Source: a virus | Taxonomy: Duplodnaviria; Caudoviricetes | IMG/VR virus record: IMGVR_UViG_3300020037_002731 | Location: 1 to 64,000 of that record | Reading direction: 5' to 3' (one strand) | Length of the DNA stretch: 64,000 nucleotides | Part shown: positions 1 to 64,000 of the stretch, one piece after another | Layout of the letters: each line of letters begins with the position of its first letter | Position numbering within the stretch: the first letter of the stretch is position 1 | Notes under the pieces: model-generated | Told to the model about the DNA's origin: nothing | What the model saw: the letters and a program-made list of their open reading frames with translations, nothing else | Database searches by the model: none | Translations under genes and position numbers: made by a program

Positions 1-102
1 TTCAAGAGTATAATCTCTTACTTCAGTACCATATTTTTTAAAAACTTCAATCATTAGTCTATATGCTACTTCATCATCAACTAATACTTTAAAATAAGGA
101 AA
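1..102 (-). CDS. Minus-strand coding fragment running off the window start (FPYFKVLVDDEVAYRLMIEVFKKYGTEVRDYTLE...)
   Basis: Frame open from 102 to 1, bounded upstream by TAA at 103-105. Codon usage is phage-like. The only in-frame ATG is at 54. Confidence 0.45.
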
Positions 103-566
103 TTAAAAGTGGTCAAAAGTTTAAAGCAGTAATAAATGATACTGATGTTGAAGGTAAAATAAGTATTGAAGATGATGTACTTTATTTATGCCAAGATAGT
201 GAAGATGGAGAAGGTTGTGAGAATAAACATGGATATAGATATTCTTGGCAACATGGTGAACAAGTTAGTTCTTTTCAAGTATTTGATACAAAATTGAAGA
301 AATGGGTACTAATTGAACAAATTGAGCTAAGTTCTGAATTTAGTATGTTTAATCATAGAACTACTATTTTTGGTAATATTGTTAAATTTGGTTGTGGAGA
401 TGTTAGTTTTACAAAAGAAGAAGTTCTTAATTACATTGAAATTCACAAGTTAGCTAAAAAGAATCCAGGATATTTAAAAGTACTTGAAGCATTAATAGAT
501 CAACAAAAGGAAATGGATGATACTAGTTTTAATACTTTTCAAAAGATTGCAAAGAAAATGAAATGA
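93..566 (+). CDS. Hypothetical phage protein, apparently 5'-truncated (ORF track shows only 294..566)
   Basis: Frame is open from 93 (after TAA 90-92) and reads as protein (KSGQKFKAVINDTDVEGKISIEDDVLYLCQDSEDGEGCENKHGYRYSW) well before the TTG at 294. No ATG in this stretch. Confidence 0.6.
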   Translation, partial: NKEIKSGQKFKAVINDTDVEGKISIEDDVLYLCQDSEDGEGCENKHGYRYSWQHGEQVSSFQVFDTKLKKWVLIEQIELSSEFSMFNHRTTIFGNIVKFGCGDVSFTKEEVLNYIEIHKLAKKNPGYLKVLEALIDQQKEMDDTSFNTFQKIAKKMK

Positions 567-2461
567 TTTATTTTTGTGGAGAAAAAAGACTTATTTCTTC
601 TGAAATATGGAAGGAATGTGAGATTAAGGATATACTAGAATACTTTAAAGATAAAACAGAGATTCAAATAGATTGTGAAACAGAAGGATTTTTTGACTTT
701 AAAAACAAAATATTACTACTACAGTTAGGAGATACTGAAAATCAGTTTGTAATTGATGTAAAGTGTTCTAACTGTAGTAGTTTAAAAGATTTAATAACTA
801 ATCCTAAGTACTTAAAATTAGGTCAAAATATAAAATTTGATTACAAGTTTATTAAATTTCAGTTTGGTTGGGAAATTAATAATATTTATGATACCTTTTT
901 AGCTGAATGTTTGATTACTAATGGTTTAGAAAATAGGCAGTTAGGATTAAAAGCTATAGCTCAAAAATATTGTAATGTAGAATTAAACAAAGAAGTTAGA
1001 GGCAAGATTAATAAAGTAGATTATGCAACTGATGAAATTATTAAGTACAGTGCTGAAGATGTTGCTTATTTACAATTAATTAGAGATAAACAAAGTATTG
1101 AAATTAGTAAATGGGAAGGTCTTAATAATGTACTACAAGTAGAAAATGATGTAACTTCAGTACTTGGAGATATAGAATATGAAGGATTACTATTAGATAG
1201 GTCTAAATGGCTAGAATTAGCTAAAAAAGCTGAAAATTTAACTAGCACTTATGAAAAAGATTTAGACTTAGAAGCTAAGAATTATCCTAAACTGAAAAAG
1301 TATTATTCTCAATATCAAGGAGATTTATTTGGAGATGAATTTGCTAAAACTACTAGTATTAAATGGAGTTCTCCTACTCAAATACAGAAAGTATTTCAAG
1401 CTTTAGGATTACTTATAGAAAGTAGTAGTGAGAAAGAAATAAGTAAATACCAAAATCAATACCCAATAGTTAAAAAATTCATAGATTATAAAAAACAACA
1501 GAAATTAGCTAGTACTTATGGTGAAGAATTTCTAAAACATATTAATTCTCAAACTAAAAGGGTACATACAGAATTTTGGCAAATACTTGATACTAATAGA
1601 TTAAGTTCAAATAATCCTAATGTTCAACAGATACCTAGTAAACCAGAGTATTTGGCTTGCTTTGTTACTCCAGAAGGGTATAAATTAGTAGGAAGTGATT
1701 TTGCAGCCCAGGAATTAAGACTTATAACTGAAGGAAGTAAAGAACAGGTATGGATTAATACTTTTAATTCTGGAGGAGATTTACATACTGAAATGGCTCT
1801 TAGAGTATTTGATAATTTAAAGAAAGAAGATGCTAAGAAAGATGTTGAAGAAGCATATGTATCAGGAACTAAAGTTTATTTAAGAGGAGCTAATCCTAGG
1901 TATATTGCAAAAACTTTAAATTTTATGCTAGCTTATGGAGGGAGTGAGTATAAACTTGCTAATGTACTAGGTATAGATGTAGAAAGTGCTAAGAAAATTA
2001 AAGATAAGTACTTTGCAGGAGTTCCTGATTTAAATAGATTTTTAATAGCTTGTGGAGAGTATGGAAAGAGAAATGGATATATTAGATCTTTTAAACCTTA
2101 CAGTAGTATTAGATTTTTTGATAATTTTAATTCATTAAAAGGATTATCAGATAAAGAAAAATATAAAATACTAGGAAGTATTGAAAGGGCTTCTAAAAAT
2201 ACTCCTATACAAGCCACTGGGGCAATAATGTGTAAAATAGCATTAGTTAATATTAAAAAATATATTAAAGAAAATAATTTACAAAATATTGTTAAACCTT
2301 GTTTACAAATACATGATGCTATTTATTGTTATGTAAAGAATGAATTTGCTGAACAATGGGGAAAAATACAAGAGGATATTATGATTAAAGCTGGAGAAAT
2401 ATTTATTAAAAGTATTCCAGTTAAATCAGATACTAAGATAATGGATTATTGGGTTAAATAA
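563..2461 (+). CDS. polA: Family A DNA polymerase with 3'-5' exonuclease domain
   Basis: Exo I DCETEG, Exo II QNIKFD, Exo III YSAED; RLSSNNPNVQQIP; motif A DFAAQELR; motif B AKTLNFMLAYGG; motif C QIHDA. Confidence 0.95.
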   Translation: MIYFCGEKRLISSEIWKECEIKDILEYFKDKTEIQIDCETEGFFDFKNKILLLQLGDTENQFVIDVKCSNCSSLKDLITNPKYLKLGQNIKFDYKFIKFQFGWEINNIYDTFLAECLITNGLENRQLGLKAIAQKYCNVELNKEVRGKINKVDYATDEIIKYSAEDVAYLQLIRDKQSIEISKWEGLNNVLQVENDVTSVLGDIEYEGLLLDRSKWLELAKKAENLTSTYEKDLDLEAKNYPKLKKYYSQYQGDLFGDEFAKTTSIKWSSPTQIQKVFQALGLLIESSSEKEISKYQNQYPIVKKFIDYKKQQKLASTYGEEFLKHINSQTKRVHTEFWQILDTNRLSSNNPNVQQIPSKPEYLACFVTPEGYKLVGSDFAAQELRLITEGSKEQVWINTFNSGGDLHTEMALRVFDNLKKEDAKKDVEEAYVSGTKVYLRGANPRYIAKTLNFMLAYGGSEYKLANVLGIDVESAKKIKDKYFAGVPDLNRFLIACGEYGKRNGYIRSFKPYSSIRFFDNFNSLKGLSDKEKYKILGSIERASKNTPIQATGAIMCKIALVNIKKYIKENNLQNIVKPCLQIHDAIYCYVKNEFAEQWGKIQEDIMIKAGEIFIKSIPVKSDTKIMDYWVK

Positions 2462-2467
2462 AATAAT

Positions 2468-2785
2468 ATGAAAAGTATAAAAGAAATAATTGAAGAATTA
2501 AATAGTCTAAAGATAATTCAAAAATCAATGGATTTTACAGAAGACTTAGATCAGGATATTTTAGATAAATATTTTACTAATTGTGTAAAAGAACTATTAG
2601 ATGTAGATAAACATAGATGGTATGAAACTTCAATACAAGTTTATGCACTTCCAGATGGATTCTTAGGAGTTAGATGTGTAACAGATACACAAGGAGAAAG
2701 TGTTGAAGTACCAGATATATTTTGGACTTTAGAGTTCTTTGAAATGAGGCAAATAGAGACAGTTTCTTATATAATTAAAAAATAA
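2468..2785 (+). CDS. Hypothetical protein (resembles ORFs 4813 and 5099)
   Basis: 105 aa; beta-rich C-terminal half ending in an E/V...TV/IY motif. Confidence 0.7.
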   Translation: MKSIKEIIEELNSLKIIQKSMDFTEDLDQDILDKYFTNCVKELLDVDKHRWYETSIQVYALPDGFLGVRCVTDTQGESVEVPDIFWTLEFFEMRQIETVSYIIKK

Positions 2786-2788
2786 CTA

Positions 2789-3049
2789 ATGCTAACAGAA
2801 AAAGAAATTAAACAAATACTTAAAAAGAAAGTAACAGAAGTTTCTGATATTGTACAATTACTAGTATGCTACATACATGAAAGAAAAGGTATTGAAGTTA
2901 ATTTAGATCCTTTCTTTGAAGAAATGAATGATGCTTACACTATGTTTGGTCTTGAGAAGTATTATTTAGCTTTAGCTAATCATGTATTAAATTTCTATAC
3001 TGTTAAGTATAATCTTAAGGAGTATTTATTGTTTCATCCTAAAAATTAA
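2789..3049 (+). CDS. Hypothetical protein
   Basis: 86-aa ORF packed in the operon. Confidence 0.7.
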   Translation: MLTEKEIKQILKKKVTEVSDIVQLLVCYIHERKGIEVNLDPFFEEMNDAYTMFGLEKYYLALANHVLNFYTVKYNLKEYLLFHPKN

Positions 3050-3053
3050 AATT

Positions 3054-3419
3054 ATGAACGAGAATTTAAAAGCATTGTTAGTAGTTATTTTATTTTTTAT
3101 GTTGTTCTTTGGAGGTTGTTATGCCATAAGTAAAATTAGAAGTAATTGTTGGGAAGAGCCTATTAATAAACCTATATTTAATAAACACTATTATACAATT
3201 GAAGTATTAAGTTCTTCGGGGAGTTTAATAGGGTATAGACAAGCTGATTATTATTATGAAACATCTAATATCCTAACTGGAACTTCTTATTATCATTTTA
3301 GAGTTTATTCTGATGTTGACTATGTTTGGAATACAGATAACTGTAAATGGCATACGTACCCTACAATACAAGATCAATTTAAATACGCCACAATTAATTG
3401 TAAAATCATTAAAAATTAA
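3054..3419 (+). CDS. Hypothetical membrane-anchored protein
   Basis: N-terminal hydrophobic helix ALLVVILFFMLFFGGCYAI. Holds 4 CpG, unusual for this genome. Confidence 0.7.
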   Translation: MNENLKALLVVILFFMLFFGGCYAISKIRSNCWEEPINKPIFNKHYYTIEVLSSSGSLIGYRQADYYYETSNILTGTSYYHFRVYSDVDYVWNTDNCKWHTYPTIQDQFKYATINCKIIKN

Positions 3420-3425
3420 AATAAA

Positions 3426-3758
3426 ATGAGAGTTCAAAATAAAGATAATGTATGGTATGTTCATTGGAAGTATAATTTCAAGAAGAAACCAAGATTAATT
3501 AGTAAAACATCACAAATAGTACATGATTTAATTCCAATCAGTACTGAATGTTTTATTAGAAATAAAGATAAAGAGATAGTAAGTACTGGATTATCAAGAG
3601 TTTATAAAATTGATAGAAATAGATACTCTAAAGCTGAAGGAAGACAAAGAAGTTTTAACAAAGCAGTAAAAATATTTGAAAATTCAAATAATTATGAGTA
3701 TTTTTGCAGTACTTTTGAGAGTAATATTAAAATTAAAGTTAAACTAGAAGATAAATAA
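3426..3758 (+). CDS. Conserved hypothetical phage protein
   Basis: STECFI...STGLS...D...SKAEGRQRSF pattern recalled from a common small phage family. Confidence 0.6.
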   Translation: MRVQNKDNVWYVHWKYNFKKKPRLISKTSQIVHDLIPISTECFIRNKDKEIVSTGLSRVYKIDRNRYSKAEGRQRSFNKAVKIFENSNNYEYFCSTFESNIKIKVKLEDK

Positions 3759-3760
3759 TT

Positions 3761-4090
3761 GTGGAAAAAGAAATATTCAATACTGGTGCTGAAAGAGAAT
3801 CAAAAAAGAATAAACCAAGACCAGATCTAATCTCTCCTTATTTTATGGAGAGGTTAGGTTTTGTCTTAGCTAAAGGAGCTATTGAACATGATGAAAGAAA
3901 TTGGGAAAAAGGATTACCTGATGAAAGTGCTGAAGGTTCTTTATACAGGCATTGGCTAGGTTACCAAATGAGTAAAAGTAAAGGTTGCTCAAGTACTATA
4001 GGTAAAAGTACAGATGATCATCTTGGGCAACTTGCATTTAACCTGATGGTTTTAATACATAATGAAGAAATTAGAAAACTAAACCTTTAA
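3761..4090 (+). CDS. dATP/dGTP diphosphohydrolase-like protein (DUF5664-type)
   Basis: TGAERE...KPRPDLI...LAKGA..H..RNWEKG...SLYRH...DHLGQLAFN matches the family pattern. Confidence 0.8.
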   Translation: MEKEIFNTGAERESKKNKPRPDLISPYFMERLGFVLAKGAIEHDERNWEKGLPDESAEGSLYRHWLGYQMSKSKGCSSTIGKSTDDHLGQLAFNLMVLIHNEEIRKLNL

Positions 4091-4091
4091 T

Positions 4092-4838
4092 ATGGTAATT
4101 ATAGGGAGTACAGCAATAAAATTTTATTTTCCAGACTTTCCCAGAGAGCCTAGAGATGTTGATTATTTAGTCAGTGATAAGAATATGTGGGACAATATCC
4201 AGGGAAAAGAAGAATATCATGAAAATGATGTTTTATGGAACTATTTTATTCAAAAGAATATCTTTCCTAAGTACTTGTATCCAGATTTATTATTAACTTT
4301 AAAAATGTCTCATTTATTCTGGGATATTAACTGGGAAAAGCATAACTTTGATGTACAATTTTTATTAAAAAAAGGCTGTACTTTAAATGTTCCTTTATTT
4401 TATGAACTGTATAAGTATTGGAATGAGTATCATGGTAAAAATAAGAGAAGTGATTTAAAAATGAGTTCTTTAGACTTCTTTAATAATGCTCTTAAATCTC
4501 CTTATGATCATGACCATTTACATACTTTAATTAAAGATCCTCCTACTTATTCTAAAGTATTAATAGGAGAAGTTGAAGTTTCAGAAGATAAATTTAATAC
4601 ATTATCCTTTGAAGAAAAATGTGATTTAGTTCAAGAAGAAGTATATATTATGGCATGGGAAAGAATGCCTAAATTGGATTATAGAGTAGCTTATGGAAGA
4701 ATGTTAAGAAAGTTTATAATATCTCATGCTCCTTTATGGGAAGCAAGATTTATAATTCAAAATTTTAAAGATTTATATAAACCAAAAATTAATTATCAAA
4801 AAATATTAGAAAATGGAAATAAAAAGTATAGAAATTGA
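4092..4838 (+). CDS. Putative phage nucleotidyltransferase (Pol-beta-like N-terminus)
   Basis: IIGSTA...REPRDVD gives the hG[GS] plus DxD signature. C-terminal YDHDHLH and EEVY..A.ER motifs. Confidence 0.6.
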   Translation: MVIIGSTAIKFYFPDFPREPRDVDYLVSDKNMWDNIQGKEEYHENDVLWNYFIQKNIFPKYLYPDLLLTLKMSHLFWDINWEKHNFDVQFLLKKGCTLNVPLFYELYKYWNEYHGKNKRSDLKMSSLDFFNNALKSPYDHDHLHTLIKDPPTYSKVLIGEVEVSEDKFNTLSFEEKCDLVQEEVYIMAWERMPKLDYRVAYGRMLRKFIISHAPLWEARFIIQNFKDLYKPKINYQKILENGNKKYRN

Positions 4839-5106
4839 ACTACTTAATAAAATCTTAGGTAGTATTAATAGAAGTAATAAAGAGTTGGTATTTGTAGAGA
4901 AAATACTAGGGTATCAAGGAATTCCTACTAATTTTGAAGGGATACAAGGAGAGTATAATGAATATCATGAGATTTATAGTATTAAATCTCTCCCAGAGTT
5001 ATTTATAAAAGTAACTTATAATACTGATTCTTATGGAGATTCAGAAAGAATTACAGGTACTAAATTTGTTAAAAAAGTTAAAAAAGAGGTAAATATTTAT
5101 GACTAA
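4813..5106 (+). CDS. Hypothetical protein, paralog of 5099..5557
   Basis: EGIQGE...FIKVTYNTDSYG...FVKKVKKEVNIYD. Confidence 0.7.
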   Translation: MEIKSIEIELLNKILGSINRSNKELVFVEKILGYQGIPTNFEGIQGEYNEYHEIYSIKSLPELFIKVTYNTDSYGDSERITGTKFVKKVKKEVNIYD

Positions 5107-5557
5107 ATTAAATTATCAAGAAATTCTTGAAAAATTAAAGGTAATATTTAATAGTGTGAATGAATTTGCACTAGAAGAACAGCCTTATGATTTTAAAAAT
5201 TACCCAGAAGCTTTAGAAGCTAAAAAAGTAAGAAAAGAATTTGTAGAACTTCATACTATTGATCATAAATGGGATTCTACTGAAAGTGCTGTAGAATATG
5301 AAAAGCTTCCCAATGAATATAGTATTCTTAAAAAATTGTGGAAGCAAAAACATGAATTAAATTGGGAAGAAGTTGAACAATATGGAGGAGAAGGTCAAGG
5401 GGATACTTGGTATAGTATTAAGTATTTTCCTGATCATGATATTTATATTAAAGTATCAGGCTGGTATCAAAGTTATGATGGAGTAAATTTTAATAGTTGG
5501 AATAGAGATTGTTGTGAGGTAAAACCAAGTCAAAAGACTATTACAGTGTATGAATAA
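5099..5557 (+). CDS. Hypothetical protein with YGGEGQG motif
   Basis: EQYGGEGQGDTWYSI...YIKVSGWYQSYDG...EVKPSQKTITVYE. Confidence 0.75.
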   Translation: MTKLNYQEILEKLKVIFNSVNEFALEEQPYDFKNYPEALEAKKVRKEFVELHTIDHKWDSTESAVEYEKLPNEYSILKKLWKQKHELNWEEVEQYGGEGQGDTWYSIKYFPDHDIYIKVSGWYQSYDGVNFNSWNRDCCEVKPSQKTITVYE

Positions 5558-5586
5558 TTTGTAGTTCACTTTTTAAATAAATACTT

Positions 5587-5880
5587 ATGGATTTTAATTT
5601 TCTTAAACCAGGAAAAATTATTACATTTAATAAAGTAAGTACTAGTATTAAGCCTTATATTTTAGAAAATAAGTTAATTAAAAGGATGGATAGAATTTTA
5701 AATTTAAATTCAAGTAATAATTTTATGGTATCTCAAAGAGAACTAAAACAAGCTATTAAGAATAGAATACTAGATTTGACTTATGAACAATTAGCTGAAT
5801 TAAATACTTTAGAAGATTCAGTAGTTTATGAGTTTGTAGTTAATAAAGCTCCAAGTAAATATTTAAATTATATAAAATGA
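5587..5880 (+). CDS. Hypothetical protein
   Basis: 97-aa ORF with ATGA overlap to the next gene. Confidence 0.65.
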   Translation: MDFNFLKPGKIITFNKVSTSIKPYILENKLIKRMDRILNLNSSNNFMVSQRELKQAIKNRILDLTYEQLAELNTLEDSVVYEFVVNKAPSKYLNYIK

Positions 5881-6125
5881 ATAAAGTAGATGTAGTAGTA
5901 ATGATTAATGAAGGAGAAGCAGCTATAATTAGCAATCCAAATAACCTTAAAATTAGTATTATGAATTACGATAGTATAAATGAAAAAGAAGTATTACCAA
6001 TATTTGATGAGTTTATTGAAGATATTAATGTGTATGACTTTTATAATCAAGATCTAGGAGATGTATCAGATAATTATCATATTGATAAAGCTGGAATACC
6101 TTATAAAGAACAAGGAAATATATGA
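5877..6125 (+). CDS. Hypothetical acidic protein
   Basis: 82-aa ORF in an overlapping-gene chain. Confidence 0.65.
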   Translation: MNKVDVVVMINEGEAAIISNPNNLKISIMNYDSINEKEVLPIFDEFIEDINVYDFYNQDLGDVSDNYHIDKAGIPYKEQGNI

Positions 6126-6349
6126 GTAAAAAGAAAAAAGAAGGTAATAGAATTATTATAGATTTTGCTAACAATCATCAAGCTGAAGTATTTTTTAATT
6201 GGTTTAAAGAAAGTGGGTTTGATGATTTAATGCAAAATGATCATGTACATGATGATTTATCAAGTGAAGAATTTTATAATTGTATATCAGCAGATGAGTT
6301 ACCAGGAAGTATGAGTGATGAAGAAGCTTATTGGATAAAAATAGAATAA
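6122..6349 (+). CDS. Hypothetical acidic protein
   Basis: 75-aa ORF in an overlapping-gene chain. Confidence 0.65.
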   Translation: MSKKKKEGNRIIIDFANNHQAEVFFNWFKESGFDDLMQNDHVHDDLSSEEFYNCISADELPGSMSDEEAYWIKIE

Positions 6350-6350
6350 T

Positions 6351-6551
6351 ATGAATAAAAAATATAGATTTTTCTTTCATTATAATAAGGTGAATAGTAA
6401 TATTACATTTCATTATAGAGGAAAATGTTATTTTATTAATGACTTAAGGATAAATACTCCTTTAGAAAGTAAATTTAATAAAATTCAACCTAAATTTGTA
6501 ATGCAAGGATTTTGTACAGAAAAAGAATTTAAAGAATGGAAGATAAATTAA
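6351..6551 (+). CDS. Conserved hypothetical phage protein (FFFHYNK...HYRGKC...QPKFVMQG)
   Basis: Motif pattern recalled from a small phage protein family. Confidence 0.65.
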   Translation: MNKKYRFFFHYNKVNSNITFHYRGKCYFINDLRINTPLESKFNKIQPKFVMQGFCTEKEFKEWKIN

Positions 6552-6751
6552 GAAGAGTCTATACTGGTGTGCTTAATAATCACATGACTGGTATGGAAAA
6601 GAATGAATTAAAAGGTTATATTAAAGGAGATCAAAACTTTAGTTATGGATTTCATACTAATGGTCAAAGGATGTATTTTCCTGTACGAAGTAAATGGATG
6701 AATAATGAAGAATACAAAGAATATGTAAATGGATTACAAAAAAGAGCTTGA
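6536..6751 (+). CDS. Hypothetical protein
   Basis: 71-aa ORF. Confidence 0.6.
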   Translation: MEDKLRRVYTGVLNNHMTGMEKNELKGYIKGDQNFSYGFHTNGQRMYFPVRSKWMNNEEYKEYVNGLQKRA

Positions 6752-7073
6752 TCTTTTACTTGAGTACATGAATATGTACATTCAATTATTATGTTATTGT
6801 ACTAAATATGGAGGATTAAGAATACTTGAAACATCTTCTTTACCTACTTTTGAATACTTTAAAGAAGTATACTATGATGAAGCATATTCTTTATCAAAAC
6901 CTCATTATAGAGATTTAAAGTACCTATCAGATGGAAAATTGGTAGATGATTATTGTAAAGGAATAGGTGAAAATTGGGGAGAAGAGGTTAGATACTATAA
7001 TGATTGGATGGGATGTAAGTTTTTTATAGAAGATGTTAATGGAAAATTTAAAAAAGTAAATAAAGAATTATGA
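6729..7073 (+). CDS. Hypothetical protein
   Basis: 114-aa ORF. Confidence 0.65.
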   Translation: MDYKKELDLLLEYMNMYIQLLCYCTKYGGLRILETSSLPTFEYFKEVYYDEAYSLSKPHYRDLKYLSDGKLVDDYCKGIGENWGEEVRYYNDWMGCKFFIEDVNGKFKKVNKEL

Positions 7074-7294
7074 ATATAAAATTAGATAAAAAAGAGTACC
7101 AAATTAACAAGAGTTATATTGGTGAAGTAGAAGTAAGAGGAAAAGCTTTTCCTTATACATTAGAAGTTATTGATGTATTAGGATCAGAAGAAAGTCAAGA
7201 TTATTATATTAATTGGCAACATTTTCCAGATAATTTAGATGAACTGGAAAAAGGAATTATTGAATTATACAAAGAACAAGAAACTATTGCTTAA
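7070..7294 (+). CDS. Hypothetical protein
   Basis: 74-aa ORF. Confidence 0.65.
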   Translation: MNIKLDKKEYQINKSYIGEVEVRGKAFPYTLEVIDVLGSEESQDYYINWQHFPDNLDELEKGIIELYKEQETIA

Positions 7295-7300
7295 ATTTAA

Positions 7301-7759
7301 TTGAAAATGAATAAAAAAGTTCAAATAGGAGTAGTAGGAGTTGATTCTGGACAACTTATAATTTGTGATCCATGTTATATAGATGATAGTTGGAAAGAAG
7401 AAGAATTTGTAGATTACAGAAGGTATAGAAATATAAATACTAAAGATGAACTACAATACTTAAAACACTTTAGACATTATGAAGAAGTAATTCCAAACTA
7501 TAATAAAACTATGAATCAATTATTAGATACTAAAGAATGGGAGGAATTACCTAGACCTAAACCTAATAATGAATTTAGCTATAATGGAGTTTGTGGTAAA
7601 ACTCTAAGTAAAGAAGGATATGGACAAATACATTACAATTTTGGAAATCCAGGATTAGCTGTAGCTTTTAGTTCAGGTTATGGAGATGGAGAGTACCCAG
7701 TATTTGCAGAAATTAATAAAGATAATAGAATAGTAAAAATAACAATTGAATTTGATTAA
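7301..7759 (+). CDS. DUF4241-like protein
   Basis: GVVGVDSGQLIICDP and FSSGYGDGEYPV motifs. Confidence 0.7.
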   Translation: MKMNKKVQIGVVGVDSGQLIICDPCYIDDSWKEEEFVDYRRYRNINTKDELQYLKHFRHYEEVIPNYNKTMNQLLDTKEWEELPRPKPNNEFSYNGVCGKTLSKEGYGQIHYNFGNPGLAVAFSSGYGDGEYPVFAEINKDNRIVKITIEFD

Positions 7760-8483
7760 AATGGAAATAGAAGTAACAATTGAGAAAAATAGAGAGTTAT
7801 TAATTAATTCTGATAGGTATGGAAGAATTTATAATGGAGCTAGTCAATACATGGTAGAGCCAATTAGAATTTTAGAAAGCTTTAATCAACCTCTTAGTAT
7901 GATTAAGCTTGGTAGCCCAACACTTATTGAAAAAGAAGAAGAAGAAGCTAAAGCATACAGTAGCTATATCATTGAATCAAAAATGATGGAAGATGAGATT
8001 ATTGAAGGATTCTTTGGAACTATTGGTGTTTTAGTACAATGTGGAAGTAATAAGATTAGTATATATTCTGGAGCTAATGCCAGCGCATGTTTAAATCTTA
8101 ATATTTTTGGGGCAGGCTTTATTCAAGTACAAGATTTAAATAAAAGTGCTAATACTTTAAGAGATACTTTACTTGAAGCTGAAAAGAGTATGACAGATAA
8201 ACTTAATTATATTAAGTTAATGAAACAAAGATTAGAAGCTCAAATGTTTGTAAATGAAAAAGCTTTTAATGATTACAAAGGAGATGTCTTGAGTAGACTT
8301 CCTTTAGGATTATTTGGATACATGGAACATGGTGAAGGTAAATTAAGAGATGCTAATAGTATGTATCATGATATGCCTGATAGTGCTTGGAAATTACTAT
8401 CTTGTATGAATGATAAAATTAAACATGAAAGTCCTACTAAGAGGCTACAAAGTACTCTTGCACTTGAAAAAATGTTTGTATGA
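7746..8483 (+). CDS. Conserved crAss-like protein, possibly DUF932-related
   Basis: IYSGANASACLNLNIFG resembles the AC.NL..F motif recalled from crAss replication-module proteins. Confidence 0.45.
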   Translation: MNLIKMEIEVTIEKNRELLINSDRYGRIYNGASQYMVEPIRILESFNQPLSMIKLGSPTLIEKEEEEAKAYSSYIIESKMMEDEIIEGFFGTIGVLVQCGSNKISIYSGANASACLNLNIFGAGFIQVQDLNKSANTLRDTLLEAEKSMTDKLNYIKLMKQRLEAQMFVNEKAFNDYKGDVLSRLPLGLFGYMEHGEGKLRDANSMYHDMPDSAWKLLSCMNDKIKHESPTKRLQSTLALEKMFV

Positions 8484-8899
8484 AAATACATTATTTAGAT
8501 TGTAATGGAAAAGCTAAGTTATTTAGTTTCCATAGGCATGATTATAAAGCATTAGATTTAGATGGTAAACACTATATGATAGATGGTGGTGGAGATTATA
8601 TTAGATGTAGTACTGATGGTAAAGTTGAAGAAGCTGAAGTTAAGAATTTAATTTCAGATATTAGAGAAGTATTTACATGGATTCAAAATTATGATGAGAA
8701 TAACAATAGAATTGATTCTAAAACAGCATTACTTAAAGATTTAACAAGTTCTCATATATGTGGTATTTTATCTTATTTTACTGAAAGATTAACTAAACAA
8801 GAAAAAGATACTATAGTTGCTCCTACAAAAGAATGGTGTGTTATTCATGATATTTTTATACAGGAATTAGACTACAGAATTAAAAATCAATTAATATGA
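8480..8899 (+). CDS. Hypothetical protein with SFHRHDY...IDGGGDYIR motif
   Basis: Resembles the phage S.HRHDF...DGG.DY.R family but lacks its usual zinc-binding cysteines. Confidence 0.6.
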   Translation: MKIHYLDCNGKAKLFSFHRHDYKALDLDGKHYMIDGGGDYIRCSTDGKVEEAEVKNLISDIREVFTWIQNYDENNNRIDSKTALLKDLTSSHICGILSYFTERLTKQEKDTIVAPTKEWCVIHDIFIQELDYRIKNQLI

Positions 8900-9081
8900 A
8901 TAAAGATATGTACTTAGTTTGCTGGTGTACTGAAGAAGAAGATCATTATGATGTATTCATAGACAGTACTTCAGAAGAAAATTTAGCTAATGCTGAAAGA
9001 AGATATAATGAACTACTTGAAACTGAAATAGATCTTTATTCAGCTAATATATGTAAAGTAGTAAAATCAACAGATTATTAA
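8896..9081 (+). CDS. Hypothetical protein
   Basis: 61-aa ORF with ATGA overlap. Confidence 0.6.
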   Translation: MNKDMYLVCWCTEEEDHYDVFIDSTSEENLANAERRYNELLETEIDLYSANICKVVKSTDY

Positions 9082-9094
9082 ATGTAGAATATAA

Positions 9095-9313
9095 ATGTTA
9101 TATCAAGAAGAAGGTTATGCTAACTTAGAGGATTATCTAACAAATAGTCCTCTAAGTATTAATGCTAAGAAGGATGTGGATAAATTATATCCAATTAATC
9201 AATATGAGAATTACACTCATTTGCATCCTCCTTTAGATTATGATAGTGATATGAAGAAAACTTATCATTATCTTTTTAAATATTGGTGGGTTAATAAACA
9301 ATTAGAAGAATAA
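9095..9313 (+). CDS. Hypothetical protein
   Basis: 72-aa ORF. Confidence 0.55.
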   Translation: MLYQEEGYANLEDYLTNSPLSINAKKDVDKLYPINQYENYTHLHPPLDYDSDMKKTYHYLFKYWWVNKQLEE

Positions 9314-9317
9314 AATT

Positions 9318-9644
9318 ATGGAGATAAATGAATATCAGAAAGAAGCTTTAAAGAATAAAGTATATGGTTATGGAGATAATATTATCTATCCTGCATTAGG
9401 ATTAGGTAATGAGGCTGGTGAAGTACAAGGTAAAATTAAAAAAGTATTAAGAGATTTCAATGGAGTTTTTGATATTGAAAATAAGATGAAAATAGCTGAT
9501 GAATGTGGAGATGTATTGTGGTATTTAGCAGCTTTATCAGAAGATTTAGGATTTTCTTTAGAAGAAATAGCTAAAATGAATATTAAGAAATTAACTGACA
9601 GGAAAGAAAGAGGAGTTATTCAAGGTTCAGGTGATAATAGATAG
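9318..9644 (+). CDS. mazG: MazG-like NTP pyrophosphohydrolase
   Basis: NEYQ...LGLGNEAGEV..KIKK...DECGDVLWY..AL...LG.SLEEIA.MN..KL..R..RG.IQGSGDNR. Confidence 0.9.
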   Translation: MEINEYQKEALKNKVYGYGDNIIYPALGLGNEAGEVQGKIKKVLRDFNGVFDIENKMKIADECGDVLWYLAALSEDLGFSLEEIAKMNIKKLTDRKERGVIQGSGDNR

Positions 9645-9672
9645 GATTTATGAAATATTTTATGTACTTTTG
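9641..9672 (+). promoter_or_regulatory. Probable Bacteroidota sigma70-type promoter for nrdJ
   Basis: -7 element TACTTTTG at 9665-9672. The -33 position 20 nt upstream is degenerate (ATAG). Confidence 0.4.
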
Positions 9673-9689
9673 TAGAAATAAAAAATATA

Positions 9690-11543
9690 ATGATGGAAAT
9701 AGGATTAAAACTTTTAAGTGAAATAACAACCTTTAATAAGTACTGTAAATACTTACCTGAACTTCAAAGAAGAGAGACATGGGAAGAACTTATTGAAAGA
9801 AATATGCAGATGCATATTAAGAAATTTCCAGAACTTGAAGATAAGATTAGGGAAAATTATAAGCTAGTATTTGAGAAGAAAGTTCTTCCTAGTATGAGAA
9901 GCTTACAATTTGCTGGAAAACCTATAGAATTAAATCATGCTAGGATATTTAACTGTTGTTATTTACCTATAGATGATTACAAGTCTTTTTCAGAAACAAT
10001 GTACTTACTTCTTTCTGGATGTGGTGTAGGATACAGTGTACAATTTTCACATATAGCTAAACTTCCTGAAATTAATAAAAGCTTAAAATCAAGAAGGTAT
10101 GTTATTGAGGATAGTATTATAGGATGGGCAGATAGTATTAAAGTTCTGTTAAAGTCTTATTTGAAAGGAACTCCTAAACCTATTTTTGATTTTGGAGATA
10201 TTAGACCTAAAGGAGCATTACTTATTACTGCTGGAGGTAAAGCTCCTGGAGCAGAACCACTTAAAAGGTGTTTATTTGAAATAGAACAGATACTTAATAG
10301 TAAACAGAATGGTGAAAAGCTTAAAAGTATTGAATGTCATAGTATAGTTTGTTTAATAGCTGATGCAGTACTAAGTGGAGGAATTAGAAGAAGTGCTACT
10401 ATATCATTATTTTCATTTGATGATGAAGATATGATAGGTTGTAAATCAGGTAATTGGTGGGAAACTAATCCTCATTATGCAAGAGCTAATAATAGTGCTG
10501 TAATTTCAAGAAATAGAGTTACTAGGGAAGAATTTGATTTATTTTGGGAAAGGATTAAAGCTTCTGGATCAGGTGAACCTGGTATTTCCTGGAGTAATAA
10601 TCCTGAATATGGATTTAATCCTTGCCATGAAGTAAGTTTAAGACCATATTCTTTTTGTAACTTAACAGAAATTAATGGTTCAAATATTGAAAATGAAGAA
10701 GATTTTTATGCTAGATGTAAAAGTGCCTCCTTTATAAGTACATTACAAGCCTCTTATACAGACTTTGTGTATTTAAGGAGTATCTGGAAGGAACATACTG
10801 ATAAAGATGCTCTAATAGGTGTAGGAATCACTGGAATAGCTAGTAATACTATTGATAACTCTTGGATTAAAAGGGGAGCTAAAGTAGTAAAAGATACTAA
10901 TCAAGAAATAAGTTCTTTAATTGGTATTAATAAAGCTGCAAGAAGTACAGTAATTAAACCTTCTGGAACTACTTCTTGTGTTTTAGGTACAAGTTCAGGT
11001 ATTCATGCTTGGTACAATGATTATTATATTAGAAGGTTAAGAATAGGTAAAAATGAGAGTTTATTTACATACTTAAGTATCTATCATCCAGAGATATTGG
11101 AAGATGATATATTTAAAAGTAAAGAACAAAGTATAATTTCTTTACCTATTAAATCTCCTGGTAATGCATTGTTAAGAGATGAAAATGTTATTGATTTTCT
11201 TGAAAGAGTTAAATTATATAATATTGACTGGATTAAAGCTGGGCATAGAACAGGAGCTAATTTGAATAATGTTAGTGCTACAGTTAGTATTAAAGATAAT
11301 GAATGGGAAATTGTAGGAGATTGGATGTGGAATAATAGAGAATTTTACTCTGGAATTTCAGTACTACCTTACAGTAACCATACTTATAAACAAGCTCCTT
11401 TTGAAGATATTACTGAAGAAAAATACAATGAATTAGTTCAACATATTCATGATATTGACTTAAGTAAAGTTGTAGAATTAGAGAACAATACAAATTTCCA
11501 AGGAGAATTAGCTTGTGGAGCTGATGGATGTGAAATTAAATAA
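9690..11543 (+). CDS. nrdJ: Class II (adenosylcobalamin-dependent) ribonucleotide reductase
   Basis: RRETW, PSMRSL, FNC, GGIRRSA, RANNS, GEPG, NPCHE (thiyl Cys), FCNLTE, KPSGTTS, C-terminal ACGADGCEI. No nrdB gene nearby. Confidence 0.93.
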   Translation: MMEIGLKLLSEITTFNKYCKYLPELQRRETWEELIERNMQMHIKKFPELEDKIRENYKLVFEKKVLPSMRSLQFAGKPIELNHARIFNCCYLPIDDYKSFSETMYLLLSGCGVGYSVQFSHIAKLPEINKSLKSRRYVIEDSIIGWADSIKVLLKSYLKGTPKPIFDFGDIRPKGALLITAGGKAPGAEPLKRCLFEIEQILNSKQNGEKLKSIECHSIVCLIADAVLSGGIRRSATISLFSFDDEDMIGCKSGNWWETNPHYARANNSAVISRNRVTREEFDLFWERIKASGSGEPGISWSNNPEYGFNPCHEVSLRPYSFCNLTEINGSNIENEEDFYARCKSASFISTLQASYTDFVYLRSIWKEHTDKDALIGVGITGIASNTIDNSWIKRGAKVVKDTNQEISSLIGINKAARSTVIKPSGTTSCVLGTSSGIHAWYNDYYIRRLRIGKNESLFTYLSIYHPEILEDDIFKSKEQSIISLPIKSPGNALLRDENVIDFLERVKLYNIDWIKAGHRTGANLNNVSATVSIKDNEWEIVGDWMWNNREFYSGISVLPYSNHTYKQAPFEDITEEKYNELVQHIHDIDLSKVVELENNTNFQGELACGADGCEIK

Positions 11544-11582
11544 ATTAAATTAAAAGTTAAAAAATAAAATAAAATTAAAATT

Positions 11583-11855
11583 ATGGCAATTCAAGTGCAA
11601 AAAGTAACAACAGCTAATTATAGTTCAAGTTACAAAGACAATTTATTGGATATTGAAGCAAAGATTACAACAAATCCTTTGAATATTCAAGTAAGTACTC
11701 CTTATAATACAGAGCTACTTACTCCTGGGCAAGTACAAGCTCAATATGAGTACTTCAAAGAACTTAATAACTTAGTACAAACAGTAAGTCTAGGTAAAAC
11801 TCCTAGGGTTAAAAGTGAAAAGACTCAATCAAATGAGTTAATTCATCAAGATTAA
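11583..11855 (+). CDS. Hypothetical protein
   Basis: 90-aa ORF with A-rich AAAATTATG start context. Confidence 0.65.
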   Translation: MAIQVQKVTTANYSSSYKDNLLDIEAKITTNPLNIQVSTPYNTELLTPGQVQAQYEYFKELNNLVQTVSLGKTPRVKSEKTQSNELIHQD

Positions 11856-11867
11856 TTAAACCTGAAT

Positions 11868-11951
11868 AATCCTTTAGCTCAAACTCCAAGAGCCTACCTT
11901 TGAGGTAGAGATGCAAGTAAGCAATTACTCCAGTGAATCTTGCAGGGATTA
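11868..11951 (+). ncRNA. Degenerate tRNA-Gln(UUG)-like structured RNA
   Basis: Acceptor AATCCTT/AGGGATT; T8 A9; D-arm GCTC-aaactccaa-GAGC; stem CTAC/GTAG with loop CTTTGAG (TTG at 11900-11902); T-stem GCAAG/CTTGC with a 21-nt loop ending GAAT. No CCA. Confidence 0.6.
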
Positions 11952-11967
11952 TTTTTAAATTTTAAAT

Positions 11968-12147
11968 ATGAAGCCTGAAGAAGTTAGGTTACAAAAAAAA
12001 TTAACTGCTTTAAATAAAATAAGAAAAATATATCATCCTTTGACTAAAAATCATTATGATAGATATAGTGGAGATTCTTATAAAGAACAAGAAAGTTGGT
12101 GGGTATTAGAAATTATAGAAGAATTAGAAAAAGAACTTAAAAAATGA
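11968..12147 (+). CDS. Hypothetical 59-aa protein missed by the ORF track
   Basis: MKPEEVRLQKKLTALNKIRKIYHPLTKNHYDRYSGDSYKEQESWWVLEIIEELEKELKK*. ATGA overlap with 12144. Confidence 0.7.
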   Translation: MKPEEVRLQKKLTALNKIRKIYHPLTKNHYDRYSGDSYKEQESWWVLEIIEELEKELKK

Positions 12148-12359
12148 AAGAATATAAAATACCAATACTTTGGGAATCTTATAAAGTATTTACAGTCCAA
12201 GCTGATAATTTAGAAGAGGCTGTTACAAGTGCTTTAAAAGATTTTTTAAAAGAACCTGATGATAATTATCTTGATGATAGTTTTGAAATAGACTCTATTT
12301 TAGATGATGCTTATCCTGATGAAACTTTTGATATACATCAAATTTACAATAAACTTTAA
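12144..12359 (+). CDS. Hypothetical acidic protein
   Basis: 71-aa ORF. Confidence 0.65.
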   Translation: MKEYKIPILWESYKVFTVQADNLEEAVTSALKDFLKEPDDNYLDDSFEIDSILDDAYPDETFDIHQIYNKL

Positions 12360-12361
12360 GT

Positions 12362-12562
12362 ATGACTCCAGAAGAACATAAGAAAATTACAGGATTTAAT
12401 ACTCCTGAAGAAAGTATAGCCTATGATAAAGGTAGAGAAGATGAAGAAACTGTTTTAATTAATTGGATTATAAATTGGGATGGTAGTACTAATTCAAGAT
12501 TAGGTCAAATCCTTTATGATTTATGTATTAATACAGAATTAAATAATGAAGAAAAAAGATAA
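12362..12562 (+). CDS. Hypothetical protein
   Basis: 66-aa ORF. Confidence 0.6.
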   Translation: MTPEEHKKITGFNTPEESIAYDKGREDEETVLINWIINWDGSTNSRLGQILYDLCINTELNNEEKR

Positions 12563-12565
12563 AGT

Positions 12566-12772
12566 ATGAACCAAGTTAATAAATTTAATATAAATGATAT
12601 TGTTACTGTTAATATAGGTAAGGATAAAATAAGATGGTGTACAGTTCTAAGTTATAAAATAAGTGAAAGTGAGGTTAAATATGATATACTAATACAAGGT
12701 ATGAAGCTTTATGATATTCAAGAATACTATTTAGAAATTCCTAGTGAGCACATTGAGTTAACACCTATGTAA
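12566..12772 (+). CDS. Hypothetical protein, possible SH3-like small beta-barrel
   Basis: KFNINDIVTV...VLSY...KYDI pattern. Confidence 0.55.
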   Translation: MNQVNKFNINDIVTVNIGKDKIRWCTVLSYKISESEVKYDILIQGMKLYDIQEYYLEIPSEHIELTPM

Positions 12773-12773
12773 T

Positions 12774-12983
12774 ATGAAAACAAGACTAGAAAAATATAAA
12801 GTTTGTGATCAATGTTTTAGTGTAGGAATGATATATGCTGATTGTATTTGTTCTTACAGTAAGTATAAAACTATTGAATTAGAGTTTGAGGTATGTAATT
12901 GTTGTGATCGTATAATTAATGATGGAGAACCAGCAGATACAGAATTTAATACTAAACAAATAGGAAGTTTAAATAGAGAATAA
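12774..12983 (+). CDS. Cys-rich putative zinc-binding protein
   Basis: CDQC, CIC and CNCC motifs in 69 aa. Confidence 0.65.
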   Translation: MKTRLEKYKVCDQCFSVGMIYADCICSYSKYKTIELEFEVCNCCDRIINDGEPADTEFNTKQIGSLNRE

Positions 12984-12984
12984 T

Positions 12985-13203
12985 ATGAAGCCAATAACAA
13001 TTAGAAATCAACAGTATTATTATAAAGTAGTTCAAGGATGGACTCAATTTTATAAAGGAAAAGAAGATACATCTTTTATATTTTATGGAGTATTTGATAT
13101 AGAAGATTCCCAATTCTCAAGATTGGAAATGAGAGACAAGGTAGATAAAATGATGAAAATATATGATAGAAAATTAGAAATAGAAAGAGGAGAAATTATA
13201 TAA
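12985..13203 (+). CDS. Hypothetical protein
   Basis: 72-aa ORF. Confidence 0.6.
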   Translation: MKPITIRNQQYYYKVVQGWTQFYKGKEDTSFIFYGVFDIEDSQFSRLEMRDKVDKMMKIYDRKLEIERGEII

Positions 13204-13219
13204 TTATAAATTTAAAATT

Positions 13220-13540
13220 ATGGAAGATAAAGAAATATTAGATAAAATAGATTATTTAAAGAATAAATATCCAAGTATAACTGAAATATATATTAACTAT
13301 TATGGATCAGGAGATTCTTTTGAAGGATTTGATGTTAGTTGTATTCCTCATACAGAAGAATTTTCAGATTCAGAAGTAGAAGATATAATGGAAGAAATGA
13401 TTGAAAGAGCTGATTCTAATTTTAATAATGATGGATCAAGAGGAACTATAATTATTAATTTAGTTCAGAAATCAGTTAATATAGAAGATTATTCTCAATT
13501 TATGTCTGAAGAATTAAATGCAGAAATAACTATAAAATGA
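13220..13540 (+). CDS. Conserved hypothetical protein (DUF6878-like)
   Basis: YYGSGDS...FNNDGSRGTI pattern. Confidence 0.55.
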   Translation: MEDKEILDKIDYLKNKYPSITEIYINYYGSGDSFEGFDVSCIPHTEEFSDSEVEDIMEEMIERADSNFNNDGSRGTIIINLVQKSVNIEDYSQFMSEELNAEITIK

Positions 13541-13932
13541 TCCCTTACATACATTCAGAATTATCAGTTAAGAGGTATGGTGGAATTCCTGAAGATTACA
13601 TAGATATTCATGAATTAATGGATAGTACTAAAGGAACTTTCCCAGATAATAGACATAGAGCTATTACACATAATATATGGTTTTGTGTAAATATTATACC
13701 TAAAGTATTTGGACATACAAGAGTAAATTCAGAAGGTAAAAGATATAATACTAAAGATGTAGCTGAATATCATATACTTGAGGATTTTAGAATGAAATTT
13801 ATACCTAGTATTCAGGATTATTTAGAGAATATGACATTCAGATCCTGGATGAATAATGGGATAGGTGTTCCAGATAGAATGAAAAAGAAAGATGAAATAA
13901 TTAATGATTTAGAACCTAAAATAATAGACTAA
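13537..13932 (+). CDS. DUF6915-like protein
   Basis: PYIHSELSVKRYGG..EDY..IH..MDS.K...D.RHR...H...FG....NS.G....E.HILED....IPS..DYL. Confidence 0.75.
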   Translation: MIPYIHSELSVKRYGGIPEDYIDIHELMDSTKGTFPDNRHRAITHNIWFCVNIIPKVFGHTRVNSEGKRYNTKDVAEYHILEDFRMKFIPSIQDYLENMTFRSWMNNGIGVPDRMKKKDEIINDLEPKIID

Positions 13933-14336
13933 TGAGTACAATTTTAAATAATATAAATAATTTAGTGCAGGAATTTCAAGATAAGAAAATACAATTAGTT
14001 AATCAATTAAAAGTTGAATTTCCTAATTTATTTACTCATATTTTTGAAAAATATCCTAATTTAGAGGCTTTTCAGTGGAATCAATATACTCCTTATTTTG
14101 CGGATGGAGATGAGTGTATATTTTCAGTAAATGAATGTTATTACATAAAATGTACTGAAGATGAAGAGTTAGTACAAGTATATGAAAAAGATGGTTATAG
14201 AGATATAGCTGAAGATATTAATAAAATTCTATTTAAAATAGATGATGATAGTATGAGAACTATGTTTGGAGATCATGTAGAAATAGAATTATATAAAGAT
14301 GGAAAGATTAAGATTGATGAATATGATCATGATTAA
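13932..14336 (+). CDS. Conserved hypothetical protein
   Basis: WNQYTPYFADGDECIFSV...FGDHVEI...EYDHD motif. Confidence 0.7.
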   Translation: MSTILNNINNLVQEFQDKKIQLVNQLKVEFPNLFTHIFEKYPNLEAFQWNQYTPYFADGDECIFSVNECYYIKCTEDEELVQVYEKDGYRDIAEDINKILFKIDDDSMRTMFGDHVEIELYKDGKIKIDEYDHD

Positions 14337-14339
14337 TTA

Positions 14340-14428
14340 AAAAAAAGAAACCCAAGAAAAGCTAGATTTCAGGTCTAGCTAGTCTTGGGAAAGAAAATCT
14401 GAATATGTGTGGGATCAGCTCTTTTCTT
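14340..14428. terminator. Hairpin pair at the convergence of the plus-strand and minus-strand blocks; intrinsic terminator for the minus strand
   Basis: CCCAAGA..AGCTAGA-tttcagg-TCTAGCT..TCTTGGG (14351-14389) preceded by an A-tract (U-tract on the minus strand). A second, weaker hairpin AAGAAAA/TTTTCTT spans 14391-14428. Confidence 0.75.
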
Positions 14429-14444
14429 GATTAATCTTTAGGAA

Positions 14445-14840
14445 TTATTGGTTAGCCAATTCCTCTTGTATTTTATTAGCATTATGAACTACCCTCATTT
14501 TACTAAGTTCTTGTTCTGCTTGTACTTCTGCCTCTGAAGTATCTGGTTCTCTTACATCTGTAATAATTGCACCTTCAGGTGGTGTATCTAGAAACTCAAC
14601 TTGTTTTGTTTCCAAAAGCTTACTTTTCAAGTACTCTCCAAAAGCTGCTACTTCACTAATTCCTTTTGAGAATTGAAGGAATGGCATGAAAGCCTGTCCT
14701 ATGTTAATTAGAAAACTAAGTTCTTGATTTTCTAGTGTAATTCTACAATCTTCTTTTAGTTTAAAAGGTCTTTGTACTACTGGAGCTTTAACTTCAGCTT
14801 CAGGCATTTCTTTAACTTCTTGATTTACTGTTTCTTCCAT
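14445..14840 (-). CDS. Hypothetical protein
   Basis: 131 aa with its own upstream promoter. Confidence 0.75.
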   Translation of the reverse strand: MEETVNQEVKEMPEAEVKAPVVQRPFKLKEDCRITLENQELSFLINIGQAFMPFLQFSKGISEVAAFGEYLKSKLLETKQVEFLDTPPEGAIITDVREPDTSEAEVQAEQELSKMRVVHNANKIQEELANQ

Positions 14841-14860
14841 ATGGTTATATTATTTTAGTA

Positions 14861-14892
14861 CAAAGATAAGTAGAAAAATTGAATTTTCCAAA
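14861..14892 (-). promoter_or_regulatory. Bacteroidota sigma70-type promoter
   Basis: Minus strand TTTG-gaaaattcaatttttctact(20 nt)-TATCTTTG. Confidence 0.8.
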
Positions 14893-17800
14893 TTACTTGA
14901 TATGTTTGTATGAGGTACTTGAAAATTCCTGATAAGCTACACTTATAGAGGCGGGTAAAGCAGCTAATCCAGGAGTAGCTTTGGCTGCTGCAACTACTGT
15001 TTTAGAATATCCTTCATACACTCCTTTTTGATAAGTATCTTCTCCTCCACCTAAATAATTTATTCCATAATCAAATACATCTTTCAATCTTGTGTAAGAA
15101 GTAATTACAGGAATAGGATTTTTAAGAATATTAAAAGCACTTGTAGGAGAAGCAAAGAAGGTTAAATCCTGGAATATCCTATTAGTTGTATTAATAGCTA
15201 CATTTAGACCTTTATCATCATCTCCATCACCAGCAGCAGCTCCTAAAGCCATAGCTATACCTAAAGTCCATGCTGCAAGTCTTAATTCTCTAATATTAAC
15301 CATCATATTCTTAATATCAACATCTTGTAATCCTAAAGCTTTATATTCTGCTTCAAAGTCTTGACCTTTAAATTTTCTTTTAGCTGCATTAATATAAGTG
15401 GCTTCTCCTACCAATCTAGCTATAGTTTTAATTACTGGCACAACAGAATTAGTACTTCCTTTTTTATAAAATACATTAATATCCTTTACACTTAAAAATC
15501 TACCTTTAAAATTCTTATCTTCACTTTCTCTTCCAAACCTCTGATAAGCAGCTTGTGGCAACCATCTTCTAAAGATCATTAAAGCTCTTCCCCAAGCATA
15601 CTGATTTACATACAAAGGATTGCTGTAATCACCTTGAGTACTCTTTCTGTATTCATTATACTGATACAACCAATTATTTAATTTACTGTTAGGTGAAATT
15701 TCTTCAAAATTCTGTTCTCCATACTCTTTAGTATTGTAAGTAACTTCATCTTTATCATTTATTTGAATATAATCCCATAAAGTTCCTTCTTTTCCATCTA
15801 ATCTAGTTAATGGAGTATGCATCATTTTAGCTATAAATCCTTCAGAATGAATCATGTACTCACCAGAAGTCATTAAGAAGTACATAATATCTGTAAATTT
15901 GTTCTGTAAATCTCCTTCAAACTTATTAATACCACTTCCTAAAATATTATATTTATCTAAGAGAAGGGCTAATTTTTTAGCATCTTTACCTATACTTTTA
16001 TCTATGTTAAAAGCTTTTAAGATATTACCATAAATAACATTTTGTGCTCTTAATAAAGATTTATCATCAAAGTCTGTACCTTTAGCTGCCCATGCATAGT
16101 TATTTAATTTACCTATAATAAAGTTATTAATAGCTGAAAATGGCTTTAATCCTATACCCAATAACCTGGTATAATTGATTAATTTATCCATCCAAAAAGC
16201 AAATGTGGTATCTTCATCAGCCTTAGTTTCACCAAATATTTGAGATTTAATAGTAAATAAAGCTAAATCTCTTGCATTTTGTAATCCAGATTTAATCTCT
16301 TCTGGTTTTTCTTCTTTTATTATTTTACCATTACTATCTCTTTGAATTTTACCGTTAAGTAATTTAGGTTTATGTAAGGGAGTCCCAAACTTATTAGTTT
16401 TAATCTTAGGTCTTTCAGCTAATTTATCACTATATAGTTGTAAAGTAGGTAAAATCTTACTATTTTGATCATATACTACAGCCATTTCATAAAACTTAGT
16501 TAATACTTCAAATATATCTTCAGGCTTACTTTCCATAAACTTTTTAACATCAGGAGCTAGTACAAATGATATATCATTACCTTGACTATCTACTGCATTA
16601 AATGTTAAATTACTTCCCTCTTTAGCTTGAGTAAACCATTCTGTAAAGTTCTTACCTAATCCACCTAATAATCCTTTAATAGTAAAAGGATCTTGCTCAC
16701 TCATATCTAATGTAAATTCATTAAGTACTTTATCAAAATTACCTACATCAAAGGTCATTTTCCTAGGTACTAAACTTTGTGCTTGAATTATAGTATTTCT
16801 AATTAACAAGTACAATTCATCATCTTTAATTTTTTCATACTCTGGATTATCAAAAGTACTATTAGGCACTACAAGTAAATTTCTGTATCCTATTCTTTTT
16901 CTTACTCCAGGTACATAATGATTTGGATCAAGTTTAACTTCAGCTATATAATCTAAATAAGCTTGAGGAGAATTTTCTTGCTCAAATAAGTATAATTCAG
17001 CTTCAAATTGTGCTGGATTTTTTATTCTTAAATCCTCATTAATACTTAAAAAGTCTTGTAAGTCTTTTTCATACTTAGCATCTCCTACATCAGATCTTGA
17101 GTACACTGCATGTTTAATATACCAATCTCTTACACTTTGAAATGCTAAAGCCATTTGAGTACTAGTACTATTTGGATCTCTTATTACTCTGTCTTTTTCT
17201 TGATTAATTCTTTTTTCTTCTTCATAATAAATTGAAGTACTCTGTATTATAAATTTACCTTTACTATCAAAAAAGGTCTTTACTTTTTCTCTCCAATCTG
17301 GATTATTCTGCTTAACTCTAAATATAGTATCCTTGAGAGTACTTATTTGCTCATTAATTTTATTTTTAGCATAATTAAGCCACTTTGAAATTATTTGTAA
17401 TTCAGGTATATCTTTAGCTTCTGCTGCACTTAAAAACCATTTACCAAGTGATCCTATATCTCTTTTAGCTGTACTTGTAGGTTGATAAGTAATACCTACA
17501 CCTTCAGCTTCTTTATTACTAACTTTAATATTTACTGTATTGTATTTATTCTGTAAAGCTCCTAAATTAACTTGTAAATCACTTAATAAAGCTTTTTGTT
17601 CTGTATTTAATTCAGAATGTACTTTGTATATTTCAGTAATTAAAGTTTTAGAGTCTTCAATAATATTTTGGATGTACTTAAAGTCTTCTTGACTTTCATT
17701 ATCTAGTACTTCAATACCATTTAAAATAGTTCTATTTTGAGTATAAAGTAATGAGTAATATCCTTTATTTTCAAGCAATCTTTTAATACTATTTTCTACT

Positions 17801-19323
17801 ATAAGCATTCTCTTACTAAGAGTTTGCCTCTTAATAGGATCTCCTTTTTTATTTTGAGCTAATTCTTTTTGAATATTTCTTAGTCTATCTACTTGAGTAT
17901 TAATTAAAGCATCAAGTTCTGGAGTACTATCAAGTATTTCATCTGAATTATGTATTTCTTCAGTTTCTTCTACTAACCTCATATGTTCTTGCCATCCAGT
18001 ATCTCCTTCCTCCTCATTAGCTAATAAAAAAGGTTCTTCATTTTCAGATAATTCAAAGTCTTCTTCTTCTTCTTCTTGATATTCTTGAGATTCAGGAACT
18101 TGATTTAAACTTTCATTTTGTAATCTTTCATTTTCCAAGATATTAGTAGCAACACTAAAAGCTTGTTCATATAAATTACTAGCTTTAGTAATTCCTAATA
18201 CTTTAAGTAAGTAATCAAATATTTCTTCAAATAAATTCTTGTATTCTTTAACTCCAAATAAAGGAGGTATATTTTGTAAATCTTTAATGAATTTAGCATT
18301 AGTAAACAAAGCTACTAAAAATTCATACTCATCAGCTATTGCATGAGATTTCTCTAATTTACTTTTAGCATACTCAAATAATTTATAAAAATCTTGAGCA
18401 GTTTCATTACCTTTTAATTGATTATAAGATATTGAGTGTAAAATTTCATGTACTAGAGAATATTCAGATTGTCCAGATAAAGATAATCCAAATTCAGCTA
18501 TGTAAATTTTATTTTCTTTAGGGTTATAATAAGCTATACCTTTATCTGAATTAAGCTTTAAACTTTCTGATCTTTCAAAAGACTGTACAGGAACTAATTC
18601 TATTTGAACATTATTCTCTTCACTATATTTAATAAGATGATTAGCTAATTTGTTTAATACATGGTCTGACTGGGCTATTTTTTTTAACACATCAACAGCA
18701 TCATTAGTACTTCCTTGAGAGAAATATTTATTCCTTAACTCTGTATCTGGTATTGCATTATTTTTAGTTTCTTCTTTATTAAATAATATAGTTTTATTAT
18801 CTCTTACTGGATCTAAGGTAACTTCATTCCAAGTATTTCCATATTCATCAGTAATTAAAGTAGGATTAAATCCTTGCTTTTTAAGAATATCTGCTATAGT
18901 TTTATTATAAAATTTATGAATATTTTTAGATTTACTTTGAATTCCTTGATAGTGATTTAATTCAGCACTAATCTCTTGAGTATAGCTTTCAAGTGCATCT
19001 TCAAATGTTAAACCATGTAATACTGTAGGATAATTAGTTTTATCTCCATCAATAGTCCATTGTAATTTCCAAGTATCATCTGCTGTTTGAGAATATTGAA
19101 TACTTTTTATTTTATCCGCTACTCTTAATTTCTCACTAATTATCTCTTCTGCATTTAAAGCATCTTCTAATTTTTCTACTTTAAGTGAAGTATTTCCAGT
19201 AGGAAATAGAATTTTGGTGTATTTTTGAACAGTTTTTGGTTGAACCATAGTTGTTCTAACTAAAGAATAAAATTCATCTTTAGTATAATCTTTACCTTTA
19301 TATTTATATATACAGTTTGCCAT
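14893..19323 (-). CDS. Large virion cargo/ejection protein (1476 aa) with zincin domain
   Basis: HEILH at 18436-18450 with downstream EFLVAL. C-terminal GRALMIFRRWLP and a hydrophobic helix resemble crAss giant cargo proteins. Lies downstream of the vRNAP gene. Confidence 0.75.
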   Translation of the reverse strand: MANCIYKYKGKDYTKDEFYSLVRTTMVQPKTVQKYTKILFPTGNTSLKVEKLEDALNAEEIISEKLRVADKIKSIQYSQTADDTWKLQWTIDGDKTNYPTVLHGLTFEDALESYTQEISAELNHYQGIQSKSKNIHKFYNKTIADILKKQGFNPTLITDEYGNTWNEVTLDPVRDNKTILFNKEETKNNAIPDTELRNKYFSQGSTNDAVDVLKKIAQSDHVLNKLANHLIKYSEENNVQIELVPVQSFERSESLKLNSDKGIAYYNPKENKIYIAEFGLSLSGQSEYSLVHEILHSISYNQLKGNETAQDFYKLFEYAKSKLEKSHAIADEYEFLVALFTNAKFIKDLQNIPPLFGVKEYKNLFEEIFDYLLKVLGITKASNLYEQAFSVATNILENERLQNESLNQVPESQEYQEEEEEDFELSENEEPFLLANEEEGDTGWQEHMRLVEETEEIHNSDEILDSTPELDALINTQVDRLRNIQKELAQNKKGDPIKRQTLSKRMLIVENSIKRLLENKGYYSLLYTQNRTILNGIEVLDNESQEDFKYIQNIIEDSKTLITEIYKVHSELNTEQKALLSDLQVNLGALQNKYNTVNIKVSNKEAEGVGITYQPTSTAKRDIGSLGKWFLSAAEAKDIPELQIISKWLNYAKNKINEQISTLKDTIFRVKQNNPDWREKVKTFFDSKGKFIIQSTSIYYEEEKRINQEKDRVIRDPNSTSTQMALAFQSVRDWYIKHAVYSRSDVGDAKYEKDLQDFLSINEDLRIKNPAQFEAELYLFEQENSPQAYLDYIAEVKLDPNHYVPGVRKRIGYRNLLVVPNSTFDNPEYEKIKDDELYLLIRNTIIQAQSLVPRKMTFDVGNFDKVLNEFTLDMSEQDPFTIKGLLGGLGKNFTEWFTQAKEGSNLTFNAVDSQGNDISFVLAPDVKKFMESKPEDIFEVLTKFYEMAVVYDQNSKILPTLQLYSDKLAERPKIKTNKFGTPLHKPKLLNGKIQRDSNGKIIKEEKPEEIKSGLQNARDLALFTIKSQIFGETKADEDTTFAFWMDKLINYTRLLGIGLKPFSAINNFIIGKLNNYAWAAKGTDFDDKSLLRAQNVIYGNILKAFNIDKSIGKDAKKLALLLDKYNILGSGINKFEGDLQNKFTDIMYFLMTSGEYMIHSEGFIAKMMHTPLTRLDGKEGTLWDYIQINDKDEVTYNTKEYGEQNFEEISPNSKLNNWLYQYNEYRKSTQGDYSNPLYVNQYAWGRALMIFRRWLPQAAYQRFGRESEDKNFKGRFLSVKDINVFYKKGSTNSVVPVIKTIARLVGEATYINAAKRKFKGQDFEAEYKALGLQDVDIKNMMVNIRELRLAAWTLGIAMALGAAAGDGDDDKGLNVAINTTNRIFQDLTFFASPTSAFNILKNPIPVITSYTRLKDVFDYGINYLGGGEDTYQKGVYEGYSKTVVAAAKATPGLAALPASISVAYQEFSSTSYKHIK

Positions 19324-21257
19324 TATTGTTCAGATTTATTTTGTTGTGATTGGAGATATAATACAGCAGGAGCTATACTTAAAGTCATTTTATTAAATAG
19401 TTTAATAAAAGCGTCTTTATCTTTTATATAAGGCTCAAATCTACTAAATACTGTATTACCATTTTTAATAGCTTTTTCAAGTTTTTCAGGTGTCAATATT
19501 TCATTATAATTTTTTATAACACCTGTGTTTTTTAAATCTTGTCTTAAATTAGTAGATAGAAATGCCCAAGTTTCAGTAGGTCTTGTAACATAAGACAATT
19601 CATCTTTAATAGTCTCTTCTATAGTTTTATTAGTTCTAAAAAGCCCTTTATCGCTACGTTTAAAATCTGATTTATATAAACTATTTGAAATTTCTTTAGC
19701 TTTTAAAGCTTTTGTTTTATCTACTTCTTCTAAATTTTTTACAAATATATTAGAAATATCATCTTGTAATTTTTGCGAACTATCTATAATATTTTTATTA
19801 ATATCGTGTGAAAGCTCATGCCAAACTATGGCATCATAATCTTCTATACTAGCTTTTTTATTAATATAGTTTATACTACTTTCTGATAAATCTTTTTTAA
19901 ATGTTTTATCTTTAGATAAAAAATTAAGCATTAAATCTTCTTTTTTAAAAGTAGAAACTCCCATAGCATCAACTATATCATCTTTAAATATTTCTTCCCC
20001 TGCTACTTGAAATCTATCATTTTTACCTATGTTATTTCCATAATCCCATCTTTTTTCAGATTTTTTATAAGCATCTAACAAATCAATATTATATTCATCC
20101 CCAAACTCTTTTAATCTTTTTAATGATTCAGGATTATCTAACTCTTTAAAATAAGCATTACCTTTTTTAACAATCTCCATATTTTTTCTTTCAGTAGAGG
20201 ATATGTTTTTTAAAACATCTTCGATTTTAAAATCTAAAGGTATTTGTTTTAATTTAGGTAAATTTTTAACTGCTTTAGTAGCATCTATTACTTTATCGGC
20301 TTTAGACAGTTTTCCAACTAATCCCGCACCTACTAAATTTAAAGGGTCTGTAATAATATCTTCACCTATATTAGCATTATTTTGTTTACCTTTTAAAGCA
20401 TCTTTAAACGAATAATTATCTTTATAAGCAGATTGCACCATTTTAGAAGGTATACTTAATGGTTGTAGTATGTTTAAAGGATTATCTTCTTTCTTAGCTT
20501 CCTCTTGTGATAATGATGGATTTTTAAAAGCAACTGGACTTCCTGCATTTCCTACACTTAACAATCCTTGTTCAAATTTACTCCAAATAGAAGGTTCTAT
20601 TTTACTTGAATAACTACTGTTTTTAATAAGCTCTAATTCTTTTTGAGTAAATCCTTGTAATGTTTTTAATCTATCATTAGAATAATCTGTATCAAAGGTA
20701 GGTTTTCTTTTAAATATATTTTCTACTACTTTATCATTAATTCTTTTATCATATTCTGCAACATTATTAGGATTCATATTTGTAGATGAAATACCCATGC
20801 TTCTACTAAATTTAGGCATAGCTTCATCTATAAATCTATCCTTACTATATTCTTTTTCAAATTGTCTTTTATCTTTTAACCATTGTGGAGCTTCTGCTGT
20901 TATAACTACTTCTTTTAAAGGTGTAGCAATATAAGTATCAGAATTTTTATCATAGCTCGTTAACTTCCCACTATTATACAAATCTCTATATTCAGGAGAA
21001 CTTATATCATATTCTTTAATTTGGTTATCCTGATTAACTTTTACTTTTTTATTAGGAGGATAAACACTACCATCACCCGCATATTGACTTGTAACAGGTA
21101 ATGTTTCTACTAAACTATCTATACAACCATGACAACCTTCTGATAGTTTTTGTTTAACCCAATTTCTTTTATTTGCAGGAATTATTACTTTATCTCCATT
21201 AGAATTTTCAAGTATTAATTCATTATGTTCCGCTTCTACGTTTATATTTTTATACAT
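19323..21257 (-). CDS. Virion-associated protein (644 aa) with C-terminal zincin metallopeptidase
   Basis: IVWHELSH followed by YVTRPTETWAF. N-terminal VEAEHNEL..NS.GD.VIIP...GCHGCIDSL module. Confidence 0.7.
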   Translation of the reverse strand: MYKNINVEAEHNELILENSNGDKVIIPANKRNWVKQKLSEGCHGCIDSLVETLPVTSQYAGDGSVYPPNKKVKVNQDNQIKEYDISSPEYRDLYNSGKLTSYDKNSDTYIATPLKEVVITAEAPQWLKDKRQFEKEYSKDRFIDEAMPKFSRSMGISSTNMNPNNVAEYDKRINDKVVENIFKRKPTFDTDYSNDRLKTLQGFTQKELELIKNSSYSSKIEPSIWSKFEQGLLSVGNAGSPVAFKNPSLSQEEAKKEDNPLNILQPLSIPSKMVQSAYKDNYSFKDALKGKQNNANIGEDIITDPLNLVGAGLVGKLSKADKVIDATKAVKNLPKLKQIPLDFKIEDVLKNISSTERKNMEIVKKGNAYFKELDNPESLKRLKEFGDEYNIDLLDAYKKSEKRWDYGNNIGKNDRFQVAGEEIFKDDIVDAMGVSTFKKEDLMLNFLSKDKTFKKDLSESSINYINKKASIEDYDAIVWHELSHDINKNIIDSSQKLQDDISNIFVKNLEEVDKTKALKAKEISNSLYKSDFKRSDKGLFRTNKTIEETIKDELSYVTRPTETWAFLSTNLRQDLKNTGVIKNYNEILTPEKLEKAIKNGNTVFSRFEPYIKDKDAFIKLFNKMTLSIAPAVLYLQSQQNKSEQ

Positions 21258-21261
21258 AATA

Positions 21262-22344
21262 TTAATTTTTAGGAATTACTAAACCATACTTTGCTGTAAA
21301 TTGAGTATTACCATTTTTAATACTAACCCCATCTTTACCAATAGTTAAATCTATTCCGCCTTCTTTGTGTGTAGGATAGCCTTTTAAATCTTTAATTACT
21401 TTCCATTTACCTCCTTTAGTAAAGGCTGTAGCTAATCCTTTTTCAGCTTTTAATTTACCTTTGCAATCTATTTCAAGTAAACCTTCTTTTTCTAACTCTC
21501 TTATTTTAGCTTCTACATCAGATTCTTGTACTTCTGTAACTGTTTGTTTTGCAGTTGATTGTATAATAGATTTAACAAAGAATGTAACCCAGTTTGAATC
21601 CTTATTAAGTAACTGTAAAAATGAGCTTTGCTTAAAAGATTCATCATATTTATTATGAATATCTTGTAATTTATTTTCAAGTGTATTATTAAATTTCTTA
21701 TACCAATCTTCTTGAAATTTATTAAACTTTTCATTAGTTCCTTCTGAAATACCTTCTTCATATGGTCTTACTCCATATTTCTTCTCAAATTCATCTCTTA
21801 GAGTATAATGTTTATCTATTCCGCCATCTTCAGTTAAAAGATTATAGTTTTCATTAAATAAATTTACTATTTCAGGAGTTAGATTAATAGTTCCAATAAG
21901 TTTACCATTAACAGATTTTCTATATCTTACTTCTTGTAATTGTCCAAAATCAAAAATCTTTTGGTCTGATAAGTCAATATCAGGTTTATCACTAATTTCA
22001 TATACATAAAAAGTTCCTGTTTGAGGATGATTAGAAGCACTCCAGTTACCCATTAAGGCTGCTCCAATAGATTTACTCGCTGAGGTTTCAGGTATTTGAG
22101 ATTTCTTAAATCCACCATATTTAGAGGTAACTAATCTATGTTTACCTTCATAATCTTCTACTTGTTCAGTAAAAGAAGTGGGTAAAAATCCAGTTTCATT
22201 TCCTAAATCAACATTAACTACTCTGTAAAACTTATTAGGTTTTGATACAAGAGATTGCTTATTAGCTAATGGTTTAGCAATTTGCTCTACAAATTCTTCT
22301 TTAGAATCATAGGTTACTCCTTTATATATATACTTACACGCCAT
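21262..22344 (-). CDS. Polyvalent cargo-type protein (360 aa) with possible ADP-ribosyltransferase-like domain
   Basis: FYRV / ETSASKS / LQEVRY spacing. Also NWVTFFVKSIIQ segment and C-terminal THKEGG motif. Confidence 0.6.
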   Translation of the reverse strand: MACKYIYKGVTYDSKEEFVEQIAKPLANKQSLVSKPNKFYRVVNVDLGNETGFLPTSFTEQVEDYEGKHRLVTSKYGGFKKSQIPETSASKSIGAALMGNWSASNHPQTGTFYVYEISDKPDIDLSDQKIFDFGQLQEVRYRKSVNGKLIGTINLTPEIVNLFNENYNLLTEDGGIDKHYTLRDEFEKKYGVRPYEEGISEGTNEKFNKFQEDWYKKFNNTLENKLQDIHNKYDESFKQSSFLQLLNKDSNWVTFFVKSIIQSTAKQTVTEVQESDVEAKIRELEKEGLLEIDCKGKLKAEKGLATAFTKGGKWKVIKDLKGYPTHKEGGIDLTIGKDGVSIKNGNTQFTAKYGLVIPKN

Positions 22345-23063
22345 TATCTATTATGTTTTTTAAAACTTCTATTTATTTGTTGCACTCCAGATTTAGAAAT
22401 CCCATATAAAGGAGCTATTTCCTTATACATTTTACCTTGTTTTATAAGCTCAATTATTTCATTTCTTTGAGCCTCTGTCAATTTTTGTTTAGGAGAAATC
22501 TTATTGGTTCTTCTGGTTAAATGTTTTTCTTCCTCTTTTACAATATAATCTGGAATATTTTTCCAACTTCTATGAGCTTTAATTTCAGATATTGTAGTAA
22601 TACCTACTTTATACTTTTCAGCAATTTCTTTCAAAGAGATATTAAAGGCAATCATCTTCTTAATATCATAAATATCTTCTATTGGTATTTTAGAATTAGT
22701 TTGTCCTTCATTATAAAGCTTAATTCTTGTCTTAGACATTTTATCAATAGTAGAAGAATCAAATTCTACACAGTCTCCTCCTGTAGTTAAATTTAATCCA
22801 TTAATATTATTACCTCTAAAACTGTCAAATTCCTTAACATATTTCTTTTCTAAAACATTAAGTTCCTCTCTTGTAAAATTTCCCTTTTCAACAATTTCAA
22901 AAGAATGATTTTCTACTCCATGTTTTAAAAAAGACCTATATAATAGAATTTGAGCCTTACAATTTAATTCTTTATATCTGTTAAGTCTATATTCAACATC
23001 TTTAGATTGTCCAATATAGATTTTATTAGTAGGGGAAATAACTTTATAAATTCCTGATTTCAT
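22344..23063 (-). CDS. Free-standing GIY-YIG homing endonuclease with C-terminal HTH repeats
   Basis: SGIYKV...IYIGQS...R...Y...E...NGLN. True start is likely MKSGIY at 23063, because the ORF-track start lies upstream of the promoter. Confidence 0.9.
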   Translation of the reverse strand: MKSGIYKVISPTNKIYIGQSKDVEYRLNRYKELNCKAQILLYRSFLKHGVENHSFEIVEKGNFTREELNVLEKKYVKEFDSFRGNNINGLNLTTGGDCVEFDSSTIDKMSKTRIKLYNEGQTNSKIPIEDIYDIKKMIAFNISLKEIAEKYKVGITTISEIKAHRSWKNIPDYIVKEEEKHLTRRTNKISPKQKLTEAQRNEIIELIKQGKMYKEIAPLYGISKSGVQQINRSFKKHNR

Positions 23064-23082
23064 TTTTAGTATATTTGAACTA

Positions 23083-23114
23083 CAAAGATACAACATTAAT
23101 TTGTAATTTCCAAA
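23083..23114 (-). promoter_or_regulatory. Bacteroidota sigma70-type promoter driving the GIY-YIG gene
   Basis: TTTG-gaaattacaaattaatgttg(20 nt)-TATCTTTG. Confidence 0.8.
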
Positions 23115-23132
23115 TTTTATTGAAAAAAGTTA

Positions 23133-24563
23133 TTAACATTCTACTTTAAGTTCTCCACTTTTCTTTAATTGTTCAATAATAGCTTCTACATTACCTAAAT
23201 TTCTTCCTTTTTGGAAAATTTCAGATTGTACTTCTAGTATTCTACGGGTTTTAGGATTTCCTTCTAGTAAGTCAGATAAATATCCTCTTGTACTAATAAC
23301 TTTAGATTTATCAACTTTAGCTACAGTATCATCTATATCAGATTTCCAATCTTCAAAACCATAAGTAGCTCCTCTTGCATCAAATCTTTTCTTAAACTCA
23401 TCTTTAGGTATAGTAATTACTTTATCAAAGTCAGACATTCTTTCTTTAAGAATATTAGTGTTTGAAACAAATAACCTTTTACCTTCTTTTTTAGCTTGTA
23501 ATTTTAATCTATCAAATAGATTAAGCATAAATTCATTATACTCTTTAGGTTTTCTACCTTTATATTCTTGTCTTGTTTCAGAACTTCTATTAGTATCTAT
23601 AAAAGCAATTACTTCATTTGCATAATCATCATCTAAACTAATAAAATCATTATTTCCTTTTTGTTTTAAATAACTTTTACCAATAGTAGGATGTCCAAAT
23701 ATTATTTTATCATTTTTTGTTATAGGATTATATTGAGCAGTTTCACTGTTTAAAAAATCATCTTCTTCTTTCCAACCAACTATTTTGTTTTCTTTATCAT
23801 CACTTCTAAACCATCCAATACCATTTTCAGTACTAAATTGAGCATGTCCTTTAATACTTGGAATAATATCAGGAATTCTTATTTCATTTTCAGTGTAATT
23901 AGTACCTCCTGGAACTGTTAGATTAGAGTAATAGGAAGTAGGCTCACTATATAAATATTCTTCTTCTCCATATTCTTCTCCAGTATCTATATCTCTAAAA
24001 GAAGATTTAGTACTTTCTTTATTTAAAGCAGTATTAATTTCAACACTATATCCATAATTAGCTAATAAAGAAGCTATTAATTCTCCTTTACTCATACCTT
24101 CAGAGTAAGTATCTTTTAATAATTGAATTTGTTGAGAACTTGCACCTTTAAGATCATTTAAAAATCCTTGAAAGTTCTTACCAGGCTCTCTAACTTTATT
24201 GGAGCTAAGTAAGTCTATTATTCTTAAAGAATAATTAACTTCATCTGAATCTTCTACATTAGCAAATAATACTCCTTGTAGTTCTTTAGATACTGGTAAT
24301 ACATCAACACTTAACTTATGCCTTCCTGGAGCTTCAGTTTGAATACTAGCTACTTTAGCACCTAATTTCTTATTAGTACTTGATACAAAATTATAAGCTG
24401 CCTGAATATTATTTTTCAGGGTGTATAATTTGTTATTGAATTTTCTAAAAGCTTTACTATCTACAGCATCTTGAAAGACCTGTACATGAATTTCTGATAA
24501 CCTTTCTTTTTCAGTTTCAGAAATTTCTTCTTTTTCTATATAATTAAATTTACAGTTTACCAT
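23133..24563 (-). CDS. Polyvalent cargo-type protein (476 aa) with an inserted P-loop kinase-like domain
   Basis: YSNLTVPGG...GHAQF...GWFRSDD, Walker A GHPTIGKS (23673-23696), RRILEVQSEIFQKGR. Confidence 0.7.
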   Translation of the reverse strand: MVNCKFNYIEKEEISETEKERLSEIHVQVFQDAVDSKAFRKFNNKLYTLKNNIQAAYNFVSSTNKKLGAKVASIQTEAPGRHKLSVDVLPVSKELQGVLFANVEDSDEVNYSLRIIDLLSSNKVREPGKNFQGFLNDLKGASSQQIQLLKDTYSEGMSKGELIASLLANYGYSVEINTALNKESTKSSFRDIDTGEEYGEEEYLYSEPTSYYSNLTVPGGTNYTENEIRIPDIIPSIKGHAQFSTENGIGWFRSDDKENKIVGWKEEDDFLNSETAQYNPITKNDKIIFGHPTIGKSYLKQKGNNDFISLDDDYANEVIAFIDTNRSSETRQEYKGRKPKEYNEFMLNLFDRLKLQAKKEGKRLFVSNTNILKERMSDFDKVITIPKDEFKKRFDARGATYGFEDWKSDIDDTVAKVDKSKVISTRGYLSDLLEGNPKTRRILEVQSEIFQKGRNLGNVEAIIEQLKKSGELKVEC

Positions 24564-24566
24564 TTC

Positions 24567-27500
24567 TTATATTGTTACACAATTTGGGATTTGATCATAT
24601 TCTTCTTGAGTAATATTTCTTAATTCATCAGGTTCTTGTGGAATACTTTCATAATCTATAAAATCATCTAAATCAGAAGTATTATTAGAACTTAGTACAA
24701 ATACATTATTAGTAGCTCTTGACATACCTACATATTTAAGTTGCTGTCTTAATTCTAAATCTTTAAATGCATCAATAGTATCTGCTAACAAAAGTACTTT
24801 ATTATAAGTTCCACCTTGAGATTTATGTATAGTATGTGCATACCCATAATCTAAAGTTTTCTTTACAATGTAATTACCAGTTTGATTTTTTAAATCTTTC
24901 ATAAAGGCTAATTGACTTTGTAATTCTCTAGCTCCAGCAAACATTTGTGCTGCTTTCTTTCTGTTGCCAGTCTTCATAGCTATTGCACCTTCTTTATTCA
25001 TTGCTTCTACTTTCTGTACAAATTTAAGTACTTTATTAGGATCTTCAGTATTATCTACAATAAATACATACTTATTACCATCCTCTGAATTTAAAGTATT
25101 TTTAAGTACAACCTGGTATCCAGAATAACTTTCATTGATACTACCAATTTGTTTATTACTCTTTTTAGCACTAAGTACTTCATAATCTCCAGAATTAATA
25201 ATTAATGGTTCTCCAGTATTATAATCTATATCAAAATTATCATATCCCATTAATATATCTCCAGGTACTAATTGTTCATTAGTGTTAAATAATATTCTTC
25301 TAACTAAAGTATTGTATTCTTTAACTATTTGATTAGTACCAGATAAAATTCTAAAGAATAACTTATTCTGTTTAAAATTATCAGAAGTAAATGCTGCACT
25401 AATTATATCATTAGCTTCTTTAGTACTATCCATGTACTGTACTCCAATTCCTTTCTCATTAACTTTACTAGTATAGGTAAAGTCTTTTCCATTTCTAAGG
25501 TTAGTACTTTCTTCAAGTATAGCATTATCTCCAGTTCTTTCAACTTTAGTTAATTGAATTTGTGGATTTTGATTAGTACTAAATACTTTACTAATATTTT
25601 TCTGTCCTACAGGTTTAATTTGTCCCTTATCCCCTACATAAATAACCTTAATATTGAGTTCTTGTATTTTCTTTTGAATAAAATCATACAAAGAATCTGA
25701 TACCATACTACTTTCATCAATAATAAGTAAATCTCCTCTTTGGATTTTAACTTTATTTTTTTGTGCAAATTCAAGATCTCTAATATCATAGTTACCTAAT
25801 TCATCAAGTCTAATATCAGGAGTTAATCCAAATAATTTATGAAGAGTAAGAACTCTAGCATTAGGATTATTAAGCTTAGTTACTGCATTAGCTCTATGTG
25901 TAGGGGCAGTATAATAAGGGTATCTATGTTGAGAAGATAAGTACTTATCAAATAATGATATTAAAGTAGTTTTACCAGTTCCAGCATATCCTGATAAAGT
26001 AATTTCTTTATTACCAGAATTCATGAACTCTTCAAGCTTAAGTAAAGCTTTTCTTTGTTCATTATTTAAAGCAAATGGTAAGTACAATTTATATCCACTT
26101 TTAAAAGTAAATTCCATTGGATTACCTTCAATAATTTCTGGCTCTTCTTGGATATTTGGATTAGGTAATATCTCTTCCTGTACAGTTTTTTCAGATTGTG
26201 TAATTGGTCTTATAGAATACACAAATCTACTTTGATTTCCATTTACAAAGTTTGAACTAAACTTATTATTTATTGTAAAATCCTTCCAATGCTCAAATCC
26301 TTCATTTTTTGCAAAAGTATTAAGATCTTGAGATATTCCATTAATTTTAAGATCTATTTCTGCACCTTGTTCATCATTAGCATATCCTTGCAAGTACTCA
26401 ATTTTTGCTTCTCCTATTAATTTAATTTCAATTAAAGTCCCATCTGGAAGTTTATGAGTACCCTCTGATAACTTTTCTTTTCTTATTGTAGTTGTTTTAG
26501 TTCCTGATTTTATTTTCTCAATATTATCAGATTGCATTGGTAAAGATAATACTTTTTCTGGAGATTCCAAAACTTCAGATCCTTCAATTCCTTGAATTAT
26601 TTCTGGAGAAAGAACTATAGTTTCTTGATCTTCTGGAGAAATTTCAAATCTTTCTTCAGGTATTTCTTCTTCATTTGTCTTAGGTTCTGGATCTCCTTGA
26701 ATATCTTTGTATTTTTTGCTTAATTCATCACTAAGAGCTTTATTTCCCTCTGGAGTATTAATCCAAGGTTTTAAGTACTCATTACTATACAATTCTATAC
26801 TAAATCTGTACTCATGTACTGGTTTGTACTCTTTAGGTAAGGAATCTTTATTAACATTAGATCTGTAATTATTAGAATTACTTATGTAGTTTCTAATAAA
26901 TTCATTCTGCAATTCTGCTGAAGTTTTTCCAGTTAATTCTTTAATAACACTTTCACTAGGATTACTTTTAGCTAATTCAGTATTTAGTTTCTGTAAATTT
27001 TGAGCTAAGTTTCTTAACATTTGAACTGGAATAAATCTCATAAATGAGTTATTTCCAAATTCCATGTTATTCATAGCTGCTTGATAATTCAATAAATCTG
27101 TAGCAAATTGAGCTATTTCAGGATTACTTGAATGATACATTTGATTAATACTATCAATAAATACCTCACTTAATTCTTTAGTAGGAGTTGTAGTACTATC
27201 AAATTTAAGTATATGTAAGGGAGTAGTATTACCCTTATCTCCAGGACTTAATGGTTTTAAGTACTTAATGAATTTATTCTGTTTAAATTCAGGATACTTA
27301 AGTAAATTCTTAAACTTAGTTGTAATTAAATCTTCTGAAGTAGTATCTTTTAATTGAGTAACTAATCCTGCAAATTTTACATTAGGGTTTAGTGCTTTGT
27401 ACACTTTCATCTGTAAATAAGTACTTAAATTAGCTCTTACTTTAGGAGTATTTTTAAAAGTACTACCTTTAAGTAATGATAAAGTTTCATTCTGAATATT

Positions 27501-30500
27501 CCTAAACATTTCAGTTTCTTGCAAAAATAAATTTCTAGCAATATCAAGTACTTTTCGTAGATTTCTTACATTATTAACAATGTTCTTTTCATTTTGAAGT
27601 AACTTAACTGTATCAAATGGATTAGGTATTGGATTACCATTTTTATCTAATTTAGGAATAGTTAGTTCATCATATGAATTTAAGAAACTTCTTGCAGTAT
27701 CAAATGAAGATCCAATAATTCTGGTTAAAGTATTAAGTCTTGATACATTAAAAGCAAAACTACTTATTTGTTGTGCTTTTATGTACATTCTTAAAGCTTT
27801 TACTTGAATCTGTAAGAACTCTTGAGAGTTTTGATCCATTTCTAAAGCATCCCATAATTCTTTACTAGTTAAATTATTAGGCACTTCCTTATTCTTAAGT
27901 TTACTCATGTAATCATTAAGCAATGGAGCTAATTCTCTAGGTTTTAAGCTTCCAGCTTTAACAATAACAGGTTGTACACTTAAAGGAGCATCACCATCTT
28001 TAATATTAATACCTAATTGATTTAAGTAACTAAATATACTTACACTTCCTACAAGCCAATGAAATGTACTAGCCATTGGATCTTTACTATTATCAATAGT
28101 AGTACTTACCTTTTCAGAACTATAGTTATTTTTAAGGTAAGTTACATCATCAGGAGTATTAAATGTCTTATAAGTTTCTCCATTGAATTGTATATAAAAC
28201 TCTGGATTTAAATCAACTCTATTCTTAGTTAAGTTAGCTCCAGTACTTTGAGCTAGTACAGCACTTCCTCTTAAAGTAGTACTTGCAGTATTATCATCCC
28301 AAGCTTTAATAAGACCATCTGGTGTAAAAATATTGTAAGTAATTTTATCTGTACCTAGTATCTTTTCTATTTTCTCTTTACTTTCTTTAGTATCATCAGT
28401 TGTACTAGCTTGTTTAAAATACTTCTCAAGTTCAGGCTGTTGCATTACTTCTTCTAACTTAATAATAAGCCTGTTATTTAAAGCACCTTGAGATTCAGGA
28501 CTTCCTTTTAGTATAAAATCATCTAATGTTCCAGGAAGATTAAATTTCTCAAGAACTTGTCTTGCTGCATAATCTCTAAGATCATTAATATCTTCATACC
28601 TTTTTTGTAAAGCCTCTTTTAAGTCTCTTCTAGTTTGTTTAAATAACCACTCAAAAGAATCTTTATCATCAATGTACCATTCATTAATTTTTCTTTGAAG
28701 TTTTAACTCTTGTACCTCTTTAAGAATTTTATCATATCCTAGTTCAGTTAAAGTTTTACTTAACTCTTTCTTTACATCTAGATTATTATTTAAATACCAA
28801 TCTCTGTACTCTTCCCATTTATCTTCTGTTTCTGTAGCATCTCCATAGTATTGCTTACCATGTCTTTCTTTACTAAATATAAATAAACTATCATCATCAA
28901 AGTCTTGTCCTGCATACAAAGTTAATTGTGGAGCAGCTATAACTATATCTCCCATGTAATCAGGTAAAATATCTACTATCTTACTTCTTCCCATGAAGTT
29001 ATAACCTTGAGTAGGTACTCTAAGTGAAACTACAGTATCTCCTATTTTTAATCCTAATCTTTTAGCAGTGTACCCTGAAATAACAATTTCTCCTACTGGA
29101 TTACCATTTTCCCAAGTTACTTTTAAATCTGATACTGGATAATCATTGTACTCATCACTATTTCTTTGTGAGCTAGGTATTACTTCTCCATTCTCATCTC
29201 TAATAGTCTGATATATGATAGGAGAACCCATAGTTAATTTAGCTCCACCTAATTTATGTTGAAATGCATCCTTAAATCCAGATAAATATATCTGTTCTAA
29301 CTTCTTTCTTGTATGTGCAAGATTTAAAGTGTATTCAGGAATTCCAACAGTATCTCTAAGAAGTTCAATCATTTGCATATCAGAAGTAGTCTCCTCTATA
29401 ATATCCCTATACTTTTGAAATACATAAGATAAATCACTCTTTAAATTTCCTTGTTCATCAATTAATTGTGAACTTAAAAAATCAAAAGTATTATTTCTTA
29501 ATTGTACTTGAATATCTTGAATCTCTTCTTTTAATAGATTATTTTTTTCATTATCTAATAAACCAAAATCTATTAATTGTTGAATTTGAGTTAGCCAAGG
29601 TACTCTAGTCTTATCTTTACTCTCCTTTAGTACTTGTTCTCTTCTGTACTTTCTAGGTACTTCATATATTGTAGGATTTTCTCCTGTTATTGGAGTACTT
29701 TTTCCAAAGAATATTTTAGCTGCACTTTTAGGTACAATTAAATCTGCATTATTATTTTGAAGTAATTTCCACCTGTTAAATCCTTGTTCTTGACCTTTCT
29801 TAGCTACCCATTCTTTACCATTCCAATATCCAGTATCCCAGGGAGTTAAAGTATAGATACTCATTTTATAGTACACTCTATTACCTAAAGTATCAAATCC
29901 AGCAGTTACATGCTTTTGAGATACAAGATCTAATGATTGTATTTCTTCTCTAGTCAAAGATACTGGATTTCCCTCTGCATCTAATTCCTCTCCATTAAGT
30001 TTCTTTAATGCAAGTTTTTGCAATTCAGTTAAAGTACCTAAAGCTTTTAAATCTTTAAATTTACCCCTAGGACTTTGAAATACTTGAGCATCATCAGGAT
30101 TTATAGGTTTCTTATAAAACTTCTTAGCTTCTTCACCTTCTGGCTTAGTCCATTGTACTTCTCCACTTTCAATATTAACCCAAGCTTCAGTATTTTCTGT
30201 ATAAATAATCTTATCATTTCCTTCTCCCATATCTTTACCACTAGCATTAAGAGAACTTTCTCTTTTAAATCTTTCAGAAAATAAAGCATTATAACTCTTT
30301 TCCCAAGTACCTAAATCTATGTACTTAAGTTGAGATAGATCTCCTTCTGTTAATTGTTGTACAGCAGAGTTATTAATAAGATTATTTAAGAAGAATTGAT
30401 ACAAGTATTCCTCTGTAAATTCCATTCCTTTAACCTCATGTTTCTGTATTTGAGAAAGAATATCTGCCTGGATAATAGGAAGTACAACACTTTCAAAGTG

Positions 30501-33500
30501 AGTATTAATATCAGCTTGAGTCTTAATTTTTTCAAATATTTCAGGATGATTATTAATTACTGGTAAGTATAACCATATTGGTACAGTTACTTTACCATAA
30601 TCTCCTTGTAATCTCTTGTATTCTTGAGTAAATAAGTTCTTTAAAGCTTGTATTCCATCAGCACTAATCTTTCCTTCTTCATACAAGTTTCTAAATGGAA
30701 CTGTAACTCCATAAAAAGATCTTTTATCACCTATAATACTAGGAGCAGTTATGTAGTACCCATTTTTATCTCTATTCTGAAATAATCCATGAAGTACTCT
30801 AAGTACATCTTGAGCATCAGAATCTTTGTAAGTTTTACCTTCTTCAAAAGAATTATCTCCTATGTAAAATATCTCCAAGTTTTGGAATCTTCCCTTTATT
30901 AAATCTGTATTATCTCCAAATAAGAAATTATTAAATTCCAGGTATTCTCCTTTCTTAGTACTTACTTTTATATTTTGAAGTGTTTCATATTTTTCAGATA
31001 ACTCTTTTAATAATTGTGAATAACTACTATAAGGTACATAAGTGTATCTATTAGTGTTATCTGAAGCTCTATAATTAGGAATAATAAAGTTCTTACTAAA
31101 TTGAGCATTAGCATTAGCTATTGCTAATAATCTTCCAGATAAATTACTATCTAAGAAAGGATTTCTTATTTCTGTACTTTCTTTTGAATTACCAGTATTT
31201 TTAAATAAAATATCTTGTAACTTAATTAAATCTGCACTAGTAATATCTCCCTGTTCATTCTTTATAAGTTCTCTAAGTACTAATGAATCTTCATCTGTAT
31301 TATCAAACATTACTTCTAAATAACTTTCTTCTAATTCAATACCTAAAGAATTAAATATCTTCTTAACTACAGTACTTTTATGTAAATTTCCTTTAATAAC
31401 ATTACTTCCATCAACAACCCATTTATCTGATACAGGTTTATCTTCAAGGAAAGGTACTAGATTTTCTAAATTGTATTGAAGATCTTTTCTGAATTTTTCA
31501 TCTTGTAATAATTTATCATCTATTACTAAGCTATAATTAGTACTCCAATTATCAAAAGTATAAATTCCAGCATCATGTTTATTAGTTTTCTTAACAAGTA
31601 CTTTCTTATCTTGAGTAAATACTGTTACATAAGGTAATCTAGCTAACTTGAATTGATTAACAAACCTAGTTAAAAACATTTCATCCTGAAAAGTAATTCC
31701 TTGAGGAGTTTCTTTGCTGTATTTTTTTTCTGTATTTAATTTATTGTATAAAGCATTAATTTCAGGATTTTTAGTTCCTAAAGCTTTAATTGTACCAAGT
31801 ACTTTATTAGCATCTTGATTAGTTAAAATACTAAGAAGTTGATTATATACTCTAGGAAAATTTACAGCAGTTTCTATTTCTTTACCATAGAAATTAACAG
31901 TGTAAATACTACTAGCTATGAAAGTTTTAATTTCAGAAGATACTCTATCTAGTGTATTTACTTCAGAATCTAATCTATCATACTCCTTCATATCCTTATC
32001 TACATCAGTATCAAAGTTTTCTTCTTCTTCTGTAATAGGATTATATCTTAAATATTTTAAATATTTTTCAGCTTCACTTTGAACTAAAGCTTTATTATTT
32101 TTAATACCAAAGTTATACTTCTTAAATAATTTCTTTAGTTGATCTTTCTCAAACTCTGAAGTTTTAGAATTAATTAAAGCTAAATTAGATTTAGAAAAAG
32201 GATTGTATTCTTCAATTAAATCATTTATAATTGTATTGATACTCTTAGTATTATCTAAAGAACTAGCTTTAGCAGTAATTAATGCTATTAAGTTTCTGCT
32301 CTCTTCAGCACTTAATCCACCTACTAATTTAGCTTTAACAAAGGGACTAATAGGATTACTTTTATTAATACTTGAATTTACAAAAGCTCCTCTATCAATT
32401 TTATTGAATAAATCTATTGTCTTTACATTACCTGTAAAGAAATTAATAATACTGTCAAATAAATCAAATATAACTTTTTTCCAAGGTTTAGGTTGATTTA
32501 ATTCTTTATTATTTCTCTTATCTGCATACTCATCTGATAATTTTTCTTCAAATACAAGATTTTCAATATCTTTTCTTGAAATAATTTTATCCTTAAGTAA
32601 TTTAATTAAATCAGGTCTTTTGCTTAAAAGATCTTGTACTTCTGAATTTAATTGTTCAGGACTGTAATTTAATTCTTTACTTTTAGCTTTTAAGTATCTT
32701 TCTTGTTCTTGAGGACTTAATACAGTACTAAATACAGCATGGAAAGCTTCATGATCTACATCAAGATAACCCATTTTTTCTGAAATATATACTGCATTAT
32801 CTCTATAAAATCCTACAGGAATTCCAATTACATTCAACTGATCTAGTACTCTTTCTATTCTTTCTATACTTATTCCTGAAGGAATTTGAGATAATAACCT
32901 AGCTCTAATTTCATCATAAGTTTTAGGTTCTGAACTTAATTGAGATTCATCAGTGTAAATTTTAGTTTTATTAAAGTCTTTATTACTTTCATTCCAATCT
33001 CTAATTAATTCTTGAATTTCTTCTGGAGTGTATCCTGCTACAATAGCACTATCTATTATATCTTGAAGTTCTGAAGAGTATTTAGATTCTACTTTAGTTT
33101 CTTTAATATCCTCTTGTATTTCCTTTGTTTCAGTAGTTTCTTCAGATATTTTTTCTTCTTGCTGTTCATTAATAGTTTCTTGATTTAAAACTTTAGGATC
33201 AAATTTAAACAATAAAGTATAGTTCTTTAGTACTTCAGGGTTAACTCTAATACTAAATTGATCAATACTAGCATTTGTAGGATCAATACTTTGTCTAAAA
33301 GAATTTTCATCAATTTCTTTAATCTTATTTTTAATACTAGCATTAATAAAATTAATAAGATCTACTTCAGTCCAATTAGTTATATCAGGTAAAATAGTTC
33401 TATTAGTAATCTTATTTCCAATACCATACCCTAAAGCTAGCTGCATTTTATTGCCAGCTTTATCATTATGTACAAATTTAATTACATCTCCTGGTAGTGA

Positions 33501-36500
33501 AGCTATCCAAAAGTTAATATCATTGGTAATTAAATCAGCTTGTTCTCTTGTAATATTAGGATTAGCATCAATTTTAGCTTTAATGTCTTTAATGTTCTGT
33601 AAAAAATCAGTACTTGGTATTGGTTTAGCTTGAATAGGTAACCATCTTCCTAAACCATTAATAAGTTTAGCAAATACAAAGAATGATTTTCTAAATCTAT
33701 TATCTTTATGAAATTCATACTCCTGATCTGATAAGAATGGAATACCAGTCATATCTTTACCATTAATACTTTGAGTTCTAGATACTTCAGATACTATAGG
33801 AGAATCTTTAAAAGCACCTTCAAATAATGTAGAATCTAGATCTATAGAAGGTTCATCCCTTGGTATCCATGATACTTCTCCACTTAAATCAAAATCTACT
33901 GCTCCTTTAGGTAATGGTACTTCTGGTAAATTTTGAGTACTAAACCACTTAACTAAATCATCATTAAATCTCTTTAATAAATCCCAATTAGCTTTAAATG
34001 TATCAAGTTCTGATTGAGTAAAAGGTTTACTTCCTAACTTTTCATCATAGTTACTAAATACTCTATTAAATTCAGTTAGAGTCCATTTAGCATCATTAAA
34101 ATCTATAGTAACTCCATTAGCATCTACAAATAAATTAGGATTATTTATTCCAGTAATATTTCTTCCTTCTTCTGGTACTTCTCCTGTTTCTGGATCTGTA
34201 ATATCTAAAAGAATATCTATATCATATCTACCTTGGAGTTTAATTTCTTTATTTCCAAATAAAGTTCTTTGACCATTTTTTTGTTCTTCTTCAAGATTAG
34301 CATTAACTTGTGATTTATTTACTTTAATACTAACATAATCTTTCCAGTTAGGAAGTTTAGCTATTTTATTAATTAATTCTTTAGTTTTAGCAGAAAATCC
34401 TCTATTACTTGCATACCCTTGAAACCACATTCTAGTAAAATGGTTTTCTCCATAAAGTACTTGCTTAGTTCCTTTATTAATATTAGTTTTACCTGGCTCA
34501 TAGTACCCATTTTCTTCAGTATAAGTATTACCTTTTTCATCTTCCCATACTCCTTGAGGATTTACTTTTACTTTAATTTTACTTCCAAGTACTCCTTGTT
34601 TTTCTATTGTAATATCAAAAGAGTCTGTAACTATAGGAGGTTGAGGAGGAGTAGGTGGTGTTGGAGGTTTTTCTTCAACCTTTACTTCAGGTTTAGGAGG
34701 ATTTTGTTTAGTTTCAATCTTTTCTAAGTTCTCTTTAATACCTTTCTCTGAAGTTAAATCATTGTAAGCTTTAGTATATATCTCTCTTCTTTTATTTAAT
34801 TTAATAATATCATTAACACTTTCTATTAAATGTTTATGATGTACTGGATTAGTATCTTTAATTTCCTGATTTGTAGCTTCAATATATTCTTCTTTACCTT
34901 TTTTATCCAAGGTATTAAAATAAATATTATTAAAACTAACTCCAAAAGAATTTAAATCAGCATTAATCTTTAGTATTCTATTATTAGTATTATCTAATGA
35001 ACTAGCAGTATGAGTAGCTAAGTTCTGTAATTCTTTAAAAGTTAAGTACTTAGCAGTATCTTTCTTTTGATCATAAGGATTAGGTAAATTTAGTAGTACT
35101 GCATCATTAACTTTCTTAATATTATTAATTTCTTTAACTAAAGAATTTATAGTATCATTACTGTCCCATCTTTGAGTATCTGCTATAGTAACATCATTAC
35201 CAAAAACTTGATTTAATTCCTCTGCACTAGCATTTTTTAATGAATTAACTCTATCTATTAAAATACCTAAAGTTCCAGCTTGTAAATTCTGTTGAACTAA
35301 AGATACTATAGAACTATGTCTATCATTGAAATAATTAAATTTATCTCTGTTAGTTATAGCCTCATCAGCTAATTGTTGATAAGTTAAAGTTCTATCAGTT
35401 TCTAATAACTTATTTTTCATAACCTCATTTAATTGAGGTAACATCTTATTAGCAAAATCTAACTGAAATTTCTTTCTTTCAGCATCACTTTTAGCATTTC
35501 TAAAATGTCCTAAAGTTCCTGCACCACCACCTATTAAACCTCCAATTACAGTACTTTCTAGCCCTTCCTTGGTAGTTAATCCATCATACAAGGCTTTACC
35601 TATACTTTCAAATATATTAGCATTATTACCATTGTACTTATTATCTAAGTAATCATTAATGGCTGCATTACTAGCAAACTGTAAATATTCTTGACCTCCT
35701 TCTGTAACAATACTTTCAGTTACAGGATTTTTAACTTTTCTAAAAGCTTTAGCATACTTACTTCCAGCATCTTCTATTAATTTACCATCTTTTAGTACAG
35801 TCTTAAGTCCTGCTTCTACATCATTAGCTCCAGGTCTAATTAAATTCTTGAAGATAAAAGTATTAGTAGGAGCTAGTACTGCCATGTTAATAGCAAAGTT
35901 AGCTAAACTACCAGAGTTAGCTATTTCTTCTTTTTGAGCATCACTTAAATCATTTCTATCTTTTAATGTTTCAAGAATTTGATCTTTAGTTTGTCTAGCT
36001 TCTAAGGAACTTTCCATAGTAGCCATAATAGTACCTAAAGTTAATTGAGCTTTAAGATTAGGACTTATTGTATTAATACCTTTACTAGCTGCTTGTACTG
36101 CTGCTTCAGCATCTTTAAATTTAGTTCCTACTGAAGCTGCTTTACCTAAATTAAAAGCTTTAGTTAATGCTGCACCAGTTAAAAAACTTCCTGCTGTATA
36201 ACCAGCACCACTTAATAAAGCATCAAGAAAATGTCCTGAAGCTAAGTTTTCATAACTAAAGAAATTACTATCTTTTTGAGCTTGTGATTGATATACTTTA
36301 AAAGTATCTTGAAACCAGTTATTAATAGGATCTACTACTCCTCTGGATATTTCATTATCAAATATTTCAGATAGTCCATTTACATAAGCAGTTTTAGCTG
36401 ATTTACCTTTAGTCAATTCATCTATTTGTACAAATGGAACTTTTAAAGCTCCATAAAATATAGCTGGAATTTCTAATGCTGCATTTAAAGCACTACCAGC

Positions 36501-36773
36501 AAAATGCATACTTGCATTTCCTAGTACATCCCAATTACTTTGATTACTATGCCTAATATCATCTCTTAAAAATCCAGACATTAATCCATAATCTAAACCA
36601 TAAGGTTTTAAATTATTAAACTCTCCATACTTTCCTATATTTTCAGATAAGTTAGGTAATACTTTACTTCCAGGACTAGGTGAACCTACAAACCCATCTC
36701 CAACTAAAGAAATATCTTTAGGAAAAGAATCTGTATTATTTTTATTTAGATTAATTGTTGTTGGAAATCCCAT
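24567..36773 (-). CDS. Giant virion RNA polymerase polyprotein (4068 aa): N-terminal membrane-type region, zincin, crAss-type two-barrel RNAP, ASCH domain, Dda/RecD-like SF1 helicase
   Basis: SLRVPTQG...LP...GD.V..P......GQDFDDDSL (DFDDD at 28890-28904) matches the crAss vRNAP RIPTQ...DFDID motif. HEAFH at 32739-32753. SGTKTTTIR (ASCH). GYAGTGKT at 25968-25991, IIDESSM, GDKGQIKPV, HKSQG, YVGMSRA. Confidence 0.9.
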   Translation of the reverse strand: MGFPTTINLNKNNTDSFPKDISLVGDGFVGSPSPGSKVLPNLSENIGKYGEFNNLKPYGLDYGLMSGFLRDDIRHSNQSNWDVLGNASMHFAGSALNAALEIPAIFYGALKVPFVQIDELTKGKSAKTAYVNGLSEIFDNEISRGVVDPINNWFQDTFKVYQSQAQKDSNFFSYENLASGHFLDALLSGAGYTAGSFLTGAALTKAFNLGKAASVGTKFKDAEAAVQAASKGINTISPNLKAQLTLGTIMATMESSLEARQTKDQILETLKDRNDLSDAQKEEIANSGSLANFAINMAVLAPTNTFIFKNLIRPGANDVEAGLKTVLKDGKLIEDAGSKYAKAFRKVKNPVTESIVTEGGQEYLQFASNAAINDYLDNKYNGNNANIFESIGKALYDGLTTKEGLESTVIGGLIGGGAGTLGHFRNAKSDAERKKFQLDFANKMLPQLNEVMKNKLLETDRTLTYQQLADEAITNRDKFNYFNDRHSSIVSLVQQNLQAGTLGILIDRVNSLKNASAEELNQVFGNDVTIADTQRWDSNDTINSLVKEINNIKKVNDAVLLNLPNPYDQKKDTAKYLTFKELQNLATHTASSLDNTNNRILKINADLNSFGVSFNNIYFNTLDKKGKEEYIEATNQEIKDTNPVHHKHLIESVNDIIKLNKRREIYTKAYNDLTSEKGIKENLEKIETKQNPPKPEVKVEEKPPTPPTPPQPPIVTDSFDITIEKQGVLGSKIKVKVNPQGVWEDEKGNTYTEENGYYEPGKTNINKGTKQVLYGENHFTRMWFQGYASNRGFSAKTKELINKIAKLPNWKDYVSIKVNKSQVNANLEEEQKNGQRTLFGNKEIKLQGRYDIDILLDITDPETGEVPEEGRNITGINNPNLFVDANGVTIDFNDAKWTLTEFNRVFSNYDEKLGSKPFTQSELDTFKANWDLLKRFNDDLVKWFSTQNLPEVPLPKGAVDFDLSGEVSWIPRDEPSIDLDSTLFEGAFKDSPIVSEVSRTQSINGKDMTGIPFLSDQEYEFHKDNRFRKSFFVFAKLINGLGRWLPIQAKPIPSTDFLQNIKDIKAKIDANPNITREQADLITNDINFWIASLPGDVIKFVHNDKAGNKMQLALGYGIGNKITNRTILPDITNWTEVDLINFINASIKNKIKEIDENSFRQSIDPTNASIDQFSIRVNPEVLKNYTLLFKFDPKVLNQETINEQQEEKISEETTETKEIQEDIKETKVESKYSSELQDIIDSAIVAGYTPEEIQELIRDWNESNKDFNKTKIYTDESQLSSEPKTYDEIRARLLSQIPSGISIERIERVLDQLNVIGIPVGFYRDNAVYISEKMGYLDVDHEAFHAVFSTVLSPQEQERYLKAKSKELNYSPEQLNSEVQDLLSKRPDLIKLLKDKIISRKDIENLVFEEKLSDEYADKRNNKELNQPKPWKKVIFDLFDSIINFFTGNVKTIDLFNKIDRGAFVNSSINKSNPISPFVKAKLVGGLSAEESRNLIALITAKASSLDNTKSINTIINDLIEEYNPFSKSNLALINSKTSEFEKDQLKKLFKKYNFGIKNNKALVQSEAEKYLKYLRYNPITEEEENFDTDVDKDMKEYDRLDSEVNTLDRVSSEIKTFIASSIYTVNFYGKEIETAVNFPRVYNQLLSILTNQDANKVLGTIKALGTKNPEINALYNKLNTEKKYSKETPQGITFQDEMFLTRFVNQFKLARLPYVTVFTQDKKVLVKKTNKHDAGIYTFDNWSTNYSLVIDDKLLQDEKFRKDLQYNLENLVPFLEDKPVSDKWVVDGSNVIKGNLHKSTVVKKIFNSLGIELEESYLEVMFDNTDEDSLVLRELIKNEQGDITSADLIKLQDILFKNTGNSKESTEIRNPFLDSNLSGRLLAIANANAQFSKNFIIPNYRASDNTNRYTYVPYSSYSQLLKELSEKYETLQNIKVSTKKGEYLEFNNFLFGDNTDLIKGRFQNLEIFYIGDNSFEEGKTYKDSDAQDVLRVLHGLFQNRDKNGYYITAPSIIGDKRSFYGVTVPFRNLYEEGKISADGIQALKNLFTQEYKRLQGDYGKVTVPIWLYLPVINNHPEIFEKIKTQADINTHFESVVLPIIQADILSQIQKHEVKGMEFTEEYLYQFFLNNLINNSAVQQLTEGDLSQLKYIDLGTWEKSYNALFSERFKRESSLNASGKDMGEGNDKIIYTENTEAWVNIESGEVQWTKPEGEEAKKFYKKPINPDDAQVFQSPRGKFKDLKALGTLTELQKLALKKLNGEELDAEGNPVSLTREEIQSLDLVSQKHVTAGFDTLGNRVYYKMSIYTLTPWDTGYWNGKEWVAKKGQEQGFNRWKLLQNNNADLIVPKSAAKIFFGKSTPITGENPTIYEVPRKYRREQVLKESKDKTRVPWLTQIQQLIDFGLLDNEKNNLLKEEIQDIQVQLRNNTFDFLSSQLIDEQGNLKSDLSYVFQKYRDIIEETTSDMQMIELLRDTVGIPEYTLNLAHTRKKLEQIYLSGFKDAFQHKLGGAKLTMGSPIIYQTIRDENGEVIPSSQRNSDEYNDYPVSDLKVTWENGNPVGEIVISGYTAKRLGLKIGDTVVSLRVPTQGYNFMGRSKIVDILPDYMGDIVIAAPQLTLYAGQDFDDDSLFIFSKERHGKQYYGDATETEDKWEEYRDWYLNNNLDVKKELSKTLTELGYDKILKEVQELKLQRKINEWYIDDKDSFEWLFKQTRRDLKEALQKRYEDINDLRDYAARQVLEKFNLPGTLDDFILKGSPESQGALNNRLIIKLEEVMQQPELEKYFKQASTTDDTKESKEKIEKILGTDKITYNIFTPDGLIKAWDDNTASTTLRGSAVLAQSTGANLTKNRVDLNPEFYIQFNGETYKTFNTPDDVTYLKNNYSSEKVSTTIDNSKDPMASTFHWLVGSVSIFSYLNQLGINIKDGDAPLSVQPVIVKAGSLKPRELAPLLNDYMSKLKNKEVPNNLTSKELWDALEMDQNSQEFLQIQVKALRMYIKAQQISSFAFNVSRLNTLTRIIGSSFDTARSFLNSYDELTIPKLDKNGNPIPNPFDTVKLLQNEKNIVNNVRNLRKVLDIARNLFLQETEMFRNIQNETLSLLKGSTFKNTPKVRANLSTYLQMKVYKALNPNVKFAGLVTQLKDTTSEDLITTKFKNLLKYPEFKQNKFIKYLKPLSPGDKGNTTPLHILKFDSTTTPTKELSEVFIDSINQMYHSSNPEIAQFATDLLNYQAAMNNMEFGNNSFMRFIPVQMLRNLAQNLQKLNTELAKSNPSESVIKELTGKTSAELQNEFIRNYISNSNNYRSNVNKDSLPKEYKPVHEYRFSIELYSNEYLKPWINTPEGNKALSDELSKKYKDIQGDPEPKTNEEEIPEERFEISPEDQETIVLSPEIIQGIEGSEVLESPEKVLSLPMQSDNIEKIKSGTKTTTIRKEKLSEGTHKLPDGTLIEIKLIGEAKIEYLQGYANDEQGAEIDLKINGISQDLNTFAKNEGFEHWKDFTINNKFSSNFVNGNQSRFVYSIRPITQSEKTVQEEILPNPNIQEEPEIIEGNPMEFTFKSGYKLYLPFALNNEQRKALLKLEEFMNSGNKEITLSGYAGTGKTTLISLFDKYLSSQHRYPYYTAPTHRANAVTKLNNPNARVLTLHKLFGLTPDIRLDELGNYDIRDLEFAQKNKVKIQRGDLLIIDESSMVSDSLYDFIQKKIQELNIKVIYVGDKGQIKPVGQKNISKVFSTNQNPQIQLTKVERTGDNAILEESTNLRNGKDFTYTSKVNEKGIGVQYMDSTKEANDIISAAFTSDNFKQNKLFFRILSGTNQIVKEYNTLVRRILFNTNEQLVPGDILMGYDNFDIDYNTGEPLIINSGDYEVLSAKKSNKQIGSINESYSGYQVVLKNTLNSEDGNKYVFIVDNTEDPNKVLKFVQKVEAMNKEGAIAMKTGNRKKAAQMFAGARELQSQLAFMKDLKNQTGNYIVKKTLDYGYAHTIHKSQGGTYNKVLLLADTIDAFKDLELRQQLKYVGMSRATNNVFVLSSNNTSDLDDFIDYESIPQEPDELRNITQEEYDQIPNCVTI

Positions 36774-38524
36774 TATTTTATACTTAAGTTTCCTGTTTGA
36801 GGATTAATGAAATATATTTTTGATTTTTTTGTATCTGTATTAGTTACTCTATAACTTCCATCTAATAACTCTTCTGAAGTATATCTTCCAGGACTAGCTC
36901 CTGATTGAGAATTACTTGGAATTTCAAATTCATTATAAGCAAATCCATCTTTATTAATATTAGGACTTTGAGAGGCTCTTAATATTCCATTAGCAAAGTA
37001 TTGTGGAGCTTGTCTAGCTGTAATAGTAGGAGATTGAATAACTTTAACTATTTGCCCTCCATTGTCTATAGCTACTTCTGTACTACCATATTCATGAGGA
37101 GAAAATACATCTTCATAAGTACCAGAGTAACTTACAGGCTTTCCTTTAAATGTACCTACAAATTCTTTACCAGTGTATATTTTTCCACTTTCATCTGCAT
37201 AAGAGAAATTAGAAGCTAATCCATCACCTACCATTCCTTTACCATCACTACCTGGAAAGAAAGCTTCATTATAATTTTTTCTATAAGGAGAGTTAAGATT
37301 AGGTATAACTAAAGAACCTTGTACTGTAGCATTTTGTCTAAAATTTAAGTAATCAGACACACCTTTAGTTTTTTCTTCTTCAGTATTCCAATTATCTTGT
37401 ATAAAGCCTCTATTTTTAGCAGCTTGTTCTAAGTTTTTATAACCTTCAGTATTTACATCTAAAGTATCATTATCTTCAAATATATTCTTAAATATTGCTG
37501 TAGCTAACCATTGAAGCCCACCAGACATTCCTACTACTCCAGGAGTTTCATTTAAATCTTTCTGAAATGATCCATGAGTTCTGATTTTACCATCTGAACT
37601 TACATAATAAGGAGATTCTCCTTGAATCTTACTTCCTGGTTGAAATATACTTCCTGGGATTAAAGGACTTTCTTTTTCTTCAAACTCTTTATTTAATCTT
37701 GCATACCCTAAACTTCTTCCAGTGTAATCAAGTTTATTAATTGCATTTGAATAACTAAATTGTGAAGACCTAGCTCTATCAGCTACCCACTCTTCAAATG
37801 TTTTATCTGTATTTCCATTATATTGTTCAAATCTATGATCTTTAGCCATTTGTTGATAAGCTTCAGAACTTAATCCAGATAAAAACATTGAGCCTATTCT
37901 ATCATCACTAACTATCCCACCTTTTCCATCAGTAGCAAATCTGCCTGTAGTATTATCAATAAAATCTCCATTTACAAAAGATACTCCCATATCTCCTATA
38001 TCCTTTAAATTATCATGAAATTCTTTATTATAATCATAATAAGGATCTATACTAGGAGGAAGTTTTAAAGTATTAGCTACACTTGTATCTCCCATTTGAT
38101 ACCTTTTAACAGCATCTAAATAGTCTAAAGCATTTTGATCTCTATAATCTTTACCTAATTTTTCTACATTCTTTTGGTACTCATTAAAAGCATTAGTTCT
38201 TTGGATAGCTCCATACACTTCTTTATCATTACTAAATGTACTTCTTAATCCTCTTAATTTATTTTGAGTAACTGGATCATCTAACTTTCCTGAAACCAAA
38301 TCATTCATTCCTTGTACTAAAGAATTTACTTTGTTTATTTTATATTCTGTATCTGGATTAAATACTGTTGCATAGTTTCCTTCTGTATTAAGAAAATCTT
38401 GTCCAGAATTTATAATATCCTGAATTCCAGCATCTTTCATTAACCCAACCTTAAATGCAGCTTCAAGTGGTTTGTGTACATATTGTGTTGGAGTTATAGC
38501 TCCACTGTATCTTGATGTAGCCAT
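36773..38524 (-). CDS. Virion cargo/ejection protein (583 aa)
   Basis: Position between the major cargo gene and vRNAP. MATSRY...QYVHKPL N-terminus as recalled for crAss cargo proteins. Confidence 0.6.
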   Translation of the reverse strand: MATSRYSGAITPTQYVHKPLEAAFKVGLMKDAGIQDIINSGQDFLNTEGNYATVFNPDTEYKINKVNSLVQGMNDLVSGKLDDPVTQNKLRGLRSTFSNDKEVYGAIQRTNAFNEYQKNVEKLGKDYRDQNALDYLDAVKRYQMGDTSVANTLKLPPSIDPYYDYNKEFHDNLKDIGDMGVSFVNGDFIDNTTGRFATDGKGGIVSDDRIGSMFLSGLSSEAYQQMAKDHRFEQYNGNTDKTFEEWVADRARSSQFSYSNAINKLDYTGRSLGYARLNKEFEEKESPLIPGSIFQPGSKIQGESPYYVSSDGKIRTHGSFQKDLNETPGVVGMSGGLQWLATAIFKNIFEDNDTLDVNTEGYKNLEQAAKNRGFIQDNWNTEEEKTKGVSDYLNFRQNATVQGSLVIPNLNSPYRKNYNEAFFPGSDGKGMVGDGLASNFSYADESGKIYTGKEFVGTFKGKPVSYSGTYEDVFSPHEYGSTEVAIDNGGQIVKVIQSPTITARQAPQYFANGILRASQSPNINKDGFAYNEFEIPSNSQSGASPGRYTSEELLDGSYRVTNTDTKKSKIYFINPQTGNLSIK

Positions 38525-38525
38525 A

Positions 38526-41348
38526 CTATTCTGTAGTTTTTTTACTTACTTCATTAGGTGAAACTGAACTGTAGAATACTCTTCCTACATTATTCTTGTA
38601 CATATATTTTCCTGTCTTAGAATCATAGCTATAATATTTTAAGCCCTCATTAAGTATCTTACCCAACTCTTTATCATATCCAATATTGCTAATATCATTA
38701 ACAGCAGCTCCTAAATATCCTAAAGCATTATCTTGCCTTTTACTAGCATCTTGAGTATTCTCATTCTGATAAGTATGCATGGCAGCTTGTCTAAATCTAT
38801 TGTTACTATCTTGTAATTGAGCTATTGCTCCTTTCTTATTAGTTTCTCTATCTAATTTTTCAGCTTGTTCTCTAAAAGCTATTTCATTATCAGCATTTAA
38901 TTTAGTACCTAAGTTATTAGCTTGTAAAGAATTTCTAACACTAGGAGAATAATTAGTTGCAGTTTTATCTGCTGCTCTTAAACTTCTTGTATTTCTATTA
39001 TACAATTGTGAATAATCAGGAGTAGTTTGAATACTTTGTAATGTAGTTAAAGCTTCATTATTAGGTTTTTCAAGATAGTTTTTATTTTTATTAAATAAAG
39101 ATATTCCAGCAGCTATAGTATTAAAAGCTGGTGAAATATAATCTGCATAATTAATACCCTCACCACCTGGAGTACTTAAATTTGTACTTTTATTAGCACT
39201 TGCAGGAGAATTCATTTTACTGTACTCATTATATCTATCTTCTAAAGGCATTGTAGCTATTCTAGAGTTATTATATTTCATAGGGAATACATCCATACTT
39301 TCTCCCATAGCTCCTGTTAATCCATCATTATTATTAGGTAAAATACCTTGAGCAAAATTATATTGATCACTAGCACTTGAAGCACCTGATTCTAAATTAT
39401 TAGTATTGTAAGGTTGCCAATTACCTCTTCCCAAAATATTATCTTGAAGTTGTTCAAATCCAAAAGGATTGTCTGTTAAATCTCCACCTAAAGGATATTT
39501 ATTCAACATTCCTCCCCATTTCTTTTGAAAAGAACTAAAACTCTTTTGAAATTTACTCTGAAGAGCTATTTCATTTTTTTCAGTTAAATTTTTATACATA
39601 AAATTCTTAGTAACATTAGAAATTTCGTCATTTCTTCCTTTAAATTTATTATCTATCTTTTTACTTAAATCTGCAAAAGTTTTATTAACTTTTTTAGCAT
39701 TAGTCTGTACTTGTCCTTTTTTATCTACTCCTAAAGTATCACTGTAAATATAATCTCCTCTCATAGTTTCATCTCCTTCAACTTCAGCTACAGCACTGTT
39801 AGGGTTATTAACTGGTACTCCTAATTTATTAATTTTAATTCCACCTTGTTCATGTTTAGCTCCATTAAATCTAGTTAAATCTCCACCATTTTTAAAGCTA
39901 TTTCCATAAGGATTAGGATTGTATGTCTGTCTAATTGGAGTACTAGTATCTTGAGGATCTTGCTTTGTAAATTCATTAATAGCTCCTGTAGCTAATCCAC
40001 TTGCTCCACCTAGTATCATAGGTACTCCTACTGCTGCTCCTGCTCCTGTAGCACTTAAAGCTATTCCTCCTGCTAAACTTCCTATACTACCTAAGTTTTC
40101 TCCTAAGAAAGATCCAAAAGTATGTTTAGGTAATCTTTTTTGCTCTTCAGTAATTTTAGGAGCAGACATTTTATGAGGTTTTGCTAATATTCTATCTTGT
40201 AAAGCATGAAAATTGATTGTATCAGGAGCAGGAGATAAACTAGGTTTATAATTCTTAGGATATACTTTTCCACCATCTTTAAATTTATATCCCATACCTA
40301 CTTCAGCTTGTGTAGCTCCAGTACTTCCATTTTTAGAAATATCTCCAGATAAGTATAAATCATTAGCATTTTTATTTCTTCTTCCAAATTTATTTAAATT
40401 TAATTCTCCTTTGATTCCCGCATTAATATGTTCTGTTCCACTTAATCTATTCTCATATGCTTTACCATCTATCCCCCAACCAAGATCTAAATAAGGATTT
40501 ATACTTCCTATTTTGTTTCCTTGATGATTCATAAAATTTCTTTGTACTCCAGTTCTAAAATTAGTATAAGGTGTTAATCTATTATCTGCAAATTTAACTC
40601 CTCCTTCTACTTGTATTGGTACAGTATATTTTTTATTTTCTCCATCTAGTACATCAGAATTATATTTTAATCCTGCTTTTAAGTTAGGAGAATTTTTATT
40701 TATTATTTCAGAATTATTTATCCAAGGATCTTTTTTCTCTTGAGTTCTATCCATGCCACCAGCTAACTCTAAACTTATAAAATCTCTATCACTAGGTAAT
40801 TTTCTATTACCTCCCAGGTTTTTACTATAGTTTAAACTAGTTTTACCTATATTTAAAGAATTTTCAGCTATAGTATTCCAAGGAATTTCCTGATTATAAA
40901 AATTTTCTTTGTTAGTTAAAGATAATTCTGATTTATTTAATTTTCCTCCACCCTTAAAAAAATAAGGTTGTTTAGGTTTAGGTGCTGGTTTTTGTAATTT
41001 ACCATCAAATCCACTATATTCTCCATTAGCATCAGCTATAGGTATTTTATTAAATCCTTTTATTTTATAATTTTCTCCTAAACTTCTAAGATCATTAACT
41101 AATGAATCTATTCTAGGTGCATTGTCTAATATTTGTTGAGAATATCCTTGAGCTTTATCTATAGGTAAAAGTCCATTTTTCATATCTTTTAACATAGCAC
41201 TATCCATACTATTAGTATAGTTATACAAAGCTAGAGAATCTTGATATTTTCTAACTTTATTAGGATCAGTAGTTTGGATTGGTGGTTTTATAATACCTCC
41301 ATCTGGATATTTAAGATATTTAGAAAATTTTGATTTAGATTTTTTCAT
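38526..41348 (-). CDS. Modular virion cargo protein with glycine-zipper TM segment and HEQGG...EVEGDE module
   Basis: GSIGSLAGGIALSATGAGAAVGVPMILGGASGLATGAI; KHEQGGI; AEVEGDE...DYIYSD; five (F/Y)xxGG motifs. Likely start MKKSKS at 41348. Confidence 0.75.
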   Translation of the reverse strand: MKKSKSKFSKYLKYPDGGIIKPPIQTTDPNKVRKYQDSLALYNYTNSMDSAMLKDMKNGLLPIDKAQGYSQQILDNAPRIDSLVNDLRSLGENYKIKGFNKIPIADANGEYSGFDGKLQKPAPKPKQPYFFKGGGKLNKSELSLTNKENFYNQEIPWNTIAENSLNIGKTSLNYSKNLGGNRKLPSDRDFISLELAGGMDRTQEKKDPWINNSEIINKNSPNLKAGLKYNSDVLDGENKKYTVPIQVEGGVKFADNRLTPYTNFRTGVQRNFMNHQGNKIGSINPYLDLGWGIDGKAYENRLSGTEHINAGIKGELNLNKFGRRNKNANDLYLSGDISKNGSTGATQAEVGMGYKFKDGGKVYPKNYKPSLSPAPDTINFHALQDRILAKPHKMSAPKITEEQKRLPKHTFGSFLGENLGSIGSLAGGIALSATGAGAAVGVPMILGGASGLATGAINEFTKQDPQDTSTPIRQTYNPNPYGNSFKNGGDLTRFNGAKHEQGGIKINKLGVPVNNPNSAVAEVEGDETMRGDYIYSDTLGVDKKGQVQTNAKKVNKTFADLSKKIDNKFKGRNDEISNVTKNFMYKNLTEKNEIALQSKFQKSFSSFQKKWGGMLNKYPLGGDLTDNPFGFEQLQDNILGRGNWQPYNTNNLESGASSASDQYNFAQGILPNNNDGLTGAMGESMDVFPMKYNNSRIATMPLEDRYNEYSKMNSPASANKSTNLSTPGGEGINYADYISPAFNTIAAGISLFNKNKNYLEKPNNEALTTLQSIQTTPDYSQLYNRNTRSLRAADKTATNYSPSVRNSLQANNLGTKLNADNEIAFREQAEKLDRETNKKGAIAQLQDSNNRFRQAAMHTYQNENTQDASKRQDNALGYLGAAVNDISNIGYDKELGKILNEGLKYYSYDSKTGKYMYKNNVGRVFYSSVSPNEVSKKTTE

Positions 41349-41390
41349 GGTAAGAAAATAAAGAATATTATATAAACGGGTAAATATAAT

Positions 41391-41414
41391 AAAAAAGGTT
41401 ATCAATAGATAACC
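41391..41414 (-). terminator. Intrinsic terminator after the muzzle gene
   Basis: Minus strand GGTTATC-tatt-GATAACC-TTTTTT. Confidence 0.7.
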
Positions 41415-41416
41415 CT

Positions 41417-41448
41417 TAAAGATACAAAATTATATTGGTAAATCCAAA
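41417..41448 (-). promoter_or_regulatory. Bacteroidota sigma70-type promoter for the cargo operon
   Basis: TTTG-gatttaccaatataattttg(20 nt)-TATCTTTA. Confidence 0.7.
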
Positions 41449-44400
41449 TTAATTTCTGACTGAATTATTCTGTTCTTGGATAGTAAATACAGTATTAAGA
41501 ATAAGATCATTTCTGTTAAATATCAATCTTGCTTTGTTCCAACTTCCTTTTAGAGGTTTTAGCTCATACCAGTTCTTATTAACATTAATAGCTGCTTGAT
41601 TAATTACCTTATCTATAGGATAACTTGTAACAAAATTTGTGTCAGCCCAACTACTAGTTGTACTACTAATTGCAGTATTAGCATTATTAGTTTTATCCCA
41701 AAGGTAATTTAAGCTCCATATTCCATCATTAGTACTAATAAGTACATTAGTATCTGTTCCTGTAACAGTAGGATAAGTTACTGTTTGTGAAGGAATATTA
41801 GGATCATTAACTACAAAAACTAGAGATCCAGTATTCTGATTATTATTGTACACATACCCAGAATCAAAGGTTATGTACTTGTACTCATAGATATTTTCTA
41901 AATCTTCAGTAGGTTCATAACAACTTGTTTTCCAAAATACAGTATTAAGTTTTGACACTAAACTCTTACTTTTAGCTGGAATTTCTAAAATATAAGGGTA
42001 TTCTACAGTATAATAATCATTAAATGTAATTTCACTATTGTGAGAATAAATATCATTATCTACTCCACTAAGGTAAGTATCAGTTCTTTGAATATAGAAT
42101 AATGGGATAAAGCTATACCAAGATACCCAAACATTTAGTTCAGGACTATAACTCATTGTCCAGGATTTATTAATAAATACTTCAGTATCACTTAAATCTA
42201 CATACTCTTTTTCTTCTCCTTCACCAAAATAAAACCTACCATCTTCTTCCATACTAGGTTTATTTTCCTGATCAAAGACTTTAAAATCTCTTTTAGTGAG
42301 AATCCAGAGTTTGTTCTGGGAGTCCCAGGTAGATATAAAGCCAATGCCATTAGGATTATTAGGGTTATCATAATTAGGAAAAGTTGGATAATCATTAAGT
42401 AAATTTAATTTCAAATTACTATTAAACCATGAACTCATTTTAATATTACTAATAGGTAAGAAATTATCAGTAAATTTAAATACCATACTTCTCAAATCAT
42501 CCACCATAAAACTTCCATAAGGAGTACTATTAAAAGCCCATTGAGATCTAGTTCCTACATATCCAGCATCTACATTAAATATTTCTACTGGTTCAGGATC
42601 AAATAAACTTCCAGTTCCTATTTCTACAGTACTTTCATTATTAGTTTCTAATCTTTGATTAAACTGTTTTATAAAGATACCATTATTAAATCTGTACAAG
42701 ATTCTAGCTCCACTTAAGTTTCTAACATCCCATAACTCTCCTTTGTTCTTATTAAAATCATAATAATTATTAGGTAAATATACTAACCAATTATCTTGAG
42801 TTCCTTCTGTTTGATCTTTTTCAGAGTATATTGTTCTTGTATAAAAATGATTATCACATTCATCAGGTTCAAAAGAATCAGGTTGAGTACAAATACTATT
42901 GAAATTCCTTGAAGTACTATAATCAGAGTTGTACAAGTAGTAATTATCAACATCAGCCCACATATTAGTAGGACTTTCAAATTGAAATAATTGTAATGCA
43001 AAATCATCTAAATTAGGATAAAATGTTTCCTTATTAGTTAATCCAGAATACCTATAATTAGTATTAATACTACTCTCACAATAAAATACTGGATTACCAT
43101 ACAATAATCTAAATGGATCATTACCTCCAGTCCCATCTCCTCCCCATTCTCCATCATCATTTAGTATATCATCTGTATTAGCTATTCCAATGTTACTTAC
43201 ATATTGAGGGTACAAAGTTCTCTTATGAAAACTAAAGAATGAAATAAAAGTATCTCCTCCAAATAAACATCCTGTATTTACTTCATCTCTTCCAACACTG
43301 CACATATTAAATGGAGCTATGTAAGTTACATTTTCAATATTTCCCCATAAGTTAGGTATGTTATTTTTTAATGCCCCATAATAAGAGGATATATCTCCAT
43401 CTACTATTCCTGGAATTGTATAATCTGATTTACTATCATCAGGTTTTGTATTAGCTAAAAATACATTAGTTGTATCTAGCATTACAGTACTTTCTCTGTA
43501 CAAGTTGTTTACATTGCCTAATGTAGTACTCTGATATGAATTATTTAATATGTACTCTTTATTATCTATTTCTCTTCTTACTGAAGTAAATTGAGGAAGT
43601 ACATAATTATTGTACCAACCAGTACTAAAAACTATATCTCCTAAGAAGTTAATATTATTTTCAGTATTAGTTCCTGTATTTACATCTGATACTGGTACAG
43701 AATAATCATATCCTGAATACCTAGCAGTTCCAAATTCTTCAGCTTCTAATTTTAATTCTGAAGTACTCCCTATTGAAGTATTTTTAAATGTTGTATCAGG
43801 AGAATAAAATGAAAATGAATTTAATAAGGCATCATCTGTTTGTGCAAAGTTAGCAAATGAACTTAAATCATTGTACATCCAATTAGTATAAATATAAGGA
43901 GCTGGAACTACTGCATTAGCAGCACCACCTGGAGCTTCTTGCTCCATATTATTAAATAATAATCCTTTAGCTACTATACTTTTTTGGTAAGTTCTATCTC
44001 CTATTACTATTTCATACCCTACAATATCTGGAAATAAAGTAGTATCTATTTGAATATTATCACATTGAATTCCTAGTATATGTAAATAAGGGTACTCACT
44101 AATTGTGGCACTTCCATTTAAATTCTCATGAATATGATCTATACTACAATCAGGCATTTTGTGGTGTCTAATAGGTTGACCAGCTAAATCTATTACTCCA
44201 TTATTCCATACATCAGGAATATTAGGGTAGGTCAAAGTACTTTCCCAATAACTCATTTCTCCATACTCATAACATCCTTCATAAGTACCAGCACTTCCTC
44301 CTGCAAGTATGTAAGCATCATACTCTGAAGTAAAGTCTATCTTCTCTCCTGTATTATATATTTTCCATCTAGGAGTACTATTTGTTTGTCCTGTTAGTAA

Positions 44401-45654
44401 ATCATCACTACTATAACCTACTTGTGAATCCCATGTTGCAGGAACAATAGCTTCTCCATACTGGTCTAATATTTCTGTAAAAGGATCTCCATTACTTCTA
44501 GTATTTAATTCTCTCCCAGGAATATGATAAGTACAAGTCTTTTCTCCTGTATTGTACACAAGTCTAATTCCAATAGGGTAAATTTCATCCTTCATTAAAC
44601 TCATTAAGTTATAATAAGGATGATTTTTATTGTAATAATCTGTAGCAAGTACTCTATAAGTTACCCATTGTACTTGAATATCATTTGCAAATGGTTGATA
44701 ATTAGGCACTTCTTTACCATGAATATTGTACCATTGAGCAATACCTGTAGTATTTTGAACTCCTTTAAATCTCTCATAAATAGTAGGAACTGCTACAATC
44801 TCTTGTACTGTAATATCAGTACTACTATTTTCATTGCCATTATAATTATAAGTACTAGTAGTTACTGGTAAAGTAATAATGAATTGAGCACTTGATACTC
44901 CATTAATGTACTTTATAATTCCTATATTGTAGTACTCAAAACTAGTATCTAGTCCTGTAAAAGTAAATTGAATACTTTTATTAGTACTTGTATTAGCAAT
45001 ATCTCCTGCACCATTTATATTATTTTCTCTACTAATAATATCTATTCTATTACTACTAGTACTCCAGGAAGTTAATCCATTTCCATTAGCATCTGCATAC
45101 TGTATAAATCCAAAATAAGCTCCACTTTTTAAAGCTCCATTAGTTTGTATTTCAATATCAGTACATGGAAATTCAAATTCTCTATCTATTCTAATTGCAG
45201 CACAATCAAAGGGACTTGGTATATTATCTATATCTAAATACCTTCTTGGCTCATTATTATCTGTCCAGTATGCTCTCCTACCACAATCAAAGGTTTCTTT
45301 ATAAATAGCACTAATAGGCTTATCTATTCTAAATCTAAGACATTCATCTTGTACTAAAGTTTCATAAGTACAGTTAGTTAATAAACCTATTTCAGATCCA
45401 GTATTATCACTTTTTACACTGAATATTATAAATTGGTCTAAATTATTTGTAGCAAGTCCTCCTGGATTTAAAATAAATTTATCAGCAGGAATACTAGTAC
45501 ACAAATCATTACCTTCATAGTTAGTATAATAGTAAGATCCTCCTCTTAAAGAGAATTTACCATTTAAACAATATGTAATTTCACCTTCTTTTACTTGAGA
45601 AAGTTCAGCATCTAAATTTAATCCACCAATGCTAGGAGTACTAATAATTTCCAT
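41449..45654 (-). CDS. Tail muzzle/stabilization protein (crAss Tstab-like)
   Basis: 1401 aa. GGLNLD...N...N N-terminus, YWTDN.NEPRRYLD, YWES...YP, IRHHKMP, GGDTFI, WTMSYSP...WVSWYSF.P. Lies between ring/IHF genes and cargo genes. Confidence 0.85.
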   Translation of the reverse strand: MEIISTPSIGGLNLDAELSQVKEGEITYCLNGKFSLRGGSYYYTNYEGNDLCTSIPADKFILNPGGLATNNLDQFIIFSVKSDNTGSEIGLLTNCTYETLVQDECLRFRIDKPISAIYKETFDCGRRAYWTDNNEPRRYLDIDNIPSPFDCAAIRIDREFEFPCTDIEIQTNGALKSGAYFGFIQYADANGNGLTSWSTSSNRIDIISRENNINGAGDIANTSTNKSIQFTFTGLDTSFEYYNIGIIKYINGVSSAQFIITLPVTTSTYNYNGNENSSTDITVQEIVAVPTIYERFKGVQNTTGIAQWYNIHGKEVPNYQPFANDIQVQWVTYRVLATDYYNKNHPYYNLMSLMKDEIYPIGIRLVYNTGEKTCTYHIPGRELNTRSNGDPFTEILDQYGEAIVPATWDSQVGYSSDDLLTGQTNSTPRWKIYNTGEKIDFTSEYDAYILAGGSAGTYEGCYEYGEMSYWESTLTYPNIPDVWNNGVIDLAGQPIRHHKMPDCSIDHIHENLNGSATISEYPYLHILGIQCDNIQIDTTLFPDIVGYEIVIGDRTYQKSIVAKGLLFNNMEQEAPGGAANAVVPAPYIYTNWMYNDLSSFANFAQTDDALLNSFSFYSPDTTFKNTSIGSTSELKLEAEEFGTARYSGYDYSVPVSDVNTGTNTENNINFLGDIVFSTGWYNNYVLPQFTSVRREIDNKEYILNNSYQSTTLGNVNNLYRESTVMLDTTNVFLANTKPDDSKSDYTIPGIVDGDISSYYGALKNNIPNLWGNIENVTYIAPFNMCSVGRDEVNTGCLFGGDTFISFFSFHKRTLYPQYVSNIGIANTDDILNDDGEWGGDGTGGNDPFRLLYGNPVFYCESSINTNYRYSGLTNKETFYPNLDDFALQLFQFESPTNMWADVDNYYLYNSDYSTSRNFNSICTQPDSFEPDECDNHFYTRTIYSEKDQTEGTQDNWLVYLPNNYYDFNKNKGELWDVRNLSGARILYRFNNGIFIKQFNQRLETNNESTVEIGTGSLFDPEPVEIFNVDAGYVGTRSQWAFNSTPYGSFMVDDLRSMVFKFTDNFLPISNIKMSSWFNSNLKLNLLNDYPTFPNYDNPNNPNGIGFISTWDSQNKLWILTKRDFKVFDQENKPSMEEDGRFYFGEGEEKEYVDLSDTEVFINKSWTMSYSPELNVWVSWYSFIPLFYIQRTDTYLSGVDNDIYSHNSEITFNDYYTVEYPYILEIPAKSKSLVSKLNTVFWKTSCYEPTEDLENIYEYKYITFDSGYVYNNNQNTGSLVFVVNDPNIPSQTVTYPTVTGTDTNVLISTNDGIWSLNYLWDKTNNANTAISSTTSSWADTNFVTSYPIDKVINQAAINVNKNWYELKPLKGSWNKARLIFNRNDLILNTVFTIQEQNNSVRN

Positions 45655-46366
45655 ATCTTCTCTTAGGGATTCTAAATCTGTTGTACTTGTAATTTGTATT
45701 TGTAATTATGTTTCCAGCTTCTATTACACTAGGAGTTAAAAAGAATCCTTTAGCTTGACCAAAGTATTGTTTATATCTTTCCTCATGTCCTGCTAATTTA
45801 TTCCAATCATACTCTCCTAGTATTGCTGGTTCTCTAAGCCAATTCCATAGTATGTATTCTTGAATAGCTTGCTTAGTACTTTCTTCATCAGGATACATAG
45901 GTATATTTGTATCAGGATCTACTTTAAAACTTTGAGCTAAGATACTAACACAAGAATCTGTAAAGTTAAAAGTGAGGTAAGGATAATTAACACTAAAAGT
46001 AATACCTACATTTCTAGGAGCTAACCTAGTACAAGAATCACTTACTATATTACTTCTTATTCCATCTACATATCTAATAGGGTATTGAAAATTAAAAGAA
46101 TCTGTAATTAAGGAATTACACCTATTTTTATAAACTCCATCAATGATCTTAATTTCTGTAGGTAATTTTACCTTATTATTCTCTATACTAAGATTATAGA
46201 TTTGAGGTTCAGTACTTCCAGCACCTAGTTGTCTAAGTACATATACAGCCCAATTAATAGCATCACTTTTATTCAAAGTGAATTTATCATTAAGTCTAGG
46301 ATACAATCCTATTATCTCATTAACTAAGAGATCAGTTTTCTTGTATTCAAAAAGCTCATTGTTCAT
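45641..46366 (-). CDS. Tail ring (tubular) protein, crAss Ttub-like
   Basis: 241 aa immediately upstream of the muzzle gene; D..I.W...L..LG, IP.YPD...AI..YI.W pattern. Confidence 0.7.
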   Translation of the reverse strand: MNNELFEYKKTDLLVNEIIGLYPRLNDKFTLNKSDAINWAVYVLRQLGAGSTEPQIYNLSIENNKVKLPTEIKIIDGVYKNRCNSLITDSFNFQYPIRYVDGIRSNIVSDSCTRLAPRNVGITFSVNYPYLTFNFTDSCVSILAQSFKVDPDTNIPMYPDEESTKQAIQEYILWNWLREPAILGEYDWNKLAGHEERYKQYFGQAKGFFLTPSVIEAGNIITNTNYKYNRFRIPKRRYGNY

Positions 46367-46773
46367 ACTATGAGATAATTATACTCTTTGGATTTGATTT
46401 TCTTTGCAAGAGATCTTGAAAAGGTTCTTGTTGGAATAAATTTATAGATATTACTTATTTTATAATTAGGTTGAATCCAGCTAAATCTAAATCTAATACC
46501 TTCAGAATGATCATTAAAAATGTAAATTCTTTTCTTATGTATTTGACTTAATCTTTTATCTACTGTTCTTGTATTTGTTTTAGTTCCTGTAATCTTTAAT
46601 CTTCCCATCTTAGGAACTTTATACCCAAAGTAATTTGTTAGTACTTTATCTTGAATACATTGATTAAAATCAGATATTATTTTAGTCCAAAGTGTTTGTT
46701 TAATCTCTAATTTTAGATCTTTCTTAGCTTGTAAATAGAAACTAGTAGTTCTGTAATCTGTTGTGCTTGGCAT
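46363..46773 (-). CDS. crAss-type IHF/HU-like DNA-binding protein
   Basis: VPKMGRLKI...NDHSEG.RFRFSW...YKFIPTR...R.LAK.IK; syntenic position. Confidence 0.7.
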   Translation of the reverse strand: MPSTTDYRTTSFYLQAKKDLKLEIKQTLWTKIISDFNQCIQDKVLTNYFGYKVPKMGRLKITGTKTNTRTVDKRLSQIHKKRIYIFNDHSEGIRFRFSWIQPNYKISNIYKFIPTRTFSRSLAKKIKSKEYNYLIV

Positions 46774-46783
46774 AATTTAATTA

Positions 46784-47014
46784 TCATTCTTTTATATTTT
46801 TATGAAATGATTTCCAATTCCATTCTTTAGAAGCATAAAATGGAACTAGTTTCTCATTAACATAGCTATAAGCTACTATTTCCATATCTTTTAATTTCTC
46901 TTTTTGTAATCTATCATTTTCTGTTTCTAACCATAATCTATGTAGCTCAAAATTAGTTTTTGAAAGATTAAAATATTTATTCTTTAAATTATGGTTTGCA
47001 TAAACTGAATCCAT
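46784..47014 (-). CDS. Hypothetical protein
   Basis: 76-aa ORF. Confidence 0.6.
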   Translation of the reverse strand: MDSVYANHNLKNKYFNLSKTNFELHRLWLETENDRLQKEKLKDMEIVAYSYVNEKLVPFYASKEWNWKSFHKNIKE

Positions 47015-47736
47015 TATTCTTCTGATTTTAATTTATTAGGTAAGGCTGGAGCTGAATCATTCCTAGCATTGTTCTCTTTATCTTCATAAGCTATTCCATA
47101 AAATTGAGCTATTTCAATACAAGTAGCTTTTCTAATTGCATCCCATAAATCTCCATGAACATTAAACTCTAGCTCTAAATAAGGACTAGGACAAGTTTCT
47201 TGTATTAGTACTCCACAAGAGTCATAAGTTTTGCAAGTATTGAGTAATTCTACTTCTATAGGATCTTCTGCTATCAATCTTAATTTAACTCCTAAGATAT
47301 TTCCATTAACTATTAAGTAATCATTGCTTTGAGTAGCATCTGGAATTGGAGATTTATATTTCTGATTTCTTGAATTAATCATTTTATCAAGATCTACTAT
47401 TTGAATTATTTCTCCATTATCTAGAGTATAAACTTTAACTGCTGGTTTTCCAGTATTATAGTCCATACTTGCAGGTAATTTAAATTTAGATTTAGAAACT
47501 ATTTGATTAAATACTATTCCACAGCACTCTGAAGTATCTGATAACTCCATAGGAAAACAATAGATTGTTTGAAATGCCGAAGTATTAAATAAGTACCCTT
47601 TATTTAATTCTCTTCCATATATGAGGCATCTTTTCGATTTTATAACACTGTAAATAAATCTATTAGACGGTGTACTATCGTCTGAATTTAATTTTAATTC
47701 ATTCCTTATGGCGTAGATTGCTTCAGAAACTTTCAT
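47014..47736 (-). CDS. Tail ring/connector protein
   Basis: 240 aa; E.IY.IR..L...SDD...NR.I..VI...R, ED.ENNAR pattern; syntenic with crAss ring genes. Confidence 0.7.
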   Translation of the reverse strand: MKVSEAIYAIRNELKLNSDDSTPSNRFIYSVIKSKRCLIYGRELNKGYLFNTSAFQTIYCFPMELSDTSECCGIVFNQIVSKSKFKLPASMDYNTGKPAVKVYTLDNGEIIQIVDLDKMINSRNQKYKSPIPDATQSNDYLIVNGNILGVKLRLIAEDPIEVELLNTCKTYDSCGVLIQETCPSPYLELEFNVHGDLWDAIRKATCIEIAQFYGIAYEDKENNARNDSAPALPNKLKSEE

Positions 47737-48437
47737 ACAATTATATATTTATTTCTATTATTATCATATAAATTTACAGATCTATTATATTTCTTTGCTT
47801 TATTTTTCTCTATTCCAATGTAACTTCTATTCTTTTCTAAGAACCTTGCACAATCTGAATTAGATTCAAATTGAAAAATCTCTTCTGTATTAAGATTTTT
47901 AATTTTAATCTCTGCCTTACTCCCCCTTATTTTGTGAGGTACTAATTTATTTAATTTATCTACTTTATAAAATTTAAATCTAAAACCTCCTGATGTTTGT
48001 GTTTTCTCTAAACAACACACACTTATATTATGTGAAATTATATTTAATTTTCTTCCCGCTTCCATTATTGTTTTAAATTCCTGTATATAATTACCATTCA
48101 AATCATATTGATAAACCTTCTTTCCCTCTCTATCATATCCATTTCCTCCTTTTAAAATATTGTACCCTATATTTCTATTAGTGCTATTGTATAATTGTAT
48201 ATAATGAATTTCTAATTCATCTAGTAATTGTCTATTAAAGTTTCCACTTTTAATAATATCAAATTTAAAATTATCCTTTCCATACTTCCTTATTGCATTT
48301 AAAACTAAAGATTTTTTATTCTTTTTATTAACAGCTTCATAAATATGTCTAATAAATCTATCTTTTGGATTTTTAATAGTCTGTCCTATATAAATCTTTC
48401 CATTTATTAAGTTAGTTATTTTATAGATAGATTCCAT
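47733..48437 (-). CDS. GIY-YIG homing endonuclease with NUMOD1-like domain
   Basis: SIYKITNLINGKIYIGQT...RF..H...E...I..YN....GYN...GG; KVYQYDLNG...F..I.EA. Confidence 0.92.
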   Translation of the reverse strand: MESIYKITNLINGKIYIGQTIKNPKDRFIRHIYEAVNKKNKKSLVLNAIRKYGKDNFKFDIIKSGNFNRQLLDELEIHYIQLYNSTNRNIGYNILKGGNGYDREGKKVYQYDLNGNYIQEFKTIMEAGRKLNIISHNISVCCLEKTQTSGGFRFKFYKVDKLNKLVPHKIRGSKAEIKIKNLNTEEIFQFESNSDCARFLEKNRSYIGIEKNKAKKYNRSVNLYDNNRNKYIIV

Positions 48438-48875
48438 TTAAGTATTATTTATTGTTGTTGATCCAACTGTACTACAAAAAACATCATAAGGAGGATTATA
48501 AGGATAAGGATTAGTGTAAGGATTAATATAAGGAACATAAGGAGTAAAGGGAATACATGGGGCATCTTCCAAAGATTTATTCCTATTCTTAAGTCTTAGA
48601 TTCTCTAATTGTAGCTCATTATTCATATCTTCCATTAACCTAACCTTATCAGTTAATCTTAATACTTCTTTAGTTTGTTTAGCACAATCTTCTCTAAGTT
48701 CTTTCCAATCTTGTACTAAAGCTTTAATTCCAGTATCTTGAGATTGTAAATCTTCTCCTAGTTCTTTAATATCATTGTATAATTCTGAATTTACTTTATT
48801 CAATTCTCTAATTACTTGTATTTGTTTTTTAATTATTTCTTCTTTATTTTTTATTTGATTGTATAAATCATTCAT
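48438..48875 (-). CDS. Coiled-coil hypothetical protein with Pro/Tyr-rich tail
   Basis: Heptad-rich region then PFTPYVPYINPYTNPYPYNPPY. Confidence 0.65.
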   Translation of the reverse strand: MNDLYNQIKNKEEIIKKQIQVIRELNKVNSELYNDIKELGEDLQSQDTGIKALVQDWKELREDCAKQTKEVLRLTDKVRLMEDMNNELQLENLRLKNRNKSLEDAPCIPFTPYVPYINPYTNPYPYNPPYDVFCSTVGSTTINNT

Positions 48876-49471
48876 AAGAATCTTAAATTAGTTTCATTAA
48901 ATTTTTTGTTATGCAGCATCTTAAGTAACATTCCCCTTTTTATATTATTTAAATCAGAAGCATCAGTTATTGAATCATATACTTCACTAGTTATAATATT
49001 AATAACCTTTTTGCCCCTTAATCTTGCAGCAGTTTTCTTTTGGGATACTCTAGCTTTTTCTATCGTTTCCTTACTCCTTTTTATTCCTTTAGTCCATGTA
49101 TTTAATCCTTTATGAGTTTTAGATTGTCTTTCTCTTAATTCTTTACTCCATACTCTTTTAGTTTGTCCATCCCCACCATCAGTTAAATTCACCAATATTC
49201 CTAATCCTAAATCTTTTCTTCCATATAATTTTATTAATTCTATTTCTTTTTCACAAGCTTCTTTCCATGTTAAATTATCTAGAATTATATCTACCCTATA
49301 TTCTGTTTTATTTACTATGTTATTCCAAAATATACTTCGTCTAGTATTACATAACGCTCTTTTATATTCTTCTGAATATCCATAGAAATCGTCCATCTTA
49401 GTTCCAATTCCAATATAAAAAGGTTCATTTTTATCAAGTCTAATATGTCTATAGATATAACAATTATTCAT
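48872..49471 (-). CDS. GIY-YIG homing endonuclease (NUMOD3-like)
   Basis: YIYRHIRLDKNEPFYIGIG...R...E..LI..YGR.....G.L.NLTDGGDG. Confidence 0.9.
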   Translation of the reverse strand: MNNCYIYRHIRLDKNEPFYIGIGTKMDDFYGYSEEYKRALCNTRRSIFWNNIVNKTEYRVDIILDNLTWKEACEKEIELIKLYGRKDLGLGILVNLTDGGDGQTKRVWSKELRERQSKTHKGLNTWTKGIKRSKETIEKARVSQKKTAARLRGKKVINIITSEVYDSITDASDLNNIKRGMLLKMLHNKKFNETNLRFL

Positions 49472-49709
49472 CTAATTTTCTTATTTTTAACTTCCATAAT
49501 TCTTTACTTAATTTAGTACTTAAAGATACTACTTCTTCTTCTGTTAAGTTTGGTTTAAAGGCATGTAAAAACTCATGAATTGCAATCTCTAAATATTTCT
49601 TACCCTTAAGTCTTTCATCTAAAACTATTGTATGATCTTCTGGATAATAAATTCCATGAGCTTGTTCCTTACCAAGTTTTCTATGTAGTATCTTTAACCT
49701 TTTTGCCAT
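49464..49709 (-). CDS. Minimal zincin-like (SprT/ImmA-type) metallopeptidase
   Basis: A.G.Y......I.LD..L....LEIAIHEFLH...EE. Confidence 0.7.
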   Translation of the reverse strand: MAKRLKILHRKLGKEQAHGIYYPEDHTIVLDERLKGKKYLEIAIHEFLHAFKPNLTEEEVVSLSTKLSKELWKLKIRKLDE

Positions 49710-49992
49710 TTTTCTTAATCTTCTTTTTAAGTACTTTAGCGTTTTTAATTTGTTTTTTACTCTTCTTTACTGAATCTAAGTGAAAAAATCTATTGTTAAT
49801 TCCTTCTCTAGCATGTACATAAGTTCCATTTATATCTGTTATGTACTGTACAAAATCAAACTCTCTGGTACTTTCTACATCTGCCTGATTTATTTTATCT
49901 CCTTTGATTAGAAACTTCTCTTCATCAGTTAGATTTATGTACTTATTCCTAGTTAATTTCCCCTTCTCCTTGACTTCCTTTATCTTTGACAT
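49681..49992 (-). CDS. Hypothetical basic protein
   Basis: 103-aa ORF. Confidence 0.55.
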   Translation of the reverse strand: MSKIKEVKEKGKLTRNKYINLTDEEKFLIKGDKINQADVESTREFDFVQYITDINGTYVHAREGINNRFFHLDSVKKSKKQIKNAKVLKKKIKKNGKKVKDTT

Positions 49993-50185
49993 AAATTACA
50001 AATGGTTTTTCATAACTTGATATTACTATTAATCCTTTAGGAGTATTAAATTCCCATCTAAATTCTTTATCATACTTAGTTAATGCTTTAAGTTGCATTT
50101 TCTGTCTATAATGAAGATTAATACTTTGTTTAGCTAATTCTGTTTTAATCTTATTTCTTAGAACTAAATTCTCTTTTATAATCAT
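49949..50185 (-). CDS. Hypothetical protein
   Basis: 78-aa ORF. Confidence 0.55.
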   Translation of the reverse strand: MIIKENLVLRNKIKTELAKQSINLHYRQKMQLKALTKYDKEFRWEFNTPKGLIVISSYEKPFVIYVKDKGSQGEGEIN

Positions 50186-51030
50186 ACATTAATAAGTATT
50201 GGCTGTTTATCTAAAATTACTGCAACACTATTTACCCAAGGTTTAAGTTGCATTTTTGCATAGTCAAATACTGCTTTACTCTTATCACATAAAGAACCTA
50301 CTTGCATTGCAAATACTCCATCTTTAATATAATTAATATAACATTCACTATGCCTATGCCCTTGTACTGTACTTTGATTTCTATACAATGATACTTTATC
50401 TGCTGAATCTACTTCTCCATGATTGAAATATATTCCATTACTTTCATACTCTGGAGTAAAATTCCAATTAGGCACACCTAATACATCTTTTAAATCTCTT
50501 AACCAAATACTAGGAATTTGAGCTATCTTAGCTAATTTAATTAATCTACTCTGATCATGATTACCTATCAGTACAGTAGCTTGTGGAAATGCTTTGTACC
50601 AAGCTTTAATTTTTTCTTTAGCAATTTCTACTTCTGTCAATGCATTACTATTATAATTAACATCTTTTTGAAATATACTCAAGAAATAATTATCTACTAT
50701 ATCCCCAATAAAAATAACTTCTGTACACTTATATTTATTTTTAATTTGTATACATTTTTCTAAAGCATTTGGTATTTCACAAGGAATATGTAGATCTGAA
50801 ATAACTAGTATATTATTTATCTCTCCTTCATATTTATGAAAGGATACAATAGCTTCAAATCCTTCAGTTTCTCTTTTAGGTTTTAATCCAGCATTTTCTC
50901 TTTTAATATCTTCTATAATCTCTGATGCTTTTGCTTCTGTAATATTAAACTTATTAGCATACCAAAAAGCTCCTTTTTTATACTTGAACATTCTTTCTGA
51001 TATAAACTGTTTAATTTCTAATTCTGTCAT
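50182..51030 (-). CDS. Calcineurin-like metallophosphoesterase
   Basis: SDLH, GDIVD, GNHD, HG, GHRH motifs. Confidence 0.9.
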   Translation of the reverse strand: MTELEIKQFISERMFKYKKGAFWYANKFNITEAKASEIIEDIKRENAGLKPKRETEGFEAIVSFHKYEGEINNILVISDLHIPCEIPNALEKCIQIKNKYKCTEVIFIGDIVDNYFLSIFQKDVNYNSNALTEVEIAKEKIKAWYKAFPQATVLIGNHDQSRLIKLAKIAQIPSIWLRDLKDVLGVPNWNFTPEYESNGIYFNHGEVDSADKVSLYRNQSTVQGHRHSECYINYIKDGVFAMQVGSLCDKSKAVFDYAKMQLKPWVNSVAVILDKQPILINV

Positions 51031-51061
51031 ATTAATTTTTTAGGTTAAATTCTTAATACAT

Positions 51062-51093
51062 CAAAGGTATGTAAAACATTTGGATAATCCAAA
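51062..51093 (-). promoter_or_regulatory. Bacteroidota sigma70-type promoter for the phosphoesterase cassette
   Basis: TTTG-gattatccaaatgttttaca(20 nt)-TACCTTTG. Confidence 0.8.
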
Positions 51094-51097
51094 TTTC

Positions 51098-51301
51098 CTA
51101 TTTTACCATTACTTCCACTTCTTCAACTTCTTGACTTTCAGGCTTTTCTGCCAATTGCTTGTTAATCTGAATTTGAATGTCTTGAATAATGTGAAAAGTA
51201 TCTTTGAATTTCCCTTCACTTAGCAATAACAAAATTGTATTAATTTTATTTATTGCTGTTCCCATTTGATCATCTTTGAATTCTAAGTTTAATGTTTTCA
51301 T
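51098..51301 (-). CDS. Small protein after the tail fibre gene (possible fibre chaperone)
   Basis: 67 aa, amphipathic helices; positional inference. Confidence 0.5.
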   Translation of the reverse strand: MKTLNLEFKDDQMGTAINKINTILLLLSEGKFKDTFHIIQDIQIQINKQLAEKPESQEVEEVEVMVK

Positions 51302-51322
51302 TTTTCTATTTTTAAGTTAAGT

Positions 51323-53830
51323 TTAAACTGCATTTGCACTTCTTGATACTTCTAACCAATTTGTGCCATCATATACTAATGTTAGTACTGTTGGATTTTT
51401 TGATATTACAAAATCTACTCCTGCTGCAAGTTTCATTGTAGCTGTATTAGCTCCTCCTGCTGTATTATGCTTTACTGTAGGAGTTCCTGTAAATATAAGT
51501 CTAATAACACTACCAGCTTGCCAATCTGTTGTTGTAATAGCATTTATAGTAGTGTTTCCAGTAATAGTAAATGAATTACCATCCATAAGTAGTACTAAAT
51601 CCCCTGCTGCTACTGCATTAGTTCCTTTAGCTTGTTCTAATCTATTAGAAACTACTGTTCTATTAGTATTAACAGAAAACATTGTTCCTACTATTGGTAA
51701 TTTAAGTTGATGAATACCATTAGTATTATCAATGTAAATATGAGTAGTATTATTTTGTAAGTTACCTACTTGAGTAAATCCAGCACCAGCTATACCACTA
51801 CCATCTGCTTTTATACCAAATATTTCAGCAGCACCACTTTTCCTAGCCTGTATTTGTATAGTTTCTTCTGCCATGAAAAGATAACTTGCACTTTGAGTGC
51901 CAAAGATATAATCATGATTAACTGCATCTGCATAAAGATAGTAATCTGTAGCATCTTGAACTCCTAATAAATCATTAGCTTCATCAAAAGTAAATTTAGG
52001 ATCACTAGTTATTCCACTTCCTGTTCCATATCCAACTTCAGTAATAGGTAGTGAAACAGCACTTAATGGGTTAATCCATGAAAGTACACCACTTCCATTA
52101 GTTTTAAGAATGTATCCTGAAGTTCCATCTGCTGTAGGTAAAGTATAAATTACATTTCCTGCTAAAGCATCTGGAGCTTTAAATCCAGTATAGTTACTTC
52201 CTCCTGCTGCAAGTTCTAAAAATCTTAGTTCATGAGTTTGTCCTGCTAAAGTTCCATAAGGAGAAAAAGCAGTGCTGTTATAATCTACCGTTATTCTAAC
52301 AATTGGAGCTTGTAAACTACTTGAAGAAATTCCAGCAATACCTGTTTCTATTAAAAATTTTCCTGGAGTGCCAGAGCCAGTTCCTAATCCAGGAACAATT
52401 GAAAAATCTCCTCCAGATATATCAGTTCCATTTGCCACAGTTCCTCCTAAAGCAATACTACCTGGAGTTGAGCTTCTATATCCTTCCCCTATATATACTC
52501 TGGTTATTGGAGCATCAAAAGCCCCTATTACTAATTGATTATTACCATAAATTTCAGCATTGTACCCTAAAGCTATACTATTATCCCAAATTCCATTACT
52601 ACTAGTTTCAGAGCCTAAAAAAGTATTTTGATTACCTATTGCATCTTTTCCTGCATCCTTACCTATATAGCAACAATCATCTCCAAATGCATTTTCACCA
52701 GCATGTGCTCCAATTGCTGTACAAGCCCAAGAAGATACTGCATCATTCATAGCATAATATCCAATAGCTGTATTAGAACTAGCTAAACCTAAGTCAATAT
52801 TTTGTAAAGCATTTTGTCCCCAAGATGTATTTTTATTATTACTTACAGTAGTTAAACTATATAAGTCTCCTGTTCTATATATATTTCCATCTCTTCTGTA
52901 TTCAAAAGAATGAGTTTGATCATAATTTTCTAAGTACAAAATACTTTGGTCAAGTATTACTGTATTAGTACCCATTACATGAAGTTTGCCTAATGGAGTA
53001 TTATCTATACCTATTCCTACTTGTCTAGTAGTAAACATTCTAAATATCTCATTAGTAAAAGTTATGAAAGCTACATCAAAGTTATCATTACTTCCTACTG
53101 TTTTGACAGCCCCAGTTTCATTACCATCAACTAACCAAGATAATTTATTACCTCCAAGTATTCCTTTTTGATATATTATATTATCAGCACCTATTGTAGG
53201 TGAAGTTATAATTTGATTAAAATAATTACCTCCATAAGTAGTTCCTGTTTTTGTGTAGTTAGCAAATGCAACTTGATCATTTAATTCAGCACTAGTATCA
53301 CTATCAGTACTTCTAGTCCAAGCTCCAGCTTGCATTATATAAATACCATTCTCTGTTTTAAGTGTTTGTTTCCATACAAGTACTTTTGTTGTACCAGCAA
53401 CACCTACAATAGTATCTATTGTTTGTGCCCCACTTAATGTTATATTTGCTGTTGTTACAGCATCTACAATAACTAAGTTACTATCAGGGAATAAAAAAGT
53501 AGGAATAAGTCTTACATCAGCAGTATTAGCTGAAGGTTGAGTAACTATAAATCCTGAATCTTGATTAAATCTTAATAGATTAGTAGCTGCATAACTAGGA
53601 GAACCATCAACTTCAGATACAGTTAAACCATTACCAGCATCTATTAAAGAATAAAAATTACATACAGCACTGCCCAAAGCATTTAATACATCAGTCAAGT
53701 TATCTCCTGAAGACATATTAATACATGAAATACTACTAAGTACTGATACACAATCTGAAGATACAATATCTTCACATCCTGTACAAGGACTACATGAGTT
53801 TGTATTAGAATTTGAGCAATTATTTGCCAT
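51323..53830 (-). CDS. Tail fibre/spike protein
   Basis: Cys-rich N-terminal module, TTANITLSG.QTID...VLV..Q...ENGIY...AW.R.D fibre domain, and TAA-like NTAIG/NTFLG/SIALG repeats. Start MANNC at 53830. Confidence 0.85.
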   Translation of the reverse strand: MANNCSNSNTNSCSPCTGCEDIVSSDCVSVLSSISCINMSSGDNLTDVLNALGSAVCNFYSLIDAGNGLTVSEVDGSPSYAATNLLRFNQDSGFIVTQPSANTADVRLIPTFLFPDSNLVIVDAVTTANITLSGAQTIDTIVGVAGTTKVLVWKQTLKTENGIYIMQAGAWTRSTDSDTSAELNDQVAFANYTKTGTTYGGNYFNQIITSPTIGADNIIYQKGILGGNKLSWLVDGNETGAVKTVGSNDNFDVAFITFTNEIFRMFTTRQVGIGIDNTPLGKLHVMGTNTVILDQSILYLENYDQTHSFEYRRDGNIYRTGDLYSLTTVSNNKNTSWGQNALQNIDLGLASSNTAIGYYAMNDAVSSWACTAIGAHAGENAFGDDCCYIGKDAGKDAIGNQNTFLGSETSSNGIWDNSIALGYNAEIYGNNQLVIGAFDAPITRVYIGEGYRSSTPGSIALGGTVANGTDISGGDFSIVPGLGTGSGTPGKFLIETGIAGISSSSLQAPIVRITVDYNSTAFSPYGTLAGQTHELRFLELAAGGSNYTGFKAPDALAGNVIYTLPTADGTSGYILKTNGSGVLSWINPLSAVSLPITEVGYGTGSGITSDPKFTFDEANDLLGVQDATDYYLYADAVNHDYIFGTQSASYLFMAEETIQIQARKSGAAEIFGIKADGSGIAGAGFTQVGNLQNNTTHIYIDNTNGIHQLKLPIVGTMFSVNTNRTVVSNRLEQAKGTNAVAAGDLVLLMDGNSFTITGNTTINAITTTDWQAGSVIRLIFTGTPTVKHNTAGGANTATMKLAAGVDFVISKNPTVLTLVYDGTNWLEVSRSANAV

Positions 53831-53855
53831 TATAATATATTTATGTATTTTATTT

Positions 53856-54188
53856 TTAATAGAAGGATACCCAAGCAACTCCATTATAACCTTGAAAAGT
53901 TACAGTAGTAGTATTATAGATCATTTGACCTTGTACTGGAGTAAGTAAGTCTCTTTGAGCTGTTGTGTAAACAGGAGCTATACTAATTAAAGCATTTACA
54001 ATAGCTCTTGTTTGTACTGCTAATGTTCCTATAGCATATATCATTTGACCTATATCAGATCCTTCAGAGTAAGTTAATCCTGATATACCAGATGAATCAT
54101 AAGTAATACATTCACTACTTATTATATCTTCACAACCAGTACATGGTGAACATGAATTAGTATTTGAATTGGAACAGTTATTAGCCAT
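53856..54188 (-). CDS. Short tail-fibre-like protein
   Basis: Same Cys-rich N-terminus as the 853-aa fibre. TTAQRD.L....G.MIYNTT...FQGY.G..W module. Confidence 0.75.
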   Translation of the reverse strand: MANNCSNSNTNSCSPCTGCEDIISSECITYDSSGISGLTYSEGSDIGQMIYAIGTLAVQTRAIVNALISIAPVYTTAQRDLLTPVQGQMIYNTTTVTFQGYNGVAWVSFY

Positions 54189-54191
54189 ATA

Positions 54192-54773
54192 TTAAACAGT
54201 AACTATTAAATAAGAAATAAGTACAGCTACATCTTGATCTCCTCCTGCTGGATTAGCTGTTTGATGAGAAAGTACCAAAGGATCATTTATTCTTAATGTA
54301 TCATATCCAGTAGTTCCAGGAATCATTTTACTTACTATACTAGTACTTGTTGTAGTTAAAGAAGCATCAGAAGTTATAAATGCTGGATTAGTTGCATTAG
54401 TAGTTTTAACTCTTAAGTTACTTGAACCTACAGTGTAAGCTACTCCTGTTGTATCATTTTTAATTTCTACACTCAAAGGTTGTATGTACTTACCACTTCC
54501 AGGAGCATTTATTAATGTGTAAGGATTGGTAAATAATAGCACTACACTGCTAGCAGGAACTACTACTTTAACTTGCAGTACTTGTCCTGTTATAGCATTA
54601 TCAATAGCTACAAATATATCATTAATCCCTTGAGCAGGATCAATATTTAAATTAGGTAACTCTACTCCATTGTATGTAACACATTCACTATTTAAAGTAA
54701 CTGGACACTCTACACTGCAAGATTCACAGCCATTACTAACTTCTATAGGATCAGGGCAATTGCAATCAGCCAT
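54192..54773 (-). CDS. Tail fibre-associated structural protein
   Basis: Cys-rich N-terminus with NSECVTYNG...I..I..AID. Confidence 0.7.
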   Translation of the reverse strand: MADCNCPDPIEVSNGCESCSVECPVTLNSECVTYNGVELPNLNIDPAQGINDIFVAIDNAITGQVLQVKVVVPASSVVLLFTNPYTLINAPGSGKYIQPLSVEIKNDTTGVAYTVGSSNLRVKTTNATNPAFITSDASLTTTSTSIVSKMIPGTTGYDTLRINDPLVLSHQTANPAGGDQDVAVLISYLIVTV

Positions 54774-54795
54774 AGTATATATTTTTATAAATTAA

Positions 54796-55425
54796 TTAAT
54801 CAATATAATATTCACAATCAATATTAAATGTAGCTGAAACTCCACTTAAAGTATTTAATAATAAACTCATAGCTCCAGTACTTAAAATTTGTATTTCTCC
54901 AGGAACATAAGTACCTCCATTATTAGCATTTACTGAAAAATGTTGAGTACTGGTAGGTCTATATGCAGTCCCAAGAGTTGTAACTAAAGTTGATGTTGGG
55001 TAATTACTAGCTGTAACTCTTCCTCTAATTTGTACTTTACCTAAAGCATCTACAGTAACTTCACCATCTCTACTTCCTTGATTTGTAAAGGCTGTTGCGT
55101 AAGTAATATCAGTCCACACAGGAGCAGGAATATCTATATCTAAAGTTCTACATCCACTTCCATCTGCTTCTGATACTGTTATATCTAATGTACCTACAGG
55201 GGAATCTAGCTTTTCAGCTAAATATCCACAACATTCATCAGTACTACTTACTTTAACAGTACAAGTATCTTCAATACTAAGAATTCTATCTATAATAGTT
55301 TCTAGAATAATATCTAAGCTCTTACCTAAACATATTTCAATTCCATCATCTGCTGTAGAGTATGTAGTACCAGTATAAAAAATACATGAAGTATAATTTT
55401 TACTTAAACAAGGATTAGGTTGCAT
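54796..55425 (-). CDS. Tail fibre-associated structural protein
   Basis: TSCIFYTG...LD.IL; CCGYL..KL; C-terminal G.V.IRG beta-sandwich typical of fibre tips. Confidence 0.7.
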   Translation of the reverse strand: MQPNPCLSKNYTSCIFYTGTTYSTADDGIEICLGKSLDIILETIIDRILSIEDTCTVKVSSTDECCGYLAEKLDSPVGTLDITVSEADGSGCRTLDIDIPAPVWTDITYATAFTNQGSRDGEVTVDALGKVQIRGRVTASNYPTSTLVTTLGTAYRPTSTQHFSVNANNGGTYVPGEIQILSTGAMSLLLNTLSGVSATFNIDCEYYID

Positions 55426-55870
55426 GAGATTGTTGTTGAATTTTATTTATAAAATATTCTAAAGTTGTATCATCAAGTATTTGACAATCTGATATAAAAT
55501 ATGCATCTTTGTAGATATAAGAACAAGTAGTATAGTCTACTTCTGATATTGTATAAGTATCACATACTTGGAATAAAAACTTAGCTCCTACTTTTTTTAA
55601 TAATCTCTCTGTATGTACAGTTTCATATTCTGTACCATTTACTGTAATACTTCCTGTAGTTGTGCTGTAAGAACAACTTGGATACCTTTGCATATTGAAA
55701 TTATATACTTTGTTTAGTATATAACTATAAGTACTCCAATTTTGTATCTCTGTTTGTACTGGTCTTTTTGTAAATGTGTACTTAAGAAGATTAAAAAATA
55801 CTTGAGCTTTATCTAAGATTTTCTTCTCAAATTTAAGTTTTAGTAATTTAATATCTTCAATATTGTACAT
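55415..55870 (-). CDS. Hypothetical structural protein
   Basis: 151 aa in the tail module. Confidence 0.6.
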   Translation of the reverse strand: MYNIEDIKLLKLKFEKKILDKAQVFFNLLKYTFTKRPVQTEIQNWSTYSYILNKVYNFNMQRYPSCSYSTTTGSITVNGTEYETVHTERLLKKVGAKFLFQVCDTYTISEVDYTTCSYIYKDAYFISDCQILDDTTLEYFINKIQQQSHAT

Positions 55871-56148
55871 TATAAAAGACTTATTTGAGCATAATCATTT
55901 GCCCAGGTTTCATATGAACTTGAATTAGTACATGAACTTGAGTCTAGTTGTTTAGCTGCTATACTTTGATTTATTAAAGCCATTTGTTCTTGTACATACA
56001 TTTCTGAAAATCCTAAATCATTGTACAAATTTTCATCAATAACTCTTTGGTATCCACTTAAATACAACACTAAAGTTTGTGCTGTAGTACTATTACAATT
56101 TGCTTGTTGGGCTAATAGTCTGGCTCTTTCTTGGCAAGGTCTACACAT
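55870..56148 (-). CDS. Hypothetical structural protein (Cys-containing)
   Basis: MCRPC N-terminus, 92 aa. Confidence 0.6.
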   Translation of the reverse strand: MCRPCQERARLLAQQANCNSTTAQTLVLYLSGYQRVIDENLYNDLGFSEMYVQEQMALINQSIAAKQLDSSSCTNSSSYETWANDYAQISLL

Positions 56149-56168
56149 TTTTTCTTTATTTTATTCTT

Positions 56169-56711
56169 TTAAAAATTATTTAATTGAGTAACTACATAAT
56201 CAAATTTATCTTCAGCTTCAGTAAATCTTAAAAATGTTACATCTACTTTAGCTTGTTCTAGTAACTGAAGGAGGTAATTTAATTGTTGTATTCTTTTATC
56301 TGTTATATCAGTTCCATATAAATTATATTGAGGGGAACTTGTTGGTACTGTAAGAATACCTGATAGAATGTTTAATATTTGATTTTCAGTACTCTTAGTT
56401 CTTAGATATTTTACAGTATAGTACACACTTGCATTAGGACATACACTATAAGTAAAAGTATAAATTCCATCAGGTAAATCATTTAATCCTGCTGAACAGG
56501 TTGTATTAGTTAATCCAAATGAATTACTAGTTAAAAATGTTCTACCTTTTAATCTAAATAATGGAAAAAAATCACAAGTACTTCCTGGGATATTTACTTT
56601 TAAGGAAACATTAGTTATACTCATGTTATTATCATACAATGATATATCAAATATATCTTGTACTCTAGCATCAGTTTGTTCAGGAAAATATAGATTAAGA
56701 CAATGAGCCAT
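56169..56711 (-). CDS. Tail hub-like structural protein
   Basis: DLPDGIYTFTYSV.P...Y...YLRT pattern recalled from crAss-like tail modules. Confidence 0.6.
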   Translation of the reverse strand: MAHCLNLYFPEQTDARVQDIFDISLYDNNMSITNVSLKVNIPGSTCDFFPLFRLKGRTFLTSNSFGLTNTTCSAGLNDLPDGIYTFTYSVCPNASVYYTVKYLRTKSTENQILNILSGILTVPTSSPQYNLYGTDITDKRIQQLNYLLQLLEQAKVDVTFLRFTEAEDKFDYVVTQLNNF

Positions 56712-56962
56712 TATTTTTTAATTTCTTTTGATAAAGTATTTATAGTATCATTTTTCATACTTGAACTTTGAGAACTCCCAAATACAAATTCAAATGGTTT
56801 TTGGTATTGCGCTCCTAATGTTCCAATAGCACTTCCTATTAGTAGTATTACTTCTTTATTTAAATTATCTAATCCCATTATAGCTGTAAATACAATTATT
56901 CCTACAAAAGCAATACTACCAAATACTGTTAAAAATATCTTTATGAATTTATTTTCATCCAT
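56711..56962 (-). CDS. Holin-like two-TM membrane protein
   Basis: Two hydrophobic helices followed by FVFGSSQSS..K. Likely start MDENK at 56962. Confidence 0.55.
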   Translation of the reverse strand: MDENKFIKIFLTVFGSIAFVGIIVFTAIMGLDNLNKEVILLIGSAIGTLGAQYQKPFEFVFGSSQSSSMKNDTINTLSKEIKK

Positions 56963-57341
56963 GATTATCAAACATTGATTCCAGTTCATTATAGTATTTT
57001 TTATTAATCCACATATAATGCTCTGGTTGTGTTTTAACTTTACTTACTGGTTTTTTAAATAAGTATCCATAGTCTCTGTAAAATTGAGTTATATTAAGAT
57101 CATATAAATCAAACTTAGTATTCATGTATTCTTTATTATAATTTAATTCCTTTTGTAATTGGAATATATCTTTAGTATTAGCAGCTATATCTCTAGTATT
57201 TTCTGCAATTTGTAAATAAACTTTATCTTGATTTAATAATATAGTATCTAGTGTATTTTGAAGATTGTTGTATGCTATCATTCCAAATGCACCTGATAAA
57301 GTCATAAATAACCCTAATGCCCAATCTTTCCAATTTTTCAT
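56955..57341 (-). CDS. Single-TM coiled-coil membrane protein (lysis-associated?)
   Basis: WALGLFMTLSGAFGMIAY then heptad repeats; adjacent to the holin-like gene. Confidence 0.5.
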   Translation of the reverse strand: MKNWKDWALGLFMTLSGAFGMIAYNNLQNTLDTILLNQDKVYLQIAENTRDIAANTKDIFQLQKELNYNKEYMNTKFDLYDLNITQFYRDYGYLFKKPVSKVKTQPEHYMWINKKYYNELESMFDNHG

Positions 57342-57367
57342 TACTAAAATAAAAGTTTTATATTATG

Positions 57368-58840
57368 TTAAAATCTGTATATATTTATTGAATACCCAGG
57401 TACTATAAATGTTGAATCTGCTGCATTATCTTCTGTAATTACTCCTGAATTTAAAGAAGTACTATGAATACTGTATCTTGTGTTTGATGTTATTTCAGTA
57501 CTATTAATCATTATATTAGGAAATTCTTGTTGAGTACCTTCATAATTAATAATACACAAGTAATAATTTGAATTCTGATCTACTGTACAAAATGTAGTTA
57601 AAGAATTTGTGCTAGCTCCACTTAATGTTACTGGAACATATTCTAAATCATCTGTTCCTAAAACATTACCAAGAGCTTTTACTGCATAAAAATGTACTTT
57701 TCTTGTTAAATTATTTTGTCTTATTAATCCATTTAAGCTTTGGTAACTCATACCAAATACTTTACTCCCATTATTATGACTCCAATCTAAACAAGCTTGA
57801 ACTATCCATACAATAAACATTAATCCTAACATAGTTTCATGAATTGGAGTAGGATTTTGATCTGGAAGTCCATAAACAATATTAACTAGTTTACCTGAAT
57901 AATATGTATCTATAGCATCTAATCTTGTAGGAATAACTACATCTTTAATATTTAAAGCTTCTCCTAAATCATTTACACTATCAAAATTATGGTGAAGCAT
58001 GTATTCTCTAACTCCATCATAATCAAGTACTCCTGAATTAGTTAATCCTGCTCTCCAACCTATATCTCTTTGTGTTGTTTCTGCTATTGGAGAAGTATCT
58101 AAAAATACTGCTGCATTTGGAGCTAAAGCTCTTAATCCTGCAACTCCTGGATCTATTTTTGTAATGTAGTTAGCTACATTTGTCTGTATTGCTGGTAAAG
58201 CTGGATTTAAAGCTTGCCCTACTGCATTCCACCAAATATCATTTCCACTTGTATTTTGTTCTAATCCTAATTGTATATTATAAACTGGAATACTTCTATT
58301 ATTGCAAAAAGTTAATTTCCATTCAGCTTGATCTCTCCATGTTTGTAGATCTACCATTGCATCTACTTGAGGATTCATTACATGAGATACTGCTACTGTT
58401 CTTGTTGGAGTACTTACTAAAGTACTTAATTCAAGTAAATTACTAAATGCTGGATGTCCATAATCAGTATCAGGACAACATAAACCATCTTGAACTACAC
58501 AACCACTTGTTGCATCACAATTTAATCCTCCAGTTCCTACAGCTTGATCTAAACTTGTATCTCCTATATTAACTATTTCTAAATCTGAATTAGCTAAACC
58601 TGGATGTTGTAAAGTACTTGGATTTAATTCTTTAATTAAATTAACATATTCTTCTGTAAGTAAATCATCAAACCATGTGTAAGTACTTGTATTATTTCCT
58701 CTTTTCCAAATCTCTTGAGTACTTATTCCATGAAATCCATTATCAATACTAGAAGTACTTAAAGCATCAAGTACTATATTAGTACTTGGAGTAGGAACTA
58801 TTAATTTCTTTACACCTGTTACTCCTATCTTTATTTGCAT
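57368..58840 (-). CDS. Glycoside-hydrolase-like (clan A TIM barrel plus beta-sandwich) virion protein
   Basis: IKEL.P..LQHPG, IQLGLEQ in place of the usual E.GNE, and C-terminal CIINY...PGYSINIYRF. Confidence 0.5.
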   Translation of the reverse strand: MQIKIGVTGVKKLIVPTPSTNIVLDALSTSSIDNGFHGISTQEIWKRGNNTSTYTWFDDLLTEEYVNLIKELNPSTLQHPGLANSDLEIVNIGDTSLDQAVGTGGLNCDATSGCVVQDGLCCPDTDYGHPAFSNLLELSTLVSTPTRTVAVSHVMNPQVDAMVDLQTWRDQAEWKLTFCNNRSIPVYNIQLGLEQNTSGNDIWWNAVGQALNPALPAIQTNVANYITKIDPGVAGLRALAPNAAVFLDTSPIAETTQRDIGWRAGLTNSGVLDYDGVREYMLHHNFDSVNDLGEALNIKDVVIPTRLDAIDTYYSGKLVNIVYGLPDQNPTPIHETMLGLMFIVWIVQACLDWSHNNGSKVFGMSYQSLNGLIRQNNLTRKVHFYAVKALGNVLGTDDLEYVPVTLSGASTNSLTTFCTVDQNSNYYLCIINYEGTQQEFPNIMINSTEITSNTRYSIHSTSLNSGVITEDNAADSTFIVPGYSINIYRF

Positions 58841-58849
58841 TATTCATTA

Positions 58850-60028
58850 TTATAATGAAGTTGTTCTAACAAAATCTCTTGAAACCCAATCTATACTAAA
58901 AGCAGTATCAGTAGTCCCAGCAGATTTTTCAATTTTTATTAGTTCACTTGTAATTCTAGCTACAGTAATAGGAATGTTAGTTATTACATTTCCTATATTA
59001 GCATCATTTACAAAATAATCTACTCTTGTTCCAGCAGCATTTACTTCTATCCTTAATTTAGTCCAAGCAGCAGCCCCCACAGCTACAGCACTTGCAGTAC
59101 TAGTTCTATTACCAGCACCACCATTTGCAGTACACATTTGCCAATTAACACTAGTAAGTCTATCATACTTAAAGTATGCTCCATCACTCATATCTCCAGC
59201 ACCACTTACATCTCCAAAACCTAAGTACACTATGTATTCATCAGTTACAGTACTAAGAACTGGAATGTACACATAAGTTTCAAATACATGAACTCCACCA
59301 CCAAAAAATACATTTGAACTTCCTCTCTGAATACTACTTCTAGCAGTAGTTCCTGTACCAGTAATTAAAGATATTACTCCAGCTTGAGAACTAGTTAATC
59401 CAGTACTTACACCCATAGTAATACCAGCTCCAGCACCACCACCAGCATTAGCTGTATTAGTAAATCCAGTATCAGCTATTGCATTATTTTCAAAGTCTTC
59501 TTCCCAATGTAAATGCTTAGTTAAAGTTCTAATCTTAGCAGCAGTTTCTACATACCAAGCTCCAGTTGCACTTGCAATACTAGTACAAGTAAATCTTGTA
59601 GTTTCATCTGGAAGCATTCTTCTTTTAACAGTACCAGCATTATCTTGTACTACTATTATATTAGTACTACTATTAATTATTCTGAAAGTTTTACCTACAG
59701 TATAAGTAGTACAATCTCCTAAATTAATAGTTTGTACTTGAGTACTTCCTGTAAATTCCTGATTAGGAGTACTAAGTATTGTTAATGTTACTGTTGTATT
59801 TGTTGTTGCAGTACTTGTAAATGAACTAGGATTAATAGTTTCACCTAGTACTCCAGCATTATTATAAAGAAGATAAGTATCAGTAGCATCTGTAACTTCA
59901 GTAACATCAATTACTAAATCTACATTTCCAGCTATGATACTAGCAATTTCTTCTTGAAGACAACAAATTTCTTCTTGAATTTGTTTTATTCTTGTAAGAA
60001 AATTATCTTCAGTTACAGTTTTAGACAT
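58850..60028 (-). CDS. Tail fibre/spike protein with lectin (ConA-like) C-terminal domain
   Basis: N-terminal coiled coil (EEICCLQEE), Thr-rich shaft, FE..V..P.LS...Y.V..GF.D...W.KLRIEV...V.YFVND. Confidence 0.65.
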   Translation of the reverse strand: MSKTVTEDNFLTRIKQIQEEICCLQEEIASIIAGNVDLVIDVTEVTDATDTYLLYNNAGVLGETINPSSFTSTATTNTTVTLTILSTPNQEFTGSTQVQTINLGDCTTYTVGKTFRIINSSTNIIVVQDNAGTVKRRMLPDETTRFTCTSIASATGAWYVETAAKIRTLTKHLHWEEDFENNAIADTGFTNTANAGGGAGAGITMGVSTGLTSSQAGVISLITGTGTTARSSIQRGSSNVFFGGGVHVFETYVYIPVLSTVTDEYIVYLGFGDVSGAGDMSDGAYFKYDRLTSVNWQMCTANGGAGNRTSTASAVAVGAAAWTKLRIEVNAAGTRVDYFVNDANIGNVITNIPITVARITSELIKIEKSAGTTDTAFSIDWVSRDFVRTTSL

Positions 60029-60084
60029 TACTTGGGCATTTATGTAAAATACATATCATTATTTAAATAAAAGTTTATTGGAAA

Positions 60085-60693
60085 TTATCCTATTCTATAA
60101 AGCTTGGCTACAGTAGCACTTGAGAATACAATTCTGAAAATTCCTATTGCATTAGCAACAGAAACAGTAAGAGTTGCTCCACCAGTTATTACAGGAGTAG
60201 CAGCAGTAATACCAGCACCTACTAAAATTGTAACAGTATTAGCACCAGCAGTATTATCAACAATAAATTCAAAACTAGTTCCAGCAACAGCACCAATTTC
60301 AGCAGCTAACAAAGTAGCTGTTGGAAGTGTGATTGAAGTAGCAGCAGCACTAGTAGTTGTTATGTATCCAGTAGCTAAAGCACTAGCTTCAATTGTAGCA
60401 GTTTCAGGAACAGCAGTAGCTGTATGTGATTCTACAATAGCTTCTTCAAAAGTAGTAGGAACATTTACAGTAAATCTTTCTGCACCAGGAGTAAAGTTCT
60501 GTATAAAATCAGCACAACATGGATCTGCATTAAGCAAACCATTTACAACAAGCAAGTTATTCACCCACTTTTGCATATCAAAATTTGGTGAATTATCTCC
60601 TTTTGTACTTCTATTACTTCTAGCAGGACTTAGTACTCCTTTACTTATAAAAAGTTTTGGTTGAGTCTCCCTAAAATTACGTTCATTAAACAT
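60085..60693 (-). CDS. Ala/Thr-rich structural (decoration or fibre) protein
   Basis: DPCC motif, ITLPTA...GTSFEFIV.N..GA.TVT. Confidence 0.6.
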   Translation of the reverse strand: MFNERNFRETQPKLFISKGVLSPARSNRSTKGDNSPNFDMQKWVNNLLVVNGLLNADPCCADFIQNFTPGAERFTVNVPTTFEEAIVESHTATAVPETATIEASALATGYITTTSAAATSITLPTATLLAAEIGAVAGTSFEFIVDNTAGANTVTILVGAGITAATPVITGGATLTVSVANAIGIFRIVFSSATVAKLYRIG

Positions 60694-60724
60694 AAAGTAT
60701 AATAAGTTTTAAAATTAAAATAAT

Positions 60725-60751
60725 AAAAGGAAGGGCTATAGTTGCCCTTCC
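60725..60751 (-). terminator. Intrinsic terminator
   Basis: Minus strand GGAAGGGC-aactata-GCCCTTCC-TTTT. Confidence 0.85.
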
Positions 60752-60767
60752 AATAAAATAAACATAA

Positions 60768-62120
60768 TTAGGTAGTTACTGATATTCCAGCAGCAGCAGC
60801 AATACTAGCTAAGATTGTATCCATATTAGTAGACATTGTGCTACTAGCAGGGGAAGCAATATAAGTAATAGCTGGAGTGTAAGCAAGTTGTCCACCCATT
60901 GAAGTAGTAGGAAAAGTCCTGGAACTTTCAATCATGTACAAGTCATAAGTATCAGTACTTACTACAGAACTGAAATACCCAAGGTTAGCAGCACAATCCA
61001 AGAACCATTGTCTTTGATCAGTGTAACCTTTAGCATCCATTTCCAAGTACAACATTTCTTTTGAAGTACCTCTTCCAGCAAAGAATGCAGTCAGTTGGGA
61101 ACTATCAAAATCACAAGGAAAGCTTTGAGCAGCATCTCTAGTAATTTCAAAAGTTACACCTTCAAAATCAAAAGGATAAGGAGGGAAGCAGCAGCATCCT
61201 GAATAAGCATCCAAGAATCTACCAGTAAATTGAATACCACATGCAGTTACAGCAGTAGTATCTACAATACTCATAGAACTTGTACTTACAGTAGCAGTTA
61301 CAGTTAAAGCAGCTATACTAGCTCTATGCCAAGGAGTATCCAAGGTAATTTGAGTACCAGTAGTAACACCTACAGCAACTTTAAATACTGGATCTGAATC
61401 TGTAGTATCAACCACATTATCAGCAGCTATTCTAATATAAGCACCAGTAGCAATAGTTACATTACCAGCAAAAGTTACAATTTTACTTCCTTGTGTAAGG
61501 ACAGCAGTAGTTGTAGCAAGACCAGTTCCAATATCACTTGCTGAACCATCAAGCAACATTTCAGCAAAGACAAACCTTGCAGGAATACTAGCTTGATTAG
61601 TTTCATTAAATGCTTTTACAAACTTTGCAGTTTCTAACCAGCAATCACTAGTACTACAACCTTCACAATCATCACAACATTCTGTATGAATTACAGTACT
61701 TTGTGTAAGACCAAGGTTGTTATAAAATTTCCTGATGTAAGGAGAATAAGCAATAAGCTTAAATCCATAATCAGCATCACAATCATAAGAAAGAGATTTA
61801 GCAGTATCACTACCATCAAATCCAATTGTCCATACTTGTGCTACAGGAGCACTATAAGTCTTTTTGACAATTCTTGTAATAGTGTTAGCATCAATAGGAA
61901 AACTCCTGATACTAAATCTATCACTAGCACTAGCTTTTTGAGCTACAAAAAATGGATTTTCAGTGGCTAATGTAAAAGCAGCACCAGTGTTAGCTAGGGT
62001 ACTTTGTACAAAAAATCCTACTTCACCAGCAGTAAATCCTGCACCAGTAAAAGCAGCAGAGGTCTCAAGACCTCCAGATAATCCAAGAATAAAAATAGGC
62101 TTCCTTTCCCAATTTGGCAT
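60768..62120 (-). CDS. crAss-like structural protein (auxiliary capsid/decoration type)
   Basis: 450 aa, third gene after the expected capsid position. Y.A...QV..IG.DG and G.G...E...LE..A.G motifs. Own promoter and terminator suggest high expression. Confidence 0.6.
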   Translation of the reverse strand: MPNWERKPIFILGLSGGLETSAAFTGAGFTAGEVGFFVQSTLANTGAAFTLATENPFFVAQKASASDRFSIRSFPIDANTITRIVKKTYSAPVAQVWTIGFDGSDTAKSLSYDCDADYGFKLIAYSPYIRKFYNNLGLTQSTVIHTECCDDCEGCSTSDCWLETAKFVKAFNETNQASIPARFVFAEMLLDGSASDIGTGLATTTAVLTQGSKIVTFAGNVTIATGAYIRIAADNVVDTTDSDPVFKVAVGVTTGTQITLDTPWHRASIAALTVTATVSTSSMSIVDTTAVTACGIQFTGRFLDAYSGCCCFPPYPFDFEGVTFEITRDAAQSFPCDFDSSQLTAFFAGRGTSKEMLYLEMDAKGYTDQRQWFLDCAANLGYFSSVVSTDTYDLYMIESSRTFPTTSMGGQLAYTPAITYIASPASSTMSTNMDTILASIAAAAGISVTT

Positions 62121-62176
62121 TGTAATTAAATTTAAAGGTTAAAATAAAATAAGTTTAGTTATATAATATATTTTGA

Positions 62177-62208
62177 TAAAAATACGAAATAAAGTTGATA
62201 TTTACAAA
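62177..62208 (-). promoter_or_regulatory. Bacteroidota sigma70-type promoter
   Basis: TTTG-taaatatcaactttatttcg(20 nt)-TATTTTTA, overlapping the upstream stop codon. Confidence 0.65.
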
Positions 62209-62915
62209 TTTCTATTTTTAGCTAGATCAGCAGATAAAAGTTTGTATCCTTCTGTATCTCCAATAATAGCTTTAGTGTTTAAAGCAGCTAAAGTAATAAT
62301 ATCTTCTAGTAAGTAATCTGGTAACTCTGAATTTACATCAGCACTTGCAGAGCCATCTAAGTGAACATAACCAGCTAGATCTATTTGTGTTGGAGTCTTT
62401 AAGTATTCTATGTGTAATTCTGTACAAGTAAAAGTTCCATCAGTGTACCCAAAGATTTTACCTGAACTAATGTTAATAGGTAATTCTTGCCATTCAAAGC
62501 TAGGGTATTTATAAGGATCTTTTGATACTAGAATATCATTAAGTTCATCATGGCTGTACTGAATATTTCTTAAAGCCCTGTCAACACATAAATCCTTTGT
62601 CGCCAAAGAATAGCTCCTAAGTAAATGTAAATAATTGTCTGGTAAAGCACCTGTAAAAATGTTGTTTCCTGCACTAATGTAAGTTATATTGGGTAGATCA
62701 TTTACAACTAAGGCTTCTAAATCATCTATCCTTCTTTGAAAACTCTCTACTCCTTGTCTGAAAAGATTGTTAATTCCATAAATAGCATCAGTATAACCTA
62801 AGATAGTCTTATTAAGAATATCTAATATGGTTGGTAATGGTAAATCAATAAAATCTTGTGAATCTAATTTATTTACCGTTACCTTATATTTATATACTAC
62901 TTCAGCAGTTATCAT
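62202..62915 (-). CDS. Head-tail ring/connector protein (crAss gene-74-like)
   Basis: K..VNKLDS...FE..Q.RIDDL..LV, Y.K.P, SELP......I..A pattern; synteny. Confidence 0.7.
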   Translation of the reverse strand: MITAEVVYKYKVTVNKLDSQDFIDLPLPTILDILNKTILGYTDAIYGINNLFRQGVESFQRRIDDLEALVVNDLPNITYISAGNNIFTGALPDNYLHLLRSYSLATKDLCVDRALRNIQYSHDELNDILVSKDPYKYPSFEWQELPINISSGKIFGYTDGTFTCTELHIEYLKTPTQIDLAGYVHLDGSASADVNSELPDYLLEDIITLAALNTKAIIGDTEGYKLLSADLAKNRNL

Positions 62916-62921
62916 TTAATG

Positions 62922-63962
62922 TTAAGCATTAACAGTTATTCCTTGATAATCTCTAACAGCTTCTCTAAGTTCAGCCCTAAATTCATTGTTTTGAATATCA
63001 AGAATAAATTGAATACTTGTATCTTCATCTACTCCAATCTGTCTTCCTGGTTTACCATCAGGATTCATCCTGTAGTACTTACCATCAATCTTTCTGATAA
63101 TACCAGTATTCTTAGCTTGAATAAATTCATCTTGAGCAATGATTAAATCAGGTTGTGTTTTGTACTTATCTGCTACTTTTAGGAAAGCTTTTCTATTAGC
63201 TTCTGAAGTATCAATGTACTCAAACAAAGCTCCTTTAATTACTTTTTCAGAAGGGCTAGCACTCTTAATAATACCAAGGATATTACTAAATCTTTTCTTC
63301 ATTTCAAATGAACTAGCATTGTATTCTTCAAATGCTCTAAGTTTACTTTCTCCCTTTGTGAGTTTATTTTCAGCTTCCATTTCTACATCTTCAATATAGA
63401 AATTAGCTCCTCTGTATTCAGGTAAATTTTTCATACTTAATGTAGGAAGAACTTCATGAGTACCTTTTAAAATAAGGATTCTAAGTTCATCTTGTGGATT
63501 ATCTACATCAAATTTATTTTCTCCAGCTTTAAGTTTAACTCCATAAAATTTAAAAAATCTAGAATTTGGACTTAGTGATTTACTATAATAATCTTTTTCA
63601 ATATCTTCTTCTCCAATGGGTACATTATAATCTGGATCTGTACTTTGTATTCCAAGTTTTCTTTCCATTTCTTCCCATTTCCAAATCATCTCTGGCTCTT
63701 TGGGATCTTTAGGAATAAACTCTGGAACATTAGGAGTTTCTTTCTTATCTTTAAAATCTGGATTTTTTACAGCTTTGTACCTTTCATTAGGTACTTTGTA
63801 CAACATTCCTGTATCAAGCTTACCATTTCTCAAGTACACCCTTTTCTTATCAAAAGTTCCAGGTGCTCTTGTAATACCTAATTTTTCATAACCTTCAATT
63901 ACTGCTCCTACTTTTTGTCCTTCAAAAGGAGGAATTGTTTTAACCTTTACAATTTTAGTCAT
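62922..63962 (-). CDS. Conserved crAss-like protein normally directly downstream of the major capsid gene (gene-75-like)
   Basis: 346 aa; FD..NP.DEL, FYIED.E.E; synteny. Confidence 0.6.
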   Translation of the reverse strand: MTKIVKVKTIPPFEGQKVGAVIEGYEKLGITRAPGTFDKKRVYLRNGKLDTGMLYKVPNERYKAVKNPDFKDKKETPNVPEFIPKDPKEPEMIWKWEEMERKLGIQSTDPDYNVPIGEEDIEKDYYSKSLSPNSRFFKFYGVKLKAGENKFDVDNPQDELRILILKGTHEVLPTLSMKNLPEYRGANFYIEDVEMEAENKLTKGESKLRAFEEYNASSFEMKKRFSNILGIIKSASPSEKVIKGALFEYIDTSEANRKAFLKVADKYKTQPDLIIAQDEFIQAKNTGIIRKIDGKYYRMNPDGKPGRQIGVDEDTSIQFILDIQNNEFRAELREAVRDYQGITVNA

Positions 63963-64000
63963 TTGTCTTTATTTATCTTTATTTAATTATTTATCTAAAA

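Follow-up and report, generated by a model that had tools for sequence, protein, structure and literature searches.

In about 60 related phages, a single open reading frame (ORF) of about 2000 aa follows the virion RNA polymerase gene. In the 64,000-nt stretch of viral DNA analysed here (the window), this ORF is represented by three, P0001 (476 aa), P0003 (360 aa) and P0005 (1476 aa), and each of the two cuts is flanked by the same pair of short cysteine-tipped peptides. We hypothesize that the pair is a portable split-site connector, locked by a disulfide, that re-ties the split cargo into one thread, and we put the probability of this reading at about 55 %; the pairing of the peptides and the disulfide are the parts that we infer. 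A published description of such a connector was not found.

One conserved cargo gene in three ORFs

All features lie on the minus strand and are given in window coordinates. The virion RNA polymerase protein (4068 aa, 24567-36773, start MGFPTT) is followed by P0001 (23133..24563), the first fragment of the split polyvalent protein, which starts MVNCKF; P0003 (21262..22344) is the second fragment and P0005 (14893..19323) the third and last. Four conserved blocks of the host domain are distributed over these fragments. P0001 carries block 1, IKGHAQFSTENGIGWFRSD (23799..23855), and block 2, RRILEVQSEIFQKGR (23202..23246), with a P-loop NTPase-like domain (IIFGHPTIGKS, 23274..23726) inserted in frame between them, an insert found at the same place in few relatives only (L004, L016, L032 and L046). 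The first half of block 3, FLQLLNKDSNWVTFFVKSIIQSTAKQ (21544..21621), is in P0003 and the second half, YTKILFPTGNTSLKVE (19174..19221), in P0005, which also holds block 4, FYNKTIADILKKQGFNPTLITDEYGNTWNEV (18820..18912), a zincin motif HEILH (18436-18450) and a C-terminal membrane-type region.

The first-pass annotation had proposed that one conserved domain runs across three genes, and comparison with the single-ORF homologs supports this: in about 60 such homologs the three segments are contiguous, in one frame and in unchanged order. In the single ORF of L062, residues 102-257 and 436-455 of P0001 align to residues 47-213 and 240-259, residues 239-264 of P0003 to residues 278-303 and residues 25-398 of P0005 to residues 298-651, so that the order P0001/P0003/P0005 is collinear. 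The second cut falls within an otherwise unbroken conserved block of these homologs, between ..SIIQDSAKKG and YEKVLFP... The sequences quoted in that annotation were all verified at their coordinates on the minus strand.

Neither Pfam nor PDB gave a sequence match for the four-block host domain. Its core was modelled with a pLDDT of 66.9; the best Foldseek rows for this model are GNATs at E ~0.7, and VIA gave 9dsb_A (Z 7.7, rmsd 4.5, 114 aligned) and FemA/FemX (Z 7.3-7.4, with poor rmsd).

The first gap is occupied by P0002 (22344..23096), a predicted free-standing GIY-YIG homing endonuclease with a C-terminal HTH (Pfam PF01541, 25.6 bits for a cut-off of 22.6; HTH_7, 25.7 bits; phrog_5123). 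Its true start is likely MKSGIYK at 23062, and its stop overlaps the ATG of P0003. The gene is missing in the approximately 60 relatives, and L004 has a different endonuclease type in its place. The layout of a broken gene with a free-standing endonuclease recurs in L004, L006, L008, L016, L038, L064, L069, L071, L073, L084, L085, L089 and L091.

The second gap holds P0004 (644 aa, 19323..21257), with CHGC at residues 42-45 and a zincin-like HELSH at residues 480-484, for which a structure-atlas row indicates SprT/IrrE-like zincins; it has no terminal cysteine. Both gap genes had been called foreign, but P0004 is not clearly so: its family has a conserved N-terminal module that always comes after a beta-rich tail of the upstream ORF, and P0004 therefore resembles another type of attached cargo module. 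The tail itself recurs as a variant ending, always ahead of a P0004-type gene, and at the end of P0003 comprises the 66 aa past Cys294 (KGKLKAEKG...AKYGLVIPKN, 21265..21462).

The cysteine-tipped motif pair

On the upstream side of each cut is a C-terminal helix-G-L-x-x-x-Cys peptide (C-motif) and on the downstream side an M-x-Cys-x-Y-x-Y-K-G hairpin (N-motif). At the first cut, the C-motif of P0001, NLGNVEAIIEQLKKSGELKVEC (23136..23201), runs into TAA TAA and is missing from unsplit homologs; the N-motif is the start of P0003, MACKYIYKGVTYDSKEEF... (22243..22344). At the second cut, the C-motif of P0003, TVTEVQESDVEAKIRELEKEGLLEIDC (21463..21543), stands before the beta-rich tail, and the N-motif MANCIYKYKGKDYTKDEFYSLVRTTMVQPKTVQK (19222..19323) begins P0005 (start MANCIYKYKGKDYTKDEF), where it holds the only cysteine of the 1476-aa protein. 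The likeness between the end of P0001, VEAIIEQLKKSGELKVEC* (23136-23189), and VEAKIRELEKEGLLEIDC of P0003 (21463-21516) was verified at 9/18 identical residues, as were both N-terminal starts. A scan of the full 64-kb window in all six frames found both motifs confined to these sites, and a search of the whole 84-kb record found the N-motif at P0003 and P0005 only.

Unsplit homologs do not have the motif residues and have no cysteine at these sites. Among the compared loci, the N-motif is at the ORF start in 14/14 cases, the C-motif is always at the ORF end or close to it, and the cysteine is invariant in both. The two motifs had been expected to co-occur at adjacent gene ends, and every evaluable N-motif ORF indeed has a Cys-tipped partner upstream. 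The downstream motif is often M-x-N-C; P0003 has no Asn there. Searching an N-motif profile against 1.84 billion proteins returned 173 matches, of which 150 were listed. Among those listed, the motif begins at residues 1-8 in 144/150, and the other six are Cys-rich repeat proteins; all 142 true matches have the N-terminal cysteine, 60 of the 142 also have a cysteine within the last 7 residues, and internal cysteines amount to 0.032 %.

The suggestion, first made from the window, that the pair is a unit which can be reused and goes with gene breaks is supported by its presence at at least six host-protein positions in other phages, with several endonuclease lineages or none, and by its absence from unsplit homologs. 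In the window, L004, L006, L008, L016, L038, L064, L069 and L073 it flanks a break that separates block 2 from block 3, in L071, L084 and L091 a break between blocks 1 and 2, and in the window, L004 and L005 a break inside block 3. Further breaks flanked by the pair lie in the N-terminal region (L084) and before an ART-like domain (L085), and other positions also exist.

One explanation for this distribution is that the motifs are mere passengers of the endonuclease, a co-converted flank or its recognition site, while the fragments reassemble through native split-domain interfaces as in other genes-in-pieces. Several GIY-YIG lineages do lie exactly between both motifs, and the cassette is swapped as a unit: between the window and L004 the flanking P-loop and beta-tail segments are 100 % identical, whereas across the first break the C-tails are 73 % and the N-motifs 68 % identical and the endonucleases are different. 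The variants of the C-motif and of the N-motif thus change along with the endonuclease type, which is in keeping with a connector pair too, although among the loci at hand shared ancestry could account for this covariation. Over its first nine codons the N-motif is also strongly conserved as DNA in these AT-rich genomes, and part of this conservation could reflect an endonuclease target site. But the pair occurs without an endonuclease at the second break of the window and in L082, L083 and L057, the latter three having no gene at all in the gap, and in L082 and L083 the amino acids are retained despite many synonymous changes. The passenger explanation likewise fails to predict that both cysteines are invariant and that cysteines face each other at junctions having neither endonuclease nor motif (see below). 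We consider it unlikely.

Terminal cysteines along the cargo chain

The motif pair elaborates on a wider rule. The polymerase-associated cargo proteins of Crassvirales are nearly cysteine-free save for one cysteine per end, facing the neighbouring protein. The four chain proteins of the window (polymerase, P0001, P0003 and P0005; 6380 aa) have 6 cysteines where about 61 would be expected at the 0.95 % of the window (Poisson P ~4e-19), and 6/6 are at termini or in the motifs. The polymerase has its sole cysteine in the C-terminal tail IPNCVTI (24570..24590); P0001 has two, Cys4 (MVNC) and its last residue, and P0003 has Cys3 and Cys294 only. The polymerase end IPNCVTI* and the P0001 start MVNCKF, noted at the outset as a further facing pair, were verified.

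In relatives, scoring a junction by a cysteine in the last ~7 residues upstream and in the first ~7 residues downstream, we found cysteines on both sides at 77/106 junctions (Fisher P = 2e-8), while internal cysteines amount to 0.036 % across 308,607 aa of cargo proteins. The rule has a polarity: first chain proteins have no N-terminal cysteine and last ones no C-terminal cysteine. The window fits, with a polymerase start (MGFPTT) free of cysteine and no C-terminal cysteine in P0005, which for that reason is taken as the chain end. Where ORFs are fused, as in L012 (6234 aa) and L007 (4285 aa), each has one cysteine, at the end or 6 residues before it. The rule also holds in crAss001 gp47/gp50/gp49, cr55_1 and cr124_1, and at junctions without endonuclease and without motif. 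A literature search did not find this terminal-cysteine chain of Crassvirales cargo proteins in any paper.

The polymerase/P0001 junction of the window is of this plain type. At the internal breaks, by comparison, the cysteine sits in a conserved helix-strand/hairpin-helix pair of ~55 aa, which is found at many positions, in many cases together with an endonuclease, and which here splits a single folded domain.

Alternatively, the N-motif may be a packaging or ejection-order signal without which a separately translated fragment would not enter the capsid, with the terminal cysteines binding metal, portal, scaffold or DNA instead of each other. Its strictly N-terminal position would suit such a role, and capsid-targeting N-terminal peptides are known for the internal proteins of phage T4. 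A signal of this kind gives no account of why the protein upstream should have to carry a matching cysteine peptide at its C-terminus, why the first protein of the chain has a cysteine-less N-terminus and the last a cysteine-less C-terminus, or why both cysteines are lost in fused ORFs. This alternative is improbable in our estimation.

Proposed docking and disulfide, and comparison with known systems

In the connector that we propose, the two peptides would be two halves of one device. The upstream half (~22 aa) is predicted as an amphipathic helix, G-x-L and a short strand ending in Cys, and the downstream half (~34 aa) as M-x-Cys, a beta-hairpin x-Y-x-Y-K-G-x-x-Y and a helix. Where a free-standing gene breaks the polyvalent cargo protein, mostly one for a GIY-YIG homing endonuclease but in some cases a P0004-type module, the break carries the pair. 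The C-terminal strand of the upstream fragment may then pair with the hairpin that opens the downstream fragment, and the adjacent cysteines would form a disulfide once the particle leaves the reducing cytoplasm. The peptides would thus probably clip the split pieces together again inside the virus particle, with the disulfide probably as the lock; with one cysteine per side, a metal site would require additional ligands. The result would be a single thread, RNA polymerase - P0001 - P0003 - P0005, which would be packed and ejected in the manner of the relatives' single polyprotein and fall apart again in the host cytoplasm. Disulfides are present in crAss001 virions (PMC10172136). A model of P0113, a natural 66-aa protein made of an N-motif and a C-motif, folds the N-motif into a beta-hairpin and a helix (pLDDT ~80); in this monomer model the Cys tail is unstructured on its own, and the two ends are not brought together and make no contact.

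It is conceivable that the cysteine pair serves protein ligation, by a minimal split-intein-like trans-splicing or an enzyme, regenerating a continuous polypeptide. The upstream piece ends in Cys, the frequent M-x-N-C recalls the Asn-Cys junction of inteins, and the motif residues are missing in unsplit homologs. Hint-fold halves were nevertheless rejected as a candidate, with no Hint/intein family match in Pfam at E<=0.1: the C-motif is 22 aa with its Cys at the end rather than the start, and the N-motif begins with M-A-C and passes into host-protein sequence instead of ending at Asn, which P0003 does not even have. At ~55 aa in total, the peptides are too short for a Hint fold by known split-intein sizes, and ligation is very improbable. 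That the breaks are undone in the RNA or during translation, through a self-splicing intron, a ribosomal bypass or the recoding of stop codons, can be practically dismissed: introns and recoding are reported in crAss-like phages and cr124_1 has many in-frame stops under table 11, but Rfam has no match in 18800-24800 at E<=1, which with just ~36-70 nt from the P0001 stop to the endonuclease start and 0 nt after it also led us to reject a group I intron around P0002, P0001 terminates in TAA TAA, and successive ORFs differ in frame in the window and in relatives.

Returning to the docking connector, we tentatively extend it, at somewhat below even odds, to a mobile gene that heals the gene it breaks: docking peptides and a cysteine clasp would travel with free-standing homing endonucleases and allow these to split even a folded domain of an injected protein, giving a disulfide thread in the virion that is released in the reducing host cytoplasm. 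If true, such healing would join self-splicing introns, inteins and the T4 bypass element as one more mechanism of this kind. If the pair docks, it would explain how the most abundant order of gut phages can tolerate splits in its giant injected polyproteins while separate gene products are still packed and ejected in order, and would answer the question of the crAss001 structure paper of how cargo-protein interactions set the extrusion order. It would then also add a class of 'self-healing' endonuclease cassettes and provide a natural ~55-aa peptide pair for redox-reversible head-to-tail protein joining. The cysteine rule is directly testable in the cultured phages crAss001 and phi14:2.

The chemistry proposed here has a solved example in the pre-ejectosome of cyanopodophage A4, where a near-C-terminal cysteine of one ejection protein (gp27 Cys1715, in a C-terminal helix) is disulfide-bonded to Cys5 of the next (gp26), the C-terminal element being docked in the partner protein; unlike here, the bond concerns one junction only, in an unrelated podophage, with no portable motif and no gene split (PMC12002296). 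The gene arrangement resembles the fractured genes in which a free-standing homing endonuclease lies between split-intein halves (Dassa et al. 2009, PMC2677866): in both, the endonuclease gene separates the two parts of a conserved phage gene, the end peptides are missing from unbroken homologs, and the arrangement is portable. Unlike split inteins, the end peptides here are not Hint halves and have no intein blocks, Cys ends the upstream peptide, and clipping rather than splicing presumably joins the pieces. Free-standing endonucleases also produce genes-in-pieces in Aeromonas phage Aeh1, where mobE splits nrdA, and in T4 genes 39/60, where mobA and the bypass element make endonuclease and 'healing' element one mobile cassette. 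There too an insertion splits a gene whose products still cooperate, but healing is by native interfaces or ribosomal bypass, whereas dedicated docking peptides are the predicted feature here. Similar in form are the docking domains of polyketide and non-ribosomal peptide synthases, short C- and N-terminal peptides, some of beta-hairpin type, that order separately encoded modules; they are unrelated in sequence, have neither a cysteine clasp nor a link to mobile genes, and are not virion cargo.

A cargo protein distributed over three genes

The window, part of a crAss-like phage record of 84 kb, carries six consecutive genes on the minus strand: the virion RNA polymerase protein (4068 aa, 24567-36773), P0001 (476 aa, 23133-24563), P0002 (250 aa, 22344-23096; a GIY-YIG endonuclease with an HTH tail), P0003 (360 aa, 21262-22344), P0004 (644 aa, 19323-21257; zincin-like, with HELSH) and P0005 (1476 aa, 14893-19323). 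All the sequences quoted in the first-pass annotation were found at their coordinates. We searched IMG/VR with P0003, which yielded 72 related loci, and pieces of the window proteins were run against these by tblastn. In about 60 of the 72 loci, residues 1-257 and 438-455 of P0001, 238-272 of P0003 and 35-185 of P0005 match in one frame, in this order and within one ORF. These single-ORF homologs (about 60 loci) are ~1800-2500 aa long, and their gene follows the polymerase gene.

The single ORFs contain four conserved blocks with hypervariable inserts between them, namely IKGHAQFATDxGIGWFRSD (block 1), RRILEVQSDLFQKGR (block 2), FLQLLNKDNNWVTFFVKSIIQDSAKKGYEKVLFPSGNTASKVE (block 3) and FYENTVxNILKKQGYxPxxVTDEYGNTWNE (block 4). 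The window proteins map collinearly onto the single ORF of the related locus L062; together with the contiguity in about 60 single ORFs, this bears out the earlier proposal that the three genes P0001, P0003 and P0005 carry consecutive parts of one domain. Break 1 (P0001/P0003, with P0002 in the gap) corresponds to the variable insert separating blocks 2 and 3. Break 2 (P0003/P0005, with P0004 in the gap) lies within block 3, at ..SIIQSTAKQ / YTKILFPTGNT, which is a short helix-strand loop in an AlphaFold model of the host domain.

This host domain (blocks 1-4, window 18820-23855) is widely conserved among crAss-like cargo proteins and has no match by sequence in Pfam or PDB. Its model (pLDDT 66.9) has a long helical hairpin insert and gave only weak GNAT/FemX-like leads in a fold search. 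When P0001, P0003, P0004, P0005 and the single-ORF homologs were compared by sequence with Pfam, PHROGs and PDB, neither the domain nor the motifs described below fell into any family. P0001 carries a P-loop domain, inserted in frame, that only a few relatives have at this place, and P0001 matches INPHARED phages solely through it; P0003 has no match among them. Residues 36-230 of P0003 (window 21655-22239), likewise unmatched by sequence in Pfam or PDB, form an in-frame insert in L003 and occur at a different place in L006; related proteins have ..FPDSKVKDIVYHG(S/T).. motifs.

A motif pair at the breaks

At every broken locus the upstream ORF ends in ..(I/V)xxxLxKSGxLx(I/V)xC plus 0-1 residue (the C-motif) and the downstream ORF starts with M-A/S-C-K-Y-I-Y-K-G-x-x-Y-x-S-K-E-E-F (the N-motif). 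The exceptions to the upstream pattern are the less conserved junctions of L082, L083 and L057, where the terminal Cys alone is left with at most two residues beyond it. The expectation that the two motifs co-occur at adjacent gene ends held at many host positions: the window and nine loci have the pair between blocks 2 and 3, L071, L084 and L091 between blocks 1 and 2, the window, L004 and L005 inside block 3, L084 in the N-terminal region, L085 before an ART-like domain, and database proteins at further positions. A six-frame scan of the window revealed no further copies of either motif. At the break sites, unsplit homologs have no cysteine, and their sequence is hypervariable and unrelated to the motifs. 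Judged by sequence, the pair is a property of the break and not of the host protein.

We searched 1.84 billion representative proteins (E<=1e-3) with an N-motif profile of 35 columns. Among the 150 listed of 173 matches, 144 begin at residues 1-8, and the remaining six are repeat proteins rich in Cys; the N-motif is, on this evidence, a terminus-only element. A native internal subdomain simply cut by an endonuclease is rejected, since unsplit homologs are unrelated at these sites and no internal N-motif copy was found. The 142 true matches among those listed all have Cys at position 3-4 (once 7-8); 60 have a second Cys among their final seven residues, frequently in the form ..L..SGKIEKKC, and six end in the beta tail described below. 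Internal Cys in the 142 is 0.032%. Some matches are tiny, such as P0113, encoded between an endonuclease and a P0004-type gene, whose 66 aa consist of N-motif, linker and C-motif. In a monomer model of P0113, a stand-in for the complex, the N-motif forms a hairpin and helix, the Cys tail is unstructured alone and the two ends lie apart; the monomer fold is uninformative on docking.

The gaps are occupied by at least five GIY-YIG lineages, and the C-motif variant, endonuclease type and N-motif variant change jointly. Between the window and L004, the flanking P-loop and beta-tail segments are 100% identical, whereas across break 1 the C-tails are 73% and the N-motifs 68% identical and the endonucleases differ. 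Since the pair and endonuclease differ despite identical flanks, the motif pair, with or without endonuclease, behaves as an exchangeable cassette. One explanation would be that the motifs purely hitch-hike with the endonuclease. The first nine N-motif codons are conserved as AT-rich DNA, which could double as a target site. The explanation is weakened by junctions without endonuclease (L082, L083 and L057 have the pair with an empty gap) and by amino acids kept despite synonymous change.

A second cassette type has the order C-motif Cys, beta tail of ~66 aa, P0004-type gene, N-motif (window 19323-21257 and 21265-21462; L069 5194-7190; L085 1-1618; L089 4434-8001). P0004-type genes share a ~70-aa N-terminal module (MYKNINVEAEHNELILENSNGDKVIIP..CHGC), and the ORF before them always has the beta tail (..GGxDLxIGKxG..AKYGLVIPKN*) at its end. 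Towards the C-terminus they vary, with zincin-like HELSH in the window, YkuD in L089 and, in L085, a peptidoglycan-binding match that is weak and sub-threshold. Beta tail and N-module may be a second docking pair, by which cell-wall enzymes would be attached to the chain as a side branch.

Terminal cysteines and a possible connector

A single Cys occurs in the 4068 aa of the polymerase protein, four residues before its end. P0001 has Cys at residue 4 and at its last residue, P0003 at residues 3 and 294, and P0005 at residue 4 only, giving 6 in the four chain proteins compared to ~61 expected. Across related loci, 77 of 106 non-redundant large-ORF junctions have Cys in both the last seven upstream and first seven downstream residues, the exceptions being chain starts, chain ends and junctions adjoining endonuclease or P0004-type ORFs. 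Over 308,607 aa, internal Cys amounts to 0.036%. Fused ORFs retain the terminal Cys alone (L012, 6234 aa). The pattern extends to cr55_1, cr124_1 and crAss001, in the last with gp47 (..ALRCNS*), gp50 (MSKRC..KICGANTLYEL*) and gp49 (MAKKC, its sole Cys).

The cr124_1 proteins (L001, 22-14123) keep the terminal Cys pair yet show no Cys depletion; read with table 11, both giant genes are interrupted by numerous in-frame stops, a picture consistent with recoded stop codons in this gut crassvirus. Upstream of the polymerase, the 583-aa and 940-aa proteins (window 36773-41348) have zero Cys, which places them outside the Cys chain. In L032, L048, L050, L060, L063, L067 and L068, the ORF after the last chain protein is of a different family that starts MNxxC and has more Cys near positions 10, 18, 28 and 49; this Cys-rich N-terminal module has no relation to the connector.

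The pattern has a polarity: an N-terminal Cys is missing from the first protein and a C-terminal Cys from the last, and both are absent where genes are fused. Hetero-pairing at each junction accounts for this better than does self-cyclisation, homodimer formation or attachment to a third component. At ordinary junctions a few residues around each Cys appear to be enough. At domain-cutting breaks, the Cys is set within a ~55-aa pair of helix-strand and hairpin-helix, a putative docking module in which strand addition would join the two ends, with the disulfide forming afterwards inside the particle. Chain genes lie 0-4 nt apart or overlap by TAATG (window 24563-24569, 21257-21264 and 19323; L083 5999-6003), a spacing that suggests translational coupling and fragments in equal amounts. 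Comparative evidence supports the motif pair as a candidate reusable connector.

If the N-motif served as a packaging signal, the matching upstream peptide and the Cys polarity would be left unexplained. Rejoining by a split intein or intein-like ligation fails on anatomy. RNA-level repair fails on the spacing, the reading frames, the double stop of P0001 and the lack of any Rfam match in 18800-24800 at E<=1; the Rfam result also rejects a group I intron.

Comparison with known systems

Cyanopodophage A4 offers a solved precedent for a disulfide between neighbouring ejection proteins: gp26 receives the C-terminal helix of gp27, and a Cys1715-Cys5 bond holds it in place (PMC12002296). CrAss001 virions contain several disulfides, and their three polymerase-associated proteins are thought similar in copy number (PMC10172136). 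The terminal cysteines and these motifs are unmentioned in the crAss001 atlas (PMC10172136), the N4 ejection paper and the polyvalent-protein paper. The closest known system is that of 'fractured genes', with the difference that putative docking peptides are found here where fractured genes have a split intein, and the proposed connector is superimposed on the Crassvirales terminal-cysteine chain.

Follow-up and report, generated by a model that had tools for sequence, protein, structure and literature searches.

An exchangeable cassette of predicted beta-strands in the cargo protein C1 of a crAss-like phage

Architecture of the cargo protein gene

The DNA analysed here (the window) comprises the first 64,000 nucleotides of the IMG/VR virus record IMGVR_UViG_3300020037_002731. 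At 38526..41348 it carries an open reading frame for a protein of 940 amino acids, which lies on the minus strand, as do all the features located below within C1, and which starts with ATG, a TTG 57 nt upstream being likewise open. From the ORF list, its translation, Pfam and BLASTP, the product is identified as a homologue of the crassvirus cargo protein C1, gp45 of PhiCrAss001. In fact, aa 481-600 match Pfam PF25725 crAss_CARG1 with 32.8 bits, above the cut-off of 27, and BLASTP aligns gp45 with an E value of 1e-4, the similarity being confined to aa 479-737. In addition, the genes follow the order ring protein, muzzle, C1, C2 and giant RNAP protein, with the PF24228 ring protein at 45641-46366 and, next along, products of 1401, 940, 583 and 4068 aa; this order matches that of gp44-gp47 of PhiCrAss001, where the gp45 gene also follows the muzzle and precedes the C2 and RNAP proteins (Bayfield et al. 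2023, PMC10172136). By analogy with PhiCrAss001, C1 of this phage would be present in the virion and ejected from it.

The protein is built from discrete modules. A conserved N-terminal domain (aa 1-130; 40959..41348), aligned in all full-length homologues, starts as MKKSKSKFSKYLKYPDGG, lacking the hydrophobic core of a Sec signal peptide, and opens with the junction motif KYPDGGII (aa 13-20). Downstream of the cassette described below, and adjoining it, comes a glycine-zipper hydrophobic segment (aa 407-470; 39939..40130), with GxxxGxxxG at aa 412 and 447. This segment matches the AopB translocator weakly (E 8.6e-4 in a PDB sequence search), and NheB likewise, and its alternative allele in the homologue P0003 matches PF13488 Gly-zipper_Omp. 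The portal-binding CARG1 domain (aa 481-600; 39549..39908) starts with the junction motif FKNGGDL (aa 485-491; 39876-39896) and aligns to gp45 from residue 431 onwards, inside the stretch resolved by cryo-EM (425-552), while the junction motif YPLGGDL (aa 618-624), found by motif scan, and the C-terminal region (aa 625-940), defined by alignment, occupy 38526..39497. The CARG1 domain and a glycine-rich membrane segment are shared with gp45, which likewise contains many aromatic-x-GG motifs bracketing structured segments. In gp45, however, the glycine-rich/transmembrane segment is N-terminal (aa 40-160), whereas in this C1 it lies near CARG1, and aa 138-406 have no counterpart.

As judged by alignment and motif scans, every module border in the C1 family is marked by the junction motif Y-x-F-K-x-G-G-K. 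It appears here as PYFFKGGGKL, GYKFKDGGKV, YGNSFKNGGDL, KYPDGG and KYPLGG, that is, five times against 0.15 expected, and in none of the 29 other proteins of the window. The instance FKGGGKL (aa 131-137; 40938..40958), conserved as FKxGGKL in all homologues, forms the left border of the cassette, and FKDGGKV (aa 356-362; 40263..40283) was located by motif scan within it. The motif also occurs where no strands precede it. Moreover, a natural split of the C1 gene lies just after another junction motif, FKNGG, in the relatives L002-L004, and implies that covalent continuity at the junctions is dispensable.

A cassette exchanged between phages

Between FKGGGKL and the glycine-zipper segment, 269 amino acids (aa 138-406, NKSEL...EEQKRL; 40131..40937) are found which are missing in nine homologues, where FFKxGGKL is joined straight to the PKHTFGSF of the glycine-zipper segment. 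The full cassette occurs only in the protein studied here, in P0003 and in P0008, the truncated P0002 having part of it. From these alignments it is practically certain that aa 138-406 are an insertion into C1, consisting of a module of predicted beta-strands (aa 138-362) and a Pro/Lys-rich linker (aa 363-406; 40131..40262), placed at the junction motif. The earlier note, made from this DNA alone, had described the strand module, but had overlooked its nature as an insertion, restricted to a lineage and exchanged horizontally.

The evidence for exchange comes from the DNA. Between phages the cassette shows 98-99% DNA identity, and 95-100% to those of L001 and L002, while the N-terminal domain (aa 21-120) is just 47-78% identical to theirs; since the identity of the cassette lies far above that of the adjacent domain, it has been exchanged recently between related phages as a unit. 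The borders are sharp: at FKGGGKL, identity climbs from 0.63-0.87 to at least 0.95, on the right the high identity with L001 ends at aa 401-407, and P0003 has a second FFKGGGKL just past the right border. Between phages, 12-15 nt differ per 807 nt; of the codons that differ, 10 do so synonymously and 1-4 non-synonymously, and the amino-acid replacements are conservative or fall in predicted loops. This synonymous excess points to selection at the protein level, and the cassette is, on these codon counts, under purifying selection.

By sequence comparison the cassette has no detectable relatives. A phmmer search with aa 120-375 against 1.84 billion protein representatives returned only its own cluster, and a word-indexed search with the core, which covered proteins 96-307 aa long and allowed E values up to 10, returned nothing. 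No match to the cassette was obtained in Pfam (at E up to 10), NCBIfam or PHROGs, none to the core in PDB sequence searches at E up to 10, none by tblastn against GenBank phages, and IMG/VR scans with the cassette and with alignment A1 gave no relatives. A recent origin from a host gene was discarded, since the GC content (0.279) and GC3 (0.09) of the cassette equal those of the phage and no bacterial relative exists among the 1.84 billion representatives. An intein was also discarded, the cassette starting with NKSEL and ending with EEQKRL|P, without the Cys/Ser/Thr and His-Asn junctions, and a self-splicing insertion in general (intein or group I intron) is at odds with a cassette which is in frame and under protein-level selection; at the split in L002, a related site, Rfam detected no group I intron.

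The amphipathic strand core

The core of the cassette (aa 191-356; 40281..40778) consists of eight runs, each 8-12 residues long, in which hydrophobic and polar faces alternate. The strand peptides listed in the earlier note are all present on the minus strand of the frame 38526..41348, between FKGGG (aa 131-135) and FKDGG (aa 356-360), and the alternation described there is above chance: the period-2 hydrophobic moment of aa 186-356 averages 1.08, against 0.76 +/- 0.09 in 1000 shuffles (z 3.35), with no signal at a period of 3.6 (z -0.1). In a second implementation the moment of the core was 1.13, equal to that of 30 genuine OMP_b-brl proteins (1.14 +/- 0.10), and the core was the top 170-aa segment among the 30 proteins of the window, yet other phage proteins reach 1.12-1.17. 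Read from the sequence, the hydrophobic faces comprise 43 residues, one of them charged, and the aromatic residues lie mostly at strand ends. The module is probably a folded, beta-rich unit.

The likeness to outer-membrane barrels is faint but specific. With custom HMMs, the core scored 3.3 bits (z 4.3) on OMP_b-brl and 4.8 bits (z 4.8) on OMP_b-brl_2, below the family cut-offs of 28.7 and 27, and none of 100 shuffles matched these scores; the two are not independent tests, since both families (PF13505 and PF13568) belong to one clan and have members in common. The cassette ranked first among 803 segments of the phage proteome on both profiles, with a lead of about 1 bit over another phage protein (58850-60028). 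In the ESM Atlas, the named neighbours of the module were Attacin_C (0.93), Gloverin (0.91), Phage_OMP (0.90) and NfrA_C (0.89), followed by Tsx, BcsS and DUF7840/OMP_b-brl (0.87 each), scores which rest on at most 165 shared features and serve as leads only. Attacin_C and Gloverin gave no Pfam profile match at E up to 10, the Pfam Phage_OMP and OMP_b-brl profiles found nothing in the phage record, and hhalign of the cassette against a 30-member OMP alignment gave a probability of 0.057 over 15 columns. Like the barrels of the OMP_b-brl and OMP_b-brl_2 families (OmpX/OmpA-N type), the module is about 170 residues long and has eight Gly-rich strands, long and dyad-amphipathic, with aromatics at their ends, and its last strand, G-x-G-Y-x-F, recalls the ...VGYKF and ...LGFKF of real members. 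It differs from them in having no significant profile match and no signal peptide, in being embedded in a virion protein, in its long connections on both sides and in a fold which is only putative. AlphaFold2, proposed in the earlier note as a check, had to be run on the single sequence, since there were no homologues to align, and two runs gave no usable model (pLDDT 34 for aa 131-410 and 33 for aa 186-358). The outer-membrane barrel proposed in that note has amphipathicity, specific if faint profile scores and language-model neighbours on its side, and a slight resemblance is what these comparisons suggest.

Membrane insertion of the module is possible, though somewhat doubtful. A serious rival, a little less probable, is that it stays out of membranes and folds as a beta-rich soluble domain whose hydrophobic core is closed off in a sandwich or a small barrel, serving as cargo packing or a plug in the tail lumen of the virion, or as a periplasmic binding module for some envelope component. 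Alternating strands are equally expected of a soluble beta fold (sandwich or lipocalin-type barrel), and eight amphipathic runs, for all their even number and a moment equal to that of real OMPs, fit soluble folds too. The similar moments of other phage proteins and the lack of significant OMP homology speak in the same direction, as do the connections, which are all fairly long (7-24 aa, read from the sequence), those facing the periplasm, if the core is a barrel, being 10-12 residues against 2-5 typical of BAM-assembled barrels; an Arg on one hydrophobic face also counts against a barrel. Moreover, mosaic swapping of soluble functional domains is known in ejection proteins (PMC8954989). Nevertheless, 20 soluble beta controls (lipocalins and GH16) scored practically nothing on the OMP HMMs (z up to 1.8, at most 0.2 bits), and the core, conversely, scored nothing on soluble-beta profiles (Lipocalin_2, z -0.9; GH16, z -0.4). 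Strand runs of 8-12 residues and a Gly content of 12% are commoner in membrane strands, and a globular fold would pass the tail constrictions only with difficulty, a problem which also holds for the CARG1 domain of gp45.

It is improbable that the cassette is a mere spacer or filler with no specific fold, serving just to tune how long or heavy the C1 thread is that lies in the tail and portal channel. AlphaFold2 did find no structure, the composition is Asn/Lys/Gly-rich, and close relatives whose muzzle proteins are of the same size have anything from about 137 to about 730 aa ahead of the zipper. Against this stand the strong synonymous bias between copies, the significant period-2 pattern and the intact state of the unit in three otherwise diverged phages.

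The last strand ends in EVGMGYKF (aa 349-356; 40281..40304), and the QAEVGMGYKF which the earlier note had called a textbook beta-signal closes at F356, also the first residue of FKDGG. The peptide does fit the consensus scored (polar-x-G-x-x-aromatic/hydrophobic-x-aromatic), but 23 matches in 16,875 aa of phage proteins (1.36 per 1000 aa) make it a pattern of chance frequency, its Y-x-F overlaps the junction motif, and the strict consensus is matched by just 8 of 30 real OMPs. A free C-terminus is in any case not required, since OmpA carries its own beta-signal internally, where it functions without cleavage. Delivery from the virion, also put forward in the note, is supported in that it would be the only route, since the module is internal to a cargo (ejection) protein which has no signal peptide. 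Most improbable of all is that C1 is cut after F356, leaving a free ...GYKF C-terminus for BAM assembly into a DNA conduit or exclusion factor: the fit to the consensus directly abutting a GG motif and the gene split after FKNGG in L002-L004 would agree with it, but the homologous motif falls within residues 425-552 of gp45, which are modelled without a break into the cryo-EM density of PhiCrAss001 virions (PMC10172136), so that the equivalent junction is uncut there, no C39, C48 or C5 peptidase (PF03412, PF02902, PF00770; E up to 1) was found in the 84-kb record (a fragment, with a CheckV completeness of 48%), and barrels of 8 strands have no lumen through which DNA could pass.

A possible role in ejection

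In PhiCrAss001, the proposal is that gp45 is the first protein to be ejected and forms the channel, although the structure only suggests that C1 exits first and makes up part of that channel (PMC10172136). As a tentative reading, put at a little less than an even chance, the cassette would be a membrane-active beta module which the ejectosome carries as an accessory. By analogy with PhiCrAss001, everything in C1 that precedes the portal-bound CARG1 would be stored as an extended chain along the portal channel and tail lumen, and would leave first. After ejection, the eight amphipathic strands would fold at the surface of the host outer membrane or within it, giving a small barrel or a membrane-embedded sheet, and anchor the leading end of C1 there; the Pro/Lys linker of about 45 residues would then extend towards the glycine-zipper hairpin, which would engage the next membrane layer. 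No proteolytic cleavage would be required for this function. Since most relatives are devoid of the cassette, it would be optional, an addition to the ejection channel that boosts it or adapts it to the host, and not part of its core.

A more specific version, in which the phage delivers the cassette as a membrane beta-structure that stays unfolded while in the tail and portal channel and folds into the host outer membrane on ejection, is unlikely, though not negligibly so. Two barrel arrangements can be imagined: twelve small barrels could anchor the ejectosome, or the hairpins of about 12 C1 copies could be pooled into one wide, DNA-passing barrel, for which beta-pore-forming toxins and the proposed attacin oligomers offer an analogy. 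In either case, the beta-signal-like last strand might engage BamA and so aid insertion. The attacins and gloverins of insects (Attacin_C; PMC10690985), the nearest neighbours of the module in the protein language model, by features only and without an alignment, resemble it in being Gly-rich amphipathic beta-sheets. They arrive at the outer membrane of Gram-negative bacteria from the exterior and have been modelled as oligomeric barrels (PMC10690985), but they are secreted eukaryotic peptides and not parts of a virion protein. Comparable, too, are the podovirus ejection proteins of the T7 gp14 / P22 gp7 type, internal virion proteins which form the outer-membrane pore of the ejectosome, presumably by anchoring in the outer membrane or opening it, are ejected first and evolve as mosaics of modules, as here (PMC8954989). 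Unlike the strand module, these proteins use membrane-spanning helices, and a beta-barrel is nowhere mentioned in that review.

No viruses of the human gut are more abundant than crAss-like phages, and these observations touch on the question of how they pass the envelope of Bacteroidota. The locus presents C1 as a modular protein, joined by the conserved Y-x-F-K-x-G-G-K, whose modules move whole between phages, among them an orphan beta-strand cassette directly before the membrane zipper. If the outer membrane is where the module inserts, it would represent an ejection device of a new type, beta instead of helical, and a handle on the host adaptation of crAss-like phages; if it is indeed a membrane beta-structure, it would be the first beta-barrel ejection module, and the device by which crAss-like phages cross the outer membrane would be a swappable cassette. 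A merely soluble addition would be an ordinary case of mosaicism in ejection proteins. Since variants with and without the cassette occur naturally, its role is directly testable.

Cargo protein C1 and its module borders

The gene lies in an AT-rich window (GC 28.4%) within an 84-kb IMG/VR virus record and, from its ORF and translation, encodes 940 aa from an ATG (window 38526..41348, minus strand). Since the Pfam domain crAss_CARG1 (PF25725) is matched at aa 481-600 (32.8 bits, cut-off 27), aa 479-737 match gp45 of Bacteroides phage crAss001 (BLASTP E 1e-4), and the gene order (ring protein, 1401-aa virion protein, this gene, 583-aa protein, 4068-aa protein) matches gp44-gp47, the product was identified as the cargo protein C1; the crAss tail ring protein two genes upstream was assigned by Pfam (PF24228). 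The frame is open for 19 further codons up to a TTG (window 41349-41405), and the start is likely the ATG at 41348, because full-length homologues all begin at the methionine of MKKSKSKF. In PhiCrAss001, the N-terminal part of C1 occupies the tail barrel and the CARG1 domain sits on the portal within the capsid; the protein has been proposed to leave first, N to C, helping to form a trans-envelope channel (PMC10172136).

C1 contains five copies of the motif [FYM][KP]xGG, against 0.15 expected; the motif is absent from the 29 other window proteins and stands at a module border in every C1 homologue. In the alignment of these homologues it reads KYPDGGII before the N-domain, FFKxGGKL after it, FKDGGKV inside the cassette (aa 138-406), FKNGGDL before CARG1 and YPLGGDL after CARG1, and in homologue P0003 FFKGGGKL is repeated after the cassette. 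It also delimits the N-terminally placed glycine zipper of P0013 and the N-terminal extensions of P0004 and P0008, which differ from each other (~240-330 aa) and each end in FKNGGKL-x-MPDGGII. Module order is variable, the glycine-rich membrane segment being N-terminal in P0013 and in PhiCrAss001 gp45 (L166:1988-4516). The latter has at least 10 aromatic-x-GG sites: AYGG 207-210 precedes the cryo-EM-resolved segment 214-245, AFGG 425-428 is at the start of the resolved segment 425-552, and AYGG 560-563 follows it. Since each of the two resolved segments has a site within a few residues of its start or its end, this suggests that aromatic-x-GG marks edges of docking or folded segments across Crassvirales.

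In three related contigs (L002:6001-10577, L003 and L004), a GIY-YIG endonuclease gene of 212 aa interrupts the C1 gene right after FKNGG, leaving ORFs of 829, 212 and 478 aa; at the beginning of the downstream half stand a YNSGGKL motif of its own and a diverged CARG1 region. Rfam found no group I intron at the split, so the halves probably yield two distinct proteins. The C-terminal third (window 38526-39476, aa 625-940) is mosaic too when compared with P0003, P0004 and P0010: the stretch after YPLGG (aa ~625-730) and the last ~130 residues have two alleles each, recombining independently among homologues.

Exchange of the cassette

In 9 of the 12 C1 homologues found, ...PYFFKxGGKL and PKHTFGSFLGE... 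are joined without an insert, and aa 138-406, lying between these points, are carried only by the window's C1, P0003 and P0008, and partly by the truncated P0002. In DNA, the insert shares 95-100% identity with its copies in contigs L001 and L002, whereas the adjoining N-terminal domain shows 47-78% identity to them; in L001, identity drops again at aa 401-407. Codon differences between copies comprise 10 synonymous and 1-4 non-synonymous changes. Given this high identity relative to the flank and the mostly synonymous differences, aa 138-406 is, judging from the sequences, a cassette recently moved between related phages and kept by selection. Fresh capture from the host was rejected, since the insert has the same GC and GC3 as the phage. 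A phmmer search of 1.84 billion protein representatives returned only the insert's own cluster, and no relatives were found among IMG/VR and GenBank phages.

The putative beta-strand core

The peptides cited in the earlier note are all present in C1, in which eight alternating runs span aa 191-356. The alternation it claimed is borne out: the period-2 hydrophobic moment of this core exceeds that of shuffles (z 3.35), the helical period does not, and the value (1.13) is level with the average for 30 genuine proteins of the 8-stranded OMP_b-brl type, gathered from the phylum to which a Bacteroides genome belongs (1.14 +/- 0.10). In moment the core leads all 170-aa windows of 30 window proteins, with a few others close behind. 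By direct reading of the sequence, 43 residues make up the hydrophobic faces, one of them charged, and aromatics lie chiefly at strand ends; long connections on both sides (7-24 aa) and one Arg on the hydrophobic side count against a classical barrel.

Searches of Pfam, NCBIfam and PDB with the insert at E up to 10 gave no match, hhalign against an OMP alignment gave P 0.057, and two AlphaFold2 runs without alignment, part of the check proposed earlier, reached pLDDT 34 and 33, with no confident fold. The core was therefore compared with OMP families and soluble controls by means of HMMs, for which genomes of the phylum named above supplied 30 OMP_b-brl, 25 OMP_b-brl_2, 20 Lipocalin_2 (an 8-stranded barrel that is soluble) and 25 GH16 (jelly roll) domains. 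The core scored 3.3 bits (z 4.3) on OMP_b-brl and 4.8 bits (z 4.8) on OMP_b-brl_2, values reached by 0 of 100 shuffles, and fell under its shuffles on Lipocalin_2 and GH16 (z -0.9 and -0.4); on the OMP HMMs, 10 lipocalins and 10 GH16 domains stayed at z <= 1.8 and <= 0.2 bits. The insert ranked first of 803 overlapping phage-proteome windows on both OMP HMMs, though leading by only ~1 bit over a 392-aa protein (window 58850-60028). The latter, the second most OMP-profile-like region (2.9 and 4.0 bits), is probably a beta-rich structural protein. The named ESM-Atlas neighbours of the core, leads only by the tool's calibration, were Attacin_C (0.93) and Gloverin (0.91), followed at 0.87-0.90 by Phage_OMP, NfrA_C, Tsx, BcsS and DUF7840/OMP_b-brl. 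Attacins, a group of amphipathic beta-sheet proteins rich in Gly, act from outside on the outer membrane of Gram-negative bacteria and have been modelled as oligomeric barrels (PMC10690985). Overall, the evidence for membrane-type beta structure in the core is consistent and specific but weak.

We tentatively favour the cassette as an optional membrane-active module, by which C1 would be anchored at its leading end in the outer membrane, the cassette's linker reaching towards the zipper. That it is a soluble beta domain is only somewhat less likely; a structureless spacer is improbable, being disfavoured by the selection pattern. The earlier note had proposed a BAM client whose beta-signal, ending in GYKF, is freed by cleavage, and this we consider very improbable. 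The consensus is present at the core end, as claimed; it matches 23 times in 16,875 aa of phage proteome, being common by chance there, and strictly in only 8 of 30 genuine OMPs. Moreover, the Tyr-x-Phe of GYKF-KDGG overlaps the junction motif, and an extended form of that motif (cf. PYFF-KGGG), one that also occurs without preceding strands, explains it at least as well. The cleavage step found no support: the gp45 counterpart of FKNGG sits within continuous density of the mature PhiCrAss001 virion, which rules it out as a site of maturation cleavage in that phage, and no C39, C48 or C5 peptidase gene was found in the available 84 kb. Cleavage would also be unnecessary, since the beta-signal of OmpA is internal.

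A candidate role in ejection and the glycine zipper

By analogy with gp45, the part of C1 upstream of CARG1 would be kept in extended form inside the portal channel and the tail lumen and would leave first. Here three elements would make up this leading part: the N-domain, the beta cassette together with its Pro/Lys linker, and the glycine zipper. The outer membrane would be where the cassette anchors the leading end, with the linker bridging towards the zipper. Mosaic, modular ejection proteins are already known (PMC8954989), as is the C1 family; what is new is that an orphan cassette exists and is exchanged as a unit, and that the junction motif forms the module border across the C1 family. 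The literature searched yielded no account of an ejection protein with a membrane module of beta type.

The zipper segment (window 39939-40130, minus strand, aa 407-470 of C1) shows weak matches to two hydrophobic hairpins, that of the T3SS translocator AopB (PDB 3wxx, E 8.6e-4) and that of NheB (E 0.005). Like the insert, the zipper segment is exchanged as a cassette. Across close relatives (the window's C1 with P0003, P0005, P0009 and P0012) it has two unrelated alleles, PKHTFGSFLGENLGS... and GKLSYGGSIGTGAASGAAMG..., the second of which matches Pfam Gly-zipper_Omp.
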